IMG/VR virus record: IMGVR_UViG_3300034101_003783
Location: 40,018 to 104,017 of that record
Reading direction: 5' to 3' (one strand)
DNA: 64,000 bases
Source: a virus
In this document: positions 1 to 64,000 of the stretch, piece by piece
How positions within the stretch are numbered: the stretch's first letter is position 1
Layout: the number at the start of each line of letters is the position of its first letter
The notes under the pieces: model-generated
The model's database searches: none
What the model saw: only the letters and a program-made list of their open reading frames with translations
What the model was told of the DNA's origin: nothing
Translations under genes and position numbers: made by a program

Positions 1-3000
1 TGTGTTATATTATATTGAAAGTTAGGACCAACAATATTTCCTTGGAAGTCATTAAAAATATTATTATTATTAAAATTACTAGCAATTTGATTTCCTACTA
101 TGTGGTCGCCAATTTGATTATCGAAAATATTTGATCCCCATATATTACCAGACACAAAAGGTTGTCCACAAAAATTACCTATTGTATTGTGTTGGAAATC
201 ATTACCTATATTATTACCATAAAAAGAATCATTTGTATGATTAGATGAAAAGTTTGTTCCTACTTCATTAATCCAAGAAAAATACCCAATTCTGTTATCT
301 GTTGCAAAATCAGCAAAAGTATTTAAATTAAAAAAGTACCCAATTTCATTATCAGCAAAATAAGAACCTAAAGTATTTTCATAAAATATATCAGCAATAC
401 GATTAAAATTAAAACCATCTGTGATAGTATTTCTACTACATCCATAACCTATAACATTATTAAAATATCCTAAATCTGATGTATTAACTGTTACATTATA
501 TGTAAATGACTCACCTATCACATTTTCCGCAAAATTATTTCTTATTATGTTACCACCATCACCGTTATCTACCAAATCAAAACCAAAATAATTACCAATA
601 GTGTTTCCTGAAAATTTATCTAAGATAATATTTGATATTCCAGTTGTTTTATAACTACCAAAATTATTTCTAATAAAGTTATTTTGGAAATATGTACCTA
701 TTTGATTATTAATAAAAGTATTACCTATTAAATTATTTTGGGTGAAACCGCTAGCCAATGGCTCAATTGTGTATCCTGTTATAACTGCGGATGACCCACT
801 CAAATTATCTATTGTGTCGCCAACAGTTAAATCACCTATAATCAAATTTATTATCATTTCATCAACCCCATTATCACTAACTACTTCAGCACTTCCACCA
901 AAACCATCCTCAATTGTTTCACCAATATTAAATGTATTTATATCTGTTATGGTGATAGTCGCATCATTACCTCCTGTCGTTATTGTAATAATGTCACCAA
1001 CAGAATAGTATGTTCCGGCATTACTTATTGTTACACTAATTATAACACCAAAACCATCTGTTGTAATATCAACAGTAAGACCTACTCCTGTTCCTCCGTA
1101 TGTTGTTGGTACTCCTGTGGAATTTGAGTAACCTGATCCACCATTATTTAAGTTTATTGTTGTTGGAATTCCTTTTAATGTCGAATACCCTACTGTTGTT
1201 ACAACCCCTATTAAGTTTGCTCCTGTATCAGTTAAACCATCATTTCCAAAATAATTACCAATATGGTTATTTTGGAAAAATCCACCAATTATTTGTTTTT
1301 CGTTTGTACACCCAAAATAATCCCCAATATCATTTCCTTGAAAATTTGGCCCTACTGTGTTATTAACAAAATAATTTTTTATATTATTAAAAATAAAATT
1401 GTCATCTATAACATTTTTGTTAAAACCATTACCTATATTGTTATTATATGTATTATTTGATATTTCATTGTCTTGAAAAAAATCTCCTATTGTGTTACCT
1501 AAAGGTATAACCGAATCAGTCCCAAAGTTATTTCCAATAGTATTAGATTTAAAATTATTACCTATTCTATTATATGAAAAATCAGAACCATTATCACCTT
1601 TTTGTGCATATATTGAATTCCAGGTTGTACCTGAAGGACTTAATAGTGAATTAAAACTACCCTCAACGGCTGAATTATAAATACCACCCCCAATATTAGA
1701 TCTTGTTATTTCTAAAAATCCAGGTATAATAACATCTATTTCAGAACCAAAATCTGTTTTAGTAAATAATAATTTGTTACCTATAGGTGTTCCTACAGAA
1801 TCATATTCTTGTCTTTCGTATTGGAATCCTCCATTATTTATTGACCATTGTTTAAAAATAATTGAAAAGTATCTGTCTGGTATGGTATTAACTTTCATTA
1901 TTAGTTCTTTACCAACTATTAAATCATCTATCGAACCATCTAATGAATCATTAAAGGTTACATAATTTCTATTTGATATAGTATTAAAATCACTAAAACC
2001 AAAAAAATAATTATTAATAGGAGAGTTTCCAAAAAACCCATCATTAATGACGTTACTACTAAAATTATAACTAAATAAATTTTTAGTGGCGTTATTTCCA
2101 ATACTGTTGGAGACAAATCCATCACCTATCGTATTACTAGAAAACTTATTTTTTATTACATTTTCTTTAAACGAATCATCAATTATATTTGCAAAAAATC
2201 CCTGACCAATGTCATTCCCTTCAAAGACACCATAAATTATATTTTTTGTAAAATCATCATAGATATTATTATTATTAAAATTTGAAAATAGTCTAATGTT
2301 ATCAAAATTATCTTTTATTGTGTTAGATGAAAATACAAAATTATTTTTGTTAAAGGCATCCCCTATAATATTGTTAGTAAAATAATTACCTATTTGATTA
2401 TCTGAAAATTGGTTATATATGATATTATTAATAAAATTATTACCTATTTGATTATCTGAAAACGAGGTTGAGTTTTCACCTAAAAATCTATTCGATTCAA
2501 ATACATCACCAATAATATTATTGGAAAGATTACAATTTATTATATTATTATTAAAATAATAACCAAAAACACACTCATCGATATCATTTGTTGAGACGTT
2601 TTCAAAACAATAATCCCCCCAAACGTTATTTTCATTGTCGGTACCAAAAGTATTATTGTAACTATTGTTACCTATTTTATTATTATTGTATTCACCCTCT
2701 AAAAATAAATTATTTGATAGTAAAAAAATACCTGACCCAATATTTTGATAATTATTAGCATAATCACCAACGTAATTATTAATGGCATAACTATTAAGGA
2801 TTGCATCACCAAAAGTAGTTTTTTCGTAAAAATCATTAGTTTTAACATTTGTTTGTTTATAACTAAAATAACCATTAGTACCATTTGTTTCTTCTATACC
2901 TAAATAAAAAGATAAATTGTTACCTGTTGTTATGGTGTCACCAGTTATTGTCATAGAGGTATCATTACTTATATTAACAACCTCAAAAAAACTAGGATTT

Positions 3001-3653
3001 ATTCCATCAACATATATTACATCACCTAAACTTAAATCTGTAAATTTTGTATTTGTACCTGTAACAACACCACCTAATGCAATGTCAATTAAACCATTTA
3101 ATGGTAAATCAAATCTATAGGTATATAATTTGTATCTCTTAAATAATATGTTTTTATGGTCATAGTCTGTTCTATTATTAAACTCATCAATTCTTTCTGT
3201 AATTCTCCCAAAAGCAACACCGTTTGTTACTTCAGTTGTAGAAAAAGTCCAATCATATCTTATTCTGTCAAAGGGGTGTGATGATTGATAAGCAACTTCA
3301 CTTATTGTATTAATGCTTGTTGCTAAAACCATAATAGGTTCTACCGGTCCTTGTTTGTAATTTCCTGTTGTTATTGGGTTATTGTTTACATCAAAATTAG
3401 GTTGATCATAACAAGTTCTAAAATTTACAATGTTATAGAAGGCACCAGGTATTAAACTATTATTTGTAATTAAATTTACAAATGATGCGTATGTAATAGG
3501 GGTCGCACTTAAAACCCAACTTTGGAAATCTATTATTGGTGTGTGTTTTGTGGTTCCTGTTTGTACATCATAATTAACTATTGGCATAATGTCTGCCGAT
3601 GTGTACCCTGTATTTCCTACATATGGTAATTGTGATATTCTTTTATTTGCCAT
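1..3653 (-). CDS. Large tail fibre/spike-like protein with beta-helix repeats (partial, >1217 aa, runs off the window; absent from ORF track)
   Basis: ATG at 3653 gives MANKRISQLPYVGNTGYTSADIMPIVNY... The same frame is still open at the window edge (...NQIGDHIVGNQIASNFNNNNIFNDFQGNIVGPNFQYNIT). Many NxIGxxFxxN repeats. An internal in-frame stop would have produced a listed ORF. TATTTAT motif upstream. Confidence 0.85.
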   Translation of the reverse strand, partial: MANKRISQLPYVGNTGYTSADIMPIVNYDVQTGTTKHTPIIDFQSWVLSATPITYASFVNLITNNSLIPGAFYNIVNFRTCYDQPNFDVNNNPITTGNYKQGPVEPIMVLATSINTISEVAYQSSHPFDRIRYDWTFSTTEVTNGVAFGRITERIDEFNNRTDYDHKNILFKRYKLYTYRFDLPLNGLIDIALGGVVTGTNTKFTDLSLGDVIYVDGINPSFFEVVNISNDTSMTITGDTITTGNNLSFYLGIEETNGTNGYFSYKQTNVKTNDFYEKTTFGDAILNSYAINNYVGDYANNYQNIGSGIFLLSNNLFLEGEYNNNKIGNNSYNNTFGTDNENNVWGDYCFENVSTNDIDECVFGYYFNNNIINCNLSNNIIGDVFESNRFLGENSTSFSDNQIGNNFINNIIYNQFSDNQIGNYFTNNIIGDAFNKNNFVFSSNTIKDNFDNIRLFSNFNNNNIYDDFTKNIIYGVFEGNDIGQGFFANIIDDSFKENVIKNKFSSNTIGDGFVSNSIGNNATKNLFSYNFSSNVINDGFFGNSPINNYFFGFSDFNTISNRNYVTFNDSLDGSIDDLIVGKELIMKVNTIPDRYFSIIFKQWSINNGGFQYERQEYDSVGTPIGNKLLFTKTDFGSEIDVIIPGFLEITRSNIGGGIYNSAVEGSFNSLLSPSGTTWNSIYAQKGDNGSDFSYNRIGNNFKSNTIGNNFGTDSVIPLGNTIGDFFQDNEISNNTYNNNIGNGFNKNVIDDNFIFNNIKNYFVNNTVGPNFQGNDIGDYFGCTNEKQIIGGFFQNNHIGNYFGNDGLTDTGANLIGVVTTVGYSTLKGIPTTINLNNGGSGYSNSTGVPTTYGGTGVGLTVDITTDGFGVIISVTISNAGTYYSVGDIITITTGGNDATITITDINTFNIGETIEDGFGGSAEVVSDNGVDEMIINLIIGDLTVGDTIDNLSGSSAVITGYTIEPLASGFTQNNLIGNTFINNQIGTYFQNNFIRNNFGSYKTTGISNIILDKFSGNTIGNYFGFDLVDNGDGGNIIRNNFAENVIGESFTYNVTVNTSDLGYFNNVIGYGCSRNTITDGFNFNRIADIFYENTLGSYFADNEIGYFFNLNTFADFATDNRIGYFSWINEVGTNFSSNHTNDSFYGNNIGNDFQHNTIGNFCGQPFVSGNIWGSNIFDNQIGDHIVGNQIASNFNNNNIFNDFQGNIVGPNFQYNIT

Positions 3654-3671
3654 TTTTTTATTTTATAAATA

Positions 3672-4139
3672 TTAGATTATTAATAATGTTGTCGTTGTTG
3701 TAACAGGTAATGGTGGTTTAGGCCCTACACAACAAGGAAATTCAGAAACGTAACAACTATCGTATGGTAAGTCATCCGCAATAAAACTTTCTTGTATATT
3801 TATATATAATTTATCTCTTATTGGTAATATTAAAACCCCATCACTATTTCTTAAAAGGAATTGACCTTCATACCTACCAACCTTTCTTGTGTCTTTATTT
3901 GTAAATTGATAATAAATATAATATTCAGGATCTGAGTTTGGGTCTATCATTGTTTTAGAAACAAAACCGGCAGGTCTTGTTATTATTTTAGGTATACCAG
4001 TTTCAATGTCTACCATAGAAAAAAATATTGCAGAATTTTCTATCAATTCCATCATTCTATTATAATCACTACGACCATCTTTTACAACCTGCATTTTAAG
4101 TAAGGGTAGTGTGGCGTTTTTTTTAATAAAAAATTCCAT
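3672..4139 (-). CDS. BppU-like baseplate/fibre-associated protein with C-terminal poly-Thr tail
   Basis: FFIKKNATLPLL...YQF...DT...GRYEGQF resembles the BppU N-terminal fold. Ends PKPPLPVTTTTTLLII. Confidence 0.55.
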   Translation of the reverse strand: MEFFIKKNATLPLLKMQVVKDGRSDYNRMMELIENSAIFFSMVDIETGIPKIITRPAGFVSKTMIDPNSDPEYYIYYQFTNKDTRKVGRYEGQFLLRNSDGVLILPIRDKLYINIQESFIADDLPYDSCYVSEFPCCVGPKPPLPVTTTTTLLII

Positions 4140-4167
4140 TAATCTTTTTTATTAATAAATATAACAA

Positions 4168-5838
4168 CTAACATTCTTTTCTTAATTGGCCATCATAAAA
4201 ATCAAATCTATTATGTTCAGTTGGGGTTAGGAGTAAAACGGAAGGATTAATATTACCTTTTATTGTTTCTTGATAACAATGGCTCATTAATGTTTGTTCA
4301 TAGGGGTTTTGGAATCTTGTTTTTAAATAACATTTATAGTTTCCTTCTTTTGTCATTAGAATTGGCCAATTTGAAAGATATATTTCCCCGCTAGCATATG
4401 GTACTCCTTTGTGTGACTTTATGTGTTTAAACTCTAAATTAGGAGAGTTTGGGTCTAAACCTTGTTTTGGTAATGTTTTATTATTAACCCAATGTATTTC
4501 TCTGAAACTTTGTGGTACATTATACCATGACCATTGTTTATCATGACTACCAAAAAATTCCGTAAAATTTAATTTCAAAAAATCAAAATTTTCTTTTTTA
4601 ATAATTTCTTGTGTTATATTAAATAAATTTTTTACATAACGATTAAATCCATTTTTACATAAACTAGATTCTTTATTATAGAAAGCCATATCATCCTCAA
4701 AAAAATAATAAGTAGATAAATCATTTTGTTCATTAAAATGTTCCGCAATAAATTGTCTACCACCAGTAATACCAATATTATTTTTTTTGATGTGGCTAAA
4801 TCCGTACATATCACAAATCCTTAAGTATTCTTCTGTTGTTGTTAAATCTGTGGAATTATTTAATAAAAATTTTTTAGTTTTTTTTATAAACGAAGGATCA
4901 TAATCCATCATAGACTCAACCAAAACCTCAAACTGTTTTGGGGAATTAAATGTAATAACGTATAAACCAACACCATTATTATCTATAGTTTGATCTATTT
5001 TTTGTCTTTTATTTTCAAATAAAACAATGTTATTTTTTATGTCCTCAAAAAATTTATATAGTAGTCCGTTTGAATCAATTTTTACATGATCAATTAAATT
5101 AGAATATTTGTATGTTAGAATTGTAAATAAACTTTCTTCAGTTCCCATGTAACCTGATGACAAAGTATCGTACATTAATTGATAATACAAACCATTTAAT
5201 TGTGATATAGTTTCTCTTGTTCCACCAAAAAATCCACCCCTTGCCACCATATTTGGTTTTTTACCAATGTATTCAGACATAGGTCCTATTGAAAACCCAT
5301 GTATCTCTGTGTTTGTTTCGTATGGAAAACAAATAAATGTAAATTTATTAAAAGTATTGTTTATTTTTTCTAAAACTTTGTCATGGGTGAAATACCCAAC
5401 ATTCACCGTGTTTGTAATTCCCGCATCAACCCAATATAATTTTTCTGAATTAAATGGGTCAAGTAACATGGCATCATGTAGTAAAAACATTTTAGACATA
5501 ACAAGTGGGTTATACATATCTAACTTACCTTGTGTTGAATCTTTTAACCAACCTACTTGGTTATACCATTCTGGATTATTTCTTATATTTTGTATTTTAT
5601 TATAAAAGTCATTATTTTTAAACCAACTTAAATCTCTTAATATAAATCTTGTTTTGTTTTGATCTCTACCTTGAGATATAACAAATTTTTGAAGTTCAGG
5701 GTCCCCAAAAATTATCATGTTACAATCAATTTTTAATGTTTCTTTAAATCTTTCTAAATAGAAATCGAAATTTCTTGACCAACCTTCGGTCATATTACCT
5801 CTACCTATATCCCACAAACCTGTAACTAATGTTATCAT
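4168..5838 (-). CDS. HtrL/WlaTC-like glycosyltransferase fused to a second GT-A domain
   Basis: ITLVTGLWDIGR, SKMFLL...DPFNS...YWVDAG, GGFFGG and GTEESLF motifs. The C-terminal domain has YFFEDDM. Confidence 0.7.
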   Translation of the reverse strand: MITLVTGLWDIGRGNMTEGWSRNFDFYLERFKETLKIDCNMIIFGDPELQKFVISQGRDQNKTRFILRDLSWFKNNDFYNKIQNIRNNPEWYNQVGWLKDSTQGKLDMYNPLVMSKMFLLHDAMLLDPFNSEKLYWVDAGITNTVNVGYFTHDKVLEKINNTFNKFTFICFPYETNTEIHGFSIGPMSEYIGKKPNMVARGGFFGGTRETISQLNGLYYQLMYDTLSSGYMGTEESLFTILTYKYSNLIDHVKIDSNGLLYKFFEDIKNNIVLFENKRQKIDQTIDNNGVGLYVITFNSPKQFEVLVESMMDYDPSFIKKTKKFLLNNSTDLTTTEEYLRICDMYGFSHIKKNNIGITGGRQFIAEHFNEQNDLSTYYFFEDDMAFYNKESSLCKNGFNRYVKNLFNITQEIIKKENFDFLKLNFTEFFGSHDKQWSWYNVPQSFREIHWVNNKTLPKQGLDPNSPNLEFKHIKSHKGVPYASGEIYLSNWPILMTKEGNYKCYLKTRFQNPYEQTLMSHCYQETIKGNINPSVLLLTPTEHNRFDFYDGQLRKEC

Positions 5839-5846
5839 TTTGTTTT

Positions 5847-6527
5847 TTATTCTTTATTAAGTTTATCATATATAAAATTATGGTAGTTACCCTGTATCCA
5901 AACATCGTAATTAACAGGACCATTAGGTTGTAAAGTTGATACAAACCCAACGGCATGATTTATCATTAAAGGTATTGTAGTTAGAACTTTAAACCCCTTT
6001 GAAGATAATAAACATAGATGGTCATCTATTGCAATATAATCTTTTTTGTAATTAATATTATCAATTAAATGTTCATAAGCTCTTTTTTTTATTAGATAGG
6101 CCCATGAACCAGTACTTTTAGTTACCGAATATAGATTGTCCGTCACATATTTTAAATCTTCCTTTGGGTTACACCCAAGCAATACAACATCCCACTCAAC
6201 AGATTTTAAATCTAAAACAACTTTTTTTAATACTTCCGTAAATTCTTTTTTTTCTTTTGGGTAATAACAAATATCCTCAATATTAAAATCATCTTCCCCC
6301 ACAAAAATTATTTCTAAATTTTCTTTTTTTGCAATCTTAAATAATTCTAAATGACTTTTAGTACAAGAATAAACTTTTAAATCATCTGTTTGGGCAGGAA
6401 ACCTAAATAAGTTTTTTATCTCATATTTAGAAATCAAACTATTAACATGGATTAACCTATCTACACTACTATCAAGATTTATAAAAAAACCCTTGTTGGC
6501 TAAAACCTCATTTAAAATACTAAACAT
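5847..6527 (-). CDS. Glycosyltransferase family 25
   Basis: FFINLDSSVDR, CTKSH, GEDD, AYLI and AIDD motifs. Confidence 0.8.
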   Translation of the reverse strand: MFSILNEVLANKGFFINLDSSVDRLIHVNSLISKYEIKNLFRFPAQTDDLKVYSCTKSHLELFKIAKKENLEIIFVGEDDFNIEDICYYPKEKKEFTEVLKKVVLDLKSVEWDVVLLGCNPKEDLKYVTDNLYSVTKSTGSWAYLIKKRAYEHLIDNINYKKDYIAIDDHLCLLSSKGFKVLTTIPLMINHAVGFVSTLQPNGPVNYDVWIQGNYHNFIYDKLNKE

Positions 6528-6530
6528 TTT

Positions 6531-7778
6531 TTATAAATTACCCGTTATTCTATTACACCACCCTTTTGATTTAGAGTAAGGCCAAACAACCCAATACTTT
6601 GGTTTTTCTGTTGTATTAAATTCTCTCCATACTTTACAGTATCCATCAGGATCCTTTTTCATTCTAAGGATTTCATTAGTGTCCGCATCTTGTCTGTGAA
6701 GAGTCTCATCCTTACTATTATGAAATGCAACAACCCAAAACTCATAATCATTTTCTGGAACATCGTTAAACGAAACATCAATACAATGTTTAAAGATCAT
6801 TGAAAAACTATTAATCCATTCTTCCTCGTTCTTATATTCATATGGGTTTGGTGGATATTTCTTATCTATTGTATATTGTTGTACTGCTCTTTTAGAGAAT
6901 AAAATACCCGAATATTTTTCATAGTCTTTAATCGTTCTTTCAGACCCCATACCATAAATCCCAATATCCTCATTTAAAGTTTCACCGTCAACACCTAAAA
7001 GTTTTCTATTTTTAGAATGTGACGAATCATTTTTCTTATACCATTCTTTATCATCATCCCATTGTTTTGTTCTACCTTTTCTTGTGTATTCATGCCAAAT
7101 TACAACTTTGTGTGGGTGAAATAAATCATACCCATGGGTATAAGACCTTACCGCAATTGATATTTCTTCTCCATGAAAATAATATTCAGGGTCATGTTGT
7201 ACTTCTTTTGTAAATTCACCTAATGTAAAACAAAAATGAGCCGAGTAGAATCTTGCAGGAATAGGACCCGTTAAGTCTTTCCAATTAGGAATCACTTCGG
7301 GTAAAAAGAAAACACAACCTTCAGGTGTAAATCTATCAAACGCCATTCTCCATGGTTCAGTTACTCTACCTTGTGGGTCGTTATCAGGATCAAAAGACGA
7401 AACATATCCGGTTAATAAAGGTTTTTTATAACCCTTATTCTGTAAATCTGTAATCATACTAATAAGAGTAGAATCCCAACCCTTCTCAAACCTCATATGA
7501 GAATCTATTTGTAATGTGTACTCCTCATTGTCGTATTGTTGTTGTGTAAGATTTCTTGCCCAACAAACTCCTTTTGATTCTACGTACGGAATATTTAAAA
7601 TTTTAAATCTCTTATCATTATCAAACTCAGAAAGATCATCAAATTTATCTTCTTCATTAAATTGTCTTGCAATTGAAAAAACTAAGTTCTCAGGGTTTTT
7701 TGCTTTATCTAAACAATCTTTGATTGTTGGTACTAATTGTGGATCTCTGTAAGACGCAATCTGTATAAAAATTTTCAT
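6531..7778 (-). CDS. GT60-like UDP-GlcNAc:polypeptide N-acetylglucosaminyltransferase
   Basis: IFIQIASYRDP, SKGVCWAR, LQIDSHMRF..GWD, FHGEEI and SYTHGYDLFHP..VIWHEY are characteristic of the Gnt1/GT60 (GlcNAc) family. Confidence 0.8.
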   Translation of the reverse strand: MKIFIQIASYRDPQLVPTIKDCLDKAKNPENLVFSIARQFNEEDKFDDLSEFDNDKRFKILNIPYVESKGVCWARNLTQQQYDNEEYTLQIDSHMRFEKGWDSTLISMITDLQNKGYKKPLLTGYVSSFDPDNDPQGRVTEPWRMAFDRFTPEGCVFFLPEVIPNWKDLTGPIPARFYSAHFCFTLGEFTKEVQHDPEYYFHGEEISIAVRSYTHGYDLFHPHKVVIWHEYTRKGRTKQWDDDKEWYKKNDSSHSKNRKLLGVDGETLNEDIGIYGMGSERTIKDYEKYSGILFSKRAVQQYTIDKKYPPNPYEYKNEEEWINSFSMIFKHCIDVSFNDVPENDYEFWVVAFHNSKDETLHRQDADTNEILRMKKDPDGYCKVWREFNTTEKPKYWVVWPYSKSKGWCNRITGNL

Positions 7779-7826
7779 TTACTTTTTTTGTAAAAAATAA
7801 TAAACAAATAAAATAAAATAAATAAT

Positions 7827-8297
7827 TTAAAGACAAAGATTAGAAACACAAGGAGGTCCTGTTACAATATTAACGTTAACTAAATTTGTAACGTTTGAAG
7901 CACAAAAATATGTTGGCAATATGTGACCTATTGGTACTAATGTATTAATATTACCAAAACAATCTACAAAATCTAACGTTCCACCTTCTATCGTTAATGC
8001 GATTGCCTCTATACAGTTACATTCCGTAGGTAAAGGGCTTGGGGTTGGTGTGGGTGTTGGTGTAGGGCTTGGTGTAATACATGTATATAACTCAAACCTA
8101 TCACAACCTTCCCCATCTATTATTTTAACTAACAAAGATCCTGACGTATTTAATGGTGACGGAACAGTAAAAGTGTAAGACGGTGGACAAGAAGTAAGTC
8201 CCGTTATATAAACACATATTGTATTTGTTATGTCACAAACATAAACATCATAAGGAGATGTACCAGTAATAACGTTTATGGTTATTTCATTTGACAT
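7827..8297 (-). CDS. Cys-rich putative virion protein with Pro/Thr repeat
   Basis: [14 protein letters not shown] linker between Cys-rich beta domains. Confidence 0.65.
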   Translation of the reverse strand: MSNEITINVITGTSPYDVYVCDITNTICVYITGLTSCPPSYTFTVPSPLNTSGSLLVKIIDGEGCDRFELYTCITPSPTPTPTPTPSPLPTECNCIEAIALTIEGGTLDFVDCFGNINTLVPIGHILPTYFCASNVTNLVNVNIVTGPPCVSNLCL

Positions 8298-8627
8298 TTA
8301 ATTATTATTGATTATTTGATTGTAAACTAATAAAATCCCCTCACCATAAGAAGGATACTGATTCATTTCATTTTTAGTTTTTATAATTTCCACAGATTTT
8401 ATTTCTCCGTCTAATAAATAAAATTTAACCGTTTCCCAATCACTAATATCTTCAGGATTTTTCACATAAGTTAAATCATTTATCATACAAATAAAAAAAT
8501 CATTTAATAACGTAATTAAATTATTTTGATCATCTAAAAAAAATGTTTCGTTCGGGACTGAGTAAGTGTTGATATTTTTATCAACATTATACAACTCCAT
8601 AAAAAAGTATTTTTGATTGTTTGCCAT
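8298..8627 (-). CDS. Hypothetical protein
   Basis: 109-aa ORF tightly packed in the minus-strand operon. Confidence 0.6.
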   Translation of the reverse strand: MANNQKYFFMELYNVDKNINTYSVPNETFFLDDQNNLITLLNDFFICMINDLTYVKNPEDISDWETVKFYLLDGEIKSVEIIKTKNEMNQYPSYGEGILLVYNQIINNN

Positions 8628-8631
8628 AATT

Positions 8632-9609
8632 TTAATTTTTTATTATTATTATATATAATTCTCCTTGTCTTGAGTTGCCCGAAACCCCAGATACCGCCGC
8701 CCCTTGAGCCGCAGTACTTGTATTAACGTACCTAGCCCTAATATCAATTGTATGACTTCCTGCACTTAAATTTAATATAGAACTTAATGACCATGTTGTA
8801 TTAGTAAAGGCCACATTTATAGTGTTTGGGTTCATTGTGTTTATGTGATTAAATCCACCATCTGTTTGTAAAGATCCATCAACAAAAATACCAATGTAAG
8901 ATGTAAATGTATAATTAGACCCATTGGTGTTACCTATACCTCCTATTGAAGACACATAAACAGAACAATTACTAGGGACGGTAAAGGTTTGGGATAATCC
9001 TGGAACAACAAAATATGCTGTAGTTGCATTTGATAAAGGAAGAGATGCGTTACCATATAGTTTATATGTTGTCTGACCTAACCCAGCAACTAATTTACCT
9101 GATGAATCAAAAGATGCTGCTTGATTTGGTGTTCCTGTTGTATTACCTACATTTACTGTAGAAGAACTAAAAGTTGTTGCAATTAGTCCTTGTGCGGACG
9201 TATTACCGGTTATATTTAAATTTCCATTAACGGTTAAACCTGTTACAGTATTAATTGTTTGAGTTAAATCGGGTTGACCATTATTTTGTTTTATTGTGAA
9301 AACATTATCACTATATGTAAAACCTGTAACATATGTGTCAGGATCAATTGGTAAATTTTGATATGTTGTTGCCGATATGATATTTGTATTTATACCGTTT
9401 GTAAAAGAAGTAGATCCGGTAACTGTTCCTCCGCTTAATGGTAAAAAATAGTTATAAGAATCTATTATGACATAATCTTTAACATCATCTATCTTTGTGT
9501 TACTTGTGGTTCCTGTCGGATTTAAATAGTTAACAAAAACTAATAAATCAATTGGTGTATAGCCGGTATTTCCGATATAAGGAAACTGTGATATTTTAAC
9601 ATCAGACAT
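8632..9609 (-). CDS. Tail fibre-like protein
   Basis: The N-terminus KISQFPYIGNTGYT is shared with the 3653 protein. LPLSGGTVTG fibre motif, G/T/N/S-rich body, C-terminal beta domain (LSAGSHTIDIR). Confidence 0.7.
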   Translation of the reverse strand: MSDVKISQFPYIGNTGYTPIDLLVFVNYLNPTGTTSNTKIDDVKDYVIIDSYNYFLPLSGGTVTGSTSFTNGINTNIISATTYQNLPIDPDTYVTGFTYSDNVFTIKQNNGQPDLTQTINTVTGLTVNGNLNITGNTSAQGLIATTFSSSTVNVGNTTGTPNQAASFDSSGKLVAGLGQTTYKLYGNASLPLSNATTAYFVVPGLSQTFTVPSNCSVYVSSIGGIGNTNGSNYTFTSYIGIFVDGSLQTDGGFNHINTMNPNTINVAFTNTTWSLSSILNLSAGSHTIDIRARYVNTSTAAQGAAVSGVSGNSRQGELYIIIIKN

Positions 9610-9634
9610 TTTTTATTTTTTTATTATAAATAGT

Positions 9635-10303
9635 TTATTCTGCAATTATGTACTGACTTATTTCTGATAGAATTTTATTCCCATCTTCACTAACAATATA
9701 AAATACGAATGCCGTTACTGTTGGTGTTGGTGTACTAGTAACTGTTGGTGTTGGGGTATTAGTTCCTGTCGGAGTAGGTTTTGGTGTATTAGTTCCTGTC
9801 GGAGTAGGTGTTGGTGTACATCCACAAGGGTTTGTACAAGTTTGAGTTGGTTTAGGTGGTTTAACTGTTGGTGTTGGTGTTGGGTTATTACAACCACAAG
9901 GGTTTGTACAAGTCTCACTTGGTGTTGGTGTTATTGTTGGAGTAACGCTTATTGTTGGAGTAACTGTAGGTGTTGGTGTTGGTACTTTACATGGATCCAA
10001 AGTTGTTGTAGGAGTATTAGTTGGTGTTGGGGTTGGTGTTTGAGTTCTTGTTGGAGTATTAGTTGGTGTTGGGGTTGGTGTAGATCTAGGGACATTAATT
10101 ATGTTCACACATTTACTACCATTTACTAAAATTGTATATGTTCCGTAAATTTCTCTTGGTGGGTTTAATTCGTTAGGAAAAAATACAAAAGGTAATATAA
10201 CTTGACCTAAATTTATTGTTATTAAATCATTATCCGGTTTAAAAAGTACTGTTACACTTTCTCCACTAAAATTTATACTTTCTATTGTAATACTTAAACT
10301 CAT
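9635..10303 (-). CDS. Mucin-like Pro/Thr-rich putative virion protein
   Basis: About 120 residues of (TP)n interrupted by two TCTNPCGC motifs. Confidence 0.75.
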
Positions 10304-12486
10304 ATAATAACTGTAGTTGTTGTAGTAATATTATCATTAATTTGATATGTTAAATCATTTGTTGGACAAAATTTAGTATCACAAACAGGGCAGTCAGGAT
10401 CAAACAAATCAAATTTATCTTTTAAAATAATAAAATTATGTTTTATTTCATCAGAAGATAAAGGATCAATATACATTCTAAATTGAGATATACCACCTTC
10501 AAAAGTACCCCCAAAATTTTGTTCTAATAAAATATTTGTGTTTAACCCAGATAAACTAGTTCCACTTAAAATATTATTTGGTAGACATTCAGGATCTTGT
10601 ATGTAATTTGATGTTAATGCGGAACAAGAAGAAAATGTTAGGTTCTCATGTAATCCTTGTGTACCACCTCCCCAAGAAATATTAAATGGTACACCTATTT
10701 GTTTTTCTTTATCGGTAAATAAACCTCTAGGTATTACCTCTTCAAAGTCCTCAATGGTATATATCTTTTTCCCATTAACATAAATTTTTAATCTACCCAA
10801 CCTGTATTTTTTTTCGTCTAACCATATATCATTTAAATTAACTAACTCAATTAATTCTCCATCTTTATCTAAATGAGTTAGTGGAGGTTTTATAAGATCA
10901 ACAGAATTATTAGATAAAGAATCTAAATATTCAAATTTAGTTATATCCCCTAATCCACCATAAAATTTTAAATCACAGAAATCAAACCATGAATATCTTT
11001 CCCATACAACATTAACTAAAAACCAATGTTCTTCATCTAAGAAGGCTGGATTGACAACCTCACAATATGGGTATATTGGGGGTGAGCAATACTCATCAAT
11101 AGTATACCCTGTTACATATGTTTGTCCTGTTGTGCAAGTTCCTGTTGTTTCACATCCACCAGTAAACCTTAAAACTTTAACCCCAATTTGTGGATTTTTT
11201 GGATTTCCACATAATTTAAAAGATATATTATTAGACATAACATCAAACAATGGGTCTGTCTCACAGGTGTATTCCACAGACGTAAAACCTGTATATTCAC
11301 AACTTGTACATTCATCACATTTATAACATTTTGTACAACTTGGGGTACATATAGGTGTTTGCACATTACAATTAGGTGTTGGGCTTGGGGTTGGTGTTGG
11401 GGTTGGAGTTGGTATTACCACAGTCTTACAATTATGTATCTGACATTCCCACCCACAAGACTCACAAGGAGATTCGTTACAACCACAACCACAAGTTACT
11501 GAAACCTCAAGGTTACCATTACATAACCTACAACCATAATTTACATGTGGATCATGTTGATTATTTTTAGATCTAGGAGGGTAAACATATATACACCTAC
11601 TATTAGTTACAGTCTTATCACAACAAGCACATGTTGACGGACAACCACTTAGAGATTCTGTAACTCTAGTATATCCTGTCAGACAATTTGGGTGTCCGTC
11701 AGCATGGTGGTAAAATTTATTTTCCGCTCTTGTACCAAAATAAAAAAAGGTGTTTTTATTTTTTGGGTACAATAAATTTAATGTGGTTTCATTTGGTAAT
11801 GGGGAGTATTCATCAACAAGTCTTGGTTTTAATAACATCTCAACGGACCAACCTTTAGATGTTCTTTCTGGTAAAACTTCATAATCAAAACCAAATAACT
11901 TATAAAAACCTTGATAAAATCCACCATATAGTTCATGGTATTTACCTATAATAGGATCATTTTTACTTACAATTTCGTATAAAGTATTTTTAGATATTCC
12001 TGAAAATCTATTATTATTTTCTGTATATCCCGTTACTTGGAATAACTTAAATCTTCTATCAAAATGTAATCTATCAAATTTTAAAAAATCATCATATAAA
12101 CCTTTTGTATAATTTAAAGTCTCTCCGGTCATTTTTTCTACCAACCCATTGTCTACCCCCGTTAATCCAACATCACATAGTGTTGTTGAGGAAAAACAAG
12201 TTAAATCTTCATTATTTGGGTTGTAATAATTTTGTGAAACAAAAACATTGTTTGGATTAAAATTTTTATATGTTAATGTTAATCCTGTTTGTGAGGTTAA
12301 AGGGTTGTTAATATCAATATTAATTGGTAATTTATTACCATAAGTTTCTGCGATTAAGTATGGTGAAAATACAACTTCTTCTTTATAGTTTCTTTCATCA
12401 GAAGCTAAAGACATATCCATAGATTCAGAAACAAGATTAATTTTGTATTTCTGATACACATATTGATTAATATTTTGTTCCGCCAT
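10300..12486 (-). CDS. LamG/ConA-like fold virion protein with Cys-rich and TP-repeat insertion and poly-Thr C-terminus
   Basis: LKIYVNG...[24 protein letters not shown] is a LamG-like ending. Cys clusters, [13 protein letters not shown], ends [10 protein letters not shown]. Confidence 0.65.
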
Positions 12487-12539
12487 TCTTTTTATTTAAT
12501 AAATACACCAAATCAAAGTATTTATATAAAAAACTATTT

Positions 12540-13532
12540 ATGTCACATTTAAATAATTTGTTAAAAGAAGACAAACCAAAAAACACTGGATCAATTATTA
12601 GTGCCTTAAAAAAATATAAAGATTCTGCGGTTAGTGAACTTAAAGAAACAAGACTACTTGTAAAAATTTTAATAACCACTACTAAACAATATTTGAAAAA
12701 TAAAGATTTTGAATTAAGTGACGAAGAAAAAAAATTTATAAAAGACCAATCTTCAGATATATTAAAATTAATACCCATTATTGTTTTTCAATTAATACCT
12801 GGATCAACTATCGCAACTCCATTTATTTTAAAATTAAGTAAAAAATTAGGAATAACATTAAATAGTAAAGTTCCTGAAAAATATAAAGAAAATAAAGAAG
12901 TTAAAAGTGATGGTGAAATAGAAGAATTAGTCAATGCGGATGGATCCCCAATAGGATCTAATATACCAATGTTAAAACTAAGTCATCACCCAAGAAAAAC
13001 TATGGACCAAACCGCGAGGATGTCTAGAGTTAGTCAGTTTCCTTTTATAAGAGTTTATTATGGAGAATCTAAAGAAGATAAACTAGTATTAGATGAAGAA
13101 GATATGTCTGGTGCTTTTGGTGATGAAGAGACAAAAAATGATAGAACATACGCTGAATGTATGAGAACCATGAAAAAACTTGGGGTTAAGGAATTTTTAG
13201 AAAGAGACGAAAGATGTAAAACTTTTGGATTTGATAAAAATTTAGACAAACAATTAACATTCCAAAAAAGAAAGGGTAAGTGTAAAAAATGTTTTACTAG
13301 AAAAAGATTATCGGAATTGGAGCAAGAAAAAATAGATGTTTTAATTGATGAGATTGTTTTAAATAAAAAATCAAATTCCGAAGATATTGTAAAAAAAGAA
13401 AAAGAAGATTTAGGGAATGAAAAACCAATTCTAAAAATAATTCAAAGAAATTTACAATCTATAAAAAAAATTGCAGATAAAGAAAACATAGGAATAAATA
13501 AATTAGTGCAAATTTTAAAAAAAGGTGAATAA
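12540..13532 (+). CDS. Putative internal head protein with LETM1-like membrane segment
   Basis: EEKKFIKDQSSDILKLIPIIVFQLIPGSTIATPFILK resembles the LETM1-like domain. N-terminal LLKE motif. TATTTAT upstream. Confidence 0.55.
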   Translation: MSHLNNLLKEDKPKNTGSIISALKKYKDSAVSELKETRLLVKILITTTKQYLKNKDFELSDEEKKFIKDQSSDILKLIPIIVFQLIPGSTIATPFILKLSKKLGITLNSKVPEKYKENKEVKSDGEIEELVNADGSPIGSNIPMLKLSHHPRKTMDQTARMSRVSQFPFIRVYYGESKEDKLVLDEEDMSGAFGDEETKNDRTYAECMRTMKKLGVKEFLERDERCKTFGFDKNLDKQLTFQKRKGKCKKCFTRKRLSELEQEKIDVLIDEIVLNKKSNSEDIVKKEKEDLGNEKPILKIIQRNLQSIKKIADKENIGINKLVQILKKGE

Positions 13533-13986
13533 GGATTTATATGATAAAATAATTTATATACCAAAAGAAATGTTGGACCATTTAACGGTATGTTTTGAAC
13601 GTGTTCCTAATTCTGATTCTTCTGTCGAGGGTCACAAAAGAAACGAAGAATTAAGAAATTCAAAATACGCAACCTTTCAACAGTTAGAAAGAATAGATAA
13701 TTGGTTTAGATATTATAACGGAAATAAGGAAGACGCTCCTTATATTTTAAATGGTGGAGACACTATGAGAAATTGGGTGACTAACACAATAAAAGGTTTA
13801 AGAGATAATGATGGTTTTACAAAAAAAATACATAACGATTATATGCCTGAAGAACCTATAGATAAAAATTTTTTAAAAGATTTGGGTCCATTGGCCAGTC
13901 AATTTGATCCAGAGGATAATACAGATAATATAAAAATAAAAGAAAACCTTAACAGGATAAATGATTTAATTAAAAAAATAATTTAA
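13525..13986 (+). CDS. Hypothetical protein (possible internal head protein)
   Basis: GTG start overlapping the upstream stop. Ends IKENLNRINDLIKKII. Confidence 0.6.
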   Translation: MNKDLYDKIIYIPKEMLDHLTVCFERVPNSDSSVEGHKRNEELRNSKYATFQQLERIDNWFRYYNGNKEDAPYILNGGDTMRNWVTNTIKGLRDNDGFTKKIHNDYMPEEPIDKNFLKDLGPLASQFDPEDNTDNIKIKENLNRINDLIKKII

Positions 13987-13987
13987 T

Positions 13988-14272
13988 ATGCCAACTTTAG
14001 AACCACTTGATTTTAGTCAACCTAACAATTTGTTGTCTAAATATGCAGATCAAGAAAGAAAAAAATTAATACCTAAAAATGACTATAAAACAACAAACGA
14101 ATATTCAGCAACAAATAAAGATGCGTTAAGTGATGGAGACGAAAAAGGTAGAGGTACTGGAACTTTTTTAGATGTAACTAACGGAGGAACAAAAACAGAT
14201 ATTTTAGAAAGACAATCCGAAATAGTTATAAATAAATACAAACCAACTAACCCATATACTAAACCAACCTAG
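13988..14272 (+). CDS. Hypothetical protein
   Basis: 94-aa ORF in the operon. Confidence 0.6.
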   Translation: MPTLEPLDFSQPNNLLSKYADQERKKLIPKNDYKTTNEYSATNKDALSDGDEKGRGTGTFLDVTNGGTKTDILERQSEIVINKYKPTNPYTKPT

Positions 14273-14655
14273 TGAAACTTTACAATTCTTTTAAAGATAT
14301 TATTGTTGAGGTAGCATCAATATCCTCAATTGTAGACGCAATTAAAAAAAAACGTCGAGTAATTGTGTATTATGATGGTGATGAACCAGGAGGTAAAGGT
14401 TTGAGAATAATTGAACCTGTTTGTTTTGGATACAGTAAAAAAGGAAATCCAGTATTAAGAGCTTGGGATATGGAGGGAGCCTCACATAGGGGATATAAGG
14501 GTAAAAAACCATTACCTAGTTGGCGGTTATTTAGGGTTGATAAAATTATTGCTTTAAAACCAACAATGGAAAAATTTAACGAACCAAGACCAGATTATAA
14601 TCCTAATGGTGATAAAAGCATGTCAAGAGTTATAATTAATGCGATTTTTGATTAA
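14272..14655 (+). CDS. Stand-alone WYL-domain protein
   Basis: AI..KRRVIVYY, RIIEPVCFG, LRAW and WRLFRVDKI give the WYL fold pattern. No HTH domain. Confidence 0.8.
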   Translation: MKLYNSFKDIIVEVASISSIVDAIKKKRRVIVYYDGDEPGGKGLRIIEPVCFGYSKKGNPVLRAWDMEGASHRGYKGKKPLPSWRLFRVDKIIALKPTMEKFNEPRPDYNPNGDKSMSRVIINAIFD

Positions 14656-14674
14656 AAAATAAAATTTAATAAAT

Positions 14675-15277
14675 ATGAATACAGAACAGGAGTTATTACA
14701 AAAACTACAAATATCAAAAAAAATAATGGAGAGACATAATGATATGGGTAGAAGTTCAGTTAAAGAAAGTATAAATAGAAATGTGGGTGTTGAGGATTTT
14801 GAACCTATTAATGGTAAATATAACATCCCCCAAGATTATTTATCAGAACAAGCCGTAAAACAACAACAAGTACAGTATGAAAATACTGAAGATAAAATTT
14901 TAAATTCTAGATTACCTGATGAAATAAAAAGATTGATGATTGAGCATCCAATACAACAACCTACAAATAATTTAAATTCTTCTGTTTTATCTGATGAATT
15001 GGTTAATAAGGCAACTAGATTAATGAATGTTGATTCTAAAGGTGACTACATTGGTGAAAATAAACAACAAAGACAAATTATACAAAATAAAACAAATCAA
15101 ATTAATGTTGGGGTTGAGGATATAAGAAATATTGTTAGAGAAACTGTTGAGTCTGTTTTAAAAGAAAATGGTCTACTAACAGAATCTGAAAGTAAAACTA
15201 ATGATATTTTTAAATTTAGGGTTGGTCAACACATTTTTGAGGGTAAATTAACAAAAGTAAAAAAAATTACAAAATAA
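14675..15277 (+). CDS. Hypothetical protein
   Basis: 200-aa ORF containing IRNIVRETVESVLKE. Followed by a terminator. Confidence 0.65.
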   Translation: MNTEQELLQKLQISKKIMERHNDMGRSSVKESINRNVGVEDFEPINGKYNIPQDYLSEQAVKQQQVQYENTEDKILNSRLPDEIKRLMIEHPIQQPTNNLNSSVLSDELVNKATRLMNVDSKGDYIGENKQQRQIIQNKTNQINVGVEDIRNIVRETVESVLKENGLLTESESKTNDIFKFRVGQHIFEGKLTKVKKITK

Positions 15278-15296
15278 TTTATTAACTATTAAATTT

Positions 15297-15333
15297 AAAC
15301 CCTCAATAAATTATTGGGGGTTTTTGTTTTTTT
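15297..15333 (+). terminator. Rho-independent terminator
   Basis: AAACCCTCAATAA/TTATTGGGGGTTT hairpin followed by a T-tract. Confidence 0.7.
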
Positions 15334-15371
15334 AGGTTGATATTCTTATATTAATACAATATATTTTTACT

Positions 15372-16589
15372 ATGGAAAAAATTAATGTATTAGTATTACC
15401 TTCAGATAAATCTGGTGTTGGTAAGTATAGGTCCGTAGATCCTCATGTTAAACTACAAAACATGTATCCAGATGAGTTTCATGTTGATATAGATTATCAA
15501 CCAAACGTAAATGATATAAACTACTTTAAGAAATATCAAATTATCCATTTTCATAGAAGTATTGGTCAAGATTATGAAAAATCAGTAGAACTTATTAATA
15601 AGCTAAAAAGTGAAGGTATTATTGTTATTGGTGATATTGATGATTATTGGTTACCAACAAAAGAGCATCCTATACATCAATTAATCGTACAAAATAAAAT
15701 GCACGAAAAAATTGTATCTAATTTAAAGGCGGCATCTTATGTAACAACTACAACTGAAATTTTTGCAAATGAAATTAGAAAATTTAATAAAAATGTTATA
15801 GTGTTACCAAACGCAATAGACCCGCAAGATCCTCAATATAATGAACCAACATTACCTTCAGAAAAAATTAGAGTTGGTTGGTTGGGAGGTTCGTCTCACT
15901 TACATGATTTAAAATTATTAGAGGGTATGGTTAGTAAGTTATCTAATCTACAAGAAAAATTACAATTTTATGTTTGTGGGTTTGACACTAGAGGTGTTGT
16001 TACGGAAATAAATAAACAAACAGGTGAAAAAAAACAAAGACCTATTAAACCTGAAGAAACTGTTTGGGTTAAATACGAACAAATTTTTACTAACAACTAC
16101 CAGATAGTATCACCAAAATACAAAGAATTTTTAGATAAATTTAATGATGAAGAATATTTTGGTAGCACAGAAAAAGAAAATTACATTAGGGTTTGGACAA
16201 GACCGGTTACGTCTTACGCAAAGAACTACTCGAAGTTTGATATATCTTTATCCCCAATTAAAAACCATATTTTTAATAGAATGAAATCACAATTAAAAGT
16301 AATTGAGGCTGGTTTTTATAAAAAAGCGATAATTGCATCTAATGTAGGTCCGTATACTATTGATTTAAAACACGCACTTAAAAACGGTCAATTTACTGAT
16401 GGAAACGCTCTTTTAGTTAATGAAAATAATAACCACAGTGATTGGAGTAAAAATATAAAAAAATTGGTCGAGAACCCTAATATGATTACAGACCTTGGGG
16501 AAAGATTATATGAATCAGTAAAAGATAAATATGATTTAAATAACGTCACAAAAGAAAGATCTTCATTTTACAAATCACTAATTAAATAA
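15372..16589 (+). CDS. GT-B (GT4-like) glycosyltransferase
   Basis: GVGKYRS..PH, DIDDYW, VLPNAID, VGWLGGSSH..DL, FNRMKSQLKVIEAG and IIASNVGPY motifs. Confidence 0.85.
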   Translation: MEKINVLVLPSDKSGVGKYRSVDPHVKLQNMYPDEFHVDIDYQPNVNDINYFKKYQIIHFHRSIGQDYEKSVELINKLKSEGIIVIGDIDDYWLPTKEHPIHQLIVQNKMHEKIVSNLKAASYVTTTTEIFANEIRKFNKNVIVLPNAIDPQDPQYNEPTLPSEKIRVGWLGGSSHLHDLKLLEGMVSKLSNLQEKLQFYVCGFDTRGVVTEINKQTGEKKQRPIKPEETVWVKYEQIFTNNYQIVSPKYKEFLDKFNDEEYFGSTEKENYIRVWTRPVTSYAKNYSKFDISLSPIKNHIFNRMKSQLKVIEAGFYKKAIIASNVGPYTIDLKHALKNGQFTDGNALLVNENNNHSDWSKNIKKLVENPNMITDLGERLYESVKDKYDLNNVTKERSSFYKSLIK

Positions 16590-16594
16590 AAAAA

Positions 16595-17326
16595 ATGATT
16601 AATATACCAATTACAAAAATTTTATTCTTGGATATTGAAACTGTTGGTGGATGTCCTGATTATGAATCTTGTCAAAAGTTTAGTCCTGAAATTGCAGACC
16701 AATATGTAAAATATTATGATTGGTTTAAAAAAAGATTTCCTGAAGATCATATTGAGGTACCAAAAACAAAAATAGAATCGGATAAAAGAATGAATGAGGT
16801 CTTTAAAAAAAGAGCGGCTCTTGTACCAGAATTTGCAAAAATTGTTTGTGTTTCAGTGGCCTTTGTTTTAGAAAATGGTGAAACTAAAAAACAATCTTTT
16901 TACGGTGATGACGAGAAAAAATTATTAAAGGAAGTTAGGACTCTTCTTGACCGTTGTGAAAAACTTGGGTTTTTTCTTTGTGGTCACAATCTAAAAAATT
17001 TTGATATTCCAATGTTAGCAAAAAGAATGATCATAAATGGAATTCGTCCCTCAAAAATTCTTCCATCTTATGATACAAAACCTTGGGAAATAAAGGCAAT
17101 TGACACAAAAGAAATTTGGCAATATGGAGCGTATACGTCAATAGGATCTTTAGATTTATTATGTTCTTGTTTAAATATCCCAACCCCAAAAGATGGTGAA
17201 GTTACAGGATCTTCTGTTCACAAATCATACTGGGAAGACCAAAAAATAAAAGAAATTGCGGAATATTGTGAGAAGGATGTTGAAGTTTTAATTGACGCAA
17301 TAATGAAATTAAAAAGTTTAGAATAA
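16595..17326 (+). CDS. DEDD 3'-5' exonuclease (PolB-exo-like)
   Basis: LFLDIETV, GHNLKNFDIP and YCEKDV motifs. Confidence 0.85.
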   Translation: MINIPITKILFLDIETVGGCPDYESCQKFSPEIADQYVKYYDWFKKRFPEDHIEVPKTKIESDKRMNEVFKKRAALVPEFAKIVCVSVAFVLENGETKKQSFYGDDEKKLLKEVRTLLDRCEKLGFFLCGHNLKNFDIPMLAKRMIINGIRPSKILPSYDTKPWEIKAIDTKEIWQYGAYTSIGSLDLLCSCLNIPTPKDGEVTGSSVHKSYWEDQKIKEIAEYCEKDVEVLIDAIMKLKSLE

Positions 17327-17931
17327 TGAATAAAAATGATTTAAATAAAATTTTATCTCAAACAAAAGATCTTGAGAAATTATTTGAGGGTACTGAATTA
17401 AACGATGATGTTGAGTTAGATGCTCTTATGAATGAGTATGGTATAGATTTAAATGAATTAGAAAAAGTTTTTACTGATGATATACCAAAAGTTAAAATGA
17501 ATATTAAACTTATCCATAAAGATGCTATATTACCTAAATTTGCTTATGAAACGGACTCCGGTGTTGATTTATATTCCGTTGATGAACACATAATACCACC
17601 TATGGGAAGGTCATTAATTTCAACAGGAATTGTAATTGATGTTCCTGAAAACCATGAAATTCAGATTAGATCAAAAAGTGGATTGGCATTAAACCAAGGT
17701 TTATTTGTTTTAAATTCACCTGGAACTGTAGATCAAGGGTATACGGGCGAAATAAAAGTAATACTATTTAACACAAACAATGAAGAGTTTAAAATTACAA
17801 AAGGAATGAAAGTCGCTCAAGCGGTTTTGTGTCCTGTTGTTTGTGGTAAATGGGTAGATATTGTAAAAGTTTCTGAAGTAGAAAATAAAGATAGGTCTAA
17901 CAATGGGTTTGGAAGTACAGGATTAATTTAA
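17326..17931 (+). CDS. dut: Trimeric dUTPase with acidic N-terminal extension
   Basis: SGVDL, RSKSGLA, GTVDQGYTGEI, AQAV and RSNNGFGSTG correspond to the five dUTPase motifs. Confidence 0.93.
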   Translation: MNKNDLNKILSQTKDLEKLFEGTELNDDVELDALMNEYGIDLNELEKVFTDDIPKVKMNIKLIHKDAILPKFAYETDSGVDLYSVDEHIIPPMGRSLISTGIVIDVPENHEIQIRSKSGLALNQGLFVLNSPGTVDQGYTGEIKVILFNTNNEEFKITKGMKVAQAVLCPVVCGKWVDIVKVSEVENKDRSNNGFGSTGLI

Positions 17932-17937
17932 ATTTAA

Positions 17938-18633
17938 ATGGTCACAGTTTATACAGTAACTTATAACGAAGAGTTAATTATTGAGTTTTTTATAAATCAC
18001 TATAGAGAAAATTTTCCAAACTGTAAAATTGTAATATTTGATAACTATTCAACAGACAAAACTGTAGAAATCGCAAAATCATTTGGTTGTTGTGTAATAT
18101 TTTTTGATACTAATAATAAGTTTTCAGATAAAAAACATATTGAAATAAAAAATAGTTGCTGGAAAGATTCTGAAACTGAATGGGTTGTTGTGTGTGATTG
18201 TGATGAACTAATCCAAATTAATGAAGAACAATTAAAAAAAGAACAAAAAAACGGACATACAATCTTCAAATTTAACGGATATAATTTAATGAATCATAAT
18301 GATGGTAACTTAGAAGATATTTCCTATGGGTGGCCTGATGAAGGGTACGACAAAATTTTATTATTTAATAAAACAAAAATTAAAGAAATAAACTACAATT
18401 ATGGTTGTCACGAATCAAATCCGGTTGGGATTTTAAACTATTGTAAAAATTATAACATGTTTCACTATAATTTTTTGGGTAAAAATTATACAATTAATAG
18501 ATATAAAAATTTTTCAGAAAGACTATCTGAAGAAAATATAGAACTAAGGTTAGGTTATCACTATTTTAGTGATGAACAAGAAATTAATAAATTATACGAT
18601 AATAATAAAGGATTTTTAATTAAGTTAAAATGA
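17938..18633 (+). CDS. Glycosyltransferase family 2-like
   Basis: VTYNEE, DNYSTDKT, WVVVCDCDE and GCH motifs. Confidence 0.8.
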   Translation: MVTVYTVTYNEELIIEFFINHYRENFPNCKIVIFDNYSTDKTVEIAKSFGCCVIFFDTNNKFSDKKHIEIKNSCWKDSETEWVVVCDCDELIQINEEQLKKEQKNGHTIFKFNGYNLMNHNDGNLEDISYGWPDEGYDKILLFNKTKIKEINYNYGCHESNPVGILNYCKNYNMFHYNFLGKNYTINRYKNFSERLSEENIELRLGYHYFSDEQEINKLYDNNKGFLIKLK

Positions 18634-20141
18634 TAACAATAATATATTCAACACATAAAGATTTAGAATATAATTCTAAATTTAAACAACATCTATTACA
18701 AACATCTGGAGTTGATGGGATTCAAATATTAGAATATGTCAATTATAACAAATTTTCATTATCTCAGGTATATAATATCGGAATTACTGAATCAATACAT
18801 GATATAATTGTTTGTTGTCATAATGATATTAAATTAGAAAAAAATTGGGGTAAAAAATTATTAAAAGATTATGAAGATAATTTAGATTACGGAATAATAG
18901 GTAAAGCAGGATCTTGTTATTTCCCAAAATCTGGAATCTATTGGGAAAAACTATCTCAAACAATGGTGGGTCAAGTGTATCATTTTCCCCCTAAACAGAA
19001 AAAATTTTTAAGTAGATATTCTCCAAAATTACCATTTCTAATACCTGTAGTTACTATTGATGGTCTTTTTATTTCTTTTAACAAAAATAAAATAAAACAT
19101 AAATTTGATGAAACTTTTGGTAAATTTCATTTTTATGATCATGGATTTTGTATACCAAACTATATAGATGGAGTTAAGATTGGAGTTACTTCTTCTTTTG
19201 AAATTACTCATGAGTCTATTGGACAACCAAATAAAGAATTTTGGGAATCAAAAGATTTATTTTTAAAAAAATGGGGAGATAAATTACCAATTGATCTTAA
19301 ACCAAAATTTATATTTGCACCAAAAATAAAAAGACAAGAATTTAAAAAATTTGGTAAAGTTGCAATTATCATACCAACAAAAAATAAATCCGAAATGTTA
19401 ATTGAATGTTTAGAGTCCTATTTATTAAATTGTGATAATAATGTTTTTGATATTTTTATTGCCGATACAGGTTCATCAGAAGAGGAAAAAAATAAAATAA
19501 AATATTTTATAAAAAATTATAATAATATAAATTTAATTGAGTTTGATTACTATAATTTTGGTAAAATAAACAATGAGGTCGTAAGAAATGAAATTGGGGA
19601 CTCATACGAATTTTTATTATTTTCAAATAACGATATTAAAATAATGAACGATGTTATAAGCGGCATGTTACAAATCTTTAAAGAAAATCCAAGAACAGGG
19701 ACTGTTGGATGTAGGTTACACTTTGAAGACAATACTATACAACACGACGGCATTTTAATTGCAAAACATAAAAATGATAACAAACTACATTTAGGTCATA
19801 TAAATATGAAAAATTACTATAACTATTTTAACGAAACAAAAGAAGTTATTGGGAATACCGCAGGTCTAATGATGGTAAGAAAAAATGTCTTTGAAAAAGT
19901 TGGGTATTTTAATGAAAACTATGTTTCATGTTTTGAAGATGTTGAATTAAATATAAAATTAATATCTATGGGATTAAAAAATTTTATTAGTAGTAAATCT
20001 GTTGCTTACCATTATGAATCACAAACAAGAAAAGAAGATTTAGATTATGAAAAAAAATTAGTTAACGATTATAACACTACTTTATTACCGGTACTTAAAG
20101 AAAATATAGAAAAAATAAAAGATAAAATAATTATAGTTTAA
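18630..20141 (+). CDS. Two-domain GT2 glycosyltransferase
   Basis: N-domain CHNDI, IDGLF, FHFYD. C-domain IIIPTKN, ADTGS, FSNNDI, FEDVEL, HYESQTR. Confidence 0.85.
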   Translation: MITIIYSTHKDLEYNSKFKQHLLQTSGVDGIQILEYVNYNKFSLSQVYNIGITESIHDIIVCCHNDIKLEKNWGKKLLKDYEDNLDYGIIGKAGSCYFPKSGIYWEKLSQTMVGQVYHFPPKQKKFLSRYSPKLPFLIPVVTIDGLFISFNKNKIKHKFDETFGKFHFYDHGFCIPNYIDGVKIGVTSSFEITHESIGQPNKEFWESKDLFLKKWGDKLPIDLKPKFIFAPKIKRQEFKKFGKVAIIIPTKNKSEMLIECLESYLLNCDNNVFDIFIADTGSSEEEKNKIKYFIKNYNNINLIEFDYYNFGKINNEVVRNEIGDSYEFLLFSNNDIKIMNDVISGMLQIFKENPRTGTVGCRLHFEDNTIQHDGILIAKHKNDNKLHLGHINMKNYYNYFNETKEVIGNTAGLMMVRKNVFEKVGYFNENYVSCFEDVELNIKLISMGLKNFISSKSVAYHYESQTRKEDLDYEKKLVNDYNTTLLPVLKENIEKIKDKIIIV

Positions 20142-20143
20142 AT

Positions 20144-20794
20144 ATGGCAAATGGAATATATAAAATAACAGAAGAGTTTGAGCAGGCACTTTCTAATTAC
20201 ACTTGTGCCCCTTATGTTATAACAGTTGATAATCAATCTAATGCATTATTTTTGTCGTTATATTATGAAAAAAATATAAAAAAATCTATAGATGTAGACA
20301 CAATTACAATACCATCAAGAACGTACCCATCTGTTCCTTGTGAAATAATTCATGCAGGATTAAATGTTAATTTTAAATCGGTTGAGGGTAAAACTTTAAA
20401 AGGGTCTTACAATTTAGAGGGTAGTAATGTTTGGGATTCGGCATTAAGCTTTACTTATAATATGTATAAACCAAATACACACATGTGTGTTTCATTTACT
20501 GGCCCCTATAAGCATTTTAAATTATCAAAAGGAGGAGCAATTTTAACTGACGATCATGATGCATATCTTTGGTTTAAAAGAGCCAGATATAGTGGAAGGA
20601 GAGAATGTTCATACCATGATGATAATTTTGATATGTTAGGTTGGAACTTTTATATGATGCCTGAGTTAGCATCAAGAGGTTTGTTATTAATGAATCAATT
20701 TTATAAAGGAGAAACCCCAAAACATAATGAAGATATAGAAATGCCATATCCAGACCTATCTAAATTTGAAATTTATACGAAAAAAAATATATGA
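20144..20794 (+). CDS. DegT/DnrJ/EryC1/StrS PLP aminotransferase, short form
   Basis: FEQAL, NALFLSL, WDSA, SFTGPYK (PLP Lys), GGAILTDD and GWNFYM motifs. Only 216 aa. Confidence 0.8.
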   Translation: MANGIYKITEEFEQALSNYTCAPYVITVDNQSNALFLSLYYEKNIKKSIDVDTITIPSRTYPSVPCEIIHAGLNVNFKSVEGKTLKGSYNLEGSNVWDSALSFTYNMYKPNTHMCVSFTGPYKHFKLSKGGAILTDDHDAYLWFKRARYSGRRECSYHDDNFDMLGWNFYMMPELASRGLLLMNQFYKGETPKHNEDIEMPYPDLSKFEIYTKKNI

Positions 20795-21549
20795 AGACGT
20801 GTATATCAACTAGATTTGATAGATATAATATATTTTTTGATTTGTGGTTAAAAAACTATTTGAATTATAATTTAGATATTATAATTTTTTTAGACGGAGA
20901 AGTTACTGAGATAGTAAATAAAGTTAATGAATTAAAAAATTTAGGTATTAAAATTTCAGTGATAGAGTTAAAAAATAAAGAAAATATCTATAAAATAGAT
21001 AATATAAAATTTTTTAACGGTATATTTAACATTTTATATAATGATTATAAATATGAAAAAATTATTTATATTGATCCTGACGAGTTAATATTAGTTGATG
21101 ATATTAACATTATTTTAAATAACCAAGATGATTTTTTGATTTCAAAAGGATTTGAAATAATTCAATATAAAAATGAAGAGTTTTATGATTTAAATAAAAA
21201 TTTTTTAGGTCAAAGAAATTTTGGTAAATGGACTCATGAATATGATAAAGTTTGCGTTTTTAAAAAAAATATTTTTCCCAAAAGTCAAGGTAGACATGGT
21301 TATAACATATCACATGGACCATCTATAATAGAAAAAAAATACATTTATTTAATTAATTTAAGAGAAATTTGTTTTTTAACTTTATTAGAAAACAGCGAAA
21401 TAAATTTAAAAAAATATGCAACAAATCATAAACATCATTCTTTAAGTTCATTTAAAGAAATAAATGATAGGATGGAAAAGTGGTATTACCCAAATTCAAT
21501 AGAAATCCCAACAGATATAAAAAAAATTATTATAAAACATAGTATATGA
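20791..21549 (+). CDS. Putative GT-A glycosyltransferase
   Basis: IIYIDPDE, YDK and GRH pattern shared with the 17938 GT. Confidence 0.55.
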   Translation: MKTCISTRFDRYNIFFDLWLKNYLNYNLDIIIFLDGEVTEIVNKVNELKNLGIKISVIELKNKENIYKIDNIKFFNGIFNILYNDYKYEKIIYIDPDELILVDDINIILNNQDDFLISKGFEIIQYKNEEFYDLNKNFLGQRNFGKWTHEYDKVCVFKKNIFPKSQGRHGYNISHGPSIIEKKYIYLINLREICFLTLLENSEINLKKYATNHKHHSLSSFKEINDRMEKWYYPNSIEIPTDIKKIIIKHSI

Positions 21550-22250
21550 AAAAAATAGCAATAATGCAACCTTATTTTATGCCATACATTGGGTATTTTC
21601 AGTTGATAAATTCTGTTGATGAGTTTATAATATATGACAATATCCAATATACAAAAAAGGGTTGGATTAATAGAAATAGAATTTTATCAAATGGTTCAGA
21701 TAAGATAATAACTTTACCATTAAAAAATGGGTCAACTTACTCAAATGTAGTTGAGAGGTTTGTATCAGATACTTGGGATGTAGATAAACAAAAACTTATT
21801 ACCCTAATAAATAATAGTTACAAAAAAGCTGATCATTTTTCAGAAGTTTTTGATTTAATTTATAATTGTATAAATTTTAAAGAAAATAATCTTTTTAATT
21901 TCATATATAATAGTATATCTAACATAAATGATTATTTAGATATTAAAACCCCAATAATATTGTCATCTTCATTAGATATAGACCATAATTTAAAATCCCA
22001 AGAAAAGGTCTTAGCGATTTGTAAAAATAGAAAAACAGAAGTTTATATAAATTCAATAGGAGGAATAAATTTATATGATAAAGAAACGTTTAAAAAAAAT
22101 AAAATAGACTTATTATTTATTAAGACAAATCCGATAGATTACAAACAATTTGATAATAAATTTATACCTTGGTTGTCTATAATTGACGTACTTATGTTCA
22201 ATTCAAAAGAAAAAATAAAAAATTTATTAGACGAATATACATTAACTTAA
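21546..22250 (+). CDS. wbqC: WbqC-like protein
   Basis: IMQPYFMPYIGYFQLI, WINRNRI and LSIIDVLMFN motifs. Confidence 0.9.
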   Translation: MKKIAIMQPYFMPYIGYFQLINSVDEFIIYDNIQYTKKGWINRNRILSNGSDKIITLPLKNGSTYSNVVERFVSDTWDVDKQKLITLINNSYKKADHFSEVFDLIYNCINFKENNLFNFIYNSISNINDYLDIKTPIILSSSLDIDHNLKSQEKVLAICKNRKTEVYINSIGGINLYDKETFKKNKIDLLFIKTNPIDYKQFDNKFIPWLSIIDVLMFNSKEKIKNLLDEYTLT

Positions 22251-22261
22251 AAATAAAAAAA

Positions 22262-22813
22262 ATGGAACATTTTTATCAAAAAATTCATGGGTGGTTTACA
22301 TACCCTAATTTATACTTACATGCGATTGAATCTTCACCTGATAATGGTCATTTTGTTGAGGTTGGGTCATGGAAAGGAAGAAGCGCGGCTTTTATGGGAG
22401 TCGAGATTATAAAATCAGGAAAAAAAATTAAATTAGATTGTATAGATCCTTTTTTAAGTGTTGGTGATGAAATGCCTCAGTATAAAATAACACACGAAGA
22501 ACTAAAGAATGATTTTATTAATAACATGAAACCTTTAGAAAATTATTACAAATTATATACAACAGGTTCTCCAGAGATAACTAAAATTTACGAAGACAAA
22601 TCTTTAGACTTTGTCTTTATTGATGGAAGTCATAAATATGATGATGTTGTAAACGACATTAAGGCTTGGTTACCTAAAATTAAACATGGAGGTATTTTAG
22701 CGGGTCATGACTATATTGATTTTGATGATGTGAAAAGAGCCGTTCATGATGTTTTAGGTGAGAAAGATTATTCTGATCCTTGGGGTAATAGGTGTTGGAT
22801 ATTAAATTGTTAG
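22262..22813 (+). CDS. Class I SAM methyltransferase (Methyltransf_24-like)
   Basis: VEVGSWKGRS, DFVFIDGSHKY and GGILAGHDY motifs. Confidence 0.9.
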   Translation: MEHFYQKIHGWFTYPNLYLHAIESSPDNGHFVEVGSWKGRSAAFMGVEIIKSGKKIKLDCIDPFLSVGDEMPQYKITHEELKNDFINNMKPLENYYKLYTTGSPEITKIYEDKSLDFVFIDGSHKYDDVVNDIKAWLPKIKHGGILAGHDYIDFDDVKRAVHDVLGEKDYSDPWGNRCWILNC

Positions 22814-22818
22814 TAAAT

Positions 22819-23781
22819 ATGAAATGGAAAAAATTAGGACATATTTTTGATCCCACAACTTGGGATGATGGTATTGATAGGCCTTGGATGAAAAGTCATT
22901 CACAATGTACTCATTCATTAATATTAGACAATATTGTTAGAATTTATTTTTCTTGTAGACCTGAAAATGATGTAAATGGGTTTGCTAAATCTTATACAAC
23001 ATTTTTAGATTTGGATAAAAACGATTTGACAAAAATCGTAAGAGTTTCGGATAAACCAATACTACCTTTGGGTGATTTAGGTACTTTTGATGAATTTGCG
23101 GTTTATCCTTCTTGTAATATAAAACATAAAAACAAAATTTTATTTTACTATGCTGGCTGGTCAAGGTGTCAATCTGTACCTTTTAACACCTCTATAGGAT
23201 TAGCAATAAGTGAAGATAATGGAGAAACGTTTAAACGAATAGGAAAAGGACCAATACTTTCTGCGAGTGTTAATGAACCTTTTGTTTTAAGCGGACCAAA
23301 AGTTAGGATATTCAACGACAAGTGGTACATGTTTTATTTATCAGGAACAAAATGGATTGATTATAATGGTAAACCAGAAATAATATATAAAAATAAATTG
23401 GCCTTTTCAGATGACGGTATTAATTGGGTTAAATATAATAAAAATATTATTCCTGATGTTTTAGATGAGAATGAATGTCAAGCAGGACCCGATGTATTTT
23501 TCAAAGACGGTTTATATCACATGTACTTTGTTTATAGGGAAGGTTTAGATTTTAGAACAAAAGAAGGTAGAGGTTATAAAATAGGTTACGCAACATCATT
23601 AGATTTATTAAACTGGGATCGTAAAGATAATGAGTCAGGAATTACATATTCAGAACATGGTTGGGATAGTAAAATGCATCATTACCCTCATGTCTTTAAT
23701 ATTGGGAAAGAGTATTATATGACATATAATGGAAATGATTTTGGTAGGTATGGATTTGGGATTGCTAAATTAGAAAAATGA
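22819..23781 (+). CDS. Five-bladed beta-propeller glycosidase-like protein
   Basis: MKWKKLG start (more likely than 22792). LGTFD, IGLAISEDNG, SDDGINW, IGYATS and YNGNDFG repeats. Confidence 0.75.
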   Translation: MKWKKLGHIFDPTTWDDGIDRPWMKSHSQCTHSLILDNIVRIYFSCRPENDVNGFAKSYTTFLDLDKNDLTKIVRVSDKPILPLGDLGTFDEFAVYPSCNIKHKNKILFYYAGWSRCQSVPFNTSIGLAISEDNGETFKRIGKGPILSASVNEPFVLSGPKVRIFNDKWYMFYLSGTKWIDYNGKPEIIYKNKLAFSDDGINWVKYNKNIIPDVLDENECQAGPDVFFKDGLYHMYFVYREGLDFRTKEGRGYKIGYATSLDLLNWDRKDNESGITYSEHGWDSKMHHYPHVFNIGKEYYMTYNGNDFGRYGFGIAKLEK

Positions 23782-24944
23782 ATATAGAATATAAAATAAA
23801 TAACTCAACTATAGAGGACATAGTTTATCACCTAACTAATTGTTCTAAACTTTTTGTTCCCGAACTTAACACTTATGTTAATATTTTAGAATATTCTAAT
23901 AAAATTTTTAATAAAAGTGTGAGGTTTGAAGCATATAATGACGGAAATCTAATTGGGTTATTGGCATTATATATTAATGAAGAATCTAAATCAACTTTTA
24001 TAACAAATCTTAGTGTTGATATTAATCACCAAAAAAAAGGAGTATCAAAAAAATTATTAAATAACTGTAAAGATTTTAATTTTTATAAAAACTATGATTT
24101 TATTTTATTGGAAGTATTTAAAAAAAATATTAATGCTATTAACTTTTATAAAAAAAATAATTTTAAAATATTAAAAAATATAGAGGATAAATTAATTATG
24201 AAATTAGCAACAAGAAATTATGATCAAGAATTTTTAGACACTAAAGATCACAAATACGCATATAATTTTGATTTTGACGTAATGCACCACTACATGGTTA
24301 AATCTTTTGAGCCTTTTATTAAAAAAGATAATGTGTTAGAATTAGGTAGTTTTAAAGGAGATTTTACAGAAAAAATAATACCTTTATTTAAAACCATAAC
24401 TTGTATTGAAGGTTCCGAATCTGCCGTTAAAATAGCAAAGGAAAAATTTAATGAAAGTGTGGAAATAATACATTCCACATTTGAAGATCTTTGTCTAGAA
24501 AGAAGTTTTGACAATGTAATTCTTACTCATGTATTAGAACATATTGATGACCCAATAGGACTATTAAAAAAAATTAATAACAATTGGTTAACAGATGATG
24601 GATTTTTATTTGTGGTTTGCCCAAATGCAAATGCACCATCAAGACAGATTGCCGTAAAAATGGGTCTAATAACACACAATAGCGCAATAACAGATTCTGA
24701 AGAAAAACACGGACATAGAATAACATATACTTTAGACACATTAGAAAGAGATATTGTTAATTCTGGGTTAGAGGTCGTATATAGAAGCGGTATTTTTTTT
24801 AAATCTTTATCGAACTTTCAATGGGATAAGATTTTAAATACAGATATAATCACAAAAGAATATCTTGACGGTTGTTATAAATTAGGTCAACAATATCCTG
24901 ACTTATGTTCTAGTATATTTTTTGTTTGTAAAAAAGGTAAATAA
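23778..24944 (+). CDS. GNAT acetyltransferase fused to class I SAM methyltransferase
   Basis: N-terminal LSVDINHQKKG..NINAINFYKK. C-terminal LELGSFKG and THVLEH. Confidence 0.85.
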   Translation: MNIEYKINNSTIEDIVYHLTNCSKLFVPELNTYVNILEYSNKIFNKSVRFEAYNDGNLIGLLALYINEESKSTFITNLSVDINHQKKGVSKKLLNNCKDFNFYKNYDFILLEVFKKNINAINFYKKNNFKILKNIEDKLIMKLATRNYDQEFLDTKDHKYAYNFDFDVMHHYMVKSFEPFIKKDNVLELGSFKGDFTEKIIPLFKTITCIEGSESAVKIAKEKFNESVEIIHSTFEDLCLERSFDNVILTHVLEHIDDPIGLLKKINNNWLTDDGFLFVVCPNANAPSRQIAVKMGLITHNSAITDSEEKHGHRITYTLDTLERDIVNSGLEVVYRSGIFFKSLSNFQWDKILNTDIITKEYLDGCYKLGQQYPDLCSSIFFVCKKGK

Positions 24945-24947
24945 ATT

Positions 24948-25652
24948 ATGAAGATTGGAATTATAATTTGTACATACAAAAGAAAAGATGGTAAAACGTT
25001 TGAGTATTTAACAAATACGTTAAATTCAGTTTTAGATCAAAAATATAAAAATTATAAAATATATTTAATAGGGGATAGATATGAGGATAGGGATGAGTTT
25101 GAGTTATATAGAAATTTATTATCATCAATTGATTCTCATTGTGAAAATTTAGGATTTGCAAATGAAAGAGATGTTTATGGGGAAAACAAAATTGCTTTGT
25201 GGTCTTACGCAGGGACTTTTGCAACAAATTACGCAATGGACCTATGTCAAAAAGATAATATTGATTATGTTTGTTTTTTAAATCATGATGATTTTTGGTA
25301 TTCAGAGCATCTAGAAGAAATAAATAATTTAATAACAACAGATAAAACTGATTTTATATGTACCAAATCTACAAACAGAGGAGGTACGTTACCAAACATA
25401 AATTCAGAAAACAAATACGTAGAATTTAATCCGGTCCCTTGCGGTTTAATACATTCTTCAGTTTGCATGAATATAAAAACAATACCTTTAAGATATATTG
25501 ACATTTTTAAAGAAACAGGTCAAATAGGTTTACCTGGTGATGCGGAATTTTGGTCTCGTGTTTCTGAACATATAACAAAAAATAATTTAAAAAGTAAATT
25601 AATAAATGTGTTGACTTGTAGACACGATGAAGAAGGTTATGAATTAAGATAA
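24948..25652 (+). CDS. Glycosyltransferase family 2
   Basis: IIICTYKR, SVLDQ, FLNHDDFW and GDAEFW motifs. Confidence 0.75.
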   Translation: MKIGIIICTYKRKDGKTFEYLTNTLNSVLDQKYKNYKIYLIGDRYEDRDEFELYRNLLSSIDSHCENLGFANERDVYGENKIALWSYAGTFATNYAMDLCQKDNIDYVCFLNHDDFWYSEHLEEINNLITTDKTDFICTKSTNRGGTLPNINSENKYVEFNPVPCGLIHSSVCMNIKTIPLRYIDIFKETGQIGLPGDAEFWSRVSEHITKNNLKSKLINVLTCRHDEEGYELR

Positions 25653-25656
25653 TATT

Positions 25657-26484
25657 ATGAAAAAAATTATAAATTTTACACCAACAGGAACACAAACAAA
25701 TAGAGAAAATTCATTAGCGCCCCTAACACCAAATGAAATTATCGAAGAAGTTCATGAGGCATATGAGTTTGGTATTACCATGACCCATATTCATGCAAGA
25801 GACCCTAAAGATTTTTCAAACACATATAAGAAAGAAATATATAAGCCTATAATAGATGGCATAAGAAAACATTGCCCCAATTTAGTGATTTGCGTTTCTT
25901 TAACGGGAAGATTGTTTCCTGAGTTTGATAAAAGATCTGAAGTGTTAGAATTGTATCCTGATATGGGATCATTAACAATGTCATCATTAAATTTCCCAAA
26001 ATCATCATCTATTAATGAACCAAAAATTATTTTAGATCTAATAGAAAAAATGAAATTGTATGGTGTAATTCCTGAAATAGAATGTTTTGATTCAGGTATG
26101 ATTAACTATACTAAGTATTTAATGGATAAAAAAATTTTAGATGAACCTAATTATATGAATATTATTTTAGGTAATATTTATAACGCACAAACAGACATAT
26201 CAACAATATCCTCAATAATTAGTAATTTACCAAAAGATACAAAAGTTTGTTTAGGTGGGATTGGTAAAGATCAATTAAAATCAAATATTATGGGTTTAAT
26301 GTATGCTAACGGAGTAAGAATTGGTCTTGAAGATAATTTATATTATTATGAAAAAAATTTAACAAAAAATATAGATCTATTAAAAAGAATTCACAGAATT
26401 ATAGTAGAACTAAATTATGAAGTTTTATCGCCTTTAGAATTTAAAGAATTAGGTTTTGGTAATAAAATTTTAAATAAAAAATAG
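25657..26484 (+). CDS. kce: 3-keto-5-aminohexanoate cleavage enzyme family (BKACE/DUF849)
   Basis: PLTPNEI, HIHARD (Zn ligands), GSL...SLNF, PEIECFD and VRIGLEDN motifs. Confidence 0.9.
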   Translation: MKKIINFTPTGTQTNRENSLAPLTPNEIIEEVHEAYEFGITMTHIHARDPKDFSNTYKKEIYKPIIDGIRKHCPNLVICVSLTGRLFPEFDKRSEVLELYPDMGSLTMSSLNFPKSSSINEPKIILDLIEKMKLYGVIPEIECFDSGMINYTKYLMDKKILDEPNYMNIILGNIYNAQTDISTISSIISNLPKDTKVCLGGIGKDQLKSNIMGLMYANGVRIGLEDNLYYYEKNLTKNIDLLKRIHRIIVELNYEVLSPLEFKELGFGNKILNKK

Positions 26485-26487
26485 TAT

Positions 26488-27114
26488 TTGGAGGAGATAA
26501 CAATATTAGGGTTTACAGAGTCACATTTTTATATGATTTTGGATATTATAGATGGGTTAAGAATTAACCCAAATATTTTTATTTATGATAACCAAAATAG
26601 ACATGTTGAAAACAAAAAATTTGTTCGTAAAAATATTTTAAAGATAGAATCTTTAAAAAATAAAAAAAATTATGTTTTATGTTTTGCAAAACCTTTTGGA
26701 AAGAAAAAATTTATTGAGGAATTAAATTTAAATAGCAGCTTATTTATAAATTTAATTCATAACTCATCTGTTATCTCAAATTACTGTGACTTAGGTGTAG
26801 GGGTAAGAATAGAGCCATTATGTGTTATTTCTAATAACACAATAATAGAAGACTACGTTCATATTAATCGGGGGTCTTATATTGGTCACCATTGTAAAAT
26901 AGGTAAATACTCAACTATAAATCCTGGAGTTAATTTAAGTGGTGGTGTAATTATTGGTGAAAACACGGAAATAGGAATTGGTACGAATATTATTAATAAT
27001 ATTAAGATTGGTAAAAATGTTTTGATTGGAGCTGGTTCGGTTGTAACTAAAGATATTCCTGATAATGTTATTGCGTTTGGTAATCCATGTAAAATAATAA
27101 AAGAAAATTTATAA
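26488..27114 (+). CDS. NeuD/PglD-like sugar acyltransferase (left-handed beta-helix)
   Basis: Hexapeptide repeats, IGHHCKIG, IGAGSVVTKD and GNPCK motifs. TTG start. Confidence 0.88.
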   Translation: MEEITILGFTESHFYMILDIIDGLRINPNIFIYDNQNRHVENKKFVRKNILKIESLKNKKNYVLCFAKPFGKKKFIEELNLNSSLFINLIHNSSVISNYCDLGVGVRIEPLCVISNNTIIEDYVHINRGSYIGHHCKIGKYSTINPGVNLSGGVIIGENTEIGIGTNIINNIKIGKNVLIGAGSVVTKDIPDNVIAFGNPCKIIKENL

Positions 27115-27687
27115 ATGTTACACATTATAACACCTCTATATAGACCAAATAACCTAAAATTAATATGGGAATCTATTCCAAAACATACAGATATTACGTG
27201 GCATATCTCAAAGTCAAATAAAACAGAAAAATTAAATTTTAATTTTTTAAATGAAGATAATAGAATAAAAATATACGAAGTTGATTGTGATGATAATGAA
27301 GCATTCAAAAAAAGAAGATCAGTATTAGAAAATATTAAAGATGGTTATTTTTGTTTTTTAGATGACGATACAATTTTTAACATAAATATGTATAAAAAAT
27401 ATGTTTTATGTGAAAAACAAAATTTTCACGGTATTGTTATAGGTCGACAAATAAGAAAAAATGGTACTTTAAGATTAAAACCATCTTACCCAAAATCTGG
27501 ATTTATTGATGTTGGTAATGTTTTGGCACATAGTGGGTGTTTAGAAAAATGTGAGTGGCCCGAAACATATACAAAAGGAGTAAATCATAGAGATTTTCTT
27601 TTTTGGAATTCTGTTTATATTTACTATGAAAAAAAATGTGTCCTATGGGATTACGTAATAAGTTACTACAATAAACTAAGAACATAA
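27115..27687 (+). CDS. GT-A glycosyltransferase-like
   Basis: IITPLYRP.NL, FLDDD and IDVG motifs. Confidence 0.65.
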   Translation: MLHIITPLYRPNNLKLIWESIPKHTDITWHISKSNKTEKLNFNFLNEDNRIKIYEVDCDDNEAFKKRRSVLENIKDGYFCFLDDDTIFNINMYKKYVLCEKQNFHGIVIGRQIRKNGTLRLKPSYPKSGFIDVGNVLAHSGCLEKCEWPETYTKGVNHRDFLFWNSVYIYYEKKCVLWDYVISYYNKLRT

Positions 27688-27692
27688 AAAAA

Positions 27693-28427
27693 ATGACAAG
27701 AAAAAAACCTATACATCAGAAAGAAGAATCATCAGTACCAATAGCATCAAAAAAAGACTTTATAAATACAGTAATAAAGAAAAAACAAAAAAATAAATTT
27801 TTATCTGAACACCAAGAAGATTATTACAACATTTTAAAAACAAATCAAATCACAATTGCATCAGGACCAGCCGGAGTCGGTAAATCTTATATTGCAATGA
27901 AAGCTGCGGTTGATTTACTTATAGACCCGGATAATTCATATGAAAAGATCATTATTGTAAGACCGGCGGTTGAGGCCGAAGAAAAACTTGGTTCACTTCC
28001 CGGTAACCTTGAGGAAAAGTTAGATCCATATATTTTTCCATCTTATTACCTTTTAAATAAAATTATTGGGAAGGAATCCAGAGAAAAATTAAAAGAAGCT
28101 GAAATTATTGAGGTGTTTGCTTTGGCCTATATGAGGGGAATGAACATTGACAACTCAATATTAATTTTTGATGAAGCTCAAAACTCAACACCAAATCAAA
28201 TGAAATTATTATTAACAAGAATCGGTTTTAATAGTAAATTTTTTATTTCTGGTGATTTAGAACAGACTGACCGGTACAAAGATAAAAAACAATCCGGTCT
28301 TTATGACGCTCTACAAAGATTTAAAGGTATTCCAGACATTGGTGTTTATGATTTTAGAAACGCTAAAAATGTTCGTAATCCATTAATCAGTAAAATTTTA
28401 GCAGAATATGAAGAGAATAGGGATTGA
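27693..28427 (+). CDS. phoH: PhoH-like ATPase
   Basis: GPAGVGKS, RPAVEA, LGSLPG, YMRG, DEAQN and GDLEQ motifs. Confidence 0.95.
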   Translation: MTRKKPIHQKEESSVPIASKKDFINTVIKKKQKNKFLSEHQEDYYNILKTNQITIASGPAGVGKSYIAMKAAVDLLIDPDNSYEKIIIVRPAVEAEEKLGSLPGNLEEKLDPYIFPSYYLLNKIIGKESREKLKEAEIIEVFALAYMRGMNIDNSILIFDEAQNSTPNQMKLLLTRIGFNSKFFISGDLEQTDRYKDKKQSGLYDALQRFKGIPDIGVYDFRNAKNVRNPLISKILAEYEENRD

Positions 28428-29091
28428 GGTTAACGGTGTTCTTAGAGATACTTTAGGTAAATTTAAGCAAATTTATGAAAAACATTTAATTGATTCTGAT
28501 CAAAATAACGAATTAGAATCATATGAGTTGGATTTTAAATTAGATGAGGATGAGTATTTAGATATTTCTAAAAAAGAATCTACAGAACCATTTAAATACG
28601 AAATTATTAGTGATGTAAATTCTTTAGACTTATTGAATCATTTTAAATTTAAATCTAAAGATGAATTATATTCATTTATGTATGAAGAATATACTATGGA
28701 AATTTTTGGCCATTCTCCTTCATCAGAAATTAACACTTTTAATATACTAAATGAAATATATTATAATTTAAGAGATGAATATGATATATTAATTGTGTCC
28801 GATGAGATAGGTAAATCAAAACCATCTTCACTATTTTTTCTCTCTAAATTTGGGTGTTTAATCGAAAAAGTATTTTTTTATAGTGAACTAACAAAAAATA
28901 AAATGTTTGATGAAGTAGATATTTTACTTACTTCAAATCCTAACTTATTATTAAATAGTTATCAGGATAAAATTTTAATAAAATATGAAACTGATTATAA
29001 TAAACAAATACCTGTCAAATACACAATAAAATCTTTATCTGAATTTGAAGGTATAATTAAAAAAATAAATTACGATGTTCAAAATTTTTAA
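28408..29091 (+). CDS. HAD/5'-nucleotidase-like protein with degenerate catalytic motif
   Basis: IGIEVNGVLRD in place of the usual IGIDxDGVLRD. Confidence 0.5.
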   Translation: MKRIGIEVNGVLRDTLGKFKQIYEKHLIDSDQNNELESYELDFKLDEDEYLDISKKESTEPFKYEIISDVNSLDLLNHFKFKSKDELYSFMYEEYTMEIFGHSPSSEINTFNILNEIYYNLRDEYDILIVSDEIGKSKPSSLFFLSKFGCLIEKVFFYSELTKNKMFDEVDILLTSNPNLLLNSYQDKILIKYETDYNKQIPVKYTIKSLSEFEGIIKKINYDVQNF

Positions 29092-29329
29092 TGAAAACTA
29101 TTACATTGATCTTGATGTATTAGATGACTATGTTAATATAACAAGTTTAAGTGGGGAACCTCAAATACATTTGGTTAAGTATGAAACAATAAAATCTATG
29201 TTAGAGACTGTTTTAACCGAAAGTAACGAAATTGATGATAATTTGGGTTTAAAAAATAGTGAATTGTCAATACCTTTTAAAGTTGCATTTAATACTCTAC
29301 TAATAAAAAAAATAATAAACAAATTATAA
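29075..29329 (+). CDS. Hypothetical protein
   Basis: 84-aa ORF in the operon. Confidence 0.6.
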   Translation: MFKIFNENYYIDLDVLDDYVNITSLSGEPQIHLVKYETIKSMLETVLTESNEIDDNLGLKNSELSIPFKVAFNTLLIKKIINKL

Positions 29330-29333
29330 AACT

Positions 29334-30392
29334 ATGAATACTGAACAGATATCAAAATTAGAAAAGTCTATTCAAAACATGAAAGACAAAAAATCAAGAA
29401 TATATTTTCTTGTACAAGACACTAAAGGAAACGCTAAGGCATCAATTAGATACATTTATCATATAGCGTTAGAACTTAAAAAAGAAGGTTTTAATCCTAT
29501 TATATTGCATGAAAAACCAGATTATTACGGTGTTGCAAATTGGCTTGGGGATGAATATATGAACGAATTACCACACAAAGCAATAGAAGGTACAAATTTA
29601 GATGTTTCTCCTGAAGATTTTATTATTATACCAGAAATATATGGGTTTGTGATGGACCAAATAACAAATTTACCTTGTGGTAAAATTGTTCTGTGCCAAG
29701 CATATGATCATATTTTTGAAACTTTACAACCAGGTCAAACATGGCCCCTTTTAGGTTTCTTTAAATGTTTAACAACATCTGAAAATCAAAAAGAATATAT
29801 TAAAAATGTTGTTAGAAATATTTCTATAGATGTTATTGAACCTAAGATTTCTAATGTTTTTGAAAAACAACAGGCCCCACCTAAAACCATTGTTTCAATC
29901 CATACAAGAGAACATAGAGATACTACAAATTTAATAAAAACATTTTACGCAAAATTTCCTCAATATAGATGGATTACCTTTAGAGATTTAAGGGGATTAT
30001 CTGAAACTGAATTTTCAGATGCAATGAAAGAAAGTTTTGTTTCAGTTTGGATTGATGAGGTTAGTGGATGGGGTACTTTTCCTTTAGAGTCAATAAAAAT
30101 GGGAATCCCTGTAATAGGTTTAGTACCTAATTTAGTCCCTAATTGGATGAATGAAGATAATGGGGTTTGGATTAATAATAAAAATATGTTTCCAGATGTT
30201 ATTGCCGACTTTATTCAAAATTGGCTAGAGGATAATATTAATCCTGAATTATATGATAACATGGAAAAAACATCTGAAAATTTATCTACTGACGAAAAAT
30301 TTAACACAGATGTAATTGAGTTTTTTAATCAAATAATATCAACAAGATTAGAGAATTTTGAATCACAATTAAATAAATTAGAAACAATATAA
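29334..30392 (+). CDS. Putative GT-B glycosyltransferase
   Basis: IIIPEI, GWGTFPLESIKMGIPVIG (GT-B ExxxxG-type motif). Confidence 0.7.
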   Translation: MNTEQISKLEKSIQNMKDKKSRIYFLVQDTKGNAKASIRYIYHIALELKKEGFNPIILHEKPDYYGVANWLGDEYMNELPHKAIEGTNLDVSPEDFIIIPEIYGFVMDQITNLPCGKIVLCQAYDHIFETLQPGQTWPLLGFFKCLTTSENQKEYIKNVVRNISIDVIEPKISNVFEKQQAPPKTIVSIHTREHRDTTNLIKTFYAKFPQYRWITFRDLRGLSETEFSDAMKESFVSVWIDEVSGWGTFPLESIKMGIPVIGLVPNLVPNWMNEDNGVWINNKNMFPDVIADFIQNWLEDNINPELYDNMEKTSENLSTDEKFNTDVIEFFNQIISTRLENFESQLNKLETI

Positions 30393-30395
30393 AAT

Positions 30396-31202
30396 ATGGA
30401 AAATAAAAATACAATATCTGTGGTTTTACCTATAAAATCTGGTAAAGTTAGAAATTTTGAGGATTACTTTAACAAATGTATCACCTCTGTCAAAAATCAA
30501 AAAGAATACATAAATGAATTAATAATAGTTTATTGTGACGAAACTTCTTTGGTTGATCATATTAATTCTTATGATTTTGATGGTTTAAATGTTGTTAAAT
30601 TACTTTGGGAAAAAGATCCTAATTTTGCAGATCAAATTAATTTTGGTGTTTCGTCTTCAAATTCTGAATGGGTCTCATTTTTAGAATTTGACGATGAGTA
30701 CTCAAACATATGGTTTAAAAATGCAAAAAAATATATGGATATTTATAAAAATGTTGGTGTATTTTTACCAATAGTTGTCGATGTTAACGAACAAGGGGTT
30801 TTTGTTGGGTTTACAAATGAAGCAACTTTTGCGGCAAATATATCACAAGAGCTAGGACTTTTAACTAATGAAACATTACTTAATTATCAAAATTTTCAAT
30901 TTTCAGGAATTTTAGTTAAAAAAGAAGAGTTTATTAATAATGGTAGTTTAAAAAACAACATAAAACTAACTTTTGGATATGAGTTCTTTTTAAGATTAAC
31001 TCAGAATTCTGTTAAAATTATGAGTATCCCTAAAATTGGTTATAAACATGTCAACCTTAGAGAGGGTTCTATATTTTGGAATTATAAAAATGGGGATGAA
31101 AGACTAAGTGAGGATGAAGTTAAGTTTTGGATAGATTCTGCTAAAAAAGAATTTTTCTATATTAAACAAAGAGAAATAAAATATGAACCCCAAGAGGTTT
31201 AA
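30396..31202 (+). CDS. Glycosyltransferase family 2
   Basis: ISVVLPI, QINFGV and SFLEFDDEY motifs. Confidence 0.75.
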   Translation: MENKNTISVVLPIKSGKVRNFEDYFNKCITSVKNQKEYINELIIVYCDETSLVDHINSYDFDGLNVVKLLWEKDPNFADQINFGVSSSNSEWVSFLEFDDEYSNIWFKNAKKYMDIYKNVGVFLPIVVDVNEQGVFVGFTNEATFAANISQELGLLTNETLLNYQNFQFSGILVKKEEFINNGSLKNNIKLTFGYEFFLRLTQNSVKIMSIPKIGYKHVNLREGSIFWNYKNGDERLSEDEVKFWIDSAKKEFFYIKQREIKYEPQEV

Positions 31203-31951
31203 TGAATTTAGAAACTAATTTAAACGAAGAAACGAATGAAAAGAAAAAGAAGGGAAGAAAACCTAAGTTAAATAATTATTTTGATGAGCCAGAAGAAAAT
31301 GCGGTTAGGATGTATCTAACCGCAACCACAATGGATGAAAAGAATAAAATTTATAATGATTATTTAAGATTTCCCTTAGACAAAATGATATCGTCAATAA
31401 TAAGACGATATAAATTATATAGAAAAGATATGAACTTTGAGGAAATTCATATTGATACTCATTCATTTTTGATGACTAAAATTGATAAGTTTAAGCCATC
31501 AAAAGAAAAAAAAGCATATTCTTATTTTGGAACTATATGTAAAAACTATCTTATGGGTCAGATTTTAAAAGATCAAAAAGATATGAATCGTAAAGTTTCT
31601 TATGAGGACATTTCGGCGGATTTACATAACGCCCCTGATATGATTTATCACATTGATAATGATGATGTATCTACAGAAGAAATAATAAATAAATTTATTA
31701 TTAAATTAGGTGATTCTATGGATGAAAAAAATATTAATGAACAAGAAGTTAAGTTAGGTCAGGCTCTTATGGAAATTTTTAAAAATTATAATAATATATT
31801 TGTTGACGATACAAACAATAACAAATTTAACAAAAACGTTGTTTTGTTTGAAATAAGGGAAATGACTAATTTATCAACTAAAGAAATACGTAATTCCCTT
31901 AAAAGATATAAAAAAATATATCAAGAAATTATAAATGATCTTTTAAAATAA
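31202..31951 (+). CDS. T4 gp55-like late sigma factor
   Basis: NYF...KIDKFKPSK.KKAYSYFGTICKNYL matches the gp55 region-2 pattern (..NFDP.K..NPFAYFT.I..N). Confidence 0.7.
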   Translation: MNLETNLNEETNEKKKKGRKPKLNNYFDEPEENAVRMYLTATTMDEKNKIYNDYLRFPLDKMISSIIRRYKLYRKDMNFEEIHIDTHSFLMTKIDKFKPSKEKKAYSYFGTICKNYLMGQILKDQKDMNRKVSYEDISADLHNAPDMIYHIDNDDVSTEEIINKFIIKLGDSMDEKNINEQEVKLGQALMEIFKNYNNIFVDDTNNNKFNKNVVLFEIREMTNLSTKEIRNSLKRYKKIYQEIINDLLK

Positions 31952-31971
31952 AAACAAAAATATTTATTTAT

Positions 31972-32340
31972 ATGCCAAGACCACCAAAAAAAGAAATTAA
32001 TTTAAGTAAAGATTCTCTCTTATCTTTAATGCAAGAAATATATAATGAAATAGTTGAACAAAGAAATACCGCAATAAGAATACAAAATAAAATGTTAACT
32101 ATGATGAAAGAACCTGAAGATATGACTCTTATAGGTCCTGTTATTGAAAAACAACAAAAAATAATTAACGATTGTGTGGAAAAAAAATTATCTCTATCAA
32201 AATTACAAGCCCAAATATGGCAAAAGTCACAAGAAAAACAAGACAATTTTACATTGTCTGATATAGATATGGACGAAGATATTTTACAATCTTTAATAGA
32301 TAAAGATACTGATGATAAAAATTATAAACTTAAAAAATAA
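31972..32340 (+). CDS. Helical hypothetical protein (weak resemblance to small terminase architecture)
   Basis: Two long amphipathic helices. TATTTAT upstream. Confidence 0.5.
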   Translation: MPRPPKKEINLSKDSLLSLMQEIYNEIVEQRNTAIRIQNKMLTMMKEPEDMTLIGPVIEKQQKIINDCVEKKLSLSKLQAQIWQKSQEKQDNFTLSDIDMDEDILQSLIDKDTDDKNYKLKK

Positions 32341-34241
32341 TGCCGTCACAAGATTTAGATTTTAGTTATAGTGAAGTTAAAAGTAAAATTAACGCAGCTA
32401 AAACCTACAATCAAGTTAAAGAAGATATCTCCAAACTATCAAAAAAAAAAGGAGACAACGAAGAAGTTAATTCAAAAAATAATAGAAGATCAAAATCTGA
32501 AGCCAAAAAAGAAAAAAAAAGATCTCAAAAAAAACAAAAAACACAATTAGACCAATTAGTTGATATTGCTAGTTTGGCCAATAGAAAAGGATCTAATACT
32601 ATTGAATATTTAAAAAAAGTTTTTGTTAGATCTTTGGCCAATTGTAAACCTAAATTAATTGAGATTTTATTAAAAGAATCTATTAATACTATTGGTTGTA
32701 GTCAAGATCAAGAATATACCCCAGGTCAACCATTATATATTCCCGTTAGATCTATAGATTTATTATCTTTACTAAAAAAAAATCCATCTGAAGATAAAAA
32801 TAAAATACTATATGAAAAAAATTCGATAAGTGTAGGTGCAGTTCCTTTCGCAATGAATAAGGAATTATATAATAGAATACAGTCTTTAGGTACATCATTT
32901 TTTGCTCAATATGGCCAATATTATAAAGGTGGATCAGGTCAAGATCTTTTTGATATTGAATATGTTTTACAGGATGGGTCTGGTAATCCTGGTCAGTTTT
33001 TTAAAGTAACTTTACAGGCAAGATCATCAGGTATAAACAAAATATCAGAATCTTTAAAAGATTATTACTCCTCCATAGATGTTTTAGATTTTAATAATGT
33101 AATATCAATGCTTTTTGAAATACTTACAGGATTTTTATCAATACAATTTGGGTCTGGTAACCTAAAAATAGGAGACTTTTCTAAGTTTCAAATTATTCTA
33201 CAAAGAATTTTAGGTTTATGTTTTGACTCAACAAAAGAAATTGATGTTGCCGGAACATCAAAGACATCAGAGTTAGATGAGGTTGATGAATCTTTTTTTG
33301 AATTTACAAGTGTTGATTTGTTTGAAATTGAGGAAAGAATAAACAATATATATCAAAGTGTTATTGTTTTTGAGGATTGTGATAATATCAATATACCAGT
33401 TGATCCTGTTTTAATAACAGACGCTATTAATAATTTAATATTTGTATCAGGACAAACGATTGATAATGCAATAAATAACGCATCATCTGCGGTTGTTAAT
33501 CCATCAAACGACAATGGTTTTGGATTACAAATTAGTTTTGATTTAAGTCTATTAAAAAATATCCCTAAGGCTATATTATTTGCATTATTTTCACCAAAAG
33601 TATTATTACCAATAATGGTTATGTTAAAATCTTTGGGGTCATCTATAGGTGATTTAGTAAAGTCTCTAATGGACTTCGCTAAAAAGTTTTTTAGATTAGT
33701 GAGTCAAATCATGTCACAAATAGGGGCAATTTTTGTTCAAGAACTCTTTAAACTTATCAAACAAGACATACAAAATTTAATCCAAGCGATTATTTTAGAT
33801 GTAACAAAAGAAACCGCACAAACAAGACTTAGGATTATTTTAAGATTAATAGAGATTATATTAACTGTTGCTAGATTAATAAAAGATTGGCGTGAGTGTA
33901 AAGGTGTTGTTGATGAAATTTTACAATTATTAAAAATTGCGATAAGTGGATTTGGTGATACTGTACCTAAACCATTATTGGTTGCAACTAAATTACTTAG
34001 TGGATATTCTGCGTCAAGAGCATTTGTAAATTCTATTGAGGAGTATCAAAAAATAGGTTTACCTACGGGACCTATGCCAGATGGTAGTCCTAATTTGGGA
34101 TTGGCTTCCTTATTTTCACAACTAAAGGCAAACAAAAAAGAAGAAGATGAAAATAGTAAAGTTGAGGGTATAACTGGATTTGGAACTTGGCTTCCTGGTG
34201 GTATAGTTTTACCTATGAACTTAAATGGAAAAAAAATATAA
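32340..34241 (+). CDS. Hypothetical protein (putative tail/baseplate)
   Basis: 633-aa ORF with hydrophobic helical C-terminal half, upstream of the gp5-like gene. Confidence 0.6.
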   Translation: MPSQDLDFSYSEVKSKINAAKTYNQVKEDISKLSKKKGDNEEVNSKNNRRSKSEAKKEKKRSQKKQKTQLDQLVDIASLANRKGSNTIEYLKKVFVRSLANCKPKLIEILLKESINTIGCSQDQEYTPGQPLYIPVRSIDLLSLLKKNPSEDKNKILYEKNSISVGAVPFAMNKELYNRIQSLGTSFFAQYGQYYKGGSGQDLFDIEYVLQDGSGNPGQFFKVTLQARSSGINKISESLKDYYSSIDVLDFNNVISMLFEILTGFLSIQFGSGNLKIGDFSKFQIILQRILGLCFDSTKEIDVAGTSKTSELDEVDESFFEFTSVDLFEIEERINNIYQSVIVFEDCDNINIPVDPVLITDAINNLIFVSGQTIDNAINNASSAVVNPSNDNGFGLQISFDLSLLKNIPKAILFALFSPKVLLPIMVMLKSLGSSIGDLVKSLMDFAKKFFRLVSQIMSQIGAIFVQELFKLIKQDIQNLIQAIILDVTKETAQTRLRIILRLIEIILTVARLIKDWRECKGVVDEILQLLKIAISGFGDTVPKPLLVATKLLSGYSASRAFVNSIEEYQKIGLPTGPMPDGSPNLGLASLFSQLKANKKEEDENSKVEGITGFGTWLPGGIVLPMNLNGKKI

Positions 34242-34452
34242 TATGGATATTAAAGAGGTTGAAAAAATTGCTGAGATAGTAAAAGACTATAAAAACAAAT
34301 CAAATAAAGACTTAATTAAAAGTCTTGATTTTTTAAATAGTGAGTTTAATCAAACAAAAGAAAAACTAATAATGTTATCAAAATATTTAGATAAAGTGGA
34401 AAACACTTATAATATAATTTTAAAAGAACACAATAGTAGAAATGGCGGGTAA
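34225..34452 (+). CDS. Small coiled-coil protein
   Basis: 75-aa ORF overlapping both neighbours. Confidence 0.55.
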   Translation: MEKKYNMDIKEVEKIAEIVKDYKNKSNKDLIKSLDFLNSEFNQTKEKLIMLSKYLDKVENTYNIILKEHNSRNGG

Positions 34453-35971
34453 TGAAAATCAAATAATATTTCCTGGCGTTGTTATAGATAATAAAGACCC
34501 AATGGTTTTAGGTAGACTTAGAGTTAGACCTGAAGTAAAAGACTATGAAGGAGTTATAAGCACAATACAAAATTGGAATGAAGAGGTTGATCCATGGACA
34601 CAAAGAGACCCATTCGTTTTTTTACCATTACTCCCTTTTTATATCAATCAAATTCCTGAAAAAAATGAACTTGTAAATATAATTTATCAAGATAAAACTT
34701 TTGATAACTTAAATCAATATTATATTCAAGGACCATTTTCTTCGCCCCAATCAACAAATTATGAATTTTTTGAGTCTGCAAAAAAATTTACTGCTGCCGG
34801 TTCTAAAATAAAACAATCTTTGTCATTAAAAAATCAAAAAGGTGAATATAGAAATGTTAAAAGTTTTGGCGTATTTCCCGAACCAGGGGATAATTCTATT
34901 TTAGGTAGAGGTACTGCGGATATTATAGTAAAAAAAGAAGAGGTTTTATTAAGAGCGGGTAAAACAAATAGTGTTTTTGATGTTAACAAATTCCCAATTG
35001 AAAATGACAATAGGGCCTTTTTACACTTAACTAACTATAATACAAAATCAGAAAACGGTGAAGAAAGGGAAGAACAAACTATTTTTGTTGAGAGTAAACC
35101 AATTAGAAAGGTAATAGATTGGGATATTATTAATCCTGATAATACAATGGATGCCTTTACAGGGACAATTTATCTCTATAACGTACCGTATAATCTTTCG
35201 CCAGCAACAAATGTGTCTTTAGAATCTAAAGACTTTAGCGTTGTTAGTAATGTATCACAAATAGTTGGTGCCCCTGAATATTATATACAATTTATAGGTA
35301 AGACATTGAATGAGACTTATACTCTAATTAATGAATTTATAAAAGGAGTAAATGATGGTGTAATTAATATAAGTGGTTATACAATACATAATGTTTATGA
35401 TCAATTTCCATTTTATTTTAGACCAACTTTAAATACTTATGACAAATTAATTAATCTTACAGGTGCGACTCCTGTTGAGATTGATAATGTTTCAAAAATA
35501 AGTAATAAAGTTAAATTAAATGCAAATGACACACAAACTGGATATAATTTAGTTTGGGATTATAATAAAACAACAAAACCAATAAAAATTAATACTAGTA
35601 CATATATTCCTATATTATATTCCACATCACCAATAACATATTCTACTATGGGGGCTGAAAAGGTTTTTATACTTTCACATGGTACTGAAATTCCATCTAA
35701 AGGTAAAATTGATTTAACGTCAACTTTATATGGTATAAAAGAAGATAAATATACAAAAGAAATAATACCAAAAACAGACCCAATGGTAAGAGGAGATGAG
35801 TTAATGAAACTAATTAATCTTATTGTTAAATTTTTAATCTCTCACGTTCATCCGTTTCATGGGTTGTCTCCAGTCCCTGTTGGGAGAGACGGGACAAGGA
35901 CTTCAGAAATACTAGAACAATTATTAAATGCTCCAAATACAATATTAAATCAAAATATTAGAATTAATTGA
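34442..35971 (+). CDS. gp5-like baseplate hub/central spike protein
   Basis: N-terminal OB-fold signature GVVIDNKDPMVLGRLRVR, PEPGD..ILGR, and C-terminal HVH motif. Confidence 0.7.
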   Translation: MAGNENQIIFPGVVIDNKDPMVLGRLRVRPEVKDYEGVISTIQNWNEEVDPWTQRDPFVFLPLLPFYINQIPEKNELVNIIYQDKTFDNLNQYYIQGPFSSPQSTNYEFFESAKKFTAAGSKIKQSLSLKNQKGEYRNVKSFGVFPEPGDNSILGRGTADIIVKKEEVLLRAGKTNSVFDVNKFPIENDNRAFLHLTNYNTKSENGEEREEQTIFVESKPIRKVIDWDIINPDNTMDAFTGTIYLYNVPYNLSPATNVSLESKDFSVVSNVSQIVGAPEYYIQFIGKTLNETYTLINEFIKGVNDGVINISGYTIHNVYDQFPFYFRPTLNTYDKLINLTGATPVEIDNVSKISNKVKLNANDTQTGYNLVWDYNKTTKPIKINTSTYIPILYSTSPITYSTMGAEKVFILSHGTEIPSKGKIDLTSTLYGIKEDKYTKEIIPKTDPMVRGDELMKLINLIVKFLISHVHPFHGLSPVPVGRDGTRTSEILEQLLNAPNTILNQNIRIN

Positions 35972-35991
35972 TATTTATTATAAAAAAGTAA

Positions 35992-37449
35992 ATGTCAATT
36001 AATAATTCATATTTTAGTAGGAACAATACCTTAATTTCAAATAGTTTAACAAATACAGGTAGAAACCCTGTAGTTGAGCTATTTTATGGTAATGATACTT
36101 TATTAAACCCAAAAGGATTTAGTAGATTTATTTTTGATCTTGATTTAACTCTTTTAAAAGAAAAATATAATAACGGTTTTATAAATCCTTTATGTGTAAA
36201 TGTTAAACATACTTTACGCATGACAAATACGTGTTTTTTTAATAAAGATTTTTTAAATGAAAAAACATCTCAAGGAAGGTTAAGAGCCACTTCTTTTGAT
36301 TTAATATTATTTAGAATTCCATATGTTGATTTAGATCCTAATAAACCACAAAAATGGGATGAAGGTGTTGGTTATGACTATGCCGACATTATGTCCTCAG
36401 TACCAAACGATAAAAATTTTTCAGATAGACCATCTAATTGGTATCAAACAACAACAATAGATTTTTGGGAAGAGCCTGGAATTTATAATAATTTAAATAC
36501 AGGATTAACCCCTTATTCTGCTTTAACCATAATTGATCAACAACATTTTGAATTTGGGGATGAGGATATTGAATTTGATATGACCGAAGAGATCAACTCA
36601 TTATTGAAAGGGGATTTAATTAATCCTGTTGGTTGGGGGGTTGCGTTTTTACCTCAAGTTGAAAATTTATCGGGGACTACAGGGATGTATTCTGTAGGTT
36701 TCTTTTCAAGACACACTCAGACTTTTTATGAACCATTTTTAGAAACATCTTATAATGATCTAATAGAAGATGATAGAAATAATTTTACACTAGGTAAAAC
36801 TAACAAATTGTATTTATACATTTATCAAGACGGAGATTTCCAAAACTTAGACGAATTACCAAAAGTAACAATTTCAGATTCTTCTGGAGATCCCATACAA
36901 GGGTTAATTAATATTCAGTCATGTCAAAAAACAAAAGGAGTTTATGAAGTTATAATACCACCATTAATTGGATATAAAACTCCTTGTATATTTAATGACA
37001 CATGGTCAAATATTAAATTAAATGGTTTTAATTTACCAGATGTGTATAATGATTTTACAATATACCCAATACAAAAATCTATACAAATAGGAACATCAAC
37101 AAACTCACCATCTGTTTATGGGTTTGATTATTATGGTATTAAACAAGATGAAATGATATTAAACACTGATGTTAGAAAAGTTGGGGTTATTGTAAAACAG
37201 GCTTACACAACAAATAAACAACTACCTAATGTTGATGTTTATTATCGTATTTATGTAAGGGAAGGAACGACAGAAGTTCAAGTTCAAGATTGGACAAAAA
37301 TAAATAGAACACCAAACGAGTATTATTTCATATTCGATACAAGAGATAAAATACCAAATGAATATTTTATCGATATAAAAGTAATTTCATCTGGTGAGAT
37401 AAATTCTTATAAGAAACAGATTAAGTTTCAAATAGTTAATAAAAAATAA
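35992..37449 (+). CDS. Putative virion structural protein
   Basis: 485-aa beta-rich ORF (WDEGVGYD). TATTTAT upstream. Confidence 0.6.
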   Translation: MSINNSYFSRNNTLISNSLTNTGRNPVVELFYGNDTLLNPKGFSRFIFDLDLTLLKEKYNNGFINPLCVNVKHTLRMTNTCFFNKDFLNEKTSQGRLRATSFDLILFRIPYVDLDPNKPQKWDEGVGYDYADIMSSVPNDKNFSDRPSNWYQTTTIDFWEEPGIYNNLNTGLTPYSALTIIDQQHFEFGDEDIEFDMTEEINSLLKGDLINPVGWGVAFLPQVENLSGTTGMYSVGFFSRHTQTFYEPFLETSYNDLIEDDRNNFTLGKTNKLYLYIYQDGDFQNLDELPKVTISDSSGDPIQGLINIQSCQKTKGVYEVIIPPLIGYKTPCIFNDTWSNIKLNGFNLPDVYNDFTIYPIQKSIQIGTSTNSPSVYGFDYYGIKQDEMILNTDVRKVGVIVKQAYTTNKQLPNVDVYYRIYVREGTTEVQVQDWTKINRTPNEYYFIFDTRDKIPNEYFIDIKVISSGEINSYKKQIKFQIVNKK

Positions 37450-37461
37450 AAATAATATAAA

Positions 37462-38073
37462 ATGGCAAATTATCTTATAAGAAGTTGTGATAATGTAACA
37501 GAATATGTTGTAGATCCAGGAATAAATGTTATTGCAATTGGGGAATTATATTTCTTTACGTTTACAGGTGAAACACTCCCAATTTGTGGTACTGTAATAT
37601 CTGAAGACTCAGGAAGTATAAACGAAGGATTAAATAGTGTAACACCGTACAATAATTGTTTAGAATGTCTACAAGATAATAATTTTTCTTTTCTTGTGAC
37701 AGGATGTACAATACCTACTGATGGTCCTGTTGTTGCAACTGACTTTACAGTATTTCCTTTAGGCCTTTATTATAGTTTATGTCCTCCTCCTGAATTTGAG
37801 TTTAACGAATGTCTGTGTTTTTACGTGTATGATATAGTATATGATGCGGATCCATTCTCATTTGAGAATTATGGACCTTTCACTTCTTGTTTATGTGAAT
37901 CACCGAGAAGTGCAAACACAGAAGTTGATATGTGTTTAGAAATATGTACTCCTGAAGGTAATACCGTTGTAAGCGTAAATCCACCTCATCCAGAATGGAC
38001 AGACGGCTATGGTACCCAAGTAACACAATTAAATATGATTACTTTAGGTGGTCAAAACGGATTAAATAATTAA
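37462..38073 (+). CDS. Cys-rich acidic putative virion protein, paralog A
   Basis: C-terminal 56 aa identical to the next ORF. Confidence 0.7.
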   Translation: MANYLIRSCDNVTEYVVDPGINVIAIGELYFFTFTGETLPICGTVISEDSGSINEGLNSVTPYNNCLECLQDNNFSFLVTGCTIPTDGPVVATDFTVFPLGLYYSLCPPPEFEFNECLCFYVYDIVYDADPFSFENYGPFTSCLCESPRSANTEVDMCLEICTPEGNTVVSVNPPHPEWTDGYGTQVTQLNMITLGGQNGLNN

Positions 38074-38479
38074 TGTTAATATTTATAATAAAAAAGGAAA
38101 ATGGTAAAATATATTGTAGAAGGTTGTTCAGATGGTTTAGAGTATATAGTATCGGCATCCACAGTGCTATCACCCCTTCAGGTTATTGATTTTAACTTTG
38201 GAGAAGATACACCAATTTGTGGTACAGTTATATCTGAAACTGATCTTGAGCCCATACCGTTATACACTTATTTAAATTCTTATACTGGTTGTTTATCTTG
38301 TGAACCACCGAGAAGTGCAAACACAGAAGTTGATATGTGTTTAGAAATATGTACTCCTGAAGGTAATACCGTTGTAAGCGTAAATCCACCTCATCCAGAA
38401 TGGACAGACGGCTATGGTACCCAAGTAACACAATTAAATATGATTACTTTAGGTGGTCAAAACGGATTAAATAATTAAT
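37901..38479 (+). repeat. 174-bp exact direct repeat (37901-38074 and 38306-38479)
   Basis: Base-by-base comparison found no mismatches. Period 405 bp. Confidence 0.95.
38101..38478 (+). CDS. Cys-rich acidic putative virion protein, paralog B
   Basis: Diverged N-terminus (PICGTVISE shared) and identical C-terminus. Has its own TATTTAT. Confidence 0.7.
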   Translation: MVKYIVEGCSDGLEYIVSASTVLSPLQVIDFNFGEDTPICGTVISETDLEPIPLYTYLNSYTGCLSCEPPRSANTEVDMCLEICTPEGNTVVSVNPPHPEWTDGYGTQVTQLNMITLGGQNGLNN

Positions 38480-38480
38480 T

Positions 38481-38957
38481 ATGAATAGAATCACTTCAAG
38501 AGAAATAAATTCATTAGTAAGAAAGATTGTTAATGAATCACAAAGAGAAAACAAAAGATATATGTTTTTCTCAAATTTACAACAGATGAGAAGACAATGT
38601 GATCTTCTTTTAGATTTAGATGAATCTATGGTTGAGGGCATTTTAGAGAATGGTCATGATTGGGCTCAAGATCATATCGCCGAAGCAAAAAACAATATGG
38701 ATCAGGTATTTGATTTTATTATGAATGAATCAAAAAAAGAGGGTATGGAAATGTCTATGTCTGTTGATGATAAAGATATGATGATGGAGGGTAGAAAAAA
38801 ATCAGGAACAAAACTATGTGCAAGGGGAAAGGCGGCGGCAAAGGCTAAATATGACGTTTACCCAAGCGCATATGCCAATGGTTATGCGGTACAAGTTTGT
38901 AAAGGTAAACAACCTGGTTTAGACGGTAAAAAACGTTGTTCTGGAGTTTATTGTTAA
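38481..38957 (+). CDS. Putative internal head protein with basic C-terminal domain (DUF5872-like)
   Basis: N-terminal LVRKIVNE. C-terminal AKAKYDVYPSAYANG with Cys residues. Confidence 0.6.
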   Translation: MNRITSREINSLVRKIVNESQRENKRYMFFSNLQQMRRQCDLLLDLDESMVEGILENGHDWAQDHIAEAKNNMDQVFDFIMNESKKEGMEMSMSVDDKDMMMEGRKKSGTKLCARGKAAAKAKYDVYPSAYANGYAVQVCKGKQPGLDGKKRCSGVYC

Positions 38958-38970
38958 AATATTATATTTG

Positions 38971-39002
38971 TTTGTTTTTATTTTTTATTTTACATATCTT
39001 TG
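38971..39002 (+). promoter_or_regulatory. Bacteroidota sigmaA-type promoter
   Basis: TTTG (38971-74), 20-nt spacer, TATCTTTG (38995-39002). Confidence 0.7.
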
Positions 39003-39018
39003 TAAAAAAAAGTAAATA

Positions 39019-39465
39019 ATGAAAAAAAGAATTATAAGATTTTTCCGTAGACTTAAATTAAAATTTTATTTGTGGGGTAGAAAAAAAAATAATGAAATTA
39101 TACCAACCCATGAAGATACTCCAGTGTCTTACGAAAAAACATGTTTTCAAATATGTTTAAAAGTAATTAAACATCCCGACACTAAATTTATGATTGCTCC
39201 AATGTCTAATAAACGTTACATTGAAAATAAAAAAATGGATGTTTTTATTACTATGTACGACAAAAGAGTCGATTTAACAAATCATGTTTATCACTATAAT
39301 GTTTATTTAACTAATAGGGATTGGGAAAGGATCACTTATATTTTTGATAATGAAACGGAAAAAAGACGTTTAAATTACGAAAACAATATCAATTCTCAAA
39401 TTAAAAATTCATTACATAATGTTTTAGAAAGAATTTCTAATCTCGAAAATAATTCTATTGACTAA
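39019..39465 (+). CDS. Hypothetical protein (host-promoter driven)
   Basis: 148-aa ORF downstream of the Bacteroidota promoter. Confidence 0.65.
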   Translation: MKKRIIRFFRRLKLKFYLWGRKKNNEIIPTHEDTPVSYEKTCFQICLKVIKHPDTKFMIAPMSNKRYIENKKMDVFITMYDKRVDLTNHVYHYNVYLTNRDWERITYIFDNETEKRRLNYENNINSQIKNSLHNVLERISNLENNSID

Positions 39466-40344
39466 ATTATCAATAGATTCTTTTTTAGGTTTGTAAGATG
39501 TCATTATAGGTTTTTGTCCTTTACCTGTTTGAGTATCTCTTTTTTCCGCTCTTCTTTTTTGTTGACATGCGGATCTTTTTTGTGAGTCTGACATTTTACC
39601 TGCAACACCAGCCGCTCTACATTTAGGATATGAGCCTTTATTTGTGTCAGGCCTACCACAAGGAGGGTGTTTACCATTTACCTTTCTACATATATCAACC
39701 CAAGGTCCTTTGGGTTGTGATGATCCTTTTGGTTTTTTCTTTTTACCAAACCAAACCGCCAAATCCTCACTTATTGTATGTGTATCATATGTTTCTACAT
39801 TATAAGACCCATCAGGATTTTTTTCATGAACACCCACAATTTTTTTTATATTATTCTTCATTGTTTTTTGTTTCTTTTTGTGATTAAATTCTGTATCAAC
39901 AAATTCAGTAAAAGGAGCCAGTTTACTGTCTTTCCATTTCATTAGGCCAAGTTCTAGTGGACCGTTATATAAACCTGCGGTAATTGTTGTATCCGCTTCT
40001 TTAATTGGTACAATTTTTTTATTTCTACCCGGTGTTGGGTTAATTAAATTACCATCATCATCACTAAACGTCGATAACGGGTTATTCCTCAAATAGTTGG
40101 TAGACTTTTTTGCTTTGGATTCTAATTTTTTAATTTGTTTTTTAGGGGTTCCCATATTATTATCGTAACTATCGTACTCTAAAAACGGACTATCATATTT
40201 TGAAACTTCAATAGTAAATGGGGTTAATTTATCTTTTTCAAACCTACGTATACCTTGTTGTAAGGGACCAATATAACTACCTCTACTTCCACTAGTTGAG
40301 GTTACTTCATTTATTATTTTATTTACTATGTTTTTAATATTCAT
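39424..40344 (-). CDS. Putative internal head polyprotein with DUF5872-like basic domain
   Basis: Start reassigned to 40344 (MNIKNIVNKIINE) because TATTTAT lies just upstream and this removes the overlap with 40373. C-terminal WF...WVDI...PCGR...YPKC. Confidence 0.65.
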   Translation of the reverse strand: MNIKNIVNKIINEVTSTSGSRGSYIGPLQQGIRRFEKDKLTPFTIEVSKYDSPFLEYDSYDNNMGTPKKQIKKLESKAKKSTNYLRNNPLSTFSDDDGNLINPTPGRNKKIVPIKEADTTITAGLYNGPLELGLMKWKDSKLAPFTEFVDTEFNHKKKQKTMKNNIKKIVGVHEKNPDGSYNVETYDTHTISEDLAVWFGKKKKPKGSSQPKGPWVDICRKVNGKHPPCGRPDTNKGSYPKCRAAGVAGKMSDSQKRSACQQKRRAEKRDTQTGKGQKPIMTSYKPKKESIDNLVNRIIFEIRNSF

Positions 40345-40372
40345 TATTATATAAATATAACATACAAGTATT

Positions 40373-40597
40373 ATGGAACAACAAAATGAATTATTTGGAA
40401 ATCTTTTTGGTAGTATTAATATACTTTCAGAAGAACATTTAGAAGTGATCTTAACCACCATGGATAGAGAACATGCAATATACTATTTAGTTGAGTCAGT
40501 AAAGGCAGCACACAACAGAGGATCTTTCTCTATTGGTGAAAGTGAAGTAATATCAAAATCAATTAGAATTTTATCTAGACAAGATTCAGTAGAGTAA
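40373..40597 (+). CDS. Hypothetical protein
   Basis: 74-aa ORF filling the gap between minus-strand genes. Confidence 0.6.
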   Translation: MEQQNELFGNLFGSINILSEEHLEVILTTMDREHAIYYLVESVKAAHNRGSFSIGESEVISKSIRILSRQDSVE

Positions 40598-40603
40598 TAG
40601 TTA

Positions 40604-42697
40604 TTATCTAATAATTTTTTTCATAGTCCCGTCTTCATATACCTCAAATATAAATCCTTTTGTATCTGAATTAACTTCTTGCCCTATAAGGTTGATGTAT
40701 TTAACAACTTTTTTAAATGATTTTGTATTATCTAAACCAATAGGTCCGTACATCTTATATTGACCATCATAGTCAACCTGTTTTAATCTATAGTAATGTA
40801 TTACCAAATCATCAAAAGAATCTAAATAACTATAATTAATAACAACCGTACTATTACCTGAAGCCAATTTATTACCAACAACCTTCCATATCTCACCATC
40901 AATACTTCTCTCTATATCAAAGTAATCTGAGTTGTGTTCTGATGCGGTTGACCACTTAAGCGAGTTAAACGAAGGATATGGTGAACCCTCAAAGTATAAT
41001 AACTCAACAGGAAGTCCTGTTGGTGGTGTTATTGTTAGTTTATAATCCTCAGCTTCACCGTAAAGTTGTGTACCACACGATAGTGGTGCAGGATCGCTAG
41101 CTTCAACTGATACTATTCTCATTCGAGTTTCTCCTAAAGTTGCTCCGCTTGGTACAGTTATATTTAAAGGGGATAGTGATGTAATCCCATTAGTAGTGTT
41201 TAATGCACTACCCAAAGAATACTCTTCTCCTACTTCAAATACGTAATTTTGGTTCCAATCTATCCAAACTTTTGTATTTACTGTCCAATTACCATCTGTG
41301 TTTACTTTAACATTTAATTGATAAATCCCACCCTGTTCTACGTTAGTTGATTGTGTGGTAAAATCACTATATGCAGGATTACCAATACTTGTATTTGATA
41401 TTGTACCAAACGTTACGGAAGTAATACCTGTAGGGTCATTATTGGTTATGTTATATGTACAATATGATAATGTTATTTGAATAGGTGTTGATATCCCACT
41501 ATTTCCTGAACAAGTAACGGTAGATCTAAACCAAGTAGGTGATGTAATTGGTGGTGACGTTTGTGTTGCCGACGAGGTACCAAAAGTTGTCCATGTTGAA
41601 TTATCTGGACTACTCTCCCACACATAAGTTACTCCTGTACCAGTTGTAGTGTTTTGTAGTGAGAGATTTACGGTTCCGTTTGGTGGTGATGTTAATGAAG
41701 AAGAAAGTGTGTTTCCTGGGTTTGGTGTTCCTGAACAAACGGGAATAACGGGCGGTGTCCAAGTATAAGTTAATCCTGAAGTTGGTTTTACAGTATTTGA
41801 AAGTGTTACAGTTGAACTGTTTAATGTTCCTGCGGTGGTTGATGACCAATTTGTTGTGGTTGTTCTATTATTAAAATCCGTATTTAACGATCCTCTTAAC
41901 CCAATTTGAAACGTTGTTGCAGTTGTACTTGTTGGTCCTTGTATATTATATACGATATTAATTGTGTTAGTAGTTTCATTTAATCTTATCTGAAAATTAT
42001 ATAATTCACCAAACGCACCTGAAGTTGTATATCTTTGCCATCCTGTCCATTGAACCACTAATGTCCTATTAGGTGATGTACCTATTGTTTGAAATCTAAT
42101 ACCAAATCCTGACCTTGAAAATCTTAAATGTCTATTACTCCCTGTTCCTGTAGCATTTGATGAAATTGTTATAGTCGTTGCGGTTTTAGAAATAACGGTT
42201 GGGATTACAGCGGTTGGGATGCCGTTTCCTTGTACCTTATCACCAACTGATATTAAGTTAATATCACCACCTGTAATCGTAATAATAGGTGACCCGCTAG
42301 TTACTGTCATAATTAACGAACCACGACCAATTAAATCGGTTCCCATTGCGGATATTACATTATTTGACGTACCTGTTGATAGTGGTAAATAACTGTTAGT
42401 TGGTAAACCCCCTAATGTTATAAAACCATTGGTGTTTACCGCAAATTGGGTATATGTTGTGCCATTATAAATAAAGTTAAAACCAATTGATTCTAAGGCG
42501 GATGAACTTACATCGTCAAAAAAACCGGTAGTTCCGTTAAAACTACTATTTGTCCAATTTGTAAAGTTATCGTAGTTACTACCCCCAACTATTGGTGTAT
42601 AAGTTCCGGTTGATGTTCCAAACGTATAAGAACTTACTTGTGACCTAACAAAAAAACTTGTTAGTATAAGAAAAAAAATAAGTAGAGAATTTTTCAT
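40604..42697 (-). CDS. Secreted GEVED-domain protein with T9SS-type C-terminus
   Basis: Signal peptide MKNSLLIFFLILTSFFVRS|Q. VWIDWNQN...GEAEDY (GEVED). LPVELLYF...WSTASEHNSDYFDIERS...YYRLKQVDYDG Ig domain. C-terminal YINLIGQ...KKII. Confidence 0.8.
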   Translation of the reverse strand: MKNSLLIFFLILTSFFVRSQVSSYTFGTSTGTYTPIVGGSNYDNFTNWTNSSFNGTTGFFDDVSSSALESIGFNFIYNGTTYTQFAVNTNGFITLGGLPTNSYLPLSTGTSNNVISAMGTDLIGRGSLIMTVTSGSPIITITGGDINLISVGDKVQGNGIPTAVIPTVISKTATTITISSNATGTGSNRHLRFSRSGFGIRFQTIGTSPNRTLVVQWTGWQRYTTSGAFGELYNFQIRLNETTNTINIVYNIQGPTSTTATTFQIGLRGSLNTDFNNRTTTTNWSSTTAGTLNSSTVTLSNTVKPTSGLTYTWTPPVIPVCSGTPNPGNTLSSSLTSPPNGTVNLSLQNTTTGTGVTYVWESSPDNSTWTTFGTSSATQTSPPITSPTWFRSTVTCSGNSGISTPIQITLSYCTYNITNNDPTGITSVTFGTISNTSIGNPAYSDFTTQSTNVEQGGIYQLNVKVNTDGNWTVNTKVWIDWNQNYVFEVGEEYSLGSALNTTNGITSLSPLNITVPSGATLGETRMRIVSVEASDPAPLSCGTQLYGEAEDYKLTITPPTGLPVELLYFEGSPYPSFNSLKWSTASEHNSDYFDIERSIDGEIWKVVGNKLASGNSTVVINYSYLDSFDDLVIHYYRLKQVDYDGQYKMYGPIGLDNTKSFKKVVKYINLIGQEVNSDTKGFIFEVYEDGTMKKIIR

Positions 42698-42793
42698 AGG
42701 TGATCATTTTTTAATAAATACTTATGAAATAATTTATTATCAACGTTTAAATTAAAAGTTTGAGCATAATGGTGATATGAATTATCATATAAC

Positions 42794-42823
42794 AAAAAAA
42801 GGAGATAATTTCTTATCTCCTTT
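42794..42823 (-). terminator. Terminator after major capsid gene
   Basis: GGAGATAA/TTATCTCC hairpin with an A7 tract on + (U-tract on -). Confidence 0.8.
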
Positions 42824-42843
42824 CTCTTATTCAGTTTAATTGA

Positions 42844-44751
42844 TTATCTCAATTCTCTTAAGTCGAATGTTCTAACTCCATCAACTGTGATTCTTGCGTA
42901 GAATCTGTTATTAACCATTTTCTTAGCGTATCTTGTCATAATACCTTTGATTGGTGTGAAGTTGAATGGGTTGTACATTGTAGGTGTTAATTGTAGAGGT
43001 ACGTACGGTGCGTAGATGTAACCTGTGTCTAACAATGATGTTCCTTTGTGTCCGATCAAAATTTGATTTGGTGGGAAGTAAGGATCACGGTAAACTTGGT
43101 AACGTCCTGACAAAGTACCAACTCTTTCAATACCCATGTTATACTGATCTTGTTCAGGAGATGCGTTAGATACGTGGAAGTACTCTAAGTCATCAAAGAT
43201 AGCAGATACTTCAGAAGAAACAACGATCCAGTTAGCTCCACCTCTTAAAGTTGATTTGTGAATTTGAGCAGACAATTGGTTAATTGCTGTAATCAAAGTC
43301 TGATTCCAATCTTTTTGAGTGTAAGAAGTTGTTAACTGTAGTCTTCTCCATCCGTTATAATCCCATCTTAGGTTCCAAGCCGCTCCTTTTCTAAGGTCTC
43401 TCAAGATTTCTCTATCGATTTCAGCCGCCACTTGTTCAGACAATAAAGCCGTTAATTCAGCTTCAGCGTCGATATTGTGGAATGCCGCAACGTCTTGTGC
43501 TAATTCAGGTGACCATTGTGCTCTTAGTTTTCTTTCTGTAACAGATACAGTAACTGACTCAAGGTCAAAAGAAACTTCACCAATTTGATCTTCGAATTCT
43601 AAGTTTTTATATCTTCTATATACCGCTTGGAATGGTGCAGTTGCCAAAGATTGACTACTATTATCACCAATGTCTTCTATTGTAGTACCTGTATAACCAT
43701 CTAAAGTAGTTGCTCCACAATCAGCACATGCTGGACAAGAAAGATCTACTTCTAAGAAGATACAACCATCTTGTGAACAAATATCATTGTAAGAACCTCC
43801 ATTACCTGTTGAAGACCAAATAGTTGGTGTTGTAGTTGAGGTAGGTTGTACAATTCCTTTTCCATAAATTTGAGTAACAACTCTAAACAATAATGGAGCG
43901 GATAAAGTAGATAGAGGAGTAATAGGATCCAAATTAGGACATTGATTTCCTGCTGATAATTGATCTAAGTTAGCAACTATTTTAAGATCTGAAAGGAAAG
44001 TTTCAGTATCAATTTCATTACCATCAGGACCAATTAATTTTCCAACACCTGCATTATTAAATCCACAAAGTTTGATAATCATTTTTCTTGTATTTTGTCC
44101 ATTAAACTCATCATCTGCCGGTACTAAATCAGAACCAGACCATACCATAGCAATGGCAGGTTGAGTAACTGCAGTCCATTGTCCTTTTGAATAATCGAAT
44201 AACCCTGGAGGATCTAAAGACGCCTCAGAACCTTCGTAAAATAAATCATAAAGATTTTTTGTGTAAGGTGCGTTACCATTACCATTAGGGAATGTAACAG
44301 TACCTGGATAACCTTGACCAACATTATTTGTATCATCAGCAAGTGCTTGAGGAGAACCAATTGGTGAGTAATGTACTCCACCGTCTGGTGCTGAAGGTGT
44401 TGCGTCAGGATTATATCCTTGGATACGAGGTACGAAGTAGAACAATTTACCAATAGGTAAGTTCATTGCTTGTACAGAAACGATATCGTTCGCTAACAAT
44501 TTAGAGAAAACTCTTCTTACGATAGGGAAAACAACTGTTTCGAATGCTCCGTTAGAAGTTTCAGAAGTTGCTTCGTTAATTAAGAAAGAAGCTTGGTTTT
44601 CATATAACTGTGCTACGTTTTCTTTTAGGTGGCCTCTAAGACCTTCAAGGAACCCTAATCTGTCCCATTTGTTAATTGTATCTTCTTTGATAACTTTAAG
44701 GTGCTTAAGACCAATGTTACCAACAAGACCTGATTCTAATAATGCTCCCAT
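42844..44751 (-). CDS. gp23: Major capsid protein, T4 gp23-like, with large insertion
   Basis: LYENQ, PIVRRV, VQAM..P.G, RKLRAQWSPELAQDV.A.H.IDAEAEL, EIDREI, YAPYVPL and F.P.KGIMTRY motifs. Confidence 0.97.
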   Translation of the reverse strand: MGALLESGLVGNIGLKHLKVIKEDTINKWDRLGFLEGLRGHLKENVAQLYENQASFLINEATSETSNGAFETVVFPIVRRVFSKLLANDIVSVQAMNLPIGKLFYFVPRIQGYNPDATPSAPDGGVHYSPIGSPQALADDTNNVGQGYPGTVTFPNGNGNAPYTKNLYDLFYEGSEASLDPPGLFDYSKGQWTAVTQPAIAMVWSGSDLVPADDEFNGQNTRKMIIKLCGFNNAGVGKLIGPDGNEIDTETFLSDLKIVANLDQLSAGNQCPNLDPITPLSTLSAPLLFRVVTQIYGKGIVQPTSTTTPTIWSSTGNGGSYNDICSQDGCIFLEVDLSCPACADCGATTLDGYTGTTIEDIGDNSSQSLATAPFQAVYRRYKNLEFEDQIGEVSFDLESVTVSVTERKLRAQWSPELAQDVAAFHNIDAEAELTALLSEQVAAEIDREILRDLRKGAAWNLRWDYNGWRRLQLTTSYTQKDWNQTLITAINQLSAQIHKSTLRGGANWIVVSSEVSAIFDDLEYFHVSNASPEQDQYNMGIERVGTLSGRYQVYRDPYFPPNQILIGHKGTSLLDTGYIYAPYVPLQLTPTMYNPFNFTPIKGIMTRYAKKMVNNRFYARITVDGVRTFDLRELR

Positions 44752-44821
44752 TTTTATTTGTTTTTTTTTAGCTTTATTTTTTATTTATGTATATTATAAA
44801 TATACGTTTATTTTAAAAAGT

Positions 44822-46474
44822 TTATTTTAATTTACCCATTAAGTCTTTCATTCTTAAAAATTGAGGGTTTTCGTATGTTTTAGATTCAATTAAATTAACC
44901 GCTGACCCTGTAGAGGGTGCTTTCATAACAGTTCTGTTAATAGATTCATTTATACTTTTATCAGACAATGTATTATTTGATAGTTCATTTTTAAGTATTT
45001 GATAAAGACTTTTGGATTCTTTTAAAGATTCAACGTTATCGAATCTTCTCAAAATATTAATTTTTTCTTGTTTTGTTGTTGAGTGTTCGGTAAACAATCT
45101 TGTTGCGTATGCCAAATTAGAATTAAAAACAGCTACTTCATTTAATTTTGTTCTAAACAAATCTAAAGCTTTTCTATATTCATCGTTCTTTTCTCTTAGA
45201 ATCTCAACTTCTTCTTTTAAATGTCTTGGTGCTGCAACTGGTTTATTTAAACCTTTTCTACCAAATCTTCTCCCAGCCCCTAAAGTTCTTGAAGCTTCTT
45301 TAGTTTCAGATTTTTTACCTCCTTTTATTTTGTTTATAATTTTCATAACAATTTCTGAATTAGGATCTTCATTATCGAAATCAAATTTAGCTTTACCTGA
45401 TTTTCCATAACGTTTAGAACCTTCTTTCATTTTTGTATTAAATCCACCTTCTTGGTTTGGTTTTTTACTATATTTGAATTTAGACGCACTACCTGTTTTT
45501 TGTTTAGATTCATTAACTTTGAATTTATCTGTTTCGTCACTCATACTTGACCAAGAGTCTTCACCAAGTTCATCTTCATAACTCATATCTTCATAAGTCA
45601 TCATGTCTTCACCAAGTTCATCTTCATAACTCATATCTTCATAAGTCATCATGTCTTCACCAAGTTCATCATCGTACAATCCGTCCATGCCTTCATAAGT
45701 CATCATGTCTTCACCAAGTTCATCATCGTACAATCCGTCCATGCCTTCATAAGTCATCATGTCTTCACCAAGTTCATCTTCATAACTCATATCTTCATAA
45801 GTCATCATGTCTTCACCAAGTTCATCTTCATAACTCATATCTTCATAAGTCATCATGTCTTCACCTAAACCAATGTCACCACCCATAGAGTCATCTCCGA
45901 CCTCAAGTTCATATAAAGTTTCTTCACTATCAAACTCATTTAAATAATCTTCTTCAGATTCATTAAGTTTTATAATGTATTCTGTGTCATTTTCCATATC
46001 CTTTAAGTCATAGTAATCTCCAATTTTCTCAATTGAAACTTTATCGTTTTTACCCATTTTTGAAAAGACGATAGCAACATCTTCGTCACTTGCTCCTCTC
46101 ATGTCAATGGTTTCTTCGTCGTCAGCCCCTACCATACCAACATCCGCCATTTCGTCGTCTTCTACGTCATCCATTTCGTCGTCTTCTACGTCATCCATTT
46201 CGTCGTCTTCTACGTCATCCATTTCGTCGTCTTCTACGTCAAAAGTTTCTTCATCATCAACCTCAACGTCTTCTTCTCCCTCAGGCGATGCAATAACCGC
46301 CTCTTCTTCATCATCAACCTCAACCTCATCTTGTTCTTTCAGAGATTCTTTTACTAAAGAATTGATTTCTTGCCTCATTGTCGATGCAAGTATTCCTTTT
46401 GCATTTTCTTTAAGAGCGTCCTCCAAATTTTTCATTTGAATAACTGCCTCTTCTACTACTGTTTTTCTACTCAT
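44822..46474 (-). CDS. Prohead core/scaffold protein (gp22-like position)
   Basis: Very acidic coiled coil lying between the protease and capsid genes. LNEVAVFNSNLAY..LF, and RMKDLMG C-terminus. Confidence 0.8.
   Translation of the reverse strand: MSRKTVVEEAVIQMKNLEDALKENAKGILASTMRQEINSLVKESLKEQDEVEVDDEEEAVIASPEGEEDVEVDDEETFDVEDDEMDDVEDDEMDDVEDDEMDDVEDDEMADVGMVGADDEETIDMRGASDEDVAIVFSKMGKNDKVSIEKIGDYYDLKDMENDTEYIIKLNESEEDYLNEFDSEETLYELEVGDDSMGGDIGLGEDMMTYEDMSYEDELGEDMMTYEDMSYEDELGEDMMTYEGMDGLYDDELGEDMMTYEGMDGLYDDELGEDMMTYEDMSYEDELGEDMMTYEDMSYEDELGEDSWSSMSDETDKFKVNESKQKTGSASKFKYSKKPNQEGGFNTKMKEGSKRYGKSGKAKFDFDNEDPNSEIVMKIINKIKGGKKSETKEASRTLGAGRRFGRKGLNKPVAAPRHLKEEVEILREKNDEYRKALDLFRTKLNEVAVFNSNLAYATRLFTEHSTTKQEKINILRRFDNVESLKESKSLYQILKNELSNNTLSDKSINESINRTVMKAPSTGSAVNLIESKTYENPQFLRMKDLMGKLK
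45557..45865. repeat. In-frame tandem repeat, 48/54-bp units in AABBAA order
   Basis: A = EDMMTYEDMSYEDELG, B = EDMMTYEGMDGLYDDELG. Confidence 0.95.
46147..46241. repeat. 4 x 24-bp in-frame tandem repeat (DVEDDEMD)
   Basis: Unit ccatttcgtcgtcttctacgtcat. Confidence 0.95.
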
Positions 46475-46542
46475 TTATAGTTTGTTTTATCAAATAAATA
46501 TAATGACTTTAGAAAAAAATCATTTTTTTTAATAATGAGAAT

Positions 46543-46578
46543 AAAAAAAGGGGAAAAGTTTAAAACTAATCCCCTTTT
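46543..46578 (-). terminator. Probable terminator
   Basis: AAAAGGGGA...TCCCCTTTT imperfect hairpin with an A-tract on +. Confidence 0.6.
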
Positions 46579-46600
46579 GAAAATTTTAAAAACCTAAAAG

Positions 46601-46816
46601 TTATTCTATCACCTCATCTATTTTACTTTCGGTAATTGAAGTAATCCTCCAATCCATGGTGTAATTTTCATAAACTTTAGTTACTTTAGCTTCTACATCA
46701 GTTGGTGTATAACCCAATACTAACTTTTCTTCTTTTACTTTTTTAACTTTACCTGATTCTGAATCTAATAAATCAGATGTAATTTTTGCGACAAAATATT
46801 TTTCTCCTTGTTCCAT
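46601..46816 (-). CDS. DUF4494-like small protein
   Basis: YF.AKI...GKVKKVKE..LV...TDVEAKV pattern resembles Bacteroidota DUF4494. Confidence 0.5.
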   Translation of the reverse strand: MEQGEKYFVAKITSDLLDSESGKVKKVKEEKLVLGYTPTDVEAKVTKVYENYTMDWRITSITESKIDEVIE

Positions 46817-46824
46817 AATTTTAT

Positions 46825-47538
46825 TTATTTCAAATAATCGGACAATCTTTTCATTAAGTCAAGAGATTTATTTCCAGTTTCTCCAATATTTCTTTCTACT
46901 GCCATTTTTTTATCTTCTTCTAAATTTTCATCAAATTTTATTCTATCATTTTTATCTAAAAATAGATAAGCCCCTGGAGTTGATGGTGATGATACTAAAT
47001 CAAAACAAATAAGTTCAAAATCATCCTGTACTTCGTTTTGTTCCCCAACCTTTTTTAATGAACCAACTCCCCTAGAAGATATACCTAAAGTAACACCTTG
47101 TCTTAAGTAGTTAGCTGCCATATCCCCTTTTGTTGATACAATCCCTCTTTCGTGAAATCCAGGACTTGTAAGTAATTTTAATTTTCCTAAAAGTACAGGA
47201 CCGTCCCACCATACCTCAGTTATTATATGAGACACTCTATCAAGATCTATAAGTGAAGATTCAGGGTGATTAAGTTCTGACAGAGAAGTTCCTTTCTCAA
47301 TCAATTTTTTATAATTTTCGGCCTCTCTTTTTAATACTTTTTCTGGATATATTCTACCATTTCTATTTGGTGTATTATATTTTTGTAAAACAGCGTAAAA
47401 TTCAAATGGTTTTGAGTGGTCTAAAAATGTTTTAGATTCCATTATGTAGTGATTACTTTCTGTTTTTGGGTTGATATACCCAGCGTCGTATTCAATAAGG
47501 ATTCCTTTACCGGTTTCGTTTGGTCCTAAAATTTTCAT
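46825..47538 (-). CDS. gp21: Prohead protease, T4 gp21-like
   Basis: NRNGRIYP, ELNHP, VSH, GISSRGVGS and DLVSSPSTPGA motifs. Confidence 0.95.
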   Translation of the reverse strand: MKILGPNETGKGILIEYDAGYINPKTESNHYIMESKTFLDHSKPFEFYAVLQKYNTPNRNGRIYPEKVLKREAENYKKLIEKGTSLSELNHPESSLIDLDRVSHIITEVWWDGPVLLGKLKLLTSPGFHERGIVSTKGDMAANYLRQGVTLGISSRGVGSLKKVGEQNEVQDDFELICFDLVSSPSTPGAYLFLDKNDRIKFDENLEEDKKMAVERNIGETGNKSLDLMKRLSDYLK

Positions 47539-47559
47539 GTTTAAATTTTATTATAAATA

Positions 47560-48027
47560 TTAAACTTTTTCGGTTTTTACCTTTATTTGTTTAGAATTTC
47601 CATTTTTAGTTAAATAACATTTAAAATATTCATTTTTATTTAGAACATCATCATATATGTTTTTAATTAAAGATTTTAGTGATTTTTTTAATTTTGGCGA
47701 CTTAAAGTCAATTTCTTCTACCAAATAAAAATTTATTTCTAAATTCATAAATGATTTCTTTTTTAGTTGTAATCCGCTTGTCCTTAAATCAAGATCAACA
47801 ATAAATTTTTCATCTAACAAATTCCTATCTACATTATGGTAAATAGTGTGTTTTATTGATCTATTCATGTTTAAAACAACCCTCGTCCAATTTTCCGAGT
47901 CTTTTTTTGGTTCTACCCAAGTTTGTAAGTTTAAATAAAGTGATTTAAATTCTTTTGAGTCTACAGTCCCATATGTAATTTTTGATGTTCTGAATCCATT
48001 GATTTTTGTCGTTTTTCCTTTTTTCAT
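47560..48027 (-). CDS. Hypothetical protein
   Basis: 155-aa ORF in the head module. Confidence 0.65.
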   Translation of the reverse strand: MKKGKTTKINGFRTSKITYGTVDSKEFKSLYLNLQTWVEPKKDSENWTRVVLNMNRSIKHTIYHNVDRNLLDEKFIVDLDLRTSGLQLKKKSFMNLEINFYLVEEIDFKSPKLKKSLKSLIKNIYDDVLNKNEYFKCYLTKNGNSKQIKVKTEKV

Positions 48028-48116
48028 ATTTTTTTTTCATGTCGAAATAGTTTATTTTAAATAAATTTACTTAATTTTGGAGTATATATCAATATAAATA
48101 AATTTATAATCAACAT

Positions 48117-48302
48117 ATGTTAATAGTCAAAGTAAAGAAAGGTGATATTGAGAGATCTTTAAAAGAGTTAAAAAGTAAGGTAATTAAAACAAGACAAAAT
48201 AGTTTATTAAATGATCTAAAAGAATATAAAAAAAAATCTGTCATTAAAAGACAGATTTTAAATAAAGCAAAATATCGACAAAAAAACTTTAATAATCTTT
48301 AA
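48117..48302 (+). CDS. rpsU: Phage-encoded ribosomal protein bS21
   Basis: MLIVKV..GDIERSLK.LK.KV.KT...L...EY.KKSV.KR....KAKYRQ matches the Bacteroidota S21 pattern. Confidence 0.85.
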   Translation: MLIVKVKKGDIERSLKELKSKVIKTRQNSLLNDLKEYKKKSVIKRQILNKAKYRQKNFNNL

Positions 48303-49021
48303 AGACTTTCATTTAAATTTTTTAGTTTAACATATGAAATTTTATTAAAAGTTTCATTTTTAACTTTTTCTATTGTCTCTAATATTGTTTTCTTTACTTC
48401 GTTATCGGACTCAGAAATTAAGATACTATCAAGTCTTTTTAATGTATTTTCTTTAATAAAGTCAAATTTAACGATAAGTTTATTTTCATCCTCTTTTATA
48501 ATTGTCATTAATTCTTTTTTTTCAGATTCGCTAATATTTGATAAAAATTCATTTACCGTTTTATTTGCAACATCCACCATATCTTGTAAAGGAACATTAA
48601 TTATTTTTCCTTTTTCCGATATAACCTCCACAGACTTTAAAGACTCAACAATTTTTTTTCTACTTTGTAATTTATTTTCTAACATAACAACACTATTAGA
48701 AAATAAATTATCAATCTCCTCATAGTTATTTTTAGTTTTTATGTTATTAATCCACATTTTAATTTCTTCTAAATTTTTTTTAGAAATTTTATTAAAAGTG
48801 TTTTCATAAATAATAATTGACTCATTAATAAAATCATTTGCAACGGATTCTGATAACCCTTTCTTTGAAGAAAGTTCGTCATACAAAAAATAAAGTTTAC
48901 TTATATTTTTATTTTTTTTTACTAATTCGTTAAATATAAAAATATTATCTTTAAATGTATTTTTATTGTATGATTCAATTAAACACTTTTCTATTTTAGA
49001 TTTTAAAATTCCAAACTTCAT
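48299..49021 (-). CDS. Conserved head-module hypothetical protein
   Basis: 240-aa helical ORF next to portal. TATTTAT upstream. Confidence 0.65.
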   Translation of the reverse strand: MKFGILKSKIEKCLIESYNKNTFKDNIFIFNELVKKNKNISKLYFLYDELSSKKGLSESVANDFINESIIIYENTFNKISKKNLEEIKMWINNIKTKNNYEEIDNLFSNSVVMLENKLQSRKKIVESLKSVEVISEKGKIINVPLQDMVDVANKTVNEFLSNISESEKKELMTIIKEDENKLIVKFDFIKENTLKRLDSILISESDNEVKKTILETIEKVKNETFNKISYVKLKNLNESL

Positions 49022-49041
49022 AATTTTTTTTATTATAAATA

Positions 49042-50859
49042 TTAGCTATTTAGTAATTTATCTAACTCGTTTTCTATATCCCCTAAAGAATTTGAGGCTT
49101 TTGATAAATCTATATACTCATCTTCTGTTATATCGTCACTTTCTAAAAGTAAATTTAAATTATCTTTTTTAAAGTTTTCAGGGATTGGGGGTCCTCCGCC
49201 TTCAGCTCCTCCCCCTCCTGGCGGTGGTGGTGGTGCCCCTCCTGGCGGTGGTGGTGCTCCTGCTCCTCCTTCGGCTGGTGCCGCTCCCGCGGTTTGGGTG
49301 CTACCTGTTTGTACTTTATACAATTTGTCCACAGTATCAAAGAAACCTGTGTGTGTTATGATGGTTGGGGTATTTGCTAATTCAGCGGCCACCGCTCTTT
49401 CTAATCTTATTTGTTGTAATTCCATTTTAATTTCTTCATCTGAGAATCCAAAAATATGTTTCTTAGCCCAAGTTGCCGATGTTGGTTGTAATGAGTTAGG
49501 TATTTCTGTAACCATATCTTTATATAACAAAACTTTTTCTTTCCAAACCTCAACCATTAATAAATCAGCTTGTTTAGATGGGTTGGTTAAACCTAATGTA
49601 AAGTTTTGTAATTCATCTTCAAATCCTAAAAGGAATAAATGTATAATTGCAATTTTATTTAATTCAGCAATAACACTTTTTTGTATTTTGTGTATTGTTC
49701 TTGCAAATCTAATATCAAGTAATGAAAGATTTTTTCCATCACCAACAGGTTCCTCAAAACCTAAATAAGCTTTAGGTATTCTTAATGCGGTTAAAAGTTT
49801 CTTTTGTATATATTCAATATCGGCAATTTCCGATAAGTTAGCGGCCCCTGCCAATGTTTCAATTGGCATTGTTTGTGTTGCATCTCTTACAGGTATAAAG
49901 TAATCTTGGTCAACTGCCATCTGATTAAATCTTAAATCTACGTTACCAGTTTTAGAATCAACAATTTGATCTCTTTTAAATTTGTTTGCAACTCTTTGTA
50001 CGTAAGCTTCAACATCCTTATCATCCATGTTACCAACATAAACCTTAAACACACGTCTTTCAGGTGCTCTTGATGTTCTATATATTAACATCGCGTCTTC
50101 AGCAAGCACCAACTGTTTCCATATACGTCTGGCCTTTTCTAACATAGAAGTACCATAAGGTAATTTTCTATCATCTCCTAGTAATCTAAAATGAGCTATC
50201 TCCCAAGTGTTGAATTCCATGTCTTTGTTTTTCCATACAAACCTTAGATTTTTTTCTTTCATAGATGGAGTTGTATTTGTAGATCTTGTCTCCATACCAC
50301 GCTCTAATCTTTCGATTTCAATATTTGGTAATTGCATACAACTTACAACTCCTTTTTCAGGATCAAGTTTTAGATATACAAAATTATCACCATACTTACA
50401 CATGTTTCTTACCCACATTTGTAAGTTTGTGTTTATATCTAAATTATTATTAAATAAATCAACTAAAATACTTTTTATTCTTTTTGATTCAGAATAAACT
50501 TGTAAAATATAACCATCATGATTTGATGTTGTAGATTCTTCTGCATATATATCTAAAGCTGTAGATATTTCAGGAGTATATTCCATTGATTCATAATCAT
50601 AAAAAGCCGATATTCTATTTGGTTCATAATAAACCGCCTGACTATATAAATTATTCTCAATTTTTTTCCAATTGTCATTTAAAAATAAAGTTTGTTGTAT
50701 CTCTAATTTTTCTTTTTCAAATTGGGACTTATCTGTTGTTTTTAAAATTTCTTTTTTATCAAATTTATAAACAGGATCATCCATCCCCAATAAAGAATTG
50801 GGTCCAAATGTTTTGGATAACCTTTGCCAAACCGTTAAATCTTTTTTATTTTCTTCCAT
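49042..50859 (-). CDS. gp20: Portal protein, T4 gp20-like
   Basis: EDAMLIYRTSRAPERRVFKVYVGN, DYFIPVR, IETLAG and DIEY.QKKL..AL.IP motifs. Confidence 0.96.
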   Translation of the reverse strand: MEENKKDLTVWQRLSKTFGPNSLLGMDDPVYKFDKKEILKTTDKSQFEKEKLEIQQTLFLNDNWKKIENNLYSQAVYYEPNRISAFYDYESMEYTPEISTALDIYAEESTTSNHDGYILQVYSESKRIKSILVDLFNNNLDINTNLQMWVRNMCKYGDNFVYLKLDPEKGVVSCMQLPNIEIERLERGMETRSTNTTPSMKEKNLRFVWKNKDMEFNTWEIAHFRLLGDDRKLPYGTSMLEKARRIWKQLVLAEDAMLIYRTSRAPERRVFKVYVGNMDDKDVEAYVQRVANKFKRDQIVDSKTGNVDLRFNQMAVDQDYFIPVRDATQTMPIETLAGAANLSEIADIEYIQKKLLTALRIPKAYLGFEEPVGDGKNLSLLDIRFARTIHKIQKSVIAELNKIAIIHLFLLGFEDELQNFTLGLTNPSKQADLLMVEVWKEKVLLYKDMVTEIPNSLQPTSATWAKKHIFGFSDEEIKMELQQIRLERAVAAELANTPTIITHTGFFDTVDKLYKVQTGSTQTAGAAPAEGGAGAPPPPGGAPPPPPGGGGAEGGGPPIPENFKKDNLNLLLESDDITEDEYIDLSKASNSLGDIENELDKLLNS

Positions 50860-50924
50860 ATGTAAAATTTAACTTATATTTTTTTAATATAAAGTTTATT
50901 GTGATATATTATAATTATATTACA

Positions 50925-51095
50925 TTAGACTAATTTTGTTGTTGTTGTGGTTGTTATGAAATCAATGGTGTTATACTGACTTTTTTTTCTAAAAGTAGGC
51001 TCTATTATTTTAACCGAATATATTCCTTCACCATTAACAATCAAGTTTGATCCCCCAATTATTTTTCCACTTTTTTTTCTCCTTATACTACCCAT
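50925..51095 (-). CDS. Unlisted 56-aa basic protein ending in poly-Thr
   Basis: Manual translation: MGSIRRKKSGKIIGGSNLIVNGEGIYSVKIIEPTFRKKSQYNTIDFITTTTTTKLV*. TATTTAT 4 nt upstream. Fills the terminase-portal gap. Confidence 0.7.
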   Translation of the reverse strand: MGSIRRKKSGKIIGGSNLIVNGEGIYSVKIIEPTFRKKSQYNTIDFITTTTTTKLV

Positions 51096-51109
51096 AGCTA
51101 TAAATATTA

Positions 51110-52879
51110 TTACTTACCAAATAACCAATTATATTTTATATAATCATCTTTAGTTGCCGAATTAATCTCCTTACCTAAATAATCTCTTTTAATATTTAAA
51201 TTAGGTAACACAGGATTAAAATGTACTTCTTTAGCAACAGAATCATTTGACGCCACAGTCCATGATTCTAACATGACTTTTGCCTGTTGTACTACTTTTT
51301 CTAATTTTGTAAATGAAAATTCCCCAACATATATTGCCATTGATATTCCCATTATTAAATCATCATGTTGTCCTTTTTGATGGTCAGGTCTTCCGTTAAT
51401 ATAAACAAATGTATTCATTTCATTATATAACCTAACACTTCTTATTTTAAACTTATGTCTTACCGCCTCCTCAAATGCGGCAATAATTTGTACTCTTTTA
51501 TTATTAAAGTTTAAACCAGGAATTTTATCCGCCATTTTTGTTGTGTTAGACCAAATACTTGTAGTATCGACTCCATCAACATACAAGTTTTTATAACCTA
51601 ATTCTTGTAATTTCCTTACTGTAGTTATACCCATACCGCCAGTTATGTCAACAACAACAAAAGCCGAATACATTATTGCCCATTTGTATGCAATTTCCGC
51701 CAAAGCGTCTGGAGGTATTTTTCCTACGTATTCAAAAACCTGTTCTCTATCGTCAAAATCAATTATTTGTATCGAACTAAAATCTTCGCTGTCACCTCTT
51801 GAAACATCAATGCCCATTATATACCTGTGACCTTGTATAGGATCTTTCCATACCCATAATGAGTTACCCATTAATTTTCCACTAGGATCACACAATGTAT
51901 TATTTTTTATTTCTTCTAATTGTTTGTTATCAAAAACATTATCACCCGAACCTAAAAATTCACAATTTAACTCTTGGTTAATTTTTCTTTTGTCGTACTT
52001 TAATTTTTTTACCATTTTTTCATACCATGTTGAGCATGGTTTGTAACCATCTTTAAAGTAATTTGAAATTTCTTCATAATTTCTTTCGTATGGATCAAGA
52101 TGTGCAAATGATATATGTTTAGATTCATCTTGTTCATCTTTATTTAAAAGGTAATGTACTAAATCGTCAGTAGGCACCAAAAATAAATCTTTTGCATATC
52201 TTGGGTCTCTCCACCAATACATTTCAGATATTTTAAAATTATTGATCCCTTTAACCGCCTGATTATATACATCATAATATATTGGATCATATCCATTTGG
52301 TGTTGATACAACTATAACTTTACCACCTGTAGAAAGTGATGCCATACAAGCCGCCCAAAAATCACTATCAGCCTCAATAAATGCCGCCTCATCAAATACA
52401 AGTATTGTCGGCGTAAAACCACGAAGTGCATCTTTTGATGTTGCAACCGCCTTTACCTCACTACCGTTTGTTAACTTGTAATGTTTTTGTGAGTTCTTAT
52501 CCACAGAAAATCCAGCACCAACCCATGAAGGCCACTGATCAACAAAAGTTCTTATTTTGTTTGCCATCTCCATTGAGGTATCAAGTTTATTGGCAATTAT
52601 AAGAATTTTTTCAGGTTGATTTTTTTTAGCAAAGACTAGTCTTTTTGAAACCCATGCGGCGGTAACTGTTGATACTCCGGCCTGTCTATATTTTAAAGCA
52701 ATATTTTCTTCATAATCCTCATAATCTTTTAACAATGAAACCTGATCTGGAAATAATTGTAAAGGGACATATTTAGAAACTGTATTATCATATGTTTGTA
52801 GATATGTCTTTAAAGCGTATTCAGTATCTTTCATACACCTAACATACTCCAACATGATTTGTTCTTTTGTTAAACTCAT
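51110..52879 (-). CDS. terL: Terminase large subunit, T4 gp17-like
   Basis: KYRQAGVST, FDEAAF, STPNG, GIDVSRG..DFS and HDDL motifs. Confidence 0.96.
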   Translation of the reverse strand: MSLTKEQIMLEYVRCMKDTEYALKTYLQTYDNTVSKYVPLQLFPDQVSLLKDYEDYEENIALKYRQAGVSTVTAAWVSKRLVFAKKNQPEKILIIANKLDTSMEMANKIRTFVDQWPSWVGAGFSVDKNSQKHYKLTNGSEVKAVATSKDALRGFTPTILVFDEAAFIEADSDFWAACMASLSTGGKVIVVSTPNGYDPIYYDVYNQAVKGINNFKISEMYWWRDPRYAKDLFLVPTDDLVHYLLNKDEQDESKHISFAHLDPYERNYEEISNYFKDGYKPCSTWYEKMVKKLKYDKRKINQELNCEFLGSGDNVFDNKQLEEIKNNTLCDPSGKLMGNSLWVWKDPIQGHRYIMGIDVSRGDSEDFSSIQIIDFDDREQVFEYVGKIPPDALAEIAYKWAIMYSAFVVVDITGGMGITTVRKLQELGYKNLYVDGVDTTSIWSNTTKMADKIPGLNFNNKRVQIIAAFEEAVRHKFKIRSVRLYNEMNTFVYINGRPDHQKGQHDDLIMGISMAIYVGEFSFTKLEKVVQQAKVMLESWTVASNDSVAKEVHFNPVLPNLNIKRDYLGKEINSATKDDYIKYNWLFGK

Positions 52880-52919
52880 AAAGTATTTTATTATAAATAC
52901 ATTCTCAATTTTTATTTAT

Positions 52920-52945
52920 AAAAAAACCCACCTTTTAGGTGGGTT
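52920..52945 (-). terminator. Terminator
   Basis: AACCCACCT/AGGTGGGTT hairpin with an A-tract on +. Confidence 0.75.
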
Positions 52946-52953
52946 AATTAAAT

Positions 52954-54312
52954 TTAATAAGTGTAATTGTCGTCTTCATAATCATATTCGTCATCATCAT
53001 CACTTCTAAGTCTATCATATTCTTTTTTTGCTTTTTGATACAACTCTCTAAATTCTTTTACCGCCTTTAAATTGTCTTCTTTTTTATTTGAAACTACATT
53101 AGCGATTATTTGTTTTAAAAATCTTTCAGCCGGAACCTCATACAGGGCTTTCTCAAAGAACGGCATATAAACACGACCAGAAGGGTCTAAAACTAATTCA
53201 TCAGGTAACATTGTTCTTATTTTTCTTGCTAATTCAGCACCAACTCTAAAATTCATTGGTTCATTCTCCATAGTATCTGTCTGTGAAATAACTTGTCTTG
53301 CCATTTCAGGATCCATATTCCTCCACTGTTCTCTTGTTGTAACCATACTAAACGCCTTATCAACTTCATGTAAAAGTATTGGAAAAATTAACCCGTTAGC
53401 AAACCAAGTATCTTTTTCTTCCGATTCACCATCATTATTATCATCTTCATCGTCATCATCTGGTTCAGGGGCCTTGGCCTTACCTGCGGAACCCGCAGCA
53501 TTACCACCCAACATCTCAATTAACTGTTGATTTGTAAAATACATCAAATCGTTTGCCCCCATTATTTTATTATATAGTGGATATAGTGATGGGTCAATTG
53601 CATCTAATCTATTTTTATATGCTTGATAGCCATATTGACCTCTTTTTGCCTTACCCATAACATAAGCATTGATAATGTTTCTTTTTTCAATCTCAAGTTG
53701 TTTTTGCTCTTCAGGTGTTAACTCATCAATATCAAATGAAAAATTTGCCGGTATTGGTAATTTTTTATTTTCTTTTGCTTTAATTTGAAAAATAGACGGG
53801 TCTATTGATTGTTCACCTAAAAACGTTAACAAATTAAAAAATTCAAATTCAAATATTGTTCCTCCATCACGAGATTTTCTTTTTTTAATATACCCTTCTC
53901 TTAATGCTTGTTCCATTGTCATATCATGAGGCATCCACCCTTCTTCTTTTGCGCCAATCTCAACGGCAAGATCTCTAAGTTTTTCTCTATGTCTTGGTTC
54001 TGTCATCATGGCTTGTCTAACTGCCATCATTTGTTCCATTTGAATTGCAGACATAACTGAAGGGTCTGTTATATTTCTTTCAGTGCCAAAATACCTTTTA
54101 ACATAATCCACAATTTCTTTAAATCTATCACCAGCCAACCTCTCAACGTCAGATACCCCACCAGCAAAACCTCTGTTTTTTGCGTATATATTTTCAGGAT
54201 CTTCTATTTTCTGTTGAACTCTTGGGTCCATTCTTTCTGGGTAATCGCCATAATCAACAGGAGCCTCTTTTACAATTCTTCTTATTAGTCTTTCAAGTTC
54301 TCTATGTCCCAT
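52954..54312 (-). CDS. Hypothetical protein (putative internal head protein)
   Basis: N-terminal LERLIRRIVKE|A. LLHE motif. Confidence 0.7.
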   Translation of the reverse strand: MGHRELERLIRRIVKEAPVDYGDYPERMDPRVQQKIEDPENIYAKNRGFAGGVSDVERLAGDRFKEIVDYVKRYFGTERNITDPSVMSAIQMEQMMAVRQAMMTEPRHREKLRDLAVEIGAKEEGWMPHDMTMEQALREGYIKKRKSRDGGTIFEFEFFNLLTFLGEQSIDPSIFQIKAKENKKLPIPANFSFDIDELTPEEQKQLEIEKRNIINAYVMGKAKRGQYGYQAYKNRLDAIDPSLYPLYNKIMGANDLMYFTNQQLIEMLGGNAAGSAGKAKAPEPDDDDEDDNNDGESEEKDTWFANGLIFPILLHEVDKAFSMVTTREQWRNMDPEMARQVISQTDTMENEPMNFRVGAELARKIRTMLPDELVLDPSGRVYMPFFEKALYEVPAERFLKQIIANVVSNKKEDNLKAVKEFRELYQKAKKEYDRLRSDDDDEYDYEDDNYTY

Positions 54313-54314
54313 TA

Positions 54315-55481
54315 TTAAAAATTTAATACGTTCATTATAGCGTCAATGAAATTACTTTGTTGTTTTTCCATTTTAGCCTTTGGTTGTTCCTCAACACCAG
54401 GATTAGGATCTTTAAAAGGGTTTCCTTTTCTTCTTGTTGGTGTTTTAGTTTTTTCTCTTTCTTTAGTTCTTTCTTTTTCTTTTGTCCCAGCTTTTGGGTG
54501 TTCTTCAACACCAGGATTAGGATCTCTAAATGGATTATCTTTAGTTCTATCCTTTTCTTTAGTTCTATCCTTTTCTTTAGTTCTATCTTTTTCTTTTGTA
54601 TTTGCTTTTGGGTGTTCTTCAACACCAGGATTAGGATCTCTAAATGGATTATCTTTAGTTCTATCCTTTTCTTTAGTTCTATCCTTTTCTTTAGTTCTAT
54701 CTTTTTCTTTTGTGTCTTCACCTAAAGAAAAAATACTTGATATAGGTCTTTTCATTTTTTTCATTTCTATTCCTGATTCGTCTGAAAACATAGACATCTT
54801 TTTTGGATTTCTCAAAATCATAGAATTAAATTTATTAGATTTTTCAGATATAGTTTTTAACATATTACCTTTAGTAAAAGTTGGGTTGATGTGTTCATCC
54901 AACATATCAAGAATTTTGTCTTCTAAAAATCTTTCTAAATTTTCATTTGTTTTTCTTTTAACTGTTTTTTCAGGATGTTTTTTTTCTGGCATATTTTTGT
55001 ATTGTTTTTTGGATGTACTATCAGAAAATTCTTTAGCCATCTTACACCATTTTTCTTTTGTTTTACCTTTACTGTTATCACATTTTGACCAAAACAAAGC
55101 TTGTTGGGATTTAGATTCAAATTTTTCTTTTATATCAGATTCAAACATTCCCATTCCATCTTCAGTTGCATCAGGATCGTTTACTACGTTTAAAGTGTCA
55201 TCTTCAGACATTTCACCTTCTAACGTAACATCAACACTACCATCAGTATTTAATTTAAATGCTCTTCCTCCAGGAAGTGATTCTCCTTTTGATTTAGCAT
55301 CCGAGACTTCAGCAGCACTAAACTTTTTTATTTTAGTCACTATATCTTGGGCTTCTTTTGCTTCTTTCTTCTTTGAAAATTTTTCAGACAATACTTTTAT
55401 CTGACTATCATTTAAATTACTAATAGTATTAAACGACAACCCATTTTCAAGTAAAGTTAAAATATGATTTTTAGTTCTCAT
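54315..55481 (-). CDS. Highly charged repeat protein (putative internal head protein)
   Basis: KEKDRT and NPFRDPNPGVEEHPKA repeats. Multiple I/L-x-E sites. Confidence 0.7.
   Translation of the reverse strand: MRTKNHILTLLENGLSFNTISNLNDSQIKVLSEKFSKKKEAKEAQDIVTKIKKFSAAEVSDAKSKGESLPGGRAFKLNTDGSVDVTLEGEMSEDDTLNVVNDPDATEDGMGMFESDIKEKFESKSQQALFWSKCDNSKGKTKEKWCKMAKEFSDSTSKKQYKNMPEKKHPEKTVKRKTNENLERFLEDKILDMLDEHINPTFTKGNMLKTISEKSNKFNSMILRNPKKMSMFSDESGIEMKKMKRPISSIFSLGEDTKEKDRTKEKDRTKEKDRTKDNPFRDPNPGVEEHPKANTKEKDRTKEKDRTKEKDRTKDNPFRDPNPGVEEHPKAGTKEKERTKEREKTKTPTRRKGNPFKDPNPGVEEQPKAKMEKQQSNFIDAIMNVLNF
54376..54713. repeat. Three 114-bp in-frame units with nested 18-bp repeats
   Basis: 54490-54599 equals 54604-54713. 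A degenerate third unit starts at 54376. Confidence 0.9.
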
Positions 55482-55878
55482 ACACTACTTTTTTATCAAA
55501 TTCAAGAACGATATCACGTTCATATAGTTTATCTTTTACTTCTTGTTCCGTTTCTCCAAACTTGAAGACCAACCTTTTAGTTATTGAAAAATCGATTTCA
55601 TTTGTTTCTTTTTCCCACCCTAAAGATATAACTCCATCCATTGAGTCCATCATTGAAAAAACATCTGAATTTTGAATCAATTCTAAAGATATTTCTCCAT
55701 TTATTAATGACCCAACTTTTTTAACATACTCAAAATCAGGGGGTGATGGATAACCATTTGATGGTTTTGATTCCCAATTTTCCCCCCAAACATCTAATGC
55801 GTCTGAAAATATGAATTCATAAATGTTGTCACCTTTATAATTAGGTCCCATTCCATTTATGTATATTAGATACATCAT
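55471..55878 (-). CDS. Hypothetical protein
   Basis: 135-aa ORF overlapping both neighbours. Confidence 0.65.
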   Translation of the reverse strand: MMYLIYINGMGPNYKGDNIYEFIFSDALDVWGENWESKPSNGYPSPPDFEYVKKVGSLINGEISLELIQNSDVFSMMDSMDGVISLGWEKETNEIDFSITKRLVFKFGETEQEVKDKLYERDIVLEFDKKVVYEN

Positions 55879-57227
55879 AGAACTCTTTTTCCGCTGGTTG
55901 AAATTTTATGTTCCTTTAACCCAACTTTAAATAATAAGTTCTTTTTATTTGTAGACCCAATTAGAGTTGCTCTTGGATTTTTTTCTAAAAACTTTAATGC
56001 CGCTCTTTCTTGAGAAATGGTTGATGATAATCTTTTAATTTCCATTTCATTAACCATAAAATTTTCTTTTAAAATATTTTGATTTAATCTTTTTTTATTA
56101 TTTAAAGATTTTTTTTCATCTTCTGTGATTGAGAAATATTTACCGATAATTTTGTCAACTTTAGATTCTGAAAACATATTATCAACTCTAGTACCTAAAG
56201 GACCAACTTGCATTCTATTTCTATTTCTATAACCATATTCAGTCATTTCACCATCTTCAGTTGGTGGTTGAGGGGTTTCTATTTCTGGAGATTCTTCATC
56301 TTCCATACCTTCTTCATCTCCCATTCCTGTATCTCCTTCTTCCTCATCTTCTTCTTCACCTTCTAAACGATCTATTATTTCTTCTACATCTTCATCGTCT
56401 AATACAGAAATGTCTAATGAAGATATTATTGAATTTAATATATATTTAACGTCGTCAGAATCCATCTCTTCGTTATTAAGATATTTTCTAATTTTTTGTG
56501 AAAGTTTTCCTGTTAATTTTTGTATTAACTTAAAAGAAACTCCCCCTTTTTCTTTTCCTTCTTCATCTCCCATTGGTTCTTCATCTCCCATTGGTTCTTC
56601 ATCCCCCATTCCTGTGTCTCCTTCTTCATCTCCCATAGGTGATCCACCTGTTTCAGGTGCTCCACCAGCCATAGGATCAGGTGCTCCACCAGCCATAGGA
56701 TCAGGCGCTCCACCAGCCATAGGATCAGGTGCTCCACCAGCCATAGGATCAGGCGCTCCACCAGCCATAGGATCAGGTGATGAGGATGGGGCAGGTGCCG
56801 GTTCAGGTAATGTTGGTGCCTCTTCAGGGGCAACATCCGCCTTTGGTTTGGCAACCTTTAATTTAAATTTTTTCTGTTCTGTAAATAAATTAGTCCCTTT
56901 ATCATTATCATATAAAGTATTAAATTCTTTGGCCATTAAATTTAATTTTTTTAATGCTTCAGAATATGATCTAAAATATCTCCTATTTTTCATAGGTTCT
57001 ATATAATCAGAATAAGATTCTGTTATATTTCTTTTTATAATATAACCTTGTCTTTCTTTTACAATTTCATACGAATTACCATCCGCCAGAGGTAGTCTAT
57101 ATTCTGTTGATTTTAATTCTATTTCTTTATTAGGTAATGAATGATTGTAATTAGCAATCTCCATAATTCTACGAATTTTATCCATACCACCTAATTTTTC
57201 ACTTCCAATAGGTTTAAGTCCTCCCAT
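55875..57227 (-). CDS. Acidic low-complexity protein (putative prohead core component)
   Basis: GGAPDPMA x5 and acidic linkers. TATTTAT upstream. Confidence 0.7.
   Translation of the reverse strand: MGGLKPIGSEKLGGMDKIRRIMEIANYNHSLPNKEIELKSTEYRLPLADGNSYEIVKERQGYIIKRNITESYSDYIEPMKNRRYFRSYSEALKKLNLMAKEFNTLYDNDKGTNLFTEQKKFKLKVAKPKADVAPEEAPTLPEPAPAPSSSPDPMAGGAPDPMAGGAPDPMAGGAPDPMAGGAPDPMAGGAPETGGSPMGDEEGDTGMGDEEPMGDEEPMGDEEGKEKGGVSFKLIQKLTGKLSQKIRKYLNNEEMDSDDVKYILNSIISSLDISVLDDEDVEEIIDRLEGEEEDEEEGDTGMGDEEGMEDEESPEIETPQPPTEDGEMTEYGYRNRNRMQVGPLGTRVDNMFSESKVDKIIGKYFSITEDEKKSLNNKKRLNQNILKENFMVNEMEIKRLSSTISQERAALKFLEKNPRATLIGSTNKKNLLFKVGLKEHKISTSGKRVL
56653..56779. repeat. 5 x 24-bp in-frame tandem repeat (PDPMAGGA)
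   Basis: Unit tcaggYgctccaccagccatagga. Confidence 0.95.
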
Positions 57228-57301
57228 AGTATATTTTTTTGATTAAATTATTTTATTAAATAAATATATCATTATTTGCTATTATTTTATTTTTGATTTA
57301 A

Positions 57302-58039
57302 TTATTGATTCATTGATAATTTTTTATCAACAACTTCTGTTGGTATATCGTATAGTTTACCAATATATCCATTTCTTCTTAATAGTTTAAATACCAAATT
57401 TTCTATTGATAATTCCCCACCTTTTTCTAATCCACAATTTCTAAATTTTTTTAATTTTTGTTTGTATTTTTTAACTAATGATTTAATTGTATCCGGAGTT
57501 TCATCTTTAATATTATCCACAACCCCATCAATAACCTTCATCCATTGTTCTGCCTTTTCTCTAACTAAATCTAAATCAACGTTTTTTGTACTTATTTTTT
57601 TAGGTTCATTAACCCACATATCATAATATATAGAATATATACCGCTACTAAATGTTGTCTCAACCTCATCTTGGACAAAGCATTCAACGTCATAACCAAA
57701 AATTTTAATATCATGTCTATCGTTAAAAATTACTTTTTTAAGATCAAAAAACTCAACATAAAGTTCTTTAGTGTTATCAGAAAATTGTCCGTAATTAACA
57801 ACTATGTGCAAATCAATATCTGAATATTTTGACCAGTTGTAATTAACCAAAGATCCTATCATAATGATATCAGTTATCAAAACGTCGACTCCTAAAAAGT
57901 CAATAAAAAGATTTGCAATTTCTAAAAGGTTTTCTCTAACTTTTGGGTTCATGGAATACTCTCCATTTTTTTCTTCCCATATTTTTGGGTTTAGCTCATC
58001 TTGAGCATCAAAACTTTTAATTATATCTTGAGTATTCAT
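57302..58039 (-). CDS. Pol-beta superfamily nucleotidyltransferase
   Basis: IGSLVNYNWSKYSDIDLHI (GS...DxD) with a downstream acidic residue in YDVECFVQD. Confidence 0.8.
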   Translation of the reverse strand: MNTQDIIKSFDAQDELNPKIWEEKNGEYSMNPKVRENLLEIANLFIDFLGVDVLITDIIMIGSLVNYNWSKYSDIDLHIVVNYGQFSDNTKELYVEFFDLKKVIFNDRHDIKIFGYDVECFVQDEVETTFSSGIYSIYYDMWVNEPKKISTKNVDLDLVREKAEQWMKVIDGVVDNIKDETPDTIKSLVKKYKQKLKKFRNCGLEKGGELSIENLVFKLLRRNGYIGKLYDIPTEVVDKKLSMNQ

Positions 58040-58058
58040 AACAATAAATACTCATTAA

Positions 58059-58301
58059 TTATAGTTTTTTGTATTTGTAAATTTTAGATATGTTTTTATT
58101 AAAGTACGTCCCTTGCGAAGGAGACATTCTAAACTCAGTATATTTTACATGTGGGACATCTTCATATTCATATCTAAGACCATTTTTAAATTCTGCAATC
58201 ATTTTTCTTGTTTCAGTATCATATTCTGTTCTTACAATATTTGATGATTGTATTTCATTTAAAATTTTTGTTCCCTTTATTTCTTCTCTTGTTACCGACA
58301 T
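58059..58301 (-). CDS. KTSC-domain protein
   Basis: SSNI....YD......EFKNG..YEY.DVP...Y..F...S.G.YFNKNI pattern. Confidence 0.9.
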   Translation of the reverse strand: MSVTREEIKGTKILNEIQSSNIVRTEYDTETRKMIAEFKNGLRYEYEDVPHVKYTEFRMSPSQGTYFNKNISKIYKYKKL

Positions 58302-58305
58302 AATT

Positions 58306-58683
58306 TTATTTTAACAATTTTATTTGGTCTCTGTATTCTATAGCCTTTTCAAAATCTTGGTTTTTAACACATTCTGCTAATTTAAGGTTTAATTCATAAA
58401 TTTTTTCCGTATTTTTTTCTAAATTTTTAATTTTATCTCTTAACTCAACAGCTTCCTCGAAATTTTGATCCTCAACAGCAAACTCTAATTTATTTTTTAA
58501 AAATTCAATTTCCTCTGAAGTATTGTTATTCTTAGAATAATTTTTTGTAAGGTAGGTTATTGAATAGGAACCATCAGGAGATTTAAAAACTTTTTTTTCC
58601 CAACTATTATCGTTAAGATTAATTCCACTTTTAAATGAAAACATATCATTAAAAAGTTTATCAAATTCATTCCAATTAAACAT
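58306..58683 (-). CDS. Tandem UVR (UvrB/UvrC motif) protein, putative Clp adaptor
   Basis: AVEDQNFEEAVELRDKIK and CVKNQDFEKAIEYRDQIK. Confidence 0.8.
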   Translation of the reverse strand: MFNWNEFDKLFNDMFSFKSGINLNDNSWEKKVFKSPDGSYSITYLTKNYSKNNNTSEEIEFLKNKLEFAVEDQNFEEAVELRDKIKNLEKNTEKIYELNLKLAECVKNQDFEKAIEYRDQIKLLK

Positions 58684-58749
58684 AATATTTTATTTTTTTA
58701 AGGTTTATTTTTTTTGTGTTTTATTAAAATCATACCATAATAGAAAATA

Positions 58750-58762
58750 TGACAATTTGTCA
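58750..58762. promoter_or_regulatory. Palindromic operator candidate TGACA-N3-TGTCA
   Basis: Perfect inverted repeat between the divergent UVR and clpC genes. A degenerate copy lies at 58781-58793. Confidence 0.45.
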
Positions 58763-58844
58763 GTTAATATAAATAAATACCGACAAAAAGACAAGTATTG
58801 ACTACTACTTTTCTTATAATTAAATTTAAATAAAACTTTTAAAT

Positions 58845-60890
58845 ATGTTAGACTTTGTAGATGATAATGAAAAAAACAAAAAGAAAGGAGAAACAGGAAC
58901 TCCAGTTTTAGATAACTTTAGTAAAGATTTAATTAAACAAGCCGAATTAGGAAAATTAGATCCTGTTATTGGCAGAGAAAAAGAAATCTTTAGAATAGCC
59001 CAAGTTTTATCAAGAAGAAAAAAAAATAATCCTATTATTATAGGGGAACCTGGTGCAGGAAAAACCGCAATTGTTGAGGGTTTGGCCATGATGATATATA
59101 GTGGCGATTGTCCTAAAAATTTAGCAGATAAAAGAATTGTTTCTTTGGATATAAATTCTATAGTGGCAGGAACAAAATATAGGGGTCAATTTGAAGAAAG
59201 GATGAAAGTAATAATTGAAGAATTACAAAACACTCCTAATATTATTTTATTCATCGATGAAATACACACAATGGTTGGTGCTGGTAATAGTTCAGGTTCT
59301 TTAGATGCCTCTAATATCTTTAAACCCGCATTATCAAGAGGTGAAATACAATGTATTGGAGCCACAACACTTGATGAATATAGAAAGCATTTTGAAAAGG
59401 ACGGAGCATTAGAAAGAAGATTTCAAAAAATAATTGTAGATCCGTCAACAAAAGAAGAAACATTCCAAATTCTACAACAAAGTAAAAGTAAATATGAGGA
59501 TCATCATAAAGTAAATTATACAGATGAATCACTTTGGTTATGTGTTGAATTGGCGGATAGGTATATTACAGATCGTGAATTTCCTGATAAGGCGTTTGAC
59601 ATCTTAGATGAGGTTGGGTCTAGAATGCAAATAGATATTAAATTGCCCGAAGAGATTGAATTATTAAAAATAGAGGCACAAGAAATTAAAAAAGAAAAAG
59701 TTAATGTAATAAAAAAACAAAACTATGAACAGGCGGCGGAACTTAGAGATAGGGAGAGAAGTGTTTTAATGAAATTAGAAGAAGAAAGAAAAAAATTTGA
59801 GGATAATCTAAAAAACAGTAAAAGGGGAATACCCGAAGATCTAATTTATGAAGTAGTCTCAAATATGACTAAAATTCCTGTTAGTAAAATAAACATAGAT
59901 GAAAAAAATTCTTTAGTTAATCTTGAGTCAGTTCTTAATAAAAATGTAATTGGTCAAGAAGACGCTGTTGGTAAGATATCAAAATCTATAAGGAGAAATA
60001 GGGTTGGAATTAAGGACCCAAATAGACCTATCGGATCATTCATATTTTTGGGATCAACCGGTGTTGGTAAGACTTTTTTAGCAAAAAAATTAGCAAAAGA
60101 AATATTTGGTAGTGAGGATAGTTTGATTCGTGTTGATATGTCCGAATATCAAGAGAAACACACAATCTCAAGACTTATTGGTTCTCCTCCAGGATATGTA
60201 GGACATGAGGAAGGTGGTCAATTAACAGAACAAGTTAAGAATAAACCATACTCTGTTATTCTATTTGATGAGATAGAGAAAGCAAATAAAGATATATTTT
60301 CAACACTATTACAAATGCTTGATGATGGTCACTTAACTGATGGATTAGGTAGAAAGATAAATTTCAAAAACTGTTTAATAATTATGACATCAAATATTGG
60401 TGTTAGAAAAATACAGGACTTTGGAAGTGGTGTTGGATTTAAAACAAATAATAATAGTGATGAGGTCCAGGAAGAATATAAAAGAGACATCCTTAAAAAA
60501 GAATTAAGTAAGTTTTTTGCTCCTGAATTTTTAAATAGGATAGATGATGTTATAATTTTTAATTCCCTAAAAAAAGATCATATCGATAAGATTGTTAAAC
60601 TTGAAATTGACAAATTAATAGGTAGGCTACTATCTATGAAATATAAAGTTTCTTATGAAAACTCTGTTATTGATTTAATTAGTAAGGTTGGTTTTGATGA
60701 ACAATATGGTGCAAGACCAATTAAACGAGCAATCCAAAATAAAATAGAGGATCTTATTTCTGAAAAAATATTAACTAATGAAGTTTTGGAGGGTGTTGAT
60801 TATAAATTAAGTGTTTCTGATGAGGAAATAAAAATTGATGTAGATGTGGTTAATAAACCAAAAAAGGGTAGAAAGAAAAAGGAGGATTAA
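58845..60890 (+). CDS. clpC: ClpC-type AAA+ unfoldase lacking the N-terminal Clp-repeat domain
   Basis: GEPGAGKT, FIDEIH, UVR middle domain (QNYEQAAELRD), GSTGVGKT, GSPPGYVG, FDEIEKA, and a ClpP-binding GVGF loop. Confidence 0.93.
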   Translation: MLDFVDDNEKNKKKGETGTPVLDNFSKDLIKQAELGKLDPVIGREKEIFRIAQVLSRRKKNNPIIIGEPGAGKTAIVEGLAMMIYSGDCPKNLADKRIVSLDINSIVAGTKYRGQFEERMKVIIEELQNTPNIILFIDEIHTMVGAGNSSGSLDASNIFKPALSRGEIQCIGATTLDEYRKHFEKDGALERRFQKIIVDPSTKEETFQILQQSKSKYEDHHKVNYTDESLWLCVELADRYITDREFPDKAFDILDEVGSRMQIDIKLPEEIELLKIEAQEIKKEKVNVIKKQNYEQAAELRDRERSVLMKLEEERKKFEDNLKNSKRGIPEDLIYEVVSNMTKIPVSKINIDEKNSLVNLESVLNKNVIGQEDAVGKISKSIRRNRVGIKDPNRPIGSFIFLGSTGVGKTFLAKKLAKEIFGSEDSLIRVDMSEYQEKHTISRLIGSPPGYVGHEEGGQLTEQVKNKPYSVILFDEIEKANKDIFSTLLQMLDDGHLTDGLGRKINFKNCLIIMTSNIGVRKIQDFGSGVGFKTNNNSDEVQEEYKRDILKKELSKFFAPEFLNRIDDVIIFNSLKKDHIDKIVKLEIDKLIGRLLSMKYKVSYENSVIDLISKVGFDEQYGARPIKRAIQNKIEDLISEKILTNEVLEGVDYKLSVSDEEIKIDVDVVNKPKKGRKKKED

Positions 60891-60905
60891 AAACCCTCCT
60901 TTTTT
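60876..60905. terminator. Bidirectional terminator between convergent genes
   Basis: AAAAAGGAGG...CCTCCTTTTTT hairpin. Confidence 0.75.
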
Positions 60906-60906
60906 A

Positions 60907-61692
60907 TTAATGTTTAGTATAACCAAGTTCCTCAATCATTAACTTACCGACTTTAATACCATTGTAAGTGTCATCTACAACAACATATTCATTTCTAGTG
61001 TGATAGTTGTAATAACCAATAGATATATTAAAACAGGATAAACCAAAATTTTGATTCAAAGGATAAATGTCGGTGTAAGGATGTTTGTGATATTTTGTAT
61101 CACCAGGAAAATGTTCTGTAATTAATTTACCACCAACATTAAAAAATTCACTATCTCTTTTAAACATTGGTCTATTCATTAAAAACTCAGATATCATATT
61201 GTTTTCCGGAGCATCAAACTGAATAGCATAACCAACATTTTTAAAAAAGTTAGGATCCGCATTAAATGACCCTTTACATCCGGTTTCCTCAGCAATAAAA
61301 AAAGCCGCCTTTAAATTAGGTAATTCTTTAAGTAGTTCCAAACAAGCATAAACACCACATTTATCGTCACCACCAATTCCTGTTGGGTTTCCTTCATCAT
61401 TATAGGCCTTTAAAGAAAGTTTAACGTTTCCTTGAGCGTCAGGTAACATTTCTTCTTTTACGTTTATAGTATCAAGACTATGTACAGTGTCTGTATGGGC
61501 AACTACACAAGGAAAATACTCTATATTTTCATCTGTTTGTTTTGTTGCGTAAATATTATATAAATCATCAACATAGTAATCTATATTGTTTTTTTCTAAC
61601 CAATCACAGATAAATTGTATTAATAAATCTTCTTGATAAGTTTTAGAAGGTACAGATAGTACCTCTTTGAGTAAATTATAGTCTCTTTCCAT
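60907..61692 (-). CDS. M20/M28-clan zinc peptidase
   Basis: AHTDTV, GGDDKCG, AEETG, QFD and YHT metal-ligand motifs. Confidence 0.85.
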   Translation of the reverse strand: MERDYNLLKEVLSVPSKTYQEDLLIQFICDWLEKNNIDYYVDDLYNIYATKQTDENIEYFPCVVAHTDTVHSLDTINVKEEMLPDAQGNVKLSLKAYNDEGNPTGIGGDDKCGVYACLELLKELPNLKAAFFIAEETGCKGSFNADPNFFKNVGYAIQFDAPENNMISEFLMNRPMFKRDSEFFNVGGKLITEHFPGDTKYHKHPYTDIYPLNQNFGLSCFNISIGYYNYHTRNEYVVVDDTYNGIKVGKLMIEELGYTKH

Positions 61693-61696
61693 TTTA

Positions 61697-61728
61697 CAAA
61701 GATATGGAAATTAATTATTAATTACAAA
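61697..61728 (-). promoter_or_regulatory. Bacteroidota sigmaA-type promoter, probably leaderless
   Basis: On the minus strand: TTTG, 20-nt spacer, TATCTTTG, TAAA, ATG. Confidence 0.7.
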
Positions 61729-62801
61729 ATAATCCCCTTGATTTTTTTAATTTCTTCAAATAATTCAGGATGGTATAAAGATAAATTTAATTCCTCCATA
61801 TCTTTAACAGATCTATCCTCAGTTGCTTTACCAGTTTCAGGACTTCTATAATAAAAAGTTAAAATTCCCTTTTTAGTGTCTAAATCTCTAAAATAAACCT
61901 CAGCCTTTTTTTCCTTTAAATTAATCCACCTATTAAATCCACCTAGTTCATCGACTTTATTATAAAGATCGTTTATTTCCTCAAGATCAACATTTTCTGA
62001 AATCTCTTCTTCAATTTTCTCTATAATTTTTTCTAACGTACTTTTAGTGTTTCTATCAAAAGTATCTCTATCAAAATCCTCACACCAAACATTATATTCT
62101 AACTCATACCAATCACCTCTATCTGTTTTATCATATCTTAAAACTAATGTCTGTAGTAATTCTTCTAAATCGGCTTCTTTAACATCTAAATTATCATACC
62201 AGTGTAATAAAACATTAACAGTTGTTTTAAATCTTCTACCGTATTCTTGAGTTATCCCAAATTTACGAAAAGGACTTTTTGTTTCAGATTCTAAAACGTT
62301 CTTTACCGCCCTTGTTTTACATTCTTCACTTAATTCAGTGTAGTCATTTATTATATACTCTATATCATCAAATCTTTTATATAAGTAATTTGACACCTTA
62401 GATTCGCTATCTTCATCATTAATATCAAAATTTAAAGTAGGGTTAGAAATTGCCAATATTTTTTTAACAAGTTCTATATTTTCAGGACTAAATTCTCTTA
62501 TTAAATAACCTTCTCTCCAGTCCTCGTTATATCTATCATATTCATAATCATAACCATAATAATAATTCCCCATAAATTTGTTCCAAATATAAATGTCATC
62601 ATCGTCATCAATATTTAAGACCTTTAAGTATTCCTCATCATTTTCAAAAACGATATAAACTATTGTAGATCCTGGATGTTGACTGTTGTATTTTATATCA
62701 TAAATTAAATTTGGATATGACCATCTATTAAATGATATGTTTGAAGTGTCTCCCTCTGAGATTGTTTTTAAAAATTCATATGTTTCGCTATAATCAGACA
62801 T
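61722..62801 (-). CDS. Acidic hypothetical protein (putative internal head protein)
   Basis: 359 aa, ends LFEEIKKIKGIIL. TATTTAT upstream. Confidence 0.65.
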   Translation of the reverse strand: MSDYSETYEFLKTISEGDTSNISFNRWSYPNLIYDIKYNSQHPGSTIVYIVFENDEEYLKVLNIDDDDDIYIWNKFMGNYYYGYDYEYDRYNEDWREGYLIREFSPENIELVKKILAISNPTLNFDINDEDSESKVSNYLYKRFDDIEYIINDYTELSEECKTRAVKNVLESETKSPFRKFGITQEYGRRFKTTVNVLLHWYDNLDVKEADLEELLQTLVLRYDKTDRGDWYELEYNVWCEDFDRDTFDRNTKSTLEKIIEKIEEEISENVDLEEINDLYNKVDELGGFNRWINLKEKKAEVYFRDLDTKKGILTFYYRSPETGKATEDRSVKDMEELNLSLYHPELFEEIKKIKGIIL

Positions 62802-62823
62802 TATAAAGATAAATATATTAAAA

Positions 62824-62890
62824 TTTGGATATAAGTTAATTTATACTTATATTTGTATTATTATATTTATTTAATATAGTTCTTTGAAAT
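62824..62890 (+). promoter_or_regulatory. tmRNA promoter region: host promoter, late motif and boxA-like element
   Basis: TTTG (62824), 20-nt spacer, TATATTTG (62848-55). TATTTAT at 62864-70. GTTCTTTGAAAT at 62879-90. Confidence 0.6.
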
Positions 62891-62893
62891 TAT

Positions 62894-63286
62894 GGGGGTG
62901 TTTTTGGATTTGACAGGTATTGGCTGAAGAATAAGGGCATGTAGGGACTGAGTTAATCTCTTTAAAAACTGACTTAGAAAACAACTGGCAATGTGCTAAA
63001 CAAAATGGAAACTCTTGGATTAGTAAGAGGTTCTGAAGTTACTGTAGCTTAAGAAGTTTACGGAAACGGGGGGTCGGCAGACATATAACCTAGCAACAGA
63101 AGTCGTAGTTTGATAGAGCACACCGGATGGCTCTCTAAATCCGATTCGGGACCATTGGTTGTTGATTTACGATGGTGAAGAACAAATCAACTATTTTGGG
63201 GTATTAAAAAATACCAACCTAAACATGTAGTTGTCTCTTAGACAAAACGAACCGGACGTGGGAGTCGGAGCCCACTAGGTCCACCA
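62894..63286 (+). ncRNA. ssrA: tmRNA (393 nt); predicted tag (A)GNVLNKMETLGLVRGSEVTVA* at 62987-63052
   Basis: 5' GGGGGTG...GGATTTGAC. GCATGTAG / CTAAACATGTAG helix 2. pk1 stem CTGAGTTA/TGACTTAG. AACT|GGC resume site. 3' GGAC-GTGGG..CCCAC..TCCACCA with a G3:U pair. Confidence 0.88.
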
Positions 63287-63289
63287 ATT

Positions 63290-63328
63290 AAAAAACCCCA
63301 CCTTTTTAGGATGGGGTTTTATTTTTTT
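63290..63328. terminator. Bidirectional terminator
   Basis: AAAACCCCA-CCT...AGG-A-TGGGGTTTT hairpin between tmRNA and the convergent CDS. Confidence 0.75.
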
Positions 63329-64000
63329 AGAGGATTACTCTCATATATCTATTAATTTCTCTTATTTCTTCTAAAACATCTTCAGCCATTGGTACTGGTT
63401 GTTTTTTTGGTTGCACTTGTTTAGTTGCTATAGCACCACCTGTTTGAATTCCTTGTCCCGTTTGTTGTTGGTTTTTATAGTCACCTCTTTGTACGTCACC
63501 AACAACTTGTTCTGCACCCTCAATACTTTTATTAGTAGTTTTAAGAGTTTCTTTTGTTCCTTTTGTTATTTTTTCTACACCTTCTGCACCAGTTTTAACT
63601 TTACCCACTAAATTTTCAGCATCTTTTATTTTATCAAGTTTTTCACCACCAGTTTTAATTGATTCTATGGCCTTTTTACCTTCTTTTGCAACTAAAACAG
63701 TGTTTGCCATAATATCAAATGTTGTACAATACGCTGCACCCCATTTACAAACTATAGGTCTTGCCTGATCAACAGTAAGTTTTTCCCCATTTTCCCACAA
63801 ATAATCTTCAATTTTTGTAACAGCCTTTTTATCTAAAGTCTCAACAATTTTTTGTCCTAGTTTTGTTTCTAATTTTTGAAGTATACCTTTACCAAAACTT
63901 TTTGCTAAACTCTTACCCCAAGTTGCCATATAATTTACTGCTTTATATTTTGCTAAACTCTCAATACCTTTCTCAACCAGTTTTCCTGTTGACTTACCAA
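63327..64000 (-). CDS. Hypothetical protein, 5'-partial
   Basis: The frame stays open beyond the listed Met at 63929 to the window edge (GKSTGKLVEKGIESLAKYKAVNYMATW...). Ends VLEEIREINRYMRVIL. Confidence 0.65.
   Translation of the reverse strand, partial: GKSTGKLVEKGIESLAKYKAVNYMATWGKSLAKSFGKGILQKLETKLGQKIVETLDKKAVTKIEDYLWENGEKLTVDQARPIVCKWGAAYCTTFDIMANTVLVAKEGKKAIESIKTGGEKLDKIKDAENLVGKVKTGAEGVEKITKGTKETLKTTNKSIEGAEQVVGDVQRGDYKNQQQTGQGIQTGGAIATKQVQPKKQPVPMAEDVLEEIREINRYMRVIL

What the first reader, a model, noticed from the sequence alone, without database searches (positions are those of the whole stretch)
3672..12486. Candidate phage-encoded mucin-type O-glycosylation system: polypeptide GlcNAc transferase operon embedded among TP-repeat virion genes
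Seen: three glycosyltransferases (GT60-like 6531-7778, GT25 5847-6527, HtrL-like+GT-A 4168-5838) sit inside one co-oriented run of fibre/baseplate genes. No terminator is apparent and a TATTTAT late motif lies at 7818-7824. Three nearby upstream genes encode mucin-like (Thr-Pro)n tracts (7827, 9635, 10300). Known: GT60 enzymes (Dictyostelium Gnt1/Gnt2 type, related to GT27 ppGalNAc-Ts) add alpha-GlcNAc to hydroxyproline or Thr/Ser of polypeptides, and some actinobacteriophages O-glycosylate virion proteins with their own GTs. Inference: GT60 primes Thr in the TP tracts and GT25/HtrL extend the glycan, producing stiff bottle-brush linkers on the virion for protease resistance, adhesion or receptor reach. 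Enzyme and putative substrates would be encoded side by side.
Basis: partly seen in the sequence, partly recalled or inferred. Interest (0 to 1): 0.88.

Follow-up and report, generated by a model that had tools for sequence, protein, structure and literature searches.

The report
Phage mucin-type O-glycosylation cassette candidate
An uncultured ~300-kb freshwater phage carries an enzyme built like the animal enzymes that start mucin glycosylation, next to tail-appendage genes with Thr-Pro linkers; the same enzyme and Thr-Pro pairing recurs in many phages and bacteria, so sugar-coated linkers are likely but unproven.

Summary
Three glycosyltransferase genes (GT60/PF11397, GT25, HtrL_YibB plus a GT2-like half) lie in one minus-strand run. 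That run also holds the only three (Thr-Pro)n genes of the 104-kb contig.

The contig is about one third of a low-GC jumbo myovirus. The GT60 protein has the invariant DxH motif. Its high-confidence model matches polypeptide GalNAc-transferases best (Z 19-22, against 18 or less for other GT-A enzymes).

Order is conserved in related phages: TP gene, GT60, variable tailoring genes, HtrL-GT, then a possible baseplate-anchor gene with a poly-Thr/TP linker. Of 20 GT60-bearing large phage records, 17 hold TPTPTP-coding DNA; none of five GT60-less jumbo phages do. In bacteria from several phyla, dense TP-repeat genes sit within 5 kb of GT60. In four of five genomes checked, that was the genome's largest or only TP cluster.

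XacN1, a cultured phage with the cassette, has Schiff-stained virion glycoproteins.

Exceptions exist: three GT60-bearing fragments have no TP tract, and many TP-bearing phages lack GT60. The sugar, the sites and the extension steps remain inferred. This is a new variant of phage virion glycosylation. The same finding was noted twice more by first readers of this genome.

The parts
3..3653 (-). Large fibre-like protein. The full gene is 1266 aa and runs 147 nt past the window's start. It has the N-terminal KISQLPYVGNTGYT module, NNxIGNxF-type repeats, and TATTTATA 18 nt upstream.
   Evidence: Its N-terminal module is shared with 8632-9609, whose relatives carry PF13884. No Pfam or PHROG hit of its own.
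3672..4139 (-). p155: a conserved ~140-aa beta-sandwich N-domain ending ..EFPCC, followed here only by PKPPLPVTTTTTLLII. It always lies directly downstream of HtrL-GT. In relatives the N-domain is followed by poly-Thr/TP linkers and variable distal domains (125-784 aa in total).
   Evidence: AF2 model, pLDDT 73. Best folds are phage baseplate chains: 80alpha 6v8i Z 8.3, NF5 9m8o Z 8.2, TP901-1 BppU 4v96 Z 7.9. BFVD gives BppU-N, minor tail and tail-fibre proteins. The match is middling.
4168..5838 (-). Two-domain glycosyltransferase: an N-terminal HtrL_YibB domain (aa 2-252) and a C-terminal half that resembles GT2 clusters. It is the conserved partner of GT60 in phages and bacteria.
   Evidence: Found at 38-41% identity in XacN1/Xoo-sp13, at 49-86% in related loci, and beside GT60 in 25 of 80 bacterial loci.
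5847..6527 (-). GT25-family glycosyltransferase. It occupies the variable middle slot of the cassette. Relatives carry other GT25s, RMNT_CmcI or FkbM methyltransferases, or unknown genes there; XacN1 has a carbamoyltransferase.
6531..7778 (-). GT60-type (PF11397) soluble glycosyltransferase with an invariant D92-S-H94 motif, plus a C-terminal beta-rich domain (aa ~326-415). Proposed initiating polypeptide O-glycosyltransferase.
   Evidence: pLDDT 96.5; top 29 entries are all GT27 ppGalNAc-Ts, Z 19.3-22.5. No transmembrane segment.
7817..7824 (-). TATTTATT, a variant of the recurrent upstream element TATTTATA, 39-46 nt before the GT60 start.
7827..8297 (-). TP156: a conserved ~73-aa Cys-containing N-domain, then [14 protein letters not shown], then a Cys-rich C-part. 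The family sits directly upstream of GT60 in relatives, with variable C-parts (72-1526 aa).
   Evidence: the gene at position -1 carries a TP tract in 49% of 46 distinct loci.
8298..8627 (-). 109-aa ORF of unknown function. No relatives were found in the related loci.
8632..9609 (-). Fibre-like protein (325 aa, Thr 15%) with the shared N-terminal module and TATTTATA 23 nt upstream.
   Evidence: 485 relatives; those sharing only the N-terminal ~22% carry PF13884 Peptidase_S74.
9635..10303 (-). TP222: a ~72-aa N-domain, then a ~125-aa mucin-like region (49 Thr, 34 Pro, only 4 Ser) interrupted by CTNPCGC motifs. It is the best candidate acceptor.
   Evidence: mixed codons, so not simple slippage.
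10300..12486 (-). TP728: the first gene of the run. Halves that resemble ConA/Laminin_G_3 are split by a Cys-rich insert holding [13 protein letters not shown]. It ends ..TTTTTVII. Relatives continue with a ~220-aa distal domain that is absent here.
   Evidence: (Laminin_G_3 clusters, score 0.93-0.94; a lead)
15372..27114 (+). Neighbouring glycan-biosynthesis region (context; possible donor supply and extension). It holds a GT4-like gene, three or four GT2 genes, DegT aminotransferase, WbqC, methyltransferases, a GNAT-methyltransferase fusion, BKACE, a hexapeptide acyltransferase and a GH130-like gene, interleaved with an exonuclease and dUTPase.

Best explanation
The block is the protein-glycosylation core of a jumbo myovirus.

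Proposed mechanism:
1. In the infected cell's cytoplasm, the soluble GT60-type enzyme (6531-7778) puts a first sugar on Thr (less often Ser) of the Thr-Pro and poly-Thr linkers. By analogy this is an alpha-linked HexNAc from a UDP-sugar, with the metal held by D92-x-H94.
2. Those linkers join conserved N-terminal anchor domains to variable distal domains in the phage's modular tail appendages: TP156, TP222, TP728, the p155 family, and similar proteins elsewhere in the genome.
3. The variable middle genes (GT25 here; methyltransferases or a carbamoyltransferase in relatives) and the conserved HtrL-GT then extend and tailor the glycan. The adjacent glycan region may supply donors.

Shown here: the enzyme family, motif and fold; cassette synteny; the TP tracts and their position at module junctions; and the statistical coupling of GT60 with TP-repeat genes in phages and bacteria.

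Shown in the literature: virion glycoproteins in XacN1, and Thr-O-GlcNAc formation by the GT60 enzyme TcOGNT1.

Inferred: the acceptor, the sugar, the order of steps, late expression, and the benefit (extended, protease-resistant or shielded linkers).
For: Enzyme:
- PF11397 at 247 bits.
- D92/H94 invariant across 62 homologues down to 26% identity. DxH in place of DxD is the mark of GT27 and GT60 (PMC7185993).
- AF2 pLDDT 96.5. The top 29 PDB entries are all polypeptide GalNAc-transferases, Z 19.3-22.5 over 263-288 residues; other GT-A enzymes reach 18.0 or less (Foldseek).
- No transmembrane segment.
- The characterised GT60 TcOGNT1 makes GlcNAc-alpha-1-O-Thr on mucin-like proteins (PMC9472816).

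Coupling in phages:
- All three TP genes of the 104-kb contig lie within 4.7 kb upstream of GT60.
- In 46 distinct related loci, the gene at position -1 has a TP tract in 49% and at -2 in 32%; other positions show 0-13%.
- The linkage persists at 42-61% GT60 identity.
- 17 of 20 GT60-bearing large records hold TPTPTP-coding DNA. None of 5 GT60-less jumbo phages do, over 2.1 Mb. Four of those five are in XacN1's own monophyletic group.
- 9 of 42 contigs chosen only for a (TP)5 tract carry PF11397, against 4 of 50,697 cultured-phage records.

Coupling in bacteria:
- A dense TP/SP-repeat ORF lies within 5 kb of GT60 in 17 of 65 loci. These include a recurrent ~170-290-aa protein with a twin-arginine-like N-terminus and TP repeats, in four or more phyla.
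- TP ORFs fill 6.6% of slots adjacent to GT60 against 1.8% of other slots, p 0.007.
- In four of five whole genomes checked, the largest or only TP cluster of a 3.9-6 Mb genome lies within 3 kb of GT60.

Virion context:
- p155 fold is a middling match to BppU-N-type baseplate domains.
- Fibre N-module linked to PF13884.
- The TATTTAT(A/T) element is shared with structural genes.
- At least two Schiff-stained virion bands in XacN1, whose ORF334 is the 45%-identical homologue.
Against: - There is no direct evidence of any glycan on any TP peptide.
- Three GT60-bearing contigs (181, 131 and 123 kb; 39-74% complete) hold no TPTPTP. One subclade has the cassette among small non-structural genes with no S/T/P-rich neighbour.
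- TP tracts also lie 8-70 kb from the cassette.
- 33 of 42 TP-bearing contigs lack GT60, including 5 of 6 near-complete genomes. TP linkers therefore do not need this enzyme.
- The phage counts are not phylogenetically independent.
- The five bacterial genomes were chosen because they had a TP neighbour.
- The virion role of TP156, TP222 and TP728 rests on context only. They have no PHROG, Pfam or cultured-phage relatives.
- The p155 fold match is middling (Z about 8).
- The founding GT60 enzyme Gnt1 uses hydroxyproline, not Thr.
Confidence: 0.6

Rival explanations
1. The cassette glycosylates phage proteins, but not at TP or poly-Thr tracts. Targets could be capsid, sheath or other Ser/Thr sites. 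The TP tracts would then be plain flexible linkers that happen to be common in the same lineages.
For: GT60-bearing records without TPTPTP, and a subclade with no TP neighbours. Most TP-bearing viral contigs lack GT60. The same distal domain is swapped between different anchors at the poly-Thr/TP junction, which a plain linker role explains. The XacN1 glycoprotein bands were not identified.
Against: It does not explain the position-specific enrichment of TP genes at -1 and -2 of GT60. It does not explain the independent adjacency in bacteria, where the genome's largest TP cluster sits beside GT60.
Confidence: 0.15
2. The GTs build or remodel a non-protein glycan, such as host LPS, capsule or another surface polysaccharide, for superinfection exclusion or host takeover. 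This has been proposed for jumbo-phage GT clusters.
For: GT25 and HtrL_YibB are named for LPS-core genes. The neighbouring 12-kb region looks like an O-antigen or amino-sugar pathway. PMC7824862 proposes this role for polymorphic GT clusters of jumbo cyanophages. The middle genes of the cassette vary as O-antigen loci do.
Against: The GT60 fold stands 4-5 Z units closer to polypeptide GalNAc-transferases than to polysaccharide GT-A enzymes. Characterised GT60 enzymes all act on polypeptides. None of the three GTs has a membrane segment. XacN1 virions carry glycoproteins. The TP coupling is left unexplained.
Confidence: 0.12
3. The acceptor is hydroxyproline in the TP tracts, as in Skp1 and Gnt1, after hydroxylation by a host or unrecognised phage prolyl hydroxylase.
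For: A 2461-aa relative with four GT60 stretches is named by its source as a prolyl 4-hydroxylase fusion.
Against: No PF13640 prolyl hydroxylase was found in the own contig, in three 91-100% complete relatives or in XacN1. Other 2OG-oxygenase families were not searched.
Confidence: 0.05
4. The GTs glycosylate phage DNA at hydroxymethylated bases.
For: The cassette lies next to DNA polymerase here and in XacN1. A thymidylate-synthase-family gene exists in relatives.
Against: That gene lies more than 100 kb from the cassette. No Tet/JBP match was found, but that search also rang in none of its control genomes, so absence is not shown. The survey of DNA-modifying phage GTs mentions none of these families. 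The fold is polypeptide-GT-like.
Confidence: 0.03

Closest known systems
CAZy GT60 polypeptide alpha-GlcNAc-transferases (T. cruzi TcOGNT1; Dictyostelium Gnt1/Gnt2)
   Same: PF11397 match far above the cut-off, the DxH motif, and a proposed mucin-like Thr-rich acceptor.
   Different: The phage protein is soluble and carries an extra ~90-aa C-terminal beta domain. It works, if at all, in a bacterial cytoplasm on virion proteins. Donor and acceptor are untested. No solved GT60 structure was found by sequence.
GT27 polypeptide GalNAc-transferases (animal mucin-type O-glycosylation)
   Same: Closest solved fold: Z up to 22.5, rmsd 3.5 A over ~277 residues, with the same DxH metal motif.
   Different: Only 11-14% identity. 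No ricin-type lectin domain and no membrane anchor. It is not a sequence-level family member.
Mycobacteriophage virion glycosylation (Freeman et al. 2023, as cited in PMC12619734)
   Same: Phage-encoded GTs are proposed to decorate virion proteins with O-glycans.
   Different: There the glycans were measured on C-terminal extensions of the capsid and tail-tube subunits. Here a different GT family is involved, the acceptors would be internal TP/poly-Thr linkers of tail appendages, and nothing has been measured.
Xanthomonas jumbo phage XacN1 / Xoo-sp13 cassette (ORF334-ORF330)
   Same: GT60 (45-47% identity) and HtrL-GT (38-41%) in the same order beside the DNA polymerase. There are 26-29 TPTPTP tracts per genome, including the giant neighbour ORF325. 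Glycoprotein bands are seen in virions.
   Different: The middle genes are a carbamoyltransferase and two unknowns. There are no p155, TP156 or TP728 homologues. GC is 40-49% against 28%.
Giant-virus autonomous glycosylation (chlorovirus PBCV-1 Vp54; named in PMC5852040)
   Same: A virus-encoded set of cytoplasmic GTs and sugar-tailoring enzymes acting on structural proteins.
   Different: That is a eukaryotic virus with N-linked atypical glycans on the capsid protein and other GT families.

Membership tests
GT60 / Pfam PF11397 (GlcNAc) | Sequence match to the family model above the curated cut-off | tested here: met
   247.5 bits against 21, E 3.6e-73; confirmed on the genome copy.
GT60 / Pfam PF11397 (GlcNAc) | DxH metal-binding motif in place of DxD (shared with GT27) | tested here: met
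   D92-S-H94 is invariant in alignments of 37 and 62 sequences. The motif is described in PMC7185993.
GT60 / Pfam PF11397 (GlcNAc) | GT-A fold closest to GT27 | tested here: met
   Z 19.3-22.5 for 29 ppGalNAc-T entries; the next families reach 18.0 or less.
GT60 / Pfam PF11397 (GlcNAc) | UDP-GlcNAc donor, retaining alpha-transfer | not testable with these tools
   Needs an enzyme assay.
GT60 / Pfam PF11397 (GlcNAc) | Polypeptide acceptor (Thr/Ser or hydroxyproline) | not testable with these tools
   Only indirect support: TP-repeat genes are enriched beside GT60 in phages and bacteria.
GT25 (PF01755) | Match above the curated cut-off | tested here: met
   28.4 bits against 24, partial (profile positions 69-197 of 199); phrog_2835 glucosyltransferase, E 9e-8. 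Marginal.
HtrL/YibB (PF09612; TIGR02192 equivalog) | Pfam domain match | tested here: met
   63 bits against 24.1, aa 2-252.
HtrL/YibB (PF09612; TIGR02192 equivalog) | Equivalog-level score (same function as E. coli YibB) | tested here: not met
   66 bits against a cut-off of 265. The protein is also twice as long, with a second GT2-like half.
Phage virion O-glycosylation system | Glycan detected on virion proteins | not testable with these tools
   Only by proxy: Schiff-stained bands in XacN1 virions (PMC5852040 Fig. S4).
Phage virion O-glycosylation system | Phage GT genes linked to genes of the proposed acceptor proteins | tested here: met
   Exceptions.
BppU N-terminal baseplate-anchor domain (for 3672-4139) | Fold match to solved BppU-N-type domains | tested here: inconclusive
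   The top three of 48,161 chains are phage baseplate proteins, but Z is only 7.9-8.3, just above generic Ig-like folds at 6.5-7.5. Pfam gave no hit.
T4-type late promoter | TATAAATA on the coding strand upstream of the gene | tested here: not met
   The element is TATTTAT(A/T) on the coding strand. TATAAATA precedes only 4 of 98 genes.

The most novel reading that the evidence does not exclude
GT60 plus HtrL-GT is a widespread prokaryotic cytoplasmic 'mucin-type' O-glycosylation module whose dedicated acceptors are (Thr/Ser)-Pro repeat tracts. In bacteria of several phyla the acceptors would be small proteins with a twin-arginine-like signal and TP repeats, glycosylated before export. Jumbo phages, probably of Bacteroidota and Xanthomonadaceae hosts, would have captured the module to coat the TP/poly-Thr linkers of their exchangeable tail-appendage modules, diversifying the glycan through a variable tailoring slot.
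Probability: 0.4. Interest if true: 0.88.

Novelty: new variant of a known kind. Interest (0 to 1): 0.77.

Why it matters
Glycosylated phage virions are known from very few cases, and neither the enzyme logic nor the acceptor code is understood.

Here the enzyme family that starts mucin-type glycosylation in protists, structurally akin to the animal ppGalNAc-transferases, is tied by comparative genomics to a simple and recognisable acceptor motif. The tie holds in hundreds of uncultured jumbo phages, in four cultured phages, and in bacteria of several phyla.

If it holds, virion glycosylation could be predicted from sequence. It would explain why TP linkers abound in some phage lineages and not in their relatives. 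It would point to a bacterial O-glycosylation pathway that I found no description of. It would also give a compact enzyme-plus-tag pair for glyco-engineering.

The idea is directly testable with existing cultured phages and with deposited proteomics data.

Tried and rejected
- Megablast of the block against cultured phages: no match.
- tblastn of TP728, p155 and fib325 against 50,697 phage records: no match.
- Pfam, PHROGs and NCBIfam gave nothing for p155, TP156, p109, fib325, TP222, TP728 or fib1266, apart from two weak PHROG hits.
- Sequence and profile searches of the PDB with GT60: no hit. The comparison therefore rests on a predicted fold.
- Prolyl hydroxylase PF13640: not found in the own contig, three near-complete relatives or XacN1.
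- Tet_JBP: not found, but the control genomes also gave nothing, so absence is not shown.
- The thymidylate-synthase family is present but far from the cassette, which is uninformative.
- The T4 late-promoter reading of the motif is rejected.
Contexts of marine and giant multi-GT60 relatives (P0155, P0151, P0002) could not be fetched that way; I used the search for related loci instead.
- Membership in the published 'moraphage' lineage (PMC12619734) could not be tested. That paper lists SPIRE contig names only.
- Identity of the XacN1 glycoprotein bands: not given in the paper or its supplement.
TP156, TP222 and TP728 were therefore not folded.

Full report
**What the window is.** The window is bases 40018-104017 of a 104-kb IMG/VR virus contig that CheckV rates 33% complete. 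GC is about 28%. Upstream of the window the contig encodes a baseplate wedge and hub, a tail tube and an 1113-aa tail sheath. It also encodes ribonucleotide reductase, DnaB, a UvsX-like recombinase, SSB and a family-B DNA polymerase. Relatives reach 272-304 kb at 91-100% completeness. The window is therefore part of an uncultured jumbo myovirus of about 300 kb.

**Check of the observation.**
- 6531-7778(-) matches PF11397 'GlcNAc' (the GT60 family) at 247 bits, and phrog_24687 at E 1e-166.
- 5847-6527(-) matches GT25 just above the cut-off.
- 4168-5838(-) has an N-terminal HtrL_YibB domain. Its C-terminal half resembles GT2-bearing clusters only by language-model features.

Among the 98 ORFs of the contig, (TP)n tracts of three or more units occur only in 7827-8297, 9635-10303 and 10300-12486. 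A C-terminal TTTTT-plus-aliphatic tail ends 3672-4139, 10300-12486 and a 56-aa ORF at 50925-51095. The tracts use mixed codons, and Thr outnumbers Ser 49 to 4 in the long tract. Only one weak terminator-like site lies in the block.

The TATTTAT motif at 7824-7818 is real. TATTTATA on the coding strand lies within 70 nt upstream of 17 of 98 genes, mostly structural ones, against 4 for T4's TATAAATA. GT60, p155 and TP728 carry the TATTTATT variant. Co-expression with structural genes is thus plausible, but 'late' is an inference.

**The GT60 enzyme.**
- D92-S-H94 is invariant in homologues down to 26% identity. [quoted passage not shown]
- The AlphaFold model is very confident, pLDDT 96.5.
- Its 29 best PDB entries are all polypeptide GalNAc-transferases, Z 19.3-22.5 and rmsd about 3.5 A over about 275 residues. 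Other GT-A enzymes begin at Z 18.0.
- No solved structure matches by sequence.
- The protein has no membrane segment.
- The characterised GT60 TcOGNT1 makes GlcNAc-alpha-1-O-Thr on mucin-like proteins (PMC9472816).

**The cassette and its neighbours in related phages.** The GT60 protein has 349 relatives in IMG/VR. I analysed the best 80 loci (72-92% identity). They share the order: TP156-family gene, GT60, 0-4 variable genes, HtrL-GT, p155-family gene, and further on the DNA polymerase. The variable slot holds GT25s, rhamnosyl-O-methyltransferase-like and FkbM methyltransferases, and unknown genes.

Four cultured jumbo phages carry GT60 and HtrL-GT at 38-47% identity: XacN1, Xoo-sp13, and Stenotrophomonas phages CM1 and RAS14. 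In XacN1 and Xoo-sp13, whose loci I examined, the two genes are in the same order, again beside the DNA polymerase. A carbamoyltransferase sits between them.

On the other strand of the window, 15372-27114 holds a GT4-like gene, several GT2s, DegT, WbqC, methyltransferases, a GNAT, BKACE and a hexapeptide acyltransferase. The three GTs are therefore the edge of a ~25-kb glycan region.

**The flanking proteins are modular.**
- p155 has a conserved ~140-aa N-domain (mean column identity 70%). Its model is a beta-sandwich. Its best matches among 48,161 chains are the baseplate proteins of phages 80alpha, NF5 and TP901-1 (BppU), at a middling Z of about 8.
- In relatives this domain is followed by poly-Thr or TP tracts and distal domains of very different size.
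- The TP156 and TP222 families likewise have ~72-aa N-domains, then TP tracts, then variable C-parts.
- One ~220-aa distal domain (59-67% identity) is found behind the junction on TP728-type, p155-type and other N-parts. It is missing from both window genes, which end right after TTTTT.
- fib325 shares its N-terminal module with proteins that carry the tail-fibre chaperone domain PF13884.

The TP/poly-Thr tracts are therefore inter-module linkers of exchangeable appendage proteins. That they are virion parts is likely, but it rests on context.

**Coupling of GT60 and TP tracts in phages.**
- In 46 loci with distinct GT60 sequences, the gene at position -1 carries a TP tract in 49% and at -2 in 32%. 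Other positions show 0-13%.
- The linkage persists at 42-61% GT60 identity.
- Genome-wide, TPTPTP-coding DNA occurs 15-43 times in five near-complete relatives, and 26-29 times in XacN1 and Xoo-sp13. The reversed-pattern control gives 0.
- It occurs zero times in RaK2, GAP32, Atu_ph07, SCTP-2 and a 484-kb uncultured phage, none of which has PF11397. The first four belong to XacN1's own monophyletic group.
- With a second sample, 17 of 20 GT60-bearing large records have the pattern.
- In the other direction, 9 of 42 viral contigs chosen only for a (TP)5 tract carry PF11397. The base rate in cultured phages is 4 of 50,697.

**Exceptions.**
- Three contigs of 123-181 kb have GT60 but no TPTPTP.
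- One subclade has the cassette among small genes with no S/T/P-rich neighbour.
- TP tracts also lie far from the cassette.
- 33 of the 42 TP-bearing contigs lack GT60.

**Independent evidence from bacteria.** Full-length homologues (36-71% identity) occur in at least 576 genome stretches of many phyla. The closest are in Saprospiraceae and other Bacteroidota.
- HtrL-GT lies beside GT60 in 25 of 80 loci.
- Dense TP/SP-repeat ORFs lie within 5 kb of GT60 in 17 of 65 loci. They include a recurrent ~170-290-aa protein with a twin-arginine-like N-terminus followed by TP repeats, in Gammaproteobacteria, Deltaproteobacteria, Acidobacteriota, Actinobacteriota and Bacteroidota.
- TP ORFs are enriched in the slots adjacent to GT60, 6.6% against 1.8%, p 0.007.
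- In four of five whole genomes checked, the largest or only TP-coding cluster of a 3.9-6 Mb genome lies within 3 kb of GT60. Those five genomes were picked for having a TP neighbour, so the fair figure is 17 of 65 loci, against my rough estimate of a few percent expected by chance.

**Experimental anchor.** The XacN1 authors saw at least two Schiff-stained glycoprotein bands in virions. They suggested that the phage GTs, including ORF334 (the GT60 homologue), make them (PMC5852040). The bands were not identified.

**Rival readings.**
- A host-polysaccharide role, as proposed for jumbo cyanophage GT clusters (PMC7824862). It fits the LPS-type names and the O-antigen-like neighbour region. It does not fit the fold, the soluble enzymes, the TP coupling or the XacN1 glycoproteins.
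- DNA glycosylation. There is no supporting context.
- A hydroxyproline acceptor. A prolyl-hydroxylase fusion among distant relatives suggests it, but no PF13640 enzyme was found in the phages.
- Glycosylation of other sites, with TP tracts as mere linkers. This remains the main alternative.

**Verdict.** It is a new variant of phage virion glycosylation, possibly one face of a broader prokaryotic GT60/TP-repeat system.

Noticed in passing
L341:4819-5457, L350:9280-9831, L337:9608-10243, L318:4591-5466, L323:2503-3015, L346:4880-5476, L369:5587-6696, L296:6504-7649: In bacteria of four or more phyla, a ~170-380-aa protein with a twin-arginine-signal-like N-terminus (RRRLLQALG..) followed by dense TP or SP repeats lies next to GT60, often with HtrL-GT. 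This is a possible dedicated substrate, glycosylated in the cytoplasm before export.
   Followed up: partly
L008:6119-8974, L014:1233-4124, L068:17159-18262, L050:13156-14220, L043:7251-8120; window 3672-4139 and 10300-12486: The same ~220-aa distal domain (59-67% identity) is attached behind the poly-Thr/TP junction to three different N-terminal parts. The window's TP728 and p155 both stop right after TTTTT and lack it. This is module shuffling or deletion at the linker.
   Followed up: yes
window 15372-27114 (+): A glycan-biosynthesis region (GT4-like, GT2s, DegT, WbqC, methyltransferases, GNAT, BKACE, hexapeptide acyltransferase, GH130-like) interleaved with an exonuclease and dUTPase. DegT appears only as a 216-aa N-terminal piece (20144-20794), followed by a 252-aa ORF with no Pfam hit. 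The gene may be split.
   Followed up: partly
whole contig; e.g. window 3664-3671, 9625-9632, 12519-12526, 38080-38087, 47552-47559, 49034-49041, 52892-52899: TATTTATA on the coding strand lies 11-51 nt upstream of 17 of 98 genes, mostly structural. It is the reverse complement of the T4 late promoter word, which itself precedes only 4 genes.
   Followed up: partly
records behind L238 (181 kb), L244 (131 kb), L227 (123 kb): GT60-bearing jumbo-phage fragments with no TPTPTP-coding DNA at all. Their cassette sits among small non-structural genes. L227 has two GT60 paralogues in tandem.
   Followed up: partly
P0002 (2461 aa), P0003, P0004, P0010 and others: Giant proteins with two to four GT60 stretches. 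One is named by its source as a prolyl 4-hydroxylase/peroxiredoxin fusion, reminiscent of the Skp1 hydroxylation-glycosylation pathway. Their contexts could not be fetched.
   Followed up: no
L004:4532-7873 (-), tail sheath, 12-15 kb before the window's start: The 1113-aa sheath has TTTT and TTTTTTT runs at aa 291 and 316, in a long N-terminal region ahead of the conserved sheath C-terminal part. This could be another acceptor.
   Followed up: no
window 50925-51095 (-): A 56-aa ORF ending ITTTTTTKLV, with TATTTATA 11 nt upstream. It is the third protein with the C-terminal poly-Thr tail.
   Followed up: no
L296 (Saprospiraceae MAG, 230-kb contig with UvrB nearby), plus L295, L297, L298, L317: The closest cellular GT60 and HtrL-GT homologues (62-71% and 56% identity) are in Bacteroidota (Saprospiraceae, Bacteroidia, Chitinophagia). 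This hints at the host phylum. It fits the Bacteroidota hosts predicted for the freshwater 'moraphage' jumbo lineage (PMC12619734), whose relation to this phage is untested.
   Followed up: no
AP018399.1 124048-133104 (L221): XacN1 ORF232-237 is a run of six hypothetical proteins of ~400-750 aa, each holding a TPTPTP-coding tract. ORF384 (a 2823-aa 'glycerophosphodiester phosphodiesterase') and ORF180 hold tracts too.
   Followed up: partly

Follow-up and report, generated by a model that had tools for sequence, protein, structure and literature searches.

The DNA stretch analysed here (64 kb; hereafter the window) is the final 64 kb of a 104-kb IMG/VR virus record for which CheckV gave a completeness of 33%. 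The record is a fragment of a large freshwater phage, and a one-piece tmRNA gene of 393 nt was located at positions 62894–63286 on the plus strand by direct reading together with alignment to the Rfam model RF00023. From this gene to the end of the contig there are 714 nt. The gene closes a module in the order ATPase, M20-like peptidase, 359-aa protein and tmRNA (58845–63286), a module that is conserved in relatives such as L040, L163, and L045. The features of the locus are listed below, where the letters A to D denote the acceptor stem types of related genes and L numbers denote individual related loci.

58845–60890, plus strand: Clp/Hsp100 double AAA+ ATPase, 681 aa, without N-domain
60907–61692, minus strand: M20-like peptidase
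61722–62801, minus strand: 359-aa protein with tblastn matches beside tmRNAs of types A–D and 63.6% amino acid identity to L040
62878–62893, plus strand: conserved leader motif AGTTCTTTGAAATTAT abutting the mature 5′ end; a AGTTCTTTGA-like motif stands in almost all relatives
62894–62900, plus strand: acceptor 5′ strand GGGGGUG, A-type, which pairs with CACCUCC in relatives and faces UAGGUCC here
62912–62942, plus strand: helix 2 5′ strand GAC...GCAUGU, A-type, the same as in L029
62943–62986, plus strand: pk1 and the spacer ahead of the resume codon, the same as in A-type L029 and L045
62987–63052, plus strand: tag frame of 21 codons from the GGC resume codon to the TAA stop (63050–63052), encoding GNVLNKMETLGLVRGSEVTVA
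63053–63191, plus strand: pk2–pk3 body, A-type, the same as in L029/L045 and strongly unlike B-type L163, L014, and L002
63192–63231, plus strand: candidate crossover interval, pk4 hairpin and beginning of the helix 2 3′ strand, common to both parental types
63232–63257, plus strand: helix 2 3′ strand, B-type, L163/L002-like by multiple alignment
63258–63275, plus strand: T-arm GUGGG-AGUCGGAG-CCCAC, B-type, with stem 63258–63262/63271–63275 and an 8-nt loop at 63263–63270
63276–63286, plus strand: acceptor 3′ strand UAGGUCC, B-type (63276–63282), then discriminator A and CCA (ACCA, 63283–63286)
63292–63329, plus strand: intrinsic terminator hairpin and U-run, identified by folding and closest to that of B-type L163 (84–85% identity)
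63327–63998, minus strand: downstream ORF, truncated by the contig end, with distant homologues (34–37% amino acid identity) near the A-type tmRNAs L051 and L075

No Pfam family was matched by the 359-aa protein or by the downstream ORF, and a search for close relatives of the latter came back empty. Upstream of the tmRNA gene a sigma-70 scan returned weak matches only, and TATATTTG (62848–62855), 38 nt ahead of the mature 5′ end, fits the Bacteroidetes-type −7 motif, TAnnTTTG. The terminator hairpin (63292–63320) has a predicted energy of −16.5 kcal/mol (z −2.7). The terminator cassette (63287–63330) recurs at L152:550–590, L127:590–630, and L163:8426–8483 with 85–98% identity over 41–60 nt, and the genes beyond the cassette differ.

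The acceptor stem of the window gene contains the pairs G1–C, G2–C, G3·U, G4/G, G5/G, U6–A, and G7·U, the mismatches being G4/G69 and G5/G68. An earlier reading of this DNA, made from the letters alone (the sequence-only reading), had described GGGGGUG facing UAGGUCC-ACCA with these two mismatches, and both direct reading and the Rfam alignment confirmed it. The alanine identity set (G3·U70, discriminator A73, and the 3′ CCA) is present and is invariant in 71 distinct relatives. The T-stem is paired at 5/5 positions around a loop of 8 nt, rather than the 7-nt UUCRANY, and most pairs of pk1 are standard in the alignment to RF00023. Also intact are the tag frame and pk2–pk4.

A search with RF00023, which had been proposed as a check, matched the window gene over the full model length (E 5e-16), but the score of 45.5 bits falls under the gathering score of 47, and many helix 2 and acceptor pairs were flagged as nonstandard. 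The gene is tmRNA-derived and of a known kind, a phage tmRNA, and not a new class. ARAGORN called no tmRNA in the window. That silence was considered as a sign of decay and the idea was rejected, since canonical A-, B-, and C-type relatives were missed too: ARAGORN was also silent on L040, L045, L076, L053, L014, and L163 (Rfam 76–114 bits), while D-type genes and some others were found. Phage surveys based on ARAGORN would thus undercount this tmRNA family.

Related genes, tag, and gene neighbourhood

About 170 related loci were collected. An exact 15-mer from pk2, compared with viral contigs, gave 78 loci, nearly all with homologous tmRNAs, and the 3′ end of the window gene as a scan query gave 36 viral and 59 metagenome loci; the relatives' contigs reach up to 290 kb. 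Complete intron-less genes were extracted in 115 cases, of which 72 are distinct, so that the window gene leaves 71 other distinct sequences. The acceptors GGGGGUG/CACCUCC, GGGGGCG/CGCCUCC, and GGGGGUA/UACCUCC constitute type A, GGGCCUA/UAGGUCC type B, GGGUCCG/CGGAUCC type C, and GGGGAUG/CAUCUCC type D.

The T-loops of types A, C, and D are canonical UUCGANN, the A-type 3′ end reading GAGGG-UUCGAGU-CCCUC-CACCUCC-ACCA. Every B-type gene carries the 8-nt loop AGUCGGAG, which was found in 96 viral and metagenome loci; the search pattern itself fixed this loop, so its invariance across the 96 loci is no result. The T-stem covaries (GAGGG/CCCUC versus GUGGG/CCCAC). Since the genes at these 96 loci are otherwise well paired, the 8-nt T-loop is, judged from these comparisons, a lineage trait and not damage to the window gene. 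A tag identical to GNVLNKMETLGLVRGSEVTVA was shared by 18 distinct relatives, whose acceptors are of types A, B, and C, and the wider tag family reads GNV(L/I)..., with 21–22 aa ending V(T/S/A)VA, the peptide being conserved across acceptor types. ARAGORN gave the same reading register in D-type relatives. As this one peptide spans three acceptor types, the 21-aa tag ending EVTVA is by the same kind of comparison a family trait. The sequence-only reading had been right that the loop and the tag exist, but not in taking either as a deviation of this gene. Its question whether relatives share the deviations has a divided answer, as tag and T-loop are shared and the acceptor mismatches are unique to the window copy. 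Further family traits of the window gene are the pk2 core and the neighbourhood of Clp ATPase, M20-like peptidase, and 359-aa protein genes.

By tblastn, at least 70 of the collected loci were found to contain the Clp ATPase and at least 93 the peptidase-like gene, across all acceptor types, with 62–93% amino acid identity for the ATPase among the matches listed. A tblastn search of GenBank phages with the ATPase returned only matches below 60% identity, and neither ClpP nor SmpB was found in the 104-kb partial record. Taken together, the Clp module and the conserved 21-aa tag ending VTVA suggest a phage-run tag-and-unfold pathway. The rerouting of tagged proteins, raised in the sequence-only reading, is accordingly plausible at the level of the family, because the Clp unfoldase is conserved beside the tmRNA, but not for this gene in particular.

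Exact matches to the B-type T-arm and to the pk2 core numbered zero in 185,579 bacterial species genomes (two pattern scans), and neither a host tmRNA nor a bacterial source emerged from these exact-pattern scans. A blastn search of GenBank phages with the tmRNA gene likewise gave no match. In four relatives (L068:1490–1712, L018:2297–2596, L003:8399–8629, and L066:10061–10291), the T-loop is split by group I introns (RF00028, 71–96 bits). The intron of L068 is placed after UU, and splicing would give back GAGGG-UUCGAGU-CCCUC. This is T-loop intron subsite 3, which has been reported only from the class Bacteroidia (PMC11915505), a hint that the hosts of the phage family are Bacteroidota. GOLLD RNA genes (RF02032, 150–320 bits) were observed 0.4–1.6 kb past the tmRNA in relatives (L040:751–1161, L045:5657–6069, L076:3665–4076, and L163:9316–9498); none was found in the window's record, whose contig stops 714 nt past the tmRNA.

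Pairing of the acceptor stem and helix 2

The acceptor stem was paired at 7/7 positions in 113 of the 115 complete genes, which fall into six covarying acceptor types, the exceptions being the window gene and L053. Among the 71 other distinct sequences 496/497 acceptor cells were canonical (283/284 for pairs 4–7). Pair 4 was C–G in 42, G–C in 27, and U–A in 2 of these sequences, pair 5 was C–G in 44, G–C in 20, and A–U in 7, and pairs 6 and 7 also covary. Random re-pairing of 5′ and 3′ strands, by comparison, produced at least two mismatches in 49% of cases. All 72 other complete loci that share the 3′ end of the window gene had GGGCCUA as a fully paired (7/7) 5′ strand, and the window gene is the sole case of an A-type 5′ strand with a B-type 3′ strand among the 115 complete genes. 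Because pairing is near-perfect though the rest of the gene is freely shuffled, the acceptor is under selection for pairing, with recombination frequent and unmatched ends removed. The proposal that nuclease evasion or a decoy lies behind the G-G mismatches finds no support in these data, since pairing is kept at those positions, and an adaptive noncanonical function of the window tmRNA is likewise unsupported.

The window gene also scored lowest by other structural measures. Rfam scores were 110–114 bits for A-type genes, 104 for C-type, 102 for L053, and 62–80 for B-type (62.6–114.3 for the relatives overall), against 45.5 for the window. When the tRNA-like domain (first 50 and last 72 nt) was cofolded, the window gene came out at −31.6, the weakest of the 72 distinct genes (mean −37.3, sd 2.1), and the acceptor stem failed to form. 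The predicted energy of the helix 2 duplex was −12.8 kcal/mol in the window, while the 71 cognate duplexes had a mean of −17.5 (sd 2.1) and a weakest value of −13.9. Artificial combinations of A-type 5′ and B-type 3′ strands averaged −14.2 kcal/mol, with the window inside their range, and the window's 5′ strand combined with the 3′ strand of L029 gave −16.3 rather than −12.8 kcal/mol. Helix 2d (GCAUGU/ACAUGU) is retained and the rest of the helix is weaker by predicted energy. The earlier statement that pk1, helix 2, and terminator look intact therefore stands for pk1 and the terminator, but is not borne out for helix 2, whose predicted duplex is weaker than in all 71 distinct relatives.

None of the alternative 5′ starts that keep G3·U and the GG (D-loop-like) element repairs the G/G mismatches. 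A shifted 5′ end, GGAUUUG at 62906, pairs with UAGGUCC through three wobbles; it loses G3·U and the D-loop-like element and was set aside as a chance pairing.

Mosaic structure of the window gene

Bases 1–338 of the window gene are 98.8% identical to the A-type genes L040, L029, and L032, the alignment going no further than base 338. Over the last 61 nt, identity is 95% to B-type L002 and 92–93% to L009 and L014. The mosaic was mapped in a multiple alignment of the window gene with two A-type and four B-type genes. From the 5′ acceptor strand through pk2–pk3 the window gene is A-type (L029/L045), and from 63232 through the terminator it is L163-like, the last 55 nt and the terminator being B-type. 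To the left of 63192 a 27-nt insertion is present in the B-type genes that share the crossover stretch, and to the right of 63231 the A-type genes diverge. The G/G mismatches arise because an A-type 5′ strand faces a B-type 3′ strand; the cognate strands would be CACCUCC and GGGCCUA. Over the 338 nt, the window gene shows four differences from L029, of which one is a compensated pair. As there are no changes beyond the crossover, the event looks recent, without decay or compensation.

Bodies, tags, and terminators are shuffled across the family, for example in L163, a B-type gene with an A-type tag region. The A-type pk2–pk3 body, however, was present in 0/73 complete B-type loci. A 31-mer covering the junction was absent from the viral contigs scanned, and no other collected contig repeats the junction. 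A second mosaic in the family, L053:2016–2406, joins a 5′ GGGGGCG to an L075-type 3′ end (CACCUCC) with one C6/A67 mismatch; it has the second-weakest tRNA-like-domain fold, yet scores 102 bits with Rfam.

Metagenome and RNA data

The stretch or part of it is contained in 20 public runs from 18 studies, mostly lake-water metagenomes. Logan contigs were examined for three DNA runs from different studies (2020, 2022, and 2024; X1, X2, and X11) and for one RNA run (X15). An exact 133-nt unitig spanning 63177–63309 was recovered without differences in all three DNA runs, at a depth similar to that of the unique downstream flank (7.7 versus 7.8 in X1, 8.6 versus 9.9 in X2, and 11.1 versus 12.5–17.6 in X11). 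Within the data set the left 30-mer of this unitig was confined to A-type genes, the match to B-type genes ending after 15 nt at the 27-nt insertion. Since an exact unitig from independent lake metagenomes carries an A-type-only 30-mer, the A|B junction is natural DNA and not a base-call error. A local error in which CC was read as GG was also considered and rejected, as all 55 nt of the 3′ segment are B-type and the unitig is exact in three runs.

The 5′ side of the gene was recovered in X1, where a 587-nt contig (62334–62920, no differences) links the upstream gene to GGGGGTG. In this run the depths agree, with 9.4 for the upstream flank, 7.7 for the junction, and 7.8 for the downstream flank. 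Between the two ends lies a shared body of ~ 300 nt (62900–63196) that is identical in many co-occurring phages and has a depth of 60–320 against ~ 8 for the flanks (10–40×). Across this multi-strain repeat, the linkage of GGGGGUG to UAGGUCC on one molecule is given by the assembly and not by the short reads, and a repeat of this sort is a typical place for an assembler to go astray. No contig of X1 has the window's A at 62928. In X2 the downstream flank has a depth of 9.9 and the upstream flank of 2–5, and in X11 the downstream flank has 17.6 with no contig on the upstream flank; most genomes with the window's 3′ end in these two runs have another upstream region. A depth-2 contig of X2 connects 62864 with 63612 through 40 other letters, and the two flanks are therefore neighbours in a tmRNA-less variant, from which the terminator and ~ 95 codons at the end of the downstream ORF are missing too.

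In RNA run X15 the contigs match the shared A-type body and run into a canonical A-type 3′ end. The chimeric 3′ end was found in 0 contigs of this one run, a count that proves neither silence nor expression. The sequence-only reading had named canonical relatives together with an unexpressed copy as an outcome that would speak against it, and this is largely what was seen: the nearest relatives are canonical, and X15 shows the A-type 3′ end.

Possible origins of the gene

One interpretation of these data, and the one towards which we lean with modest confidence, is that the window gene is a natural recombinant of two co-circulating lineages of a single freshwater-phage tmRNA family. An A-type gene would have supplied the upstream flank and bases 1–338, that is, the acceptor 5′ strand, helix 2 5′ strand, pk1, tag, and pk2–pk4, and a B-type (L163-like) gene the last ~ 55–95 nt and the terminator, and thereby the 3′ strands of both helix 2 and the acceptor stem as well as the T-arm with its 8-nt loop. 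The crossover would have fallen in the ~ 40 nt common to both types (63192–63231). Because the strands of the tRNA-like domain would have co-evolved separately in each lineage, their combination would give the two adjacent G/G mismatches beside G3·U and the weakened helix 2. The hybrid RNA would still be transcribed and terminated, but may be processed poorly and alanylated poorly or not at all: two purine–purine mismatches leave three plus two acceptor pairs, and handling by RNase P, AlaRS, and EF-Tu/SmpB should suffer. Going by structure and covariation only, the hybrid tmRNA is probably not chargeable. Such a defective allele could be tolerated if the host supplies a tmRNA and the phage can do without its own, and the tmRNA-less variant in X2 fits such dispensability. 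Note, however, that the junction lineage recurs in the 2020, 2022, and 2024 runs, which is easier to understand if the tmRNA works. Decay had been offered as the null hypothesis in the sequence-only reading; a defective copy is indeed closest to the evidence, but its cause would be recombination between lineages and not mutational decay.

It could be, instead, that assembly or strain mixing took a wrong path through the shared ~ 300-nt body, and that the true gene has a matching GGGCCUA and is functional. We regard such a misjoin as the leading alternative, if on balance a doubtful one. The body stands far above the flanks in depth in every DNA run examined, flank depths disagree in X2 and X11, the window path mixes strain variants (as with the A at 62928), and the contig stops soon after the gene. 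Moreover, end-matched mosaics with a swapped body, such as L163, are common in the family, and 113/115 relatives are matched. Against this, the 3′ unitig has the A-type-only 30-mer, so that a matched gene needs a further crossover near its 5′ end, and the A-type pk2–pk3 body was in none of the complete B-type loci; in addition, flank and junction depths agree in X1, and the X2 contig joins the two flanks directly. Very little probability attaches to a functional noncanonical RNA, either an uncharged or poorly charged tmRNA that acts as an SmpB or ribosome decoy or one that escapes host nucleases. The persistence of the junction across several lake metagenomes, the intact pk1, tag frame, T-stem, G3·U, A73, and CCA, and the precedent of the CDS-less mycobacteriophage DS6A RNA that inhibits endogenous tmRNA (PMC11915505) could be taken in its favour, but this is one case among 115 complete relatives, the crossover alone explains all changes (four differences from L029 in 338 nt), the mismatches sit exactly at the family's strictly covarying positions, and the chimeric form was absent from the RNA run examined. 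It is equally improbable that an expressed hybrid is kept as a natural dominant-negative tmRNA which, with mRNA-like domain and T-arm intact, would titrate SmpB or stalled ribosomes.

Site-specific integration, in which a mobile element entered the 3′ part of an A-type gene and brought a B-type 3′ end with it, is also highly unlikely. As reportedly set out by Williams in 2003 in 'Traffic at the tmRNA gene', genomic islands and prophages integrate into the 3′ end of ssrA and give hybrid genes, and the replaced part here is the usual target of such elements. Furthermore, nothing next to the tmRNA of any relative matched the downstream sequence at the DNA level. On the other hand, no integrase-like domain was detected in the 223 aa downstream and no displaced A-type 3′ fragment within three mismatches in the 104-kb record; the B-type patch includes a terminator cassette also present at ordinary B-type loci, distant homologues of the downstream ORF lie near A-type tmRNAs, and the contig ends too soon to show a far boundary.

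If the recombinant is real, it would be a natural case of hybrid incompatibility inside a structured RNA, in which a single crossover breaks a stem, and it would show how strong selection is against such recombinants (2/115) despite free shuffling elsewhere. A misjoin would serve as a useful warning instead: viral contigs turn chimeric at conserved RNA genes that co-occurring phages have in common. In either event, claims on new tmRNA biology belong at the level of the family, T-loop and tag not being peculiar to the window gene, and the family-level features are more promising leads than the window's acceptor.

Comparison with known systems

The window gene has the architecture of the standard one-piece tmRNA (SsrA, RF00023) that works with SmpB, including G3·U70, A73, CCA, helix 2, pk1–pk4, and T-arm. 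It differs from that standard in the G/G mismatches, the 8-nt T-loop, the weak helix 2, the 21-aa VTVA tag, and the sub-threshold score. Hybrid ssrA genes made by islands likewise have a foreign 3′ end and a chimeric mature RNA; in those cases, however, the incoming piece normally makes the gene functional again and an integrase is adjacent, whereas the window gene has lost pairing, and neither an integrase nor a displaced fragment was seen.

Phage tmRNAs occur in ~ 2.3% of phage genomes, among them huge phages, Melnitz, and pelagimyophages (PMC9004378, PMC7162821). They resemble the present case in that a complete ssrA is carried by a large phage of lytic type, but the reported genes are intact and several are two-piece, while the window gene is a one-piece hybrid whose end strands are unmatched. 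The CDS-less tmRNA-like RNA of DS6A is also a phage tmRNA derivative that may interfere with trans-translation (PMC11915505). The tag region is missing from the DS6A RNA, whereas in the window gene the full tag and the pseudoknots are retained and the damage is to the acceptor stem; DS6A is the sole precedent for the decoy idea, which nothing in the window data supports. The tmRNA database does not accept entries that have two or more mismatches in the acceptor (PMC11915505), and under its acceptor rule (7-bp stem, at most one mismatch) the window gene is left out, though it is plainly of tmRNA descent.
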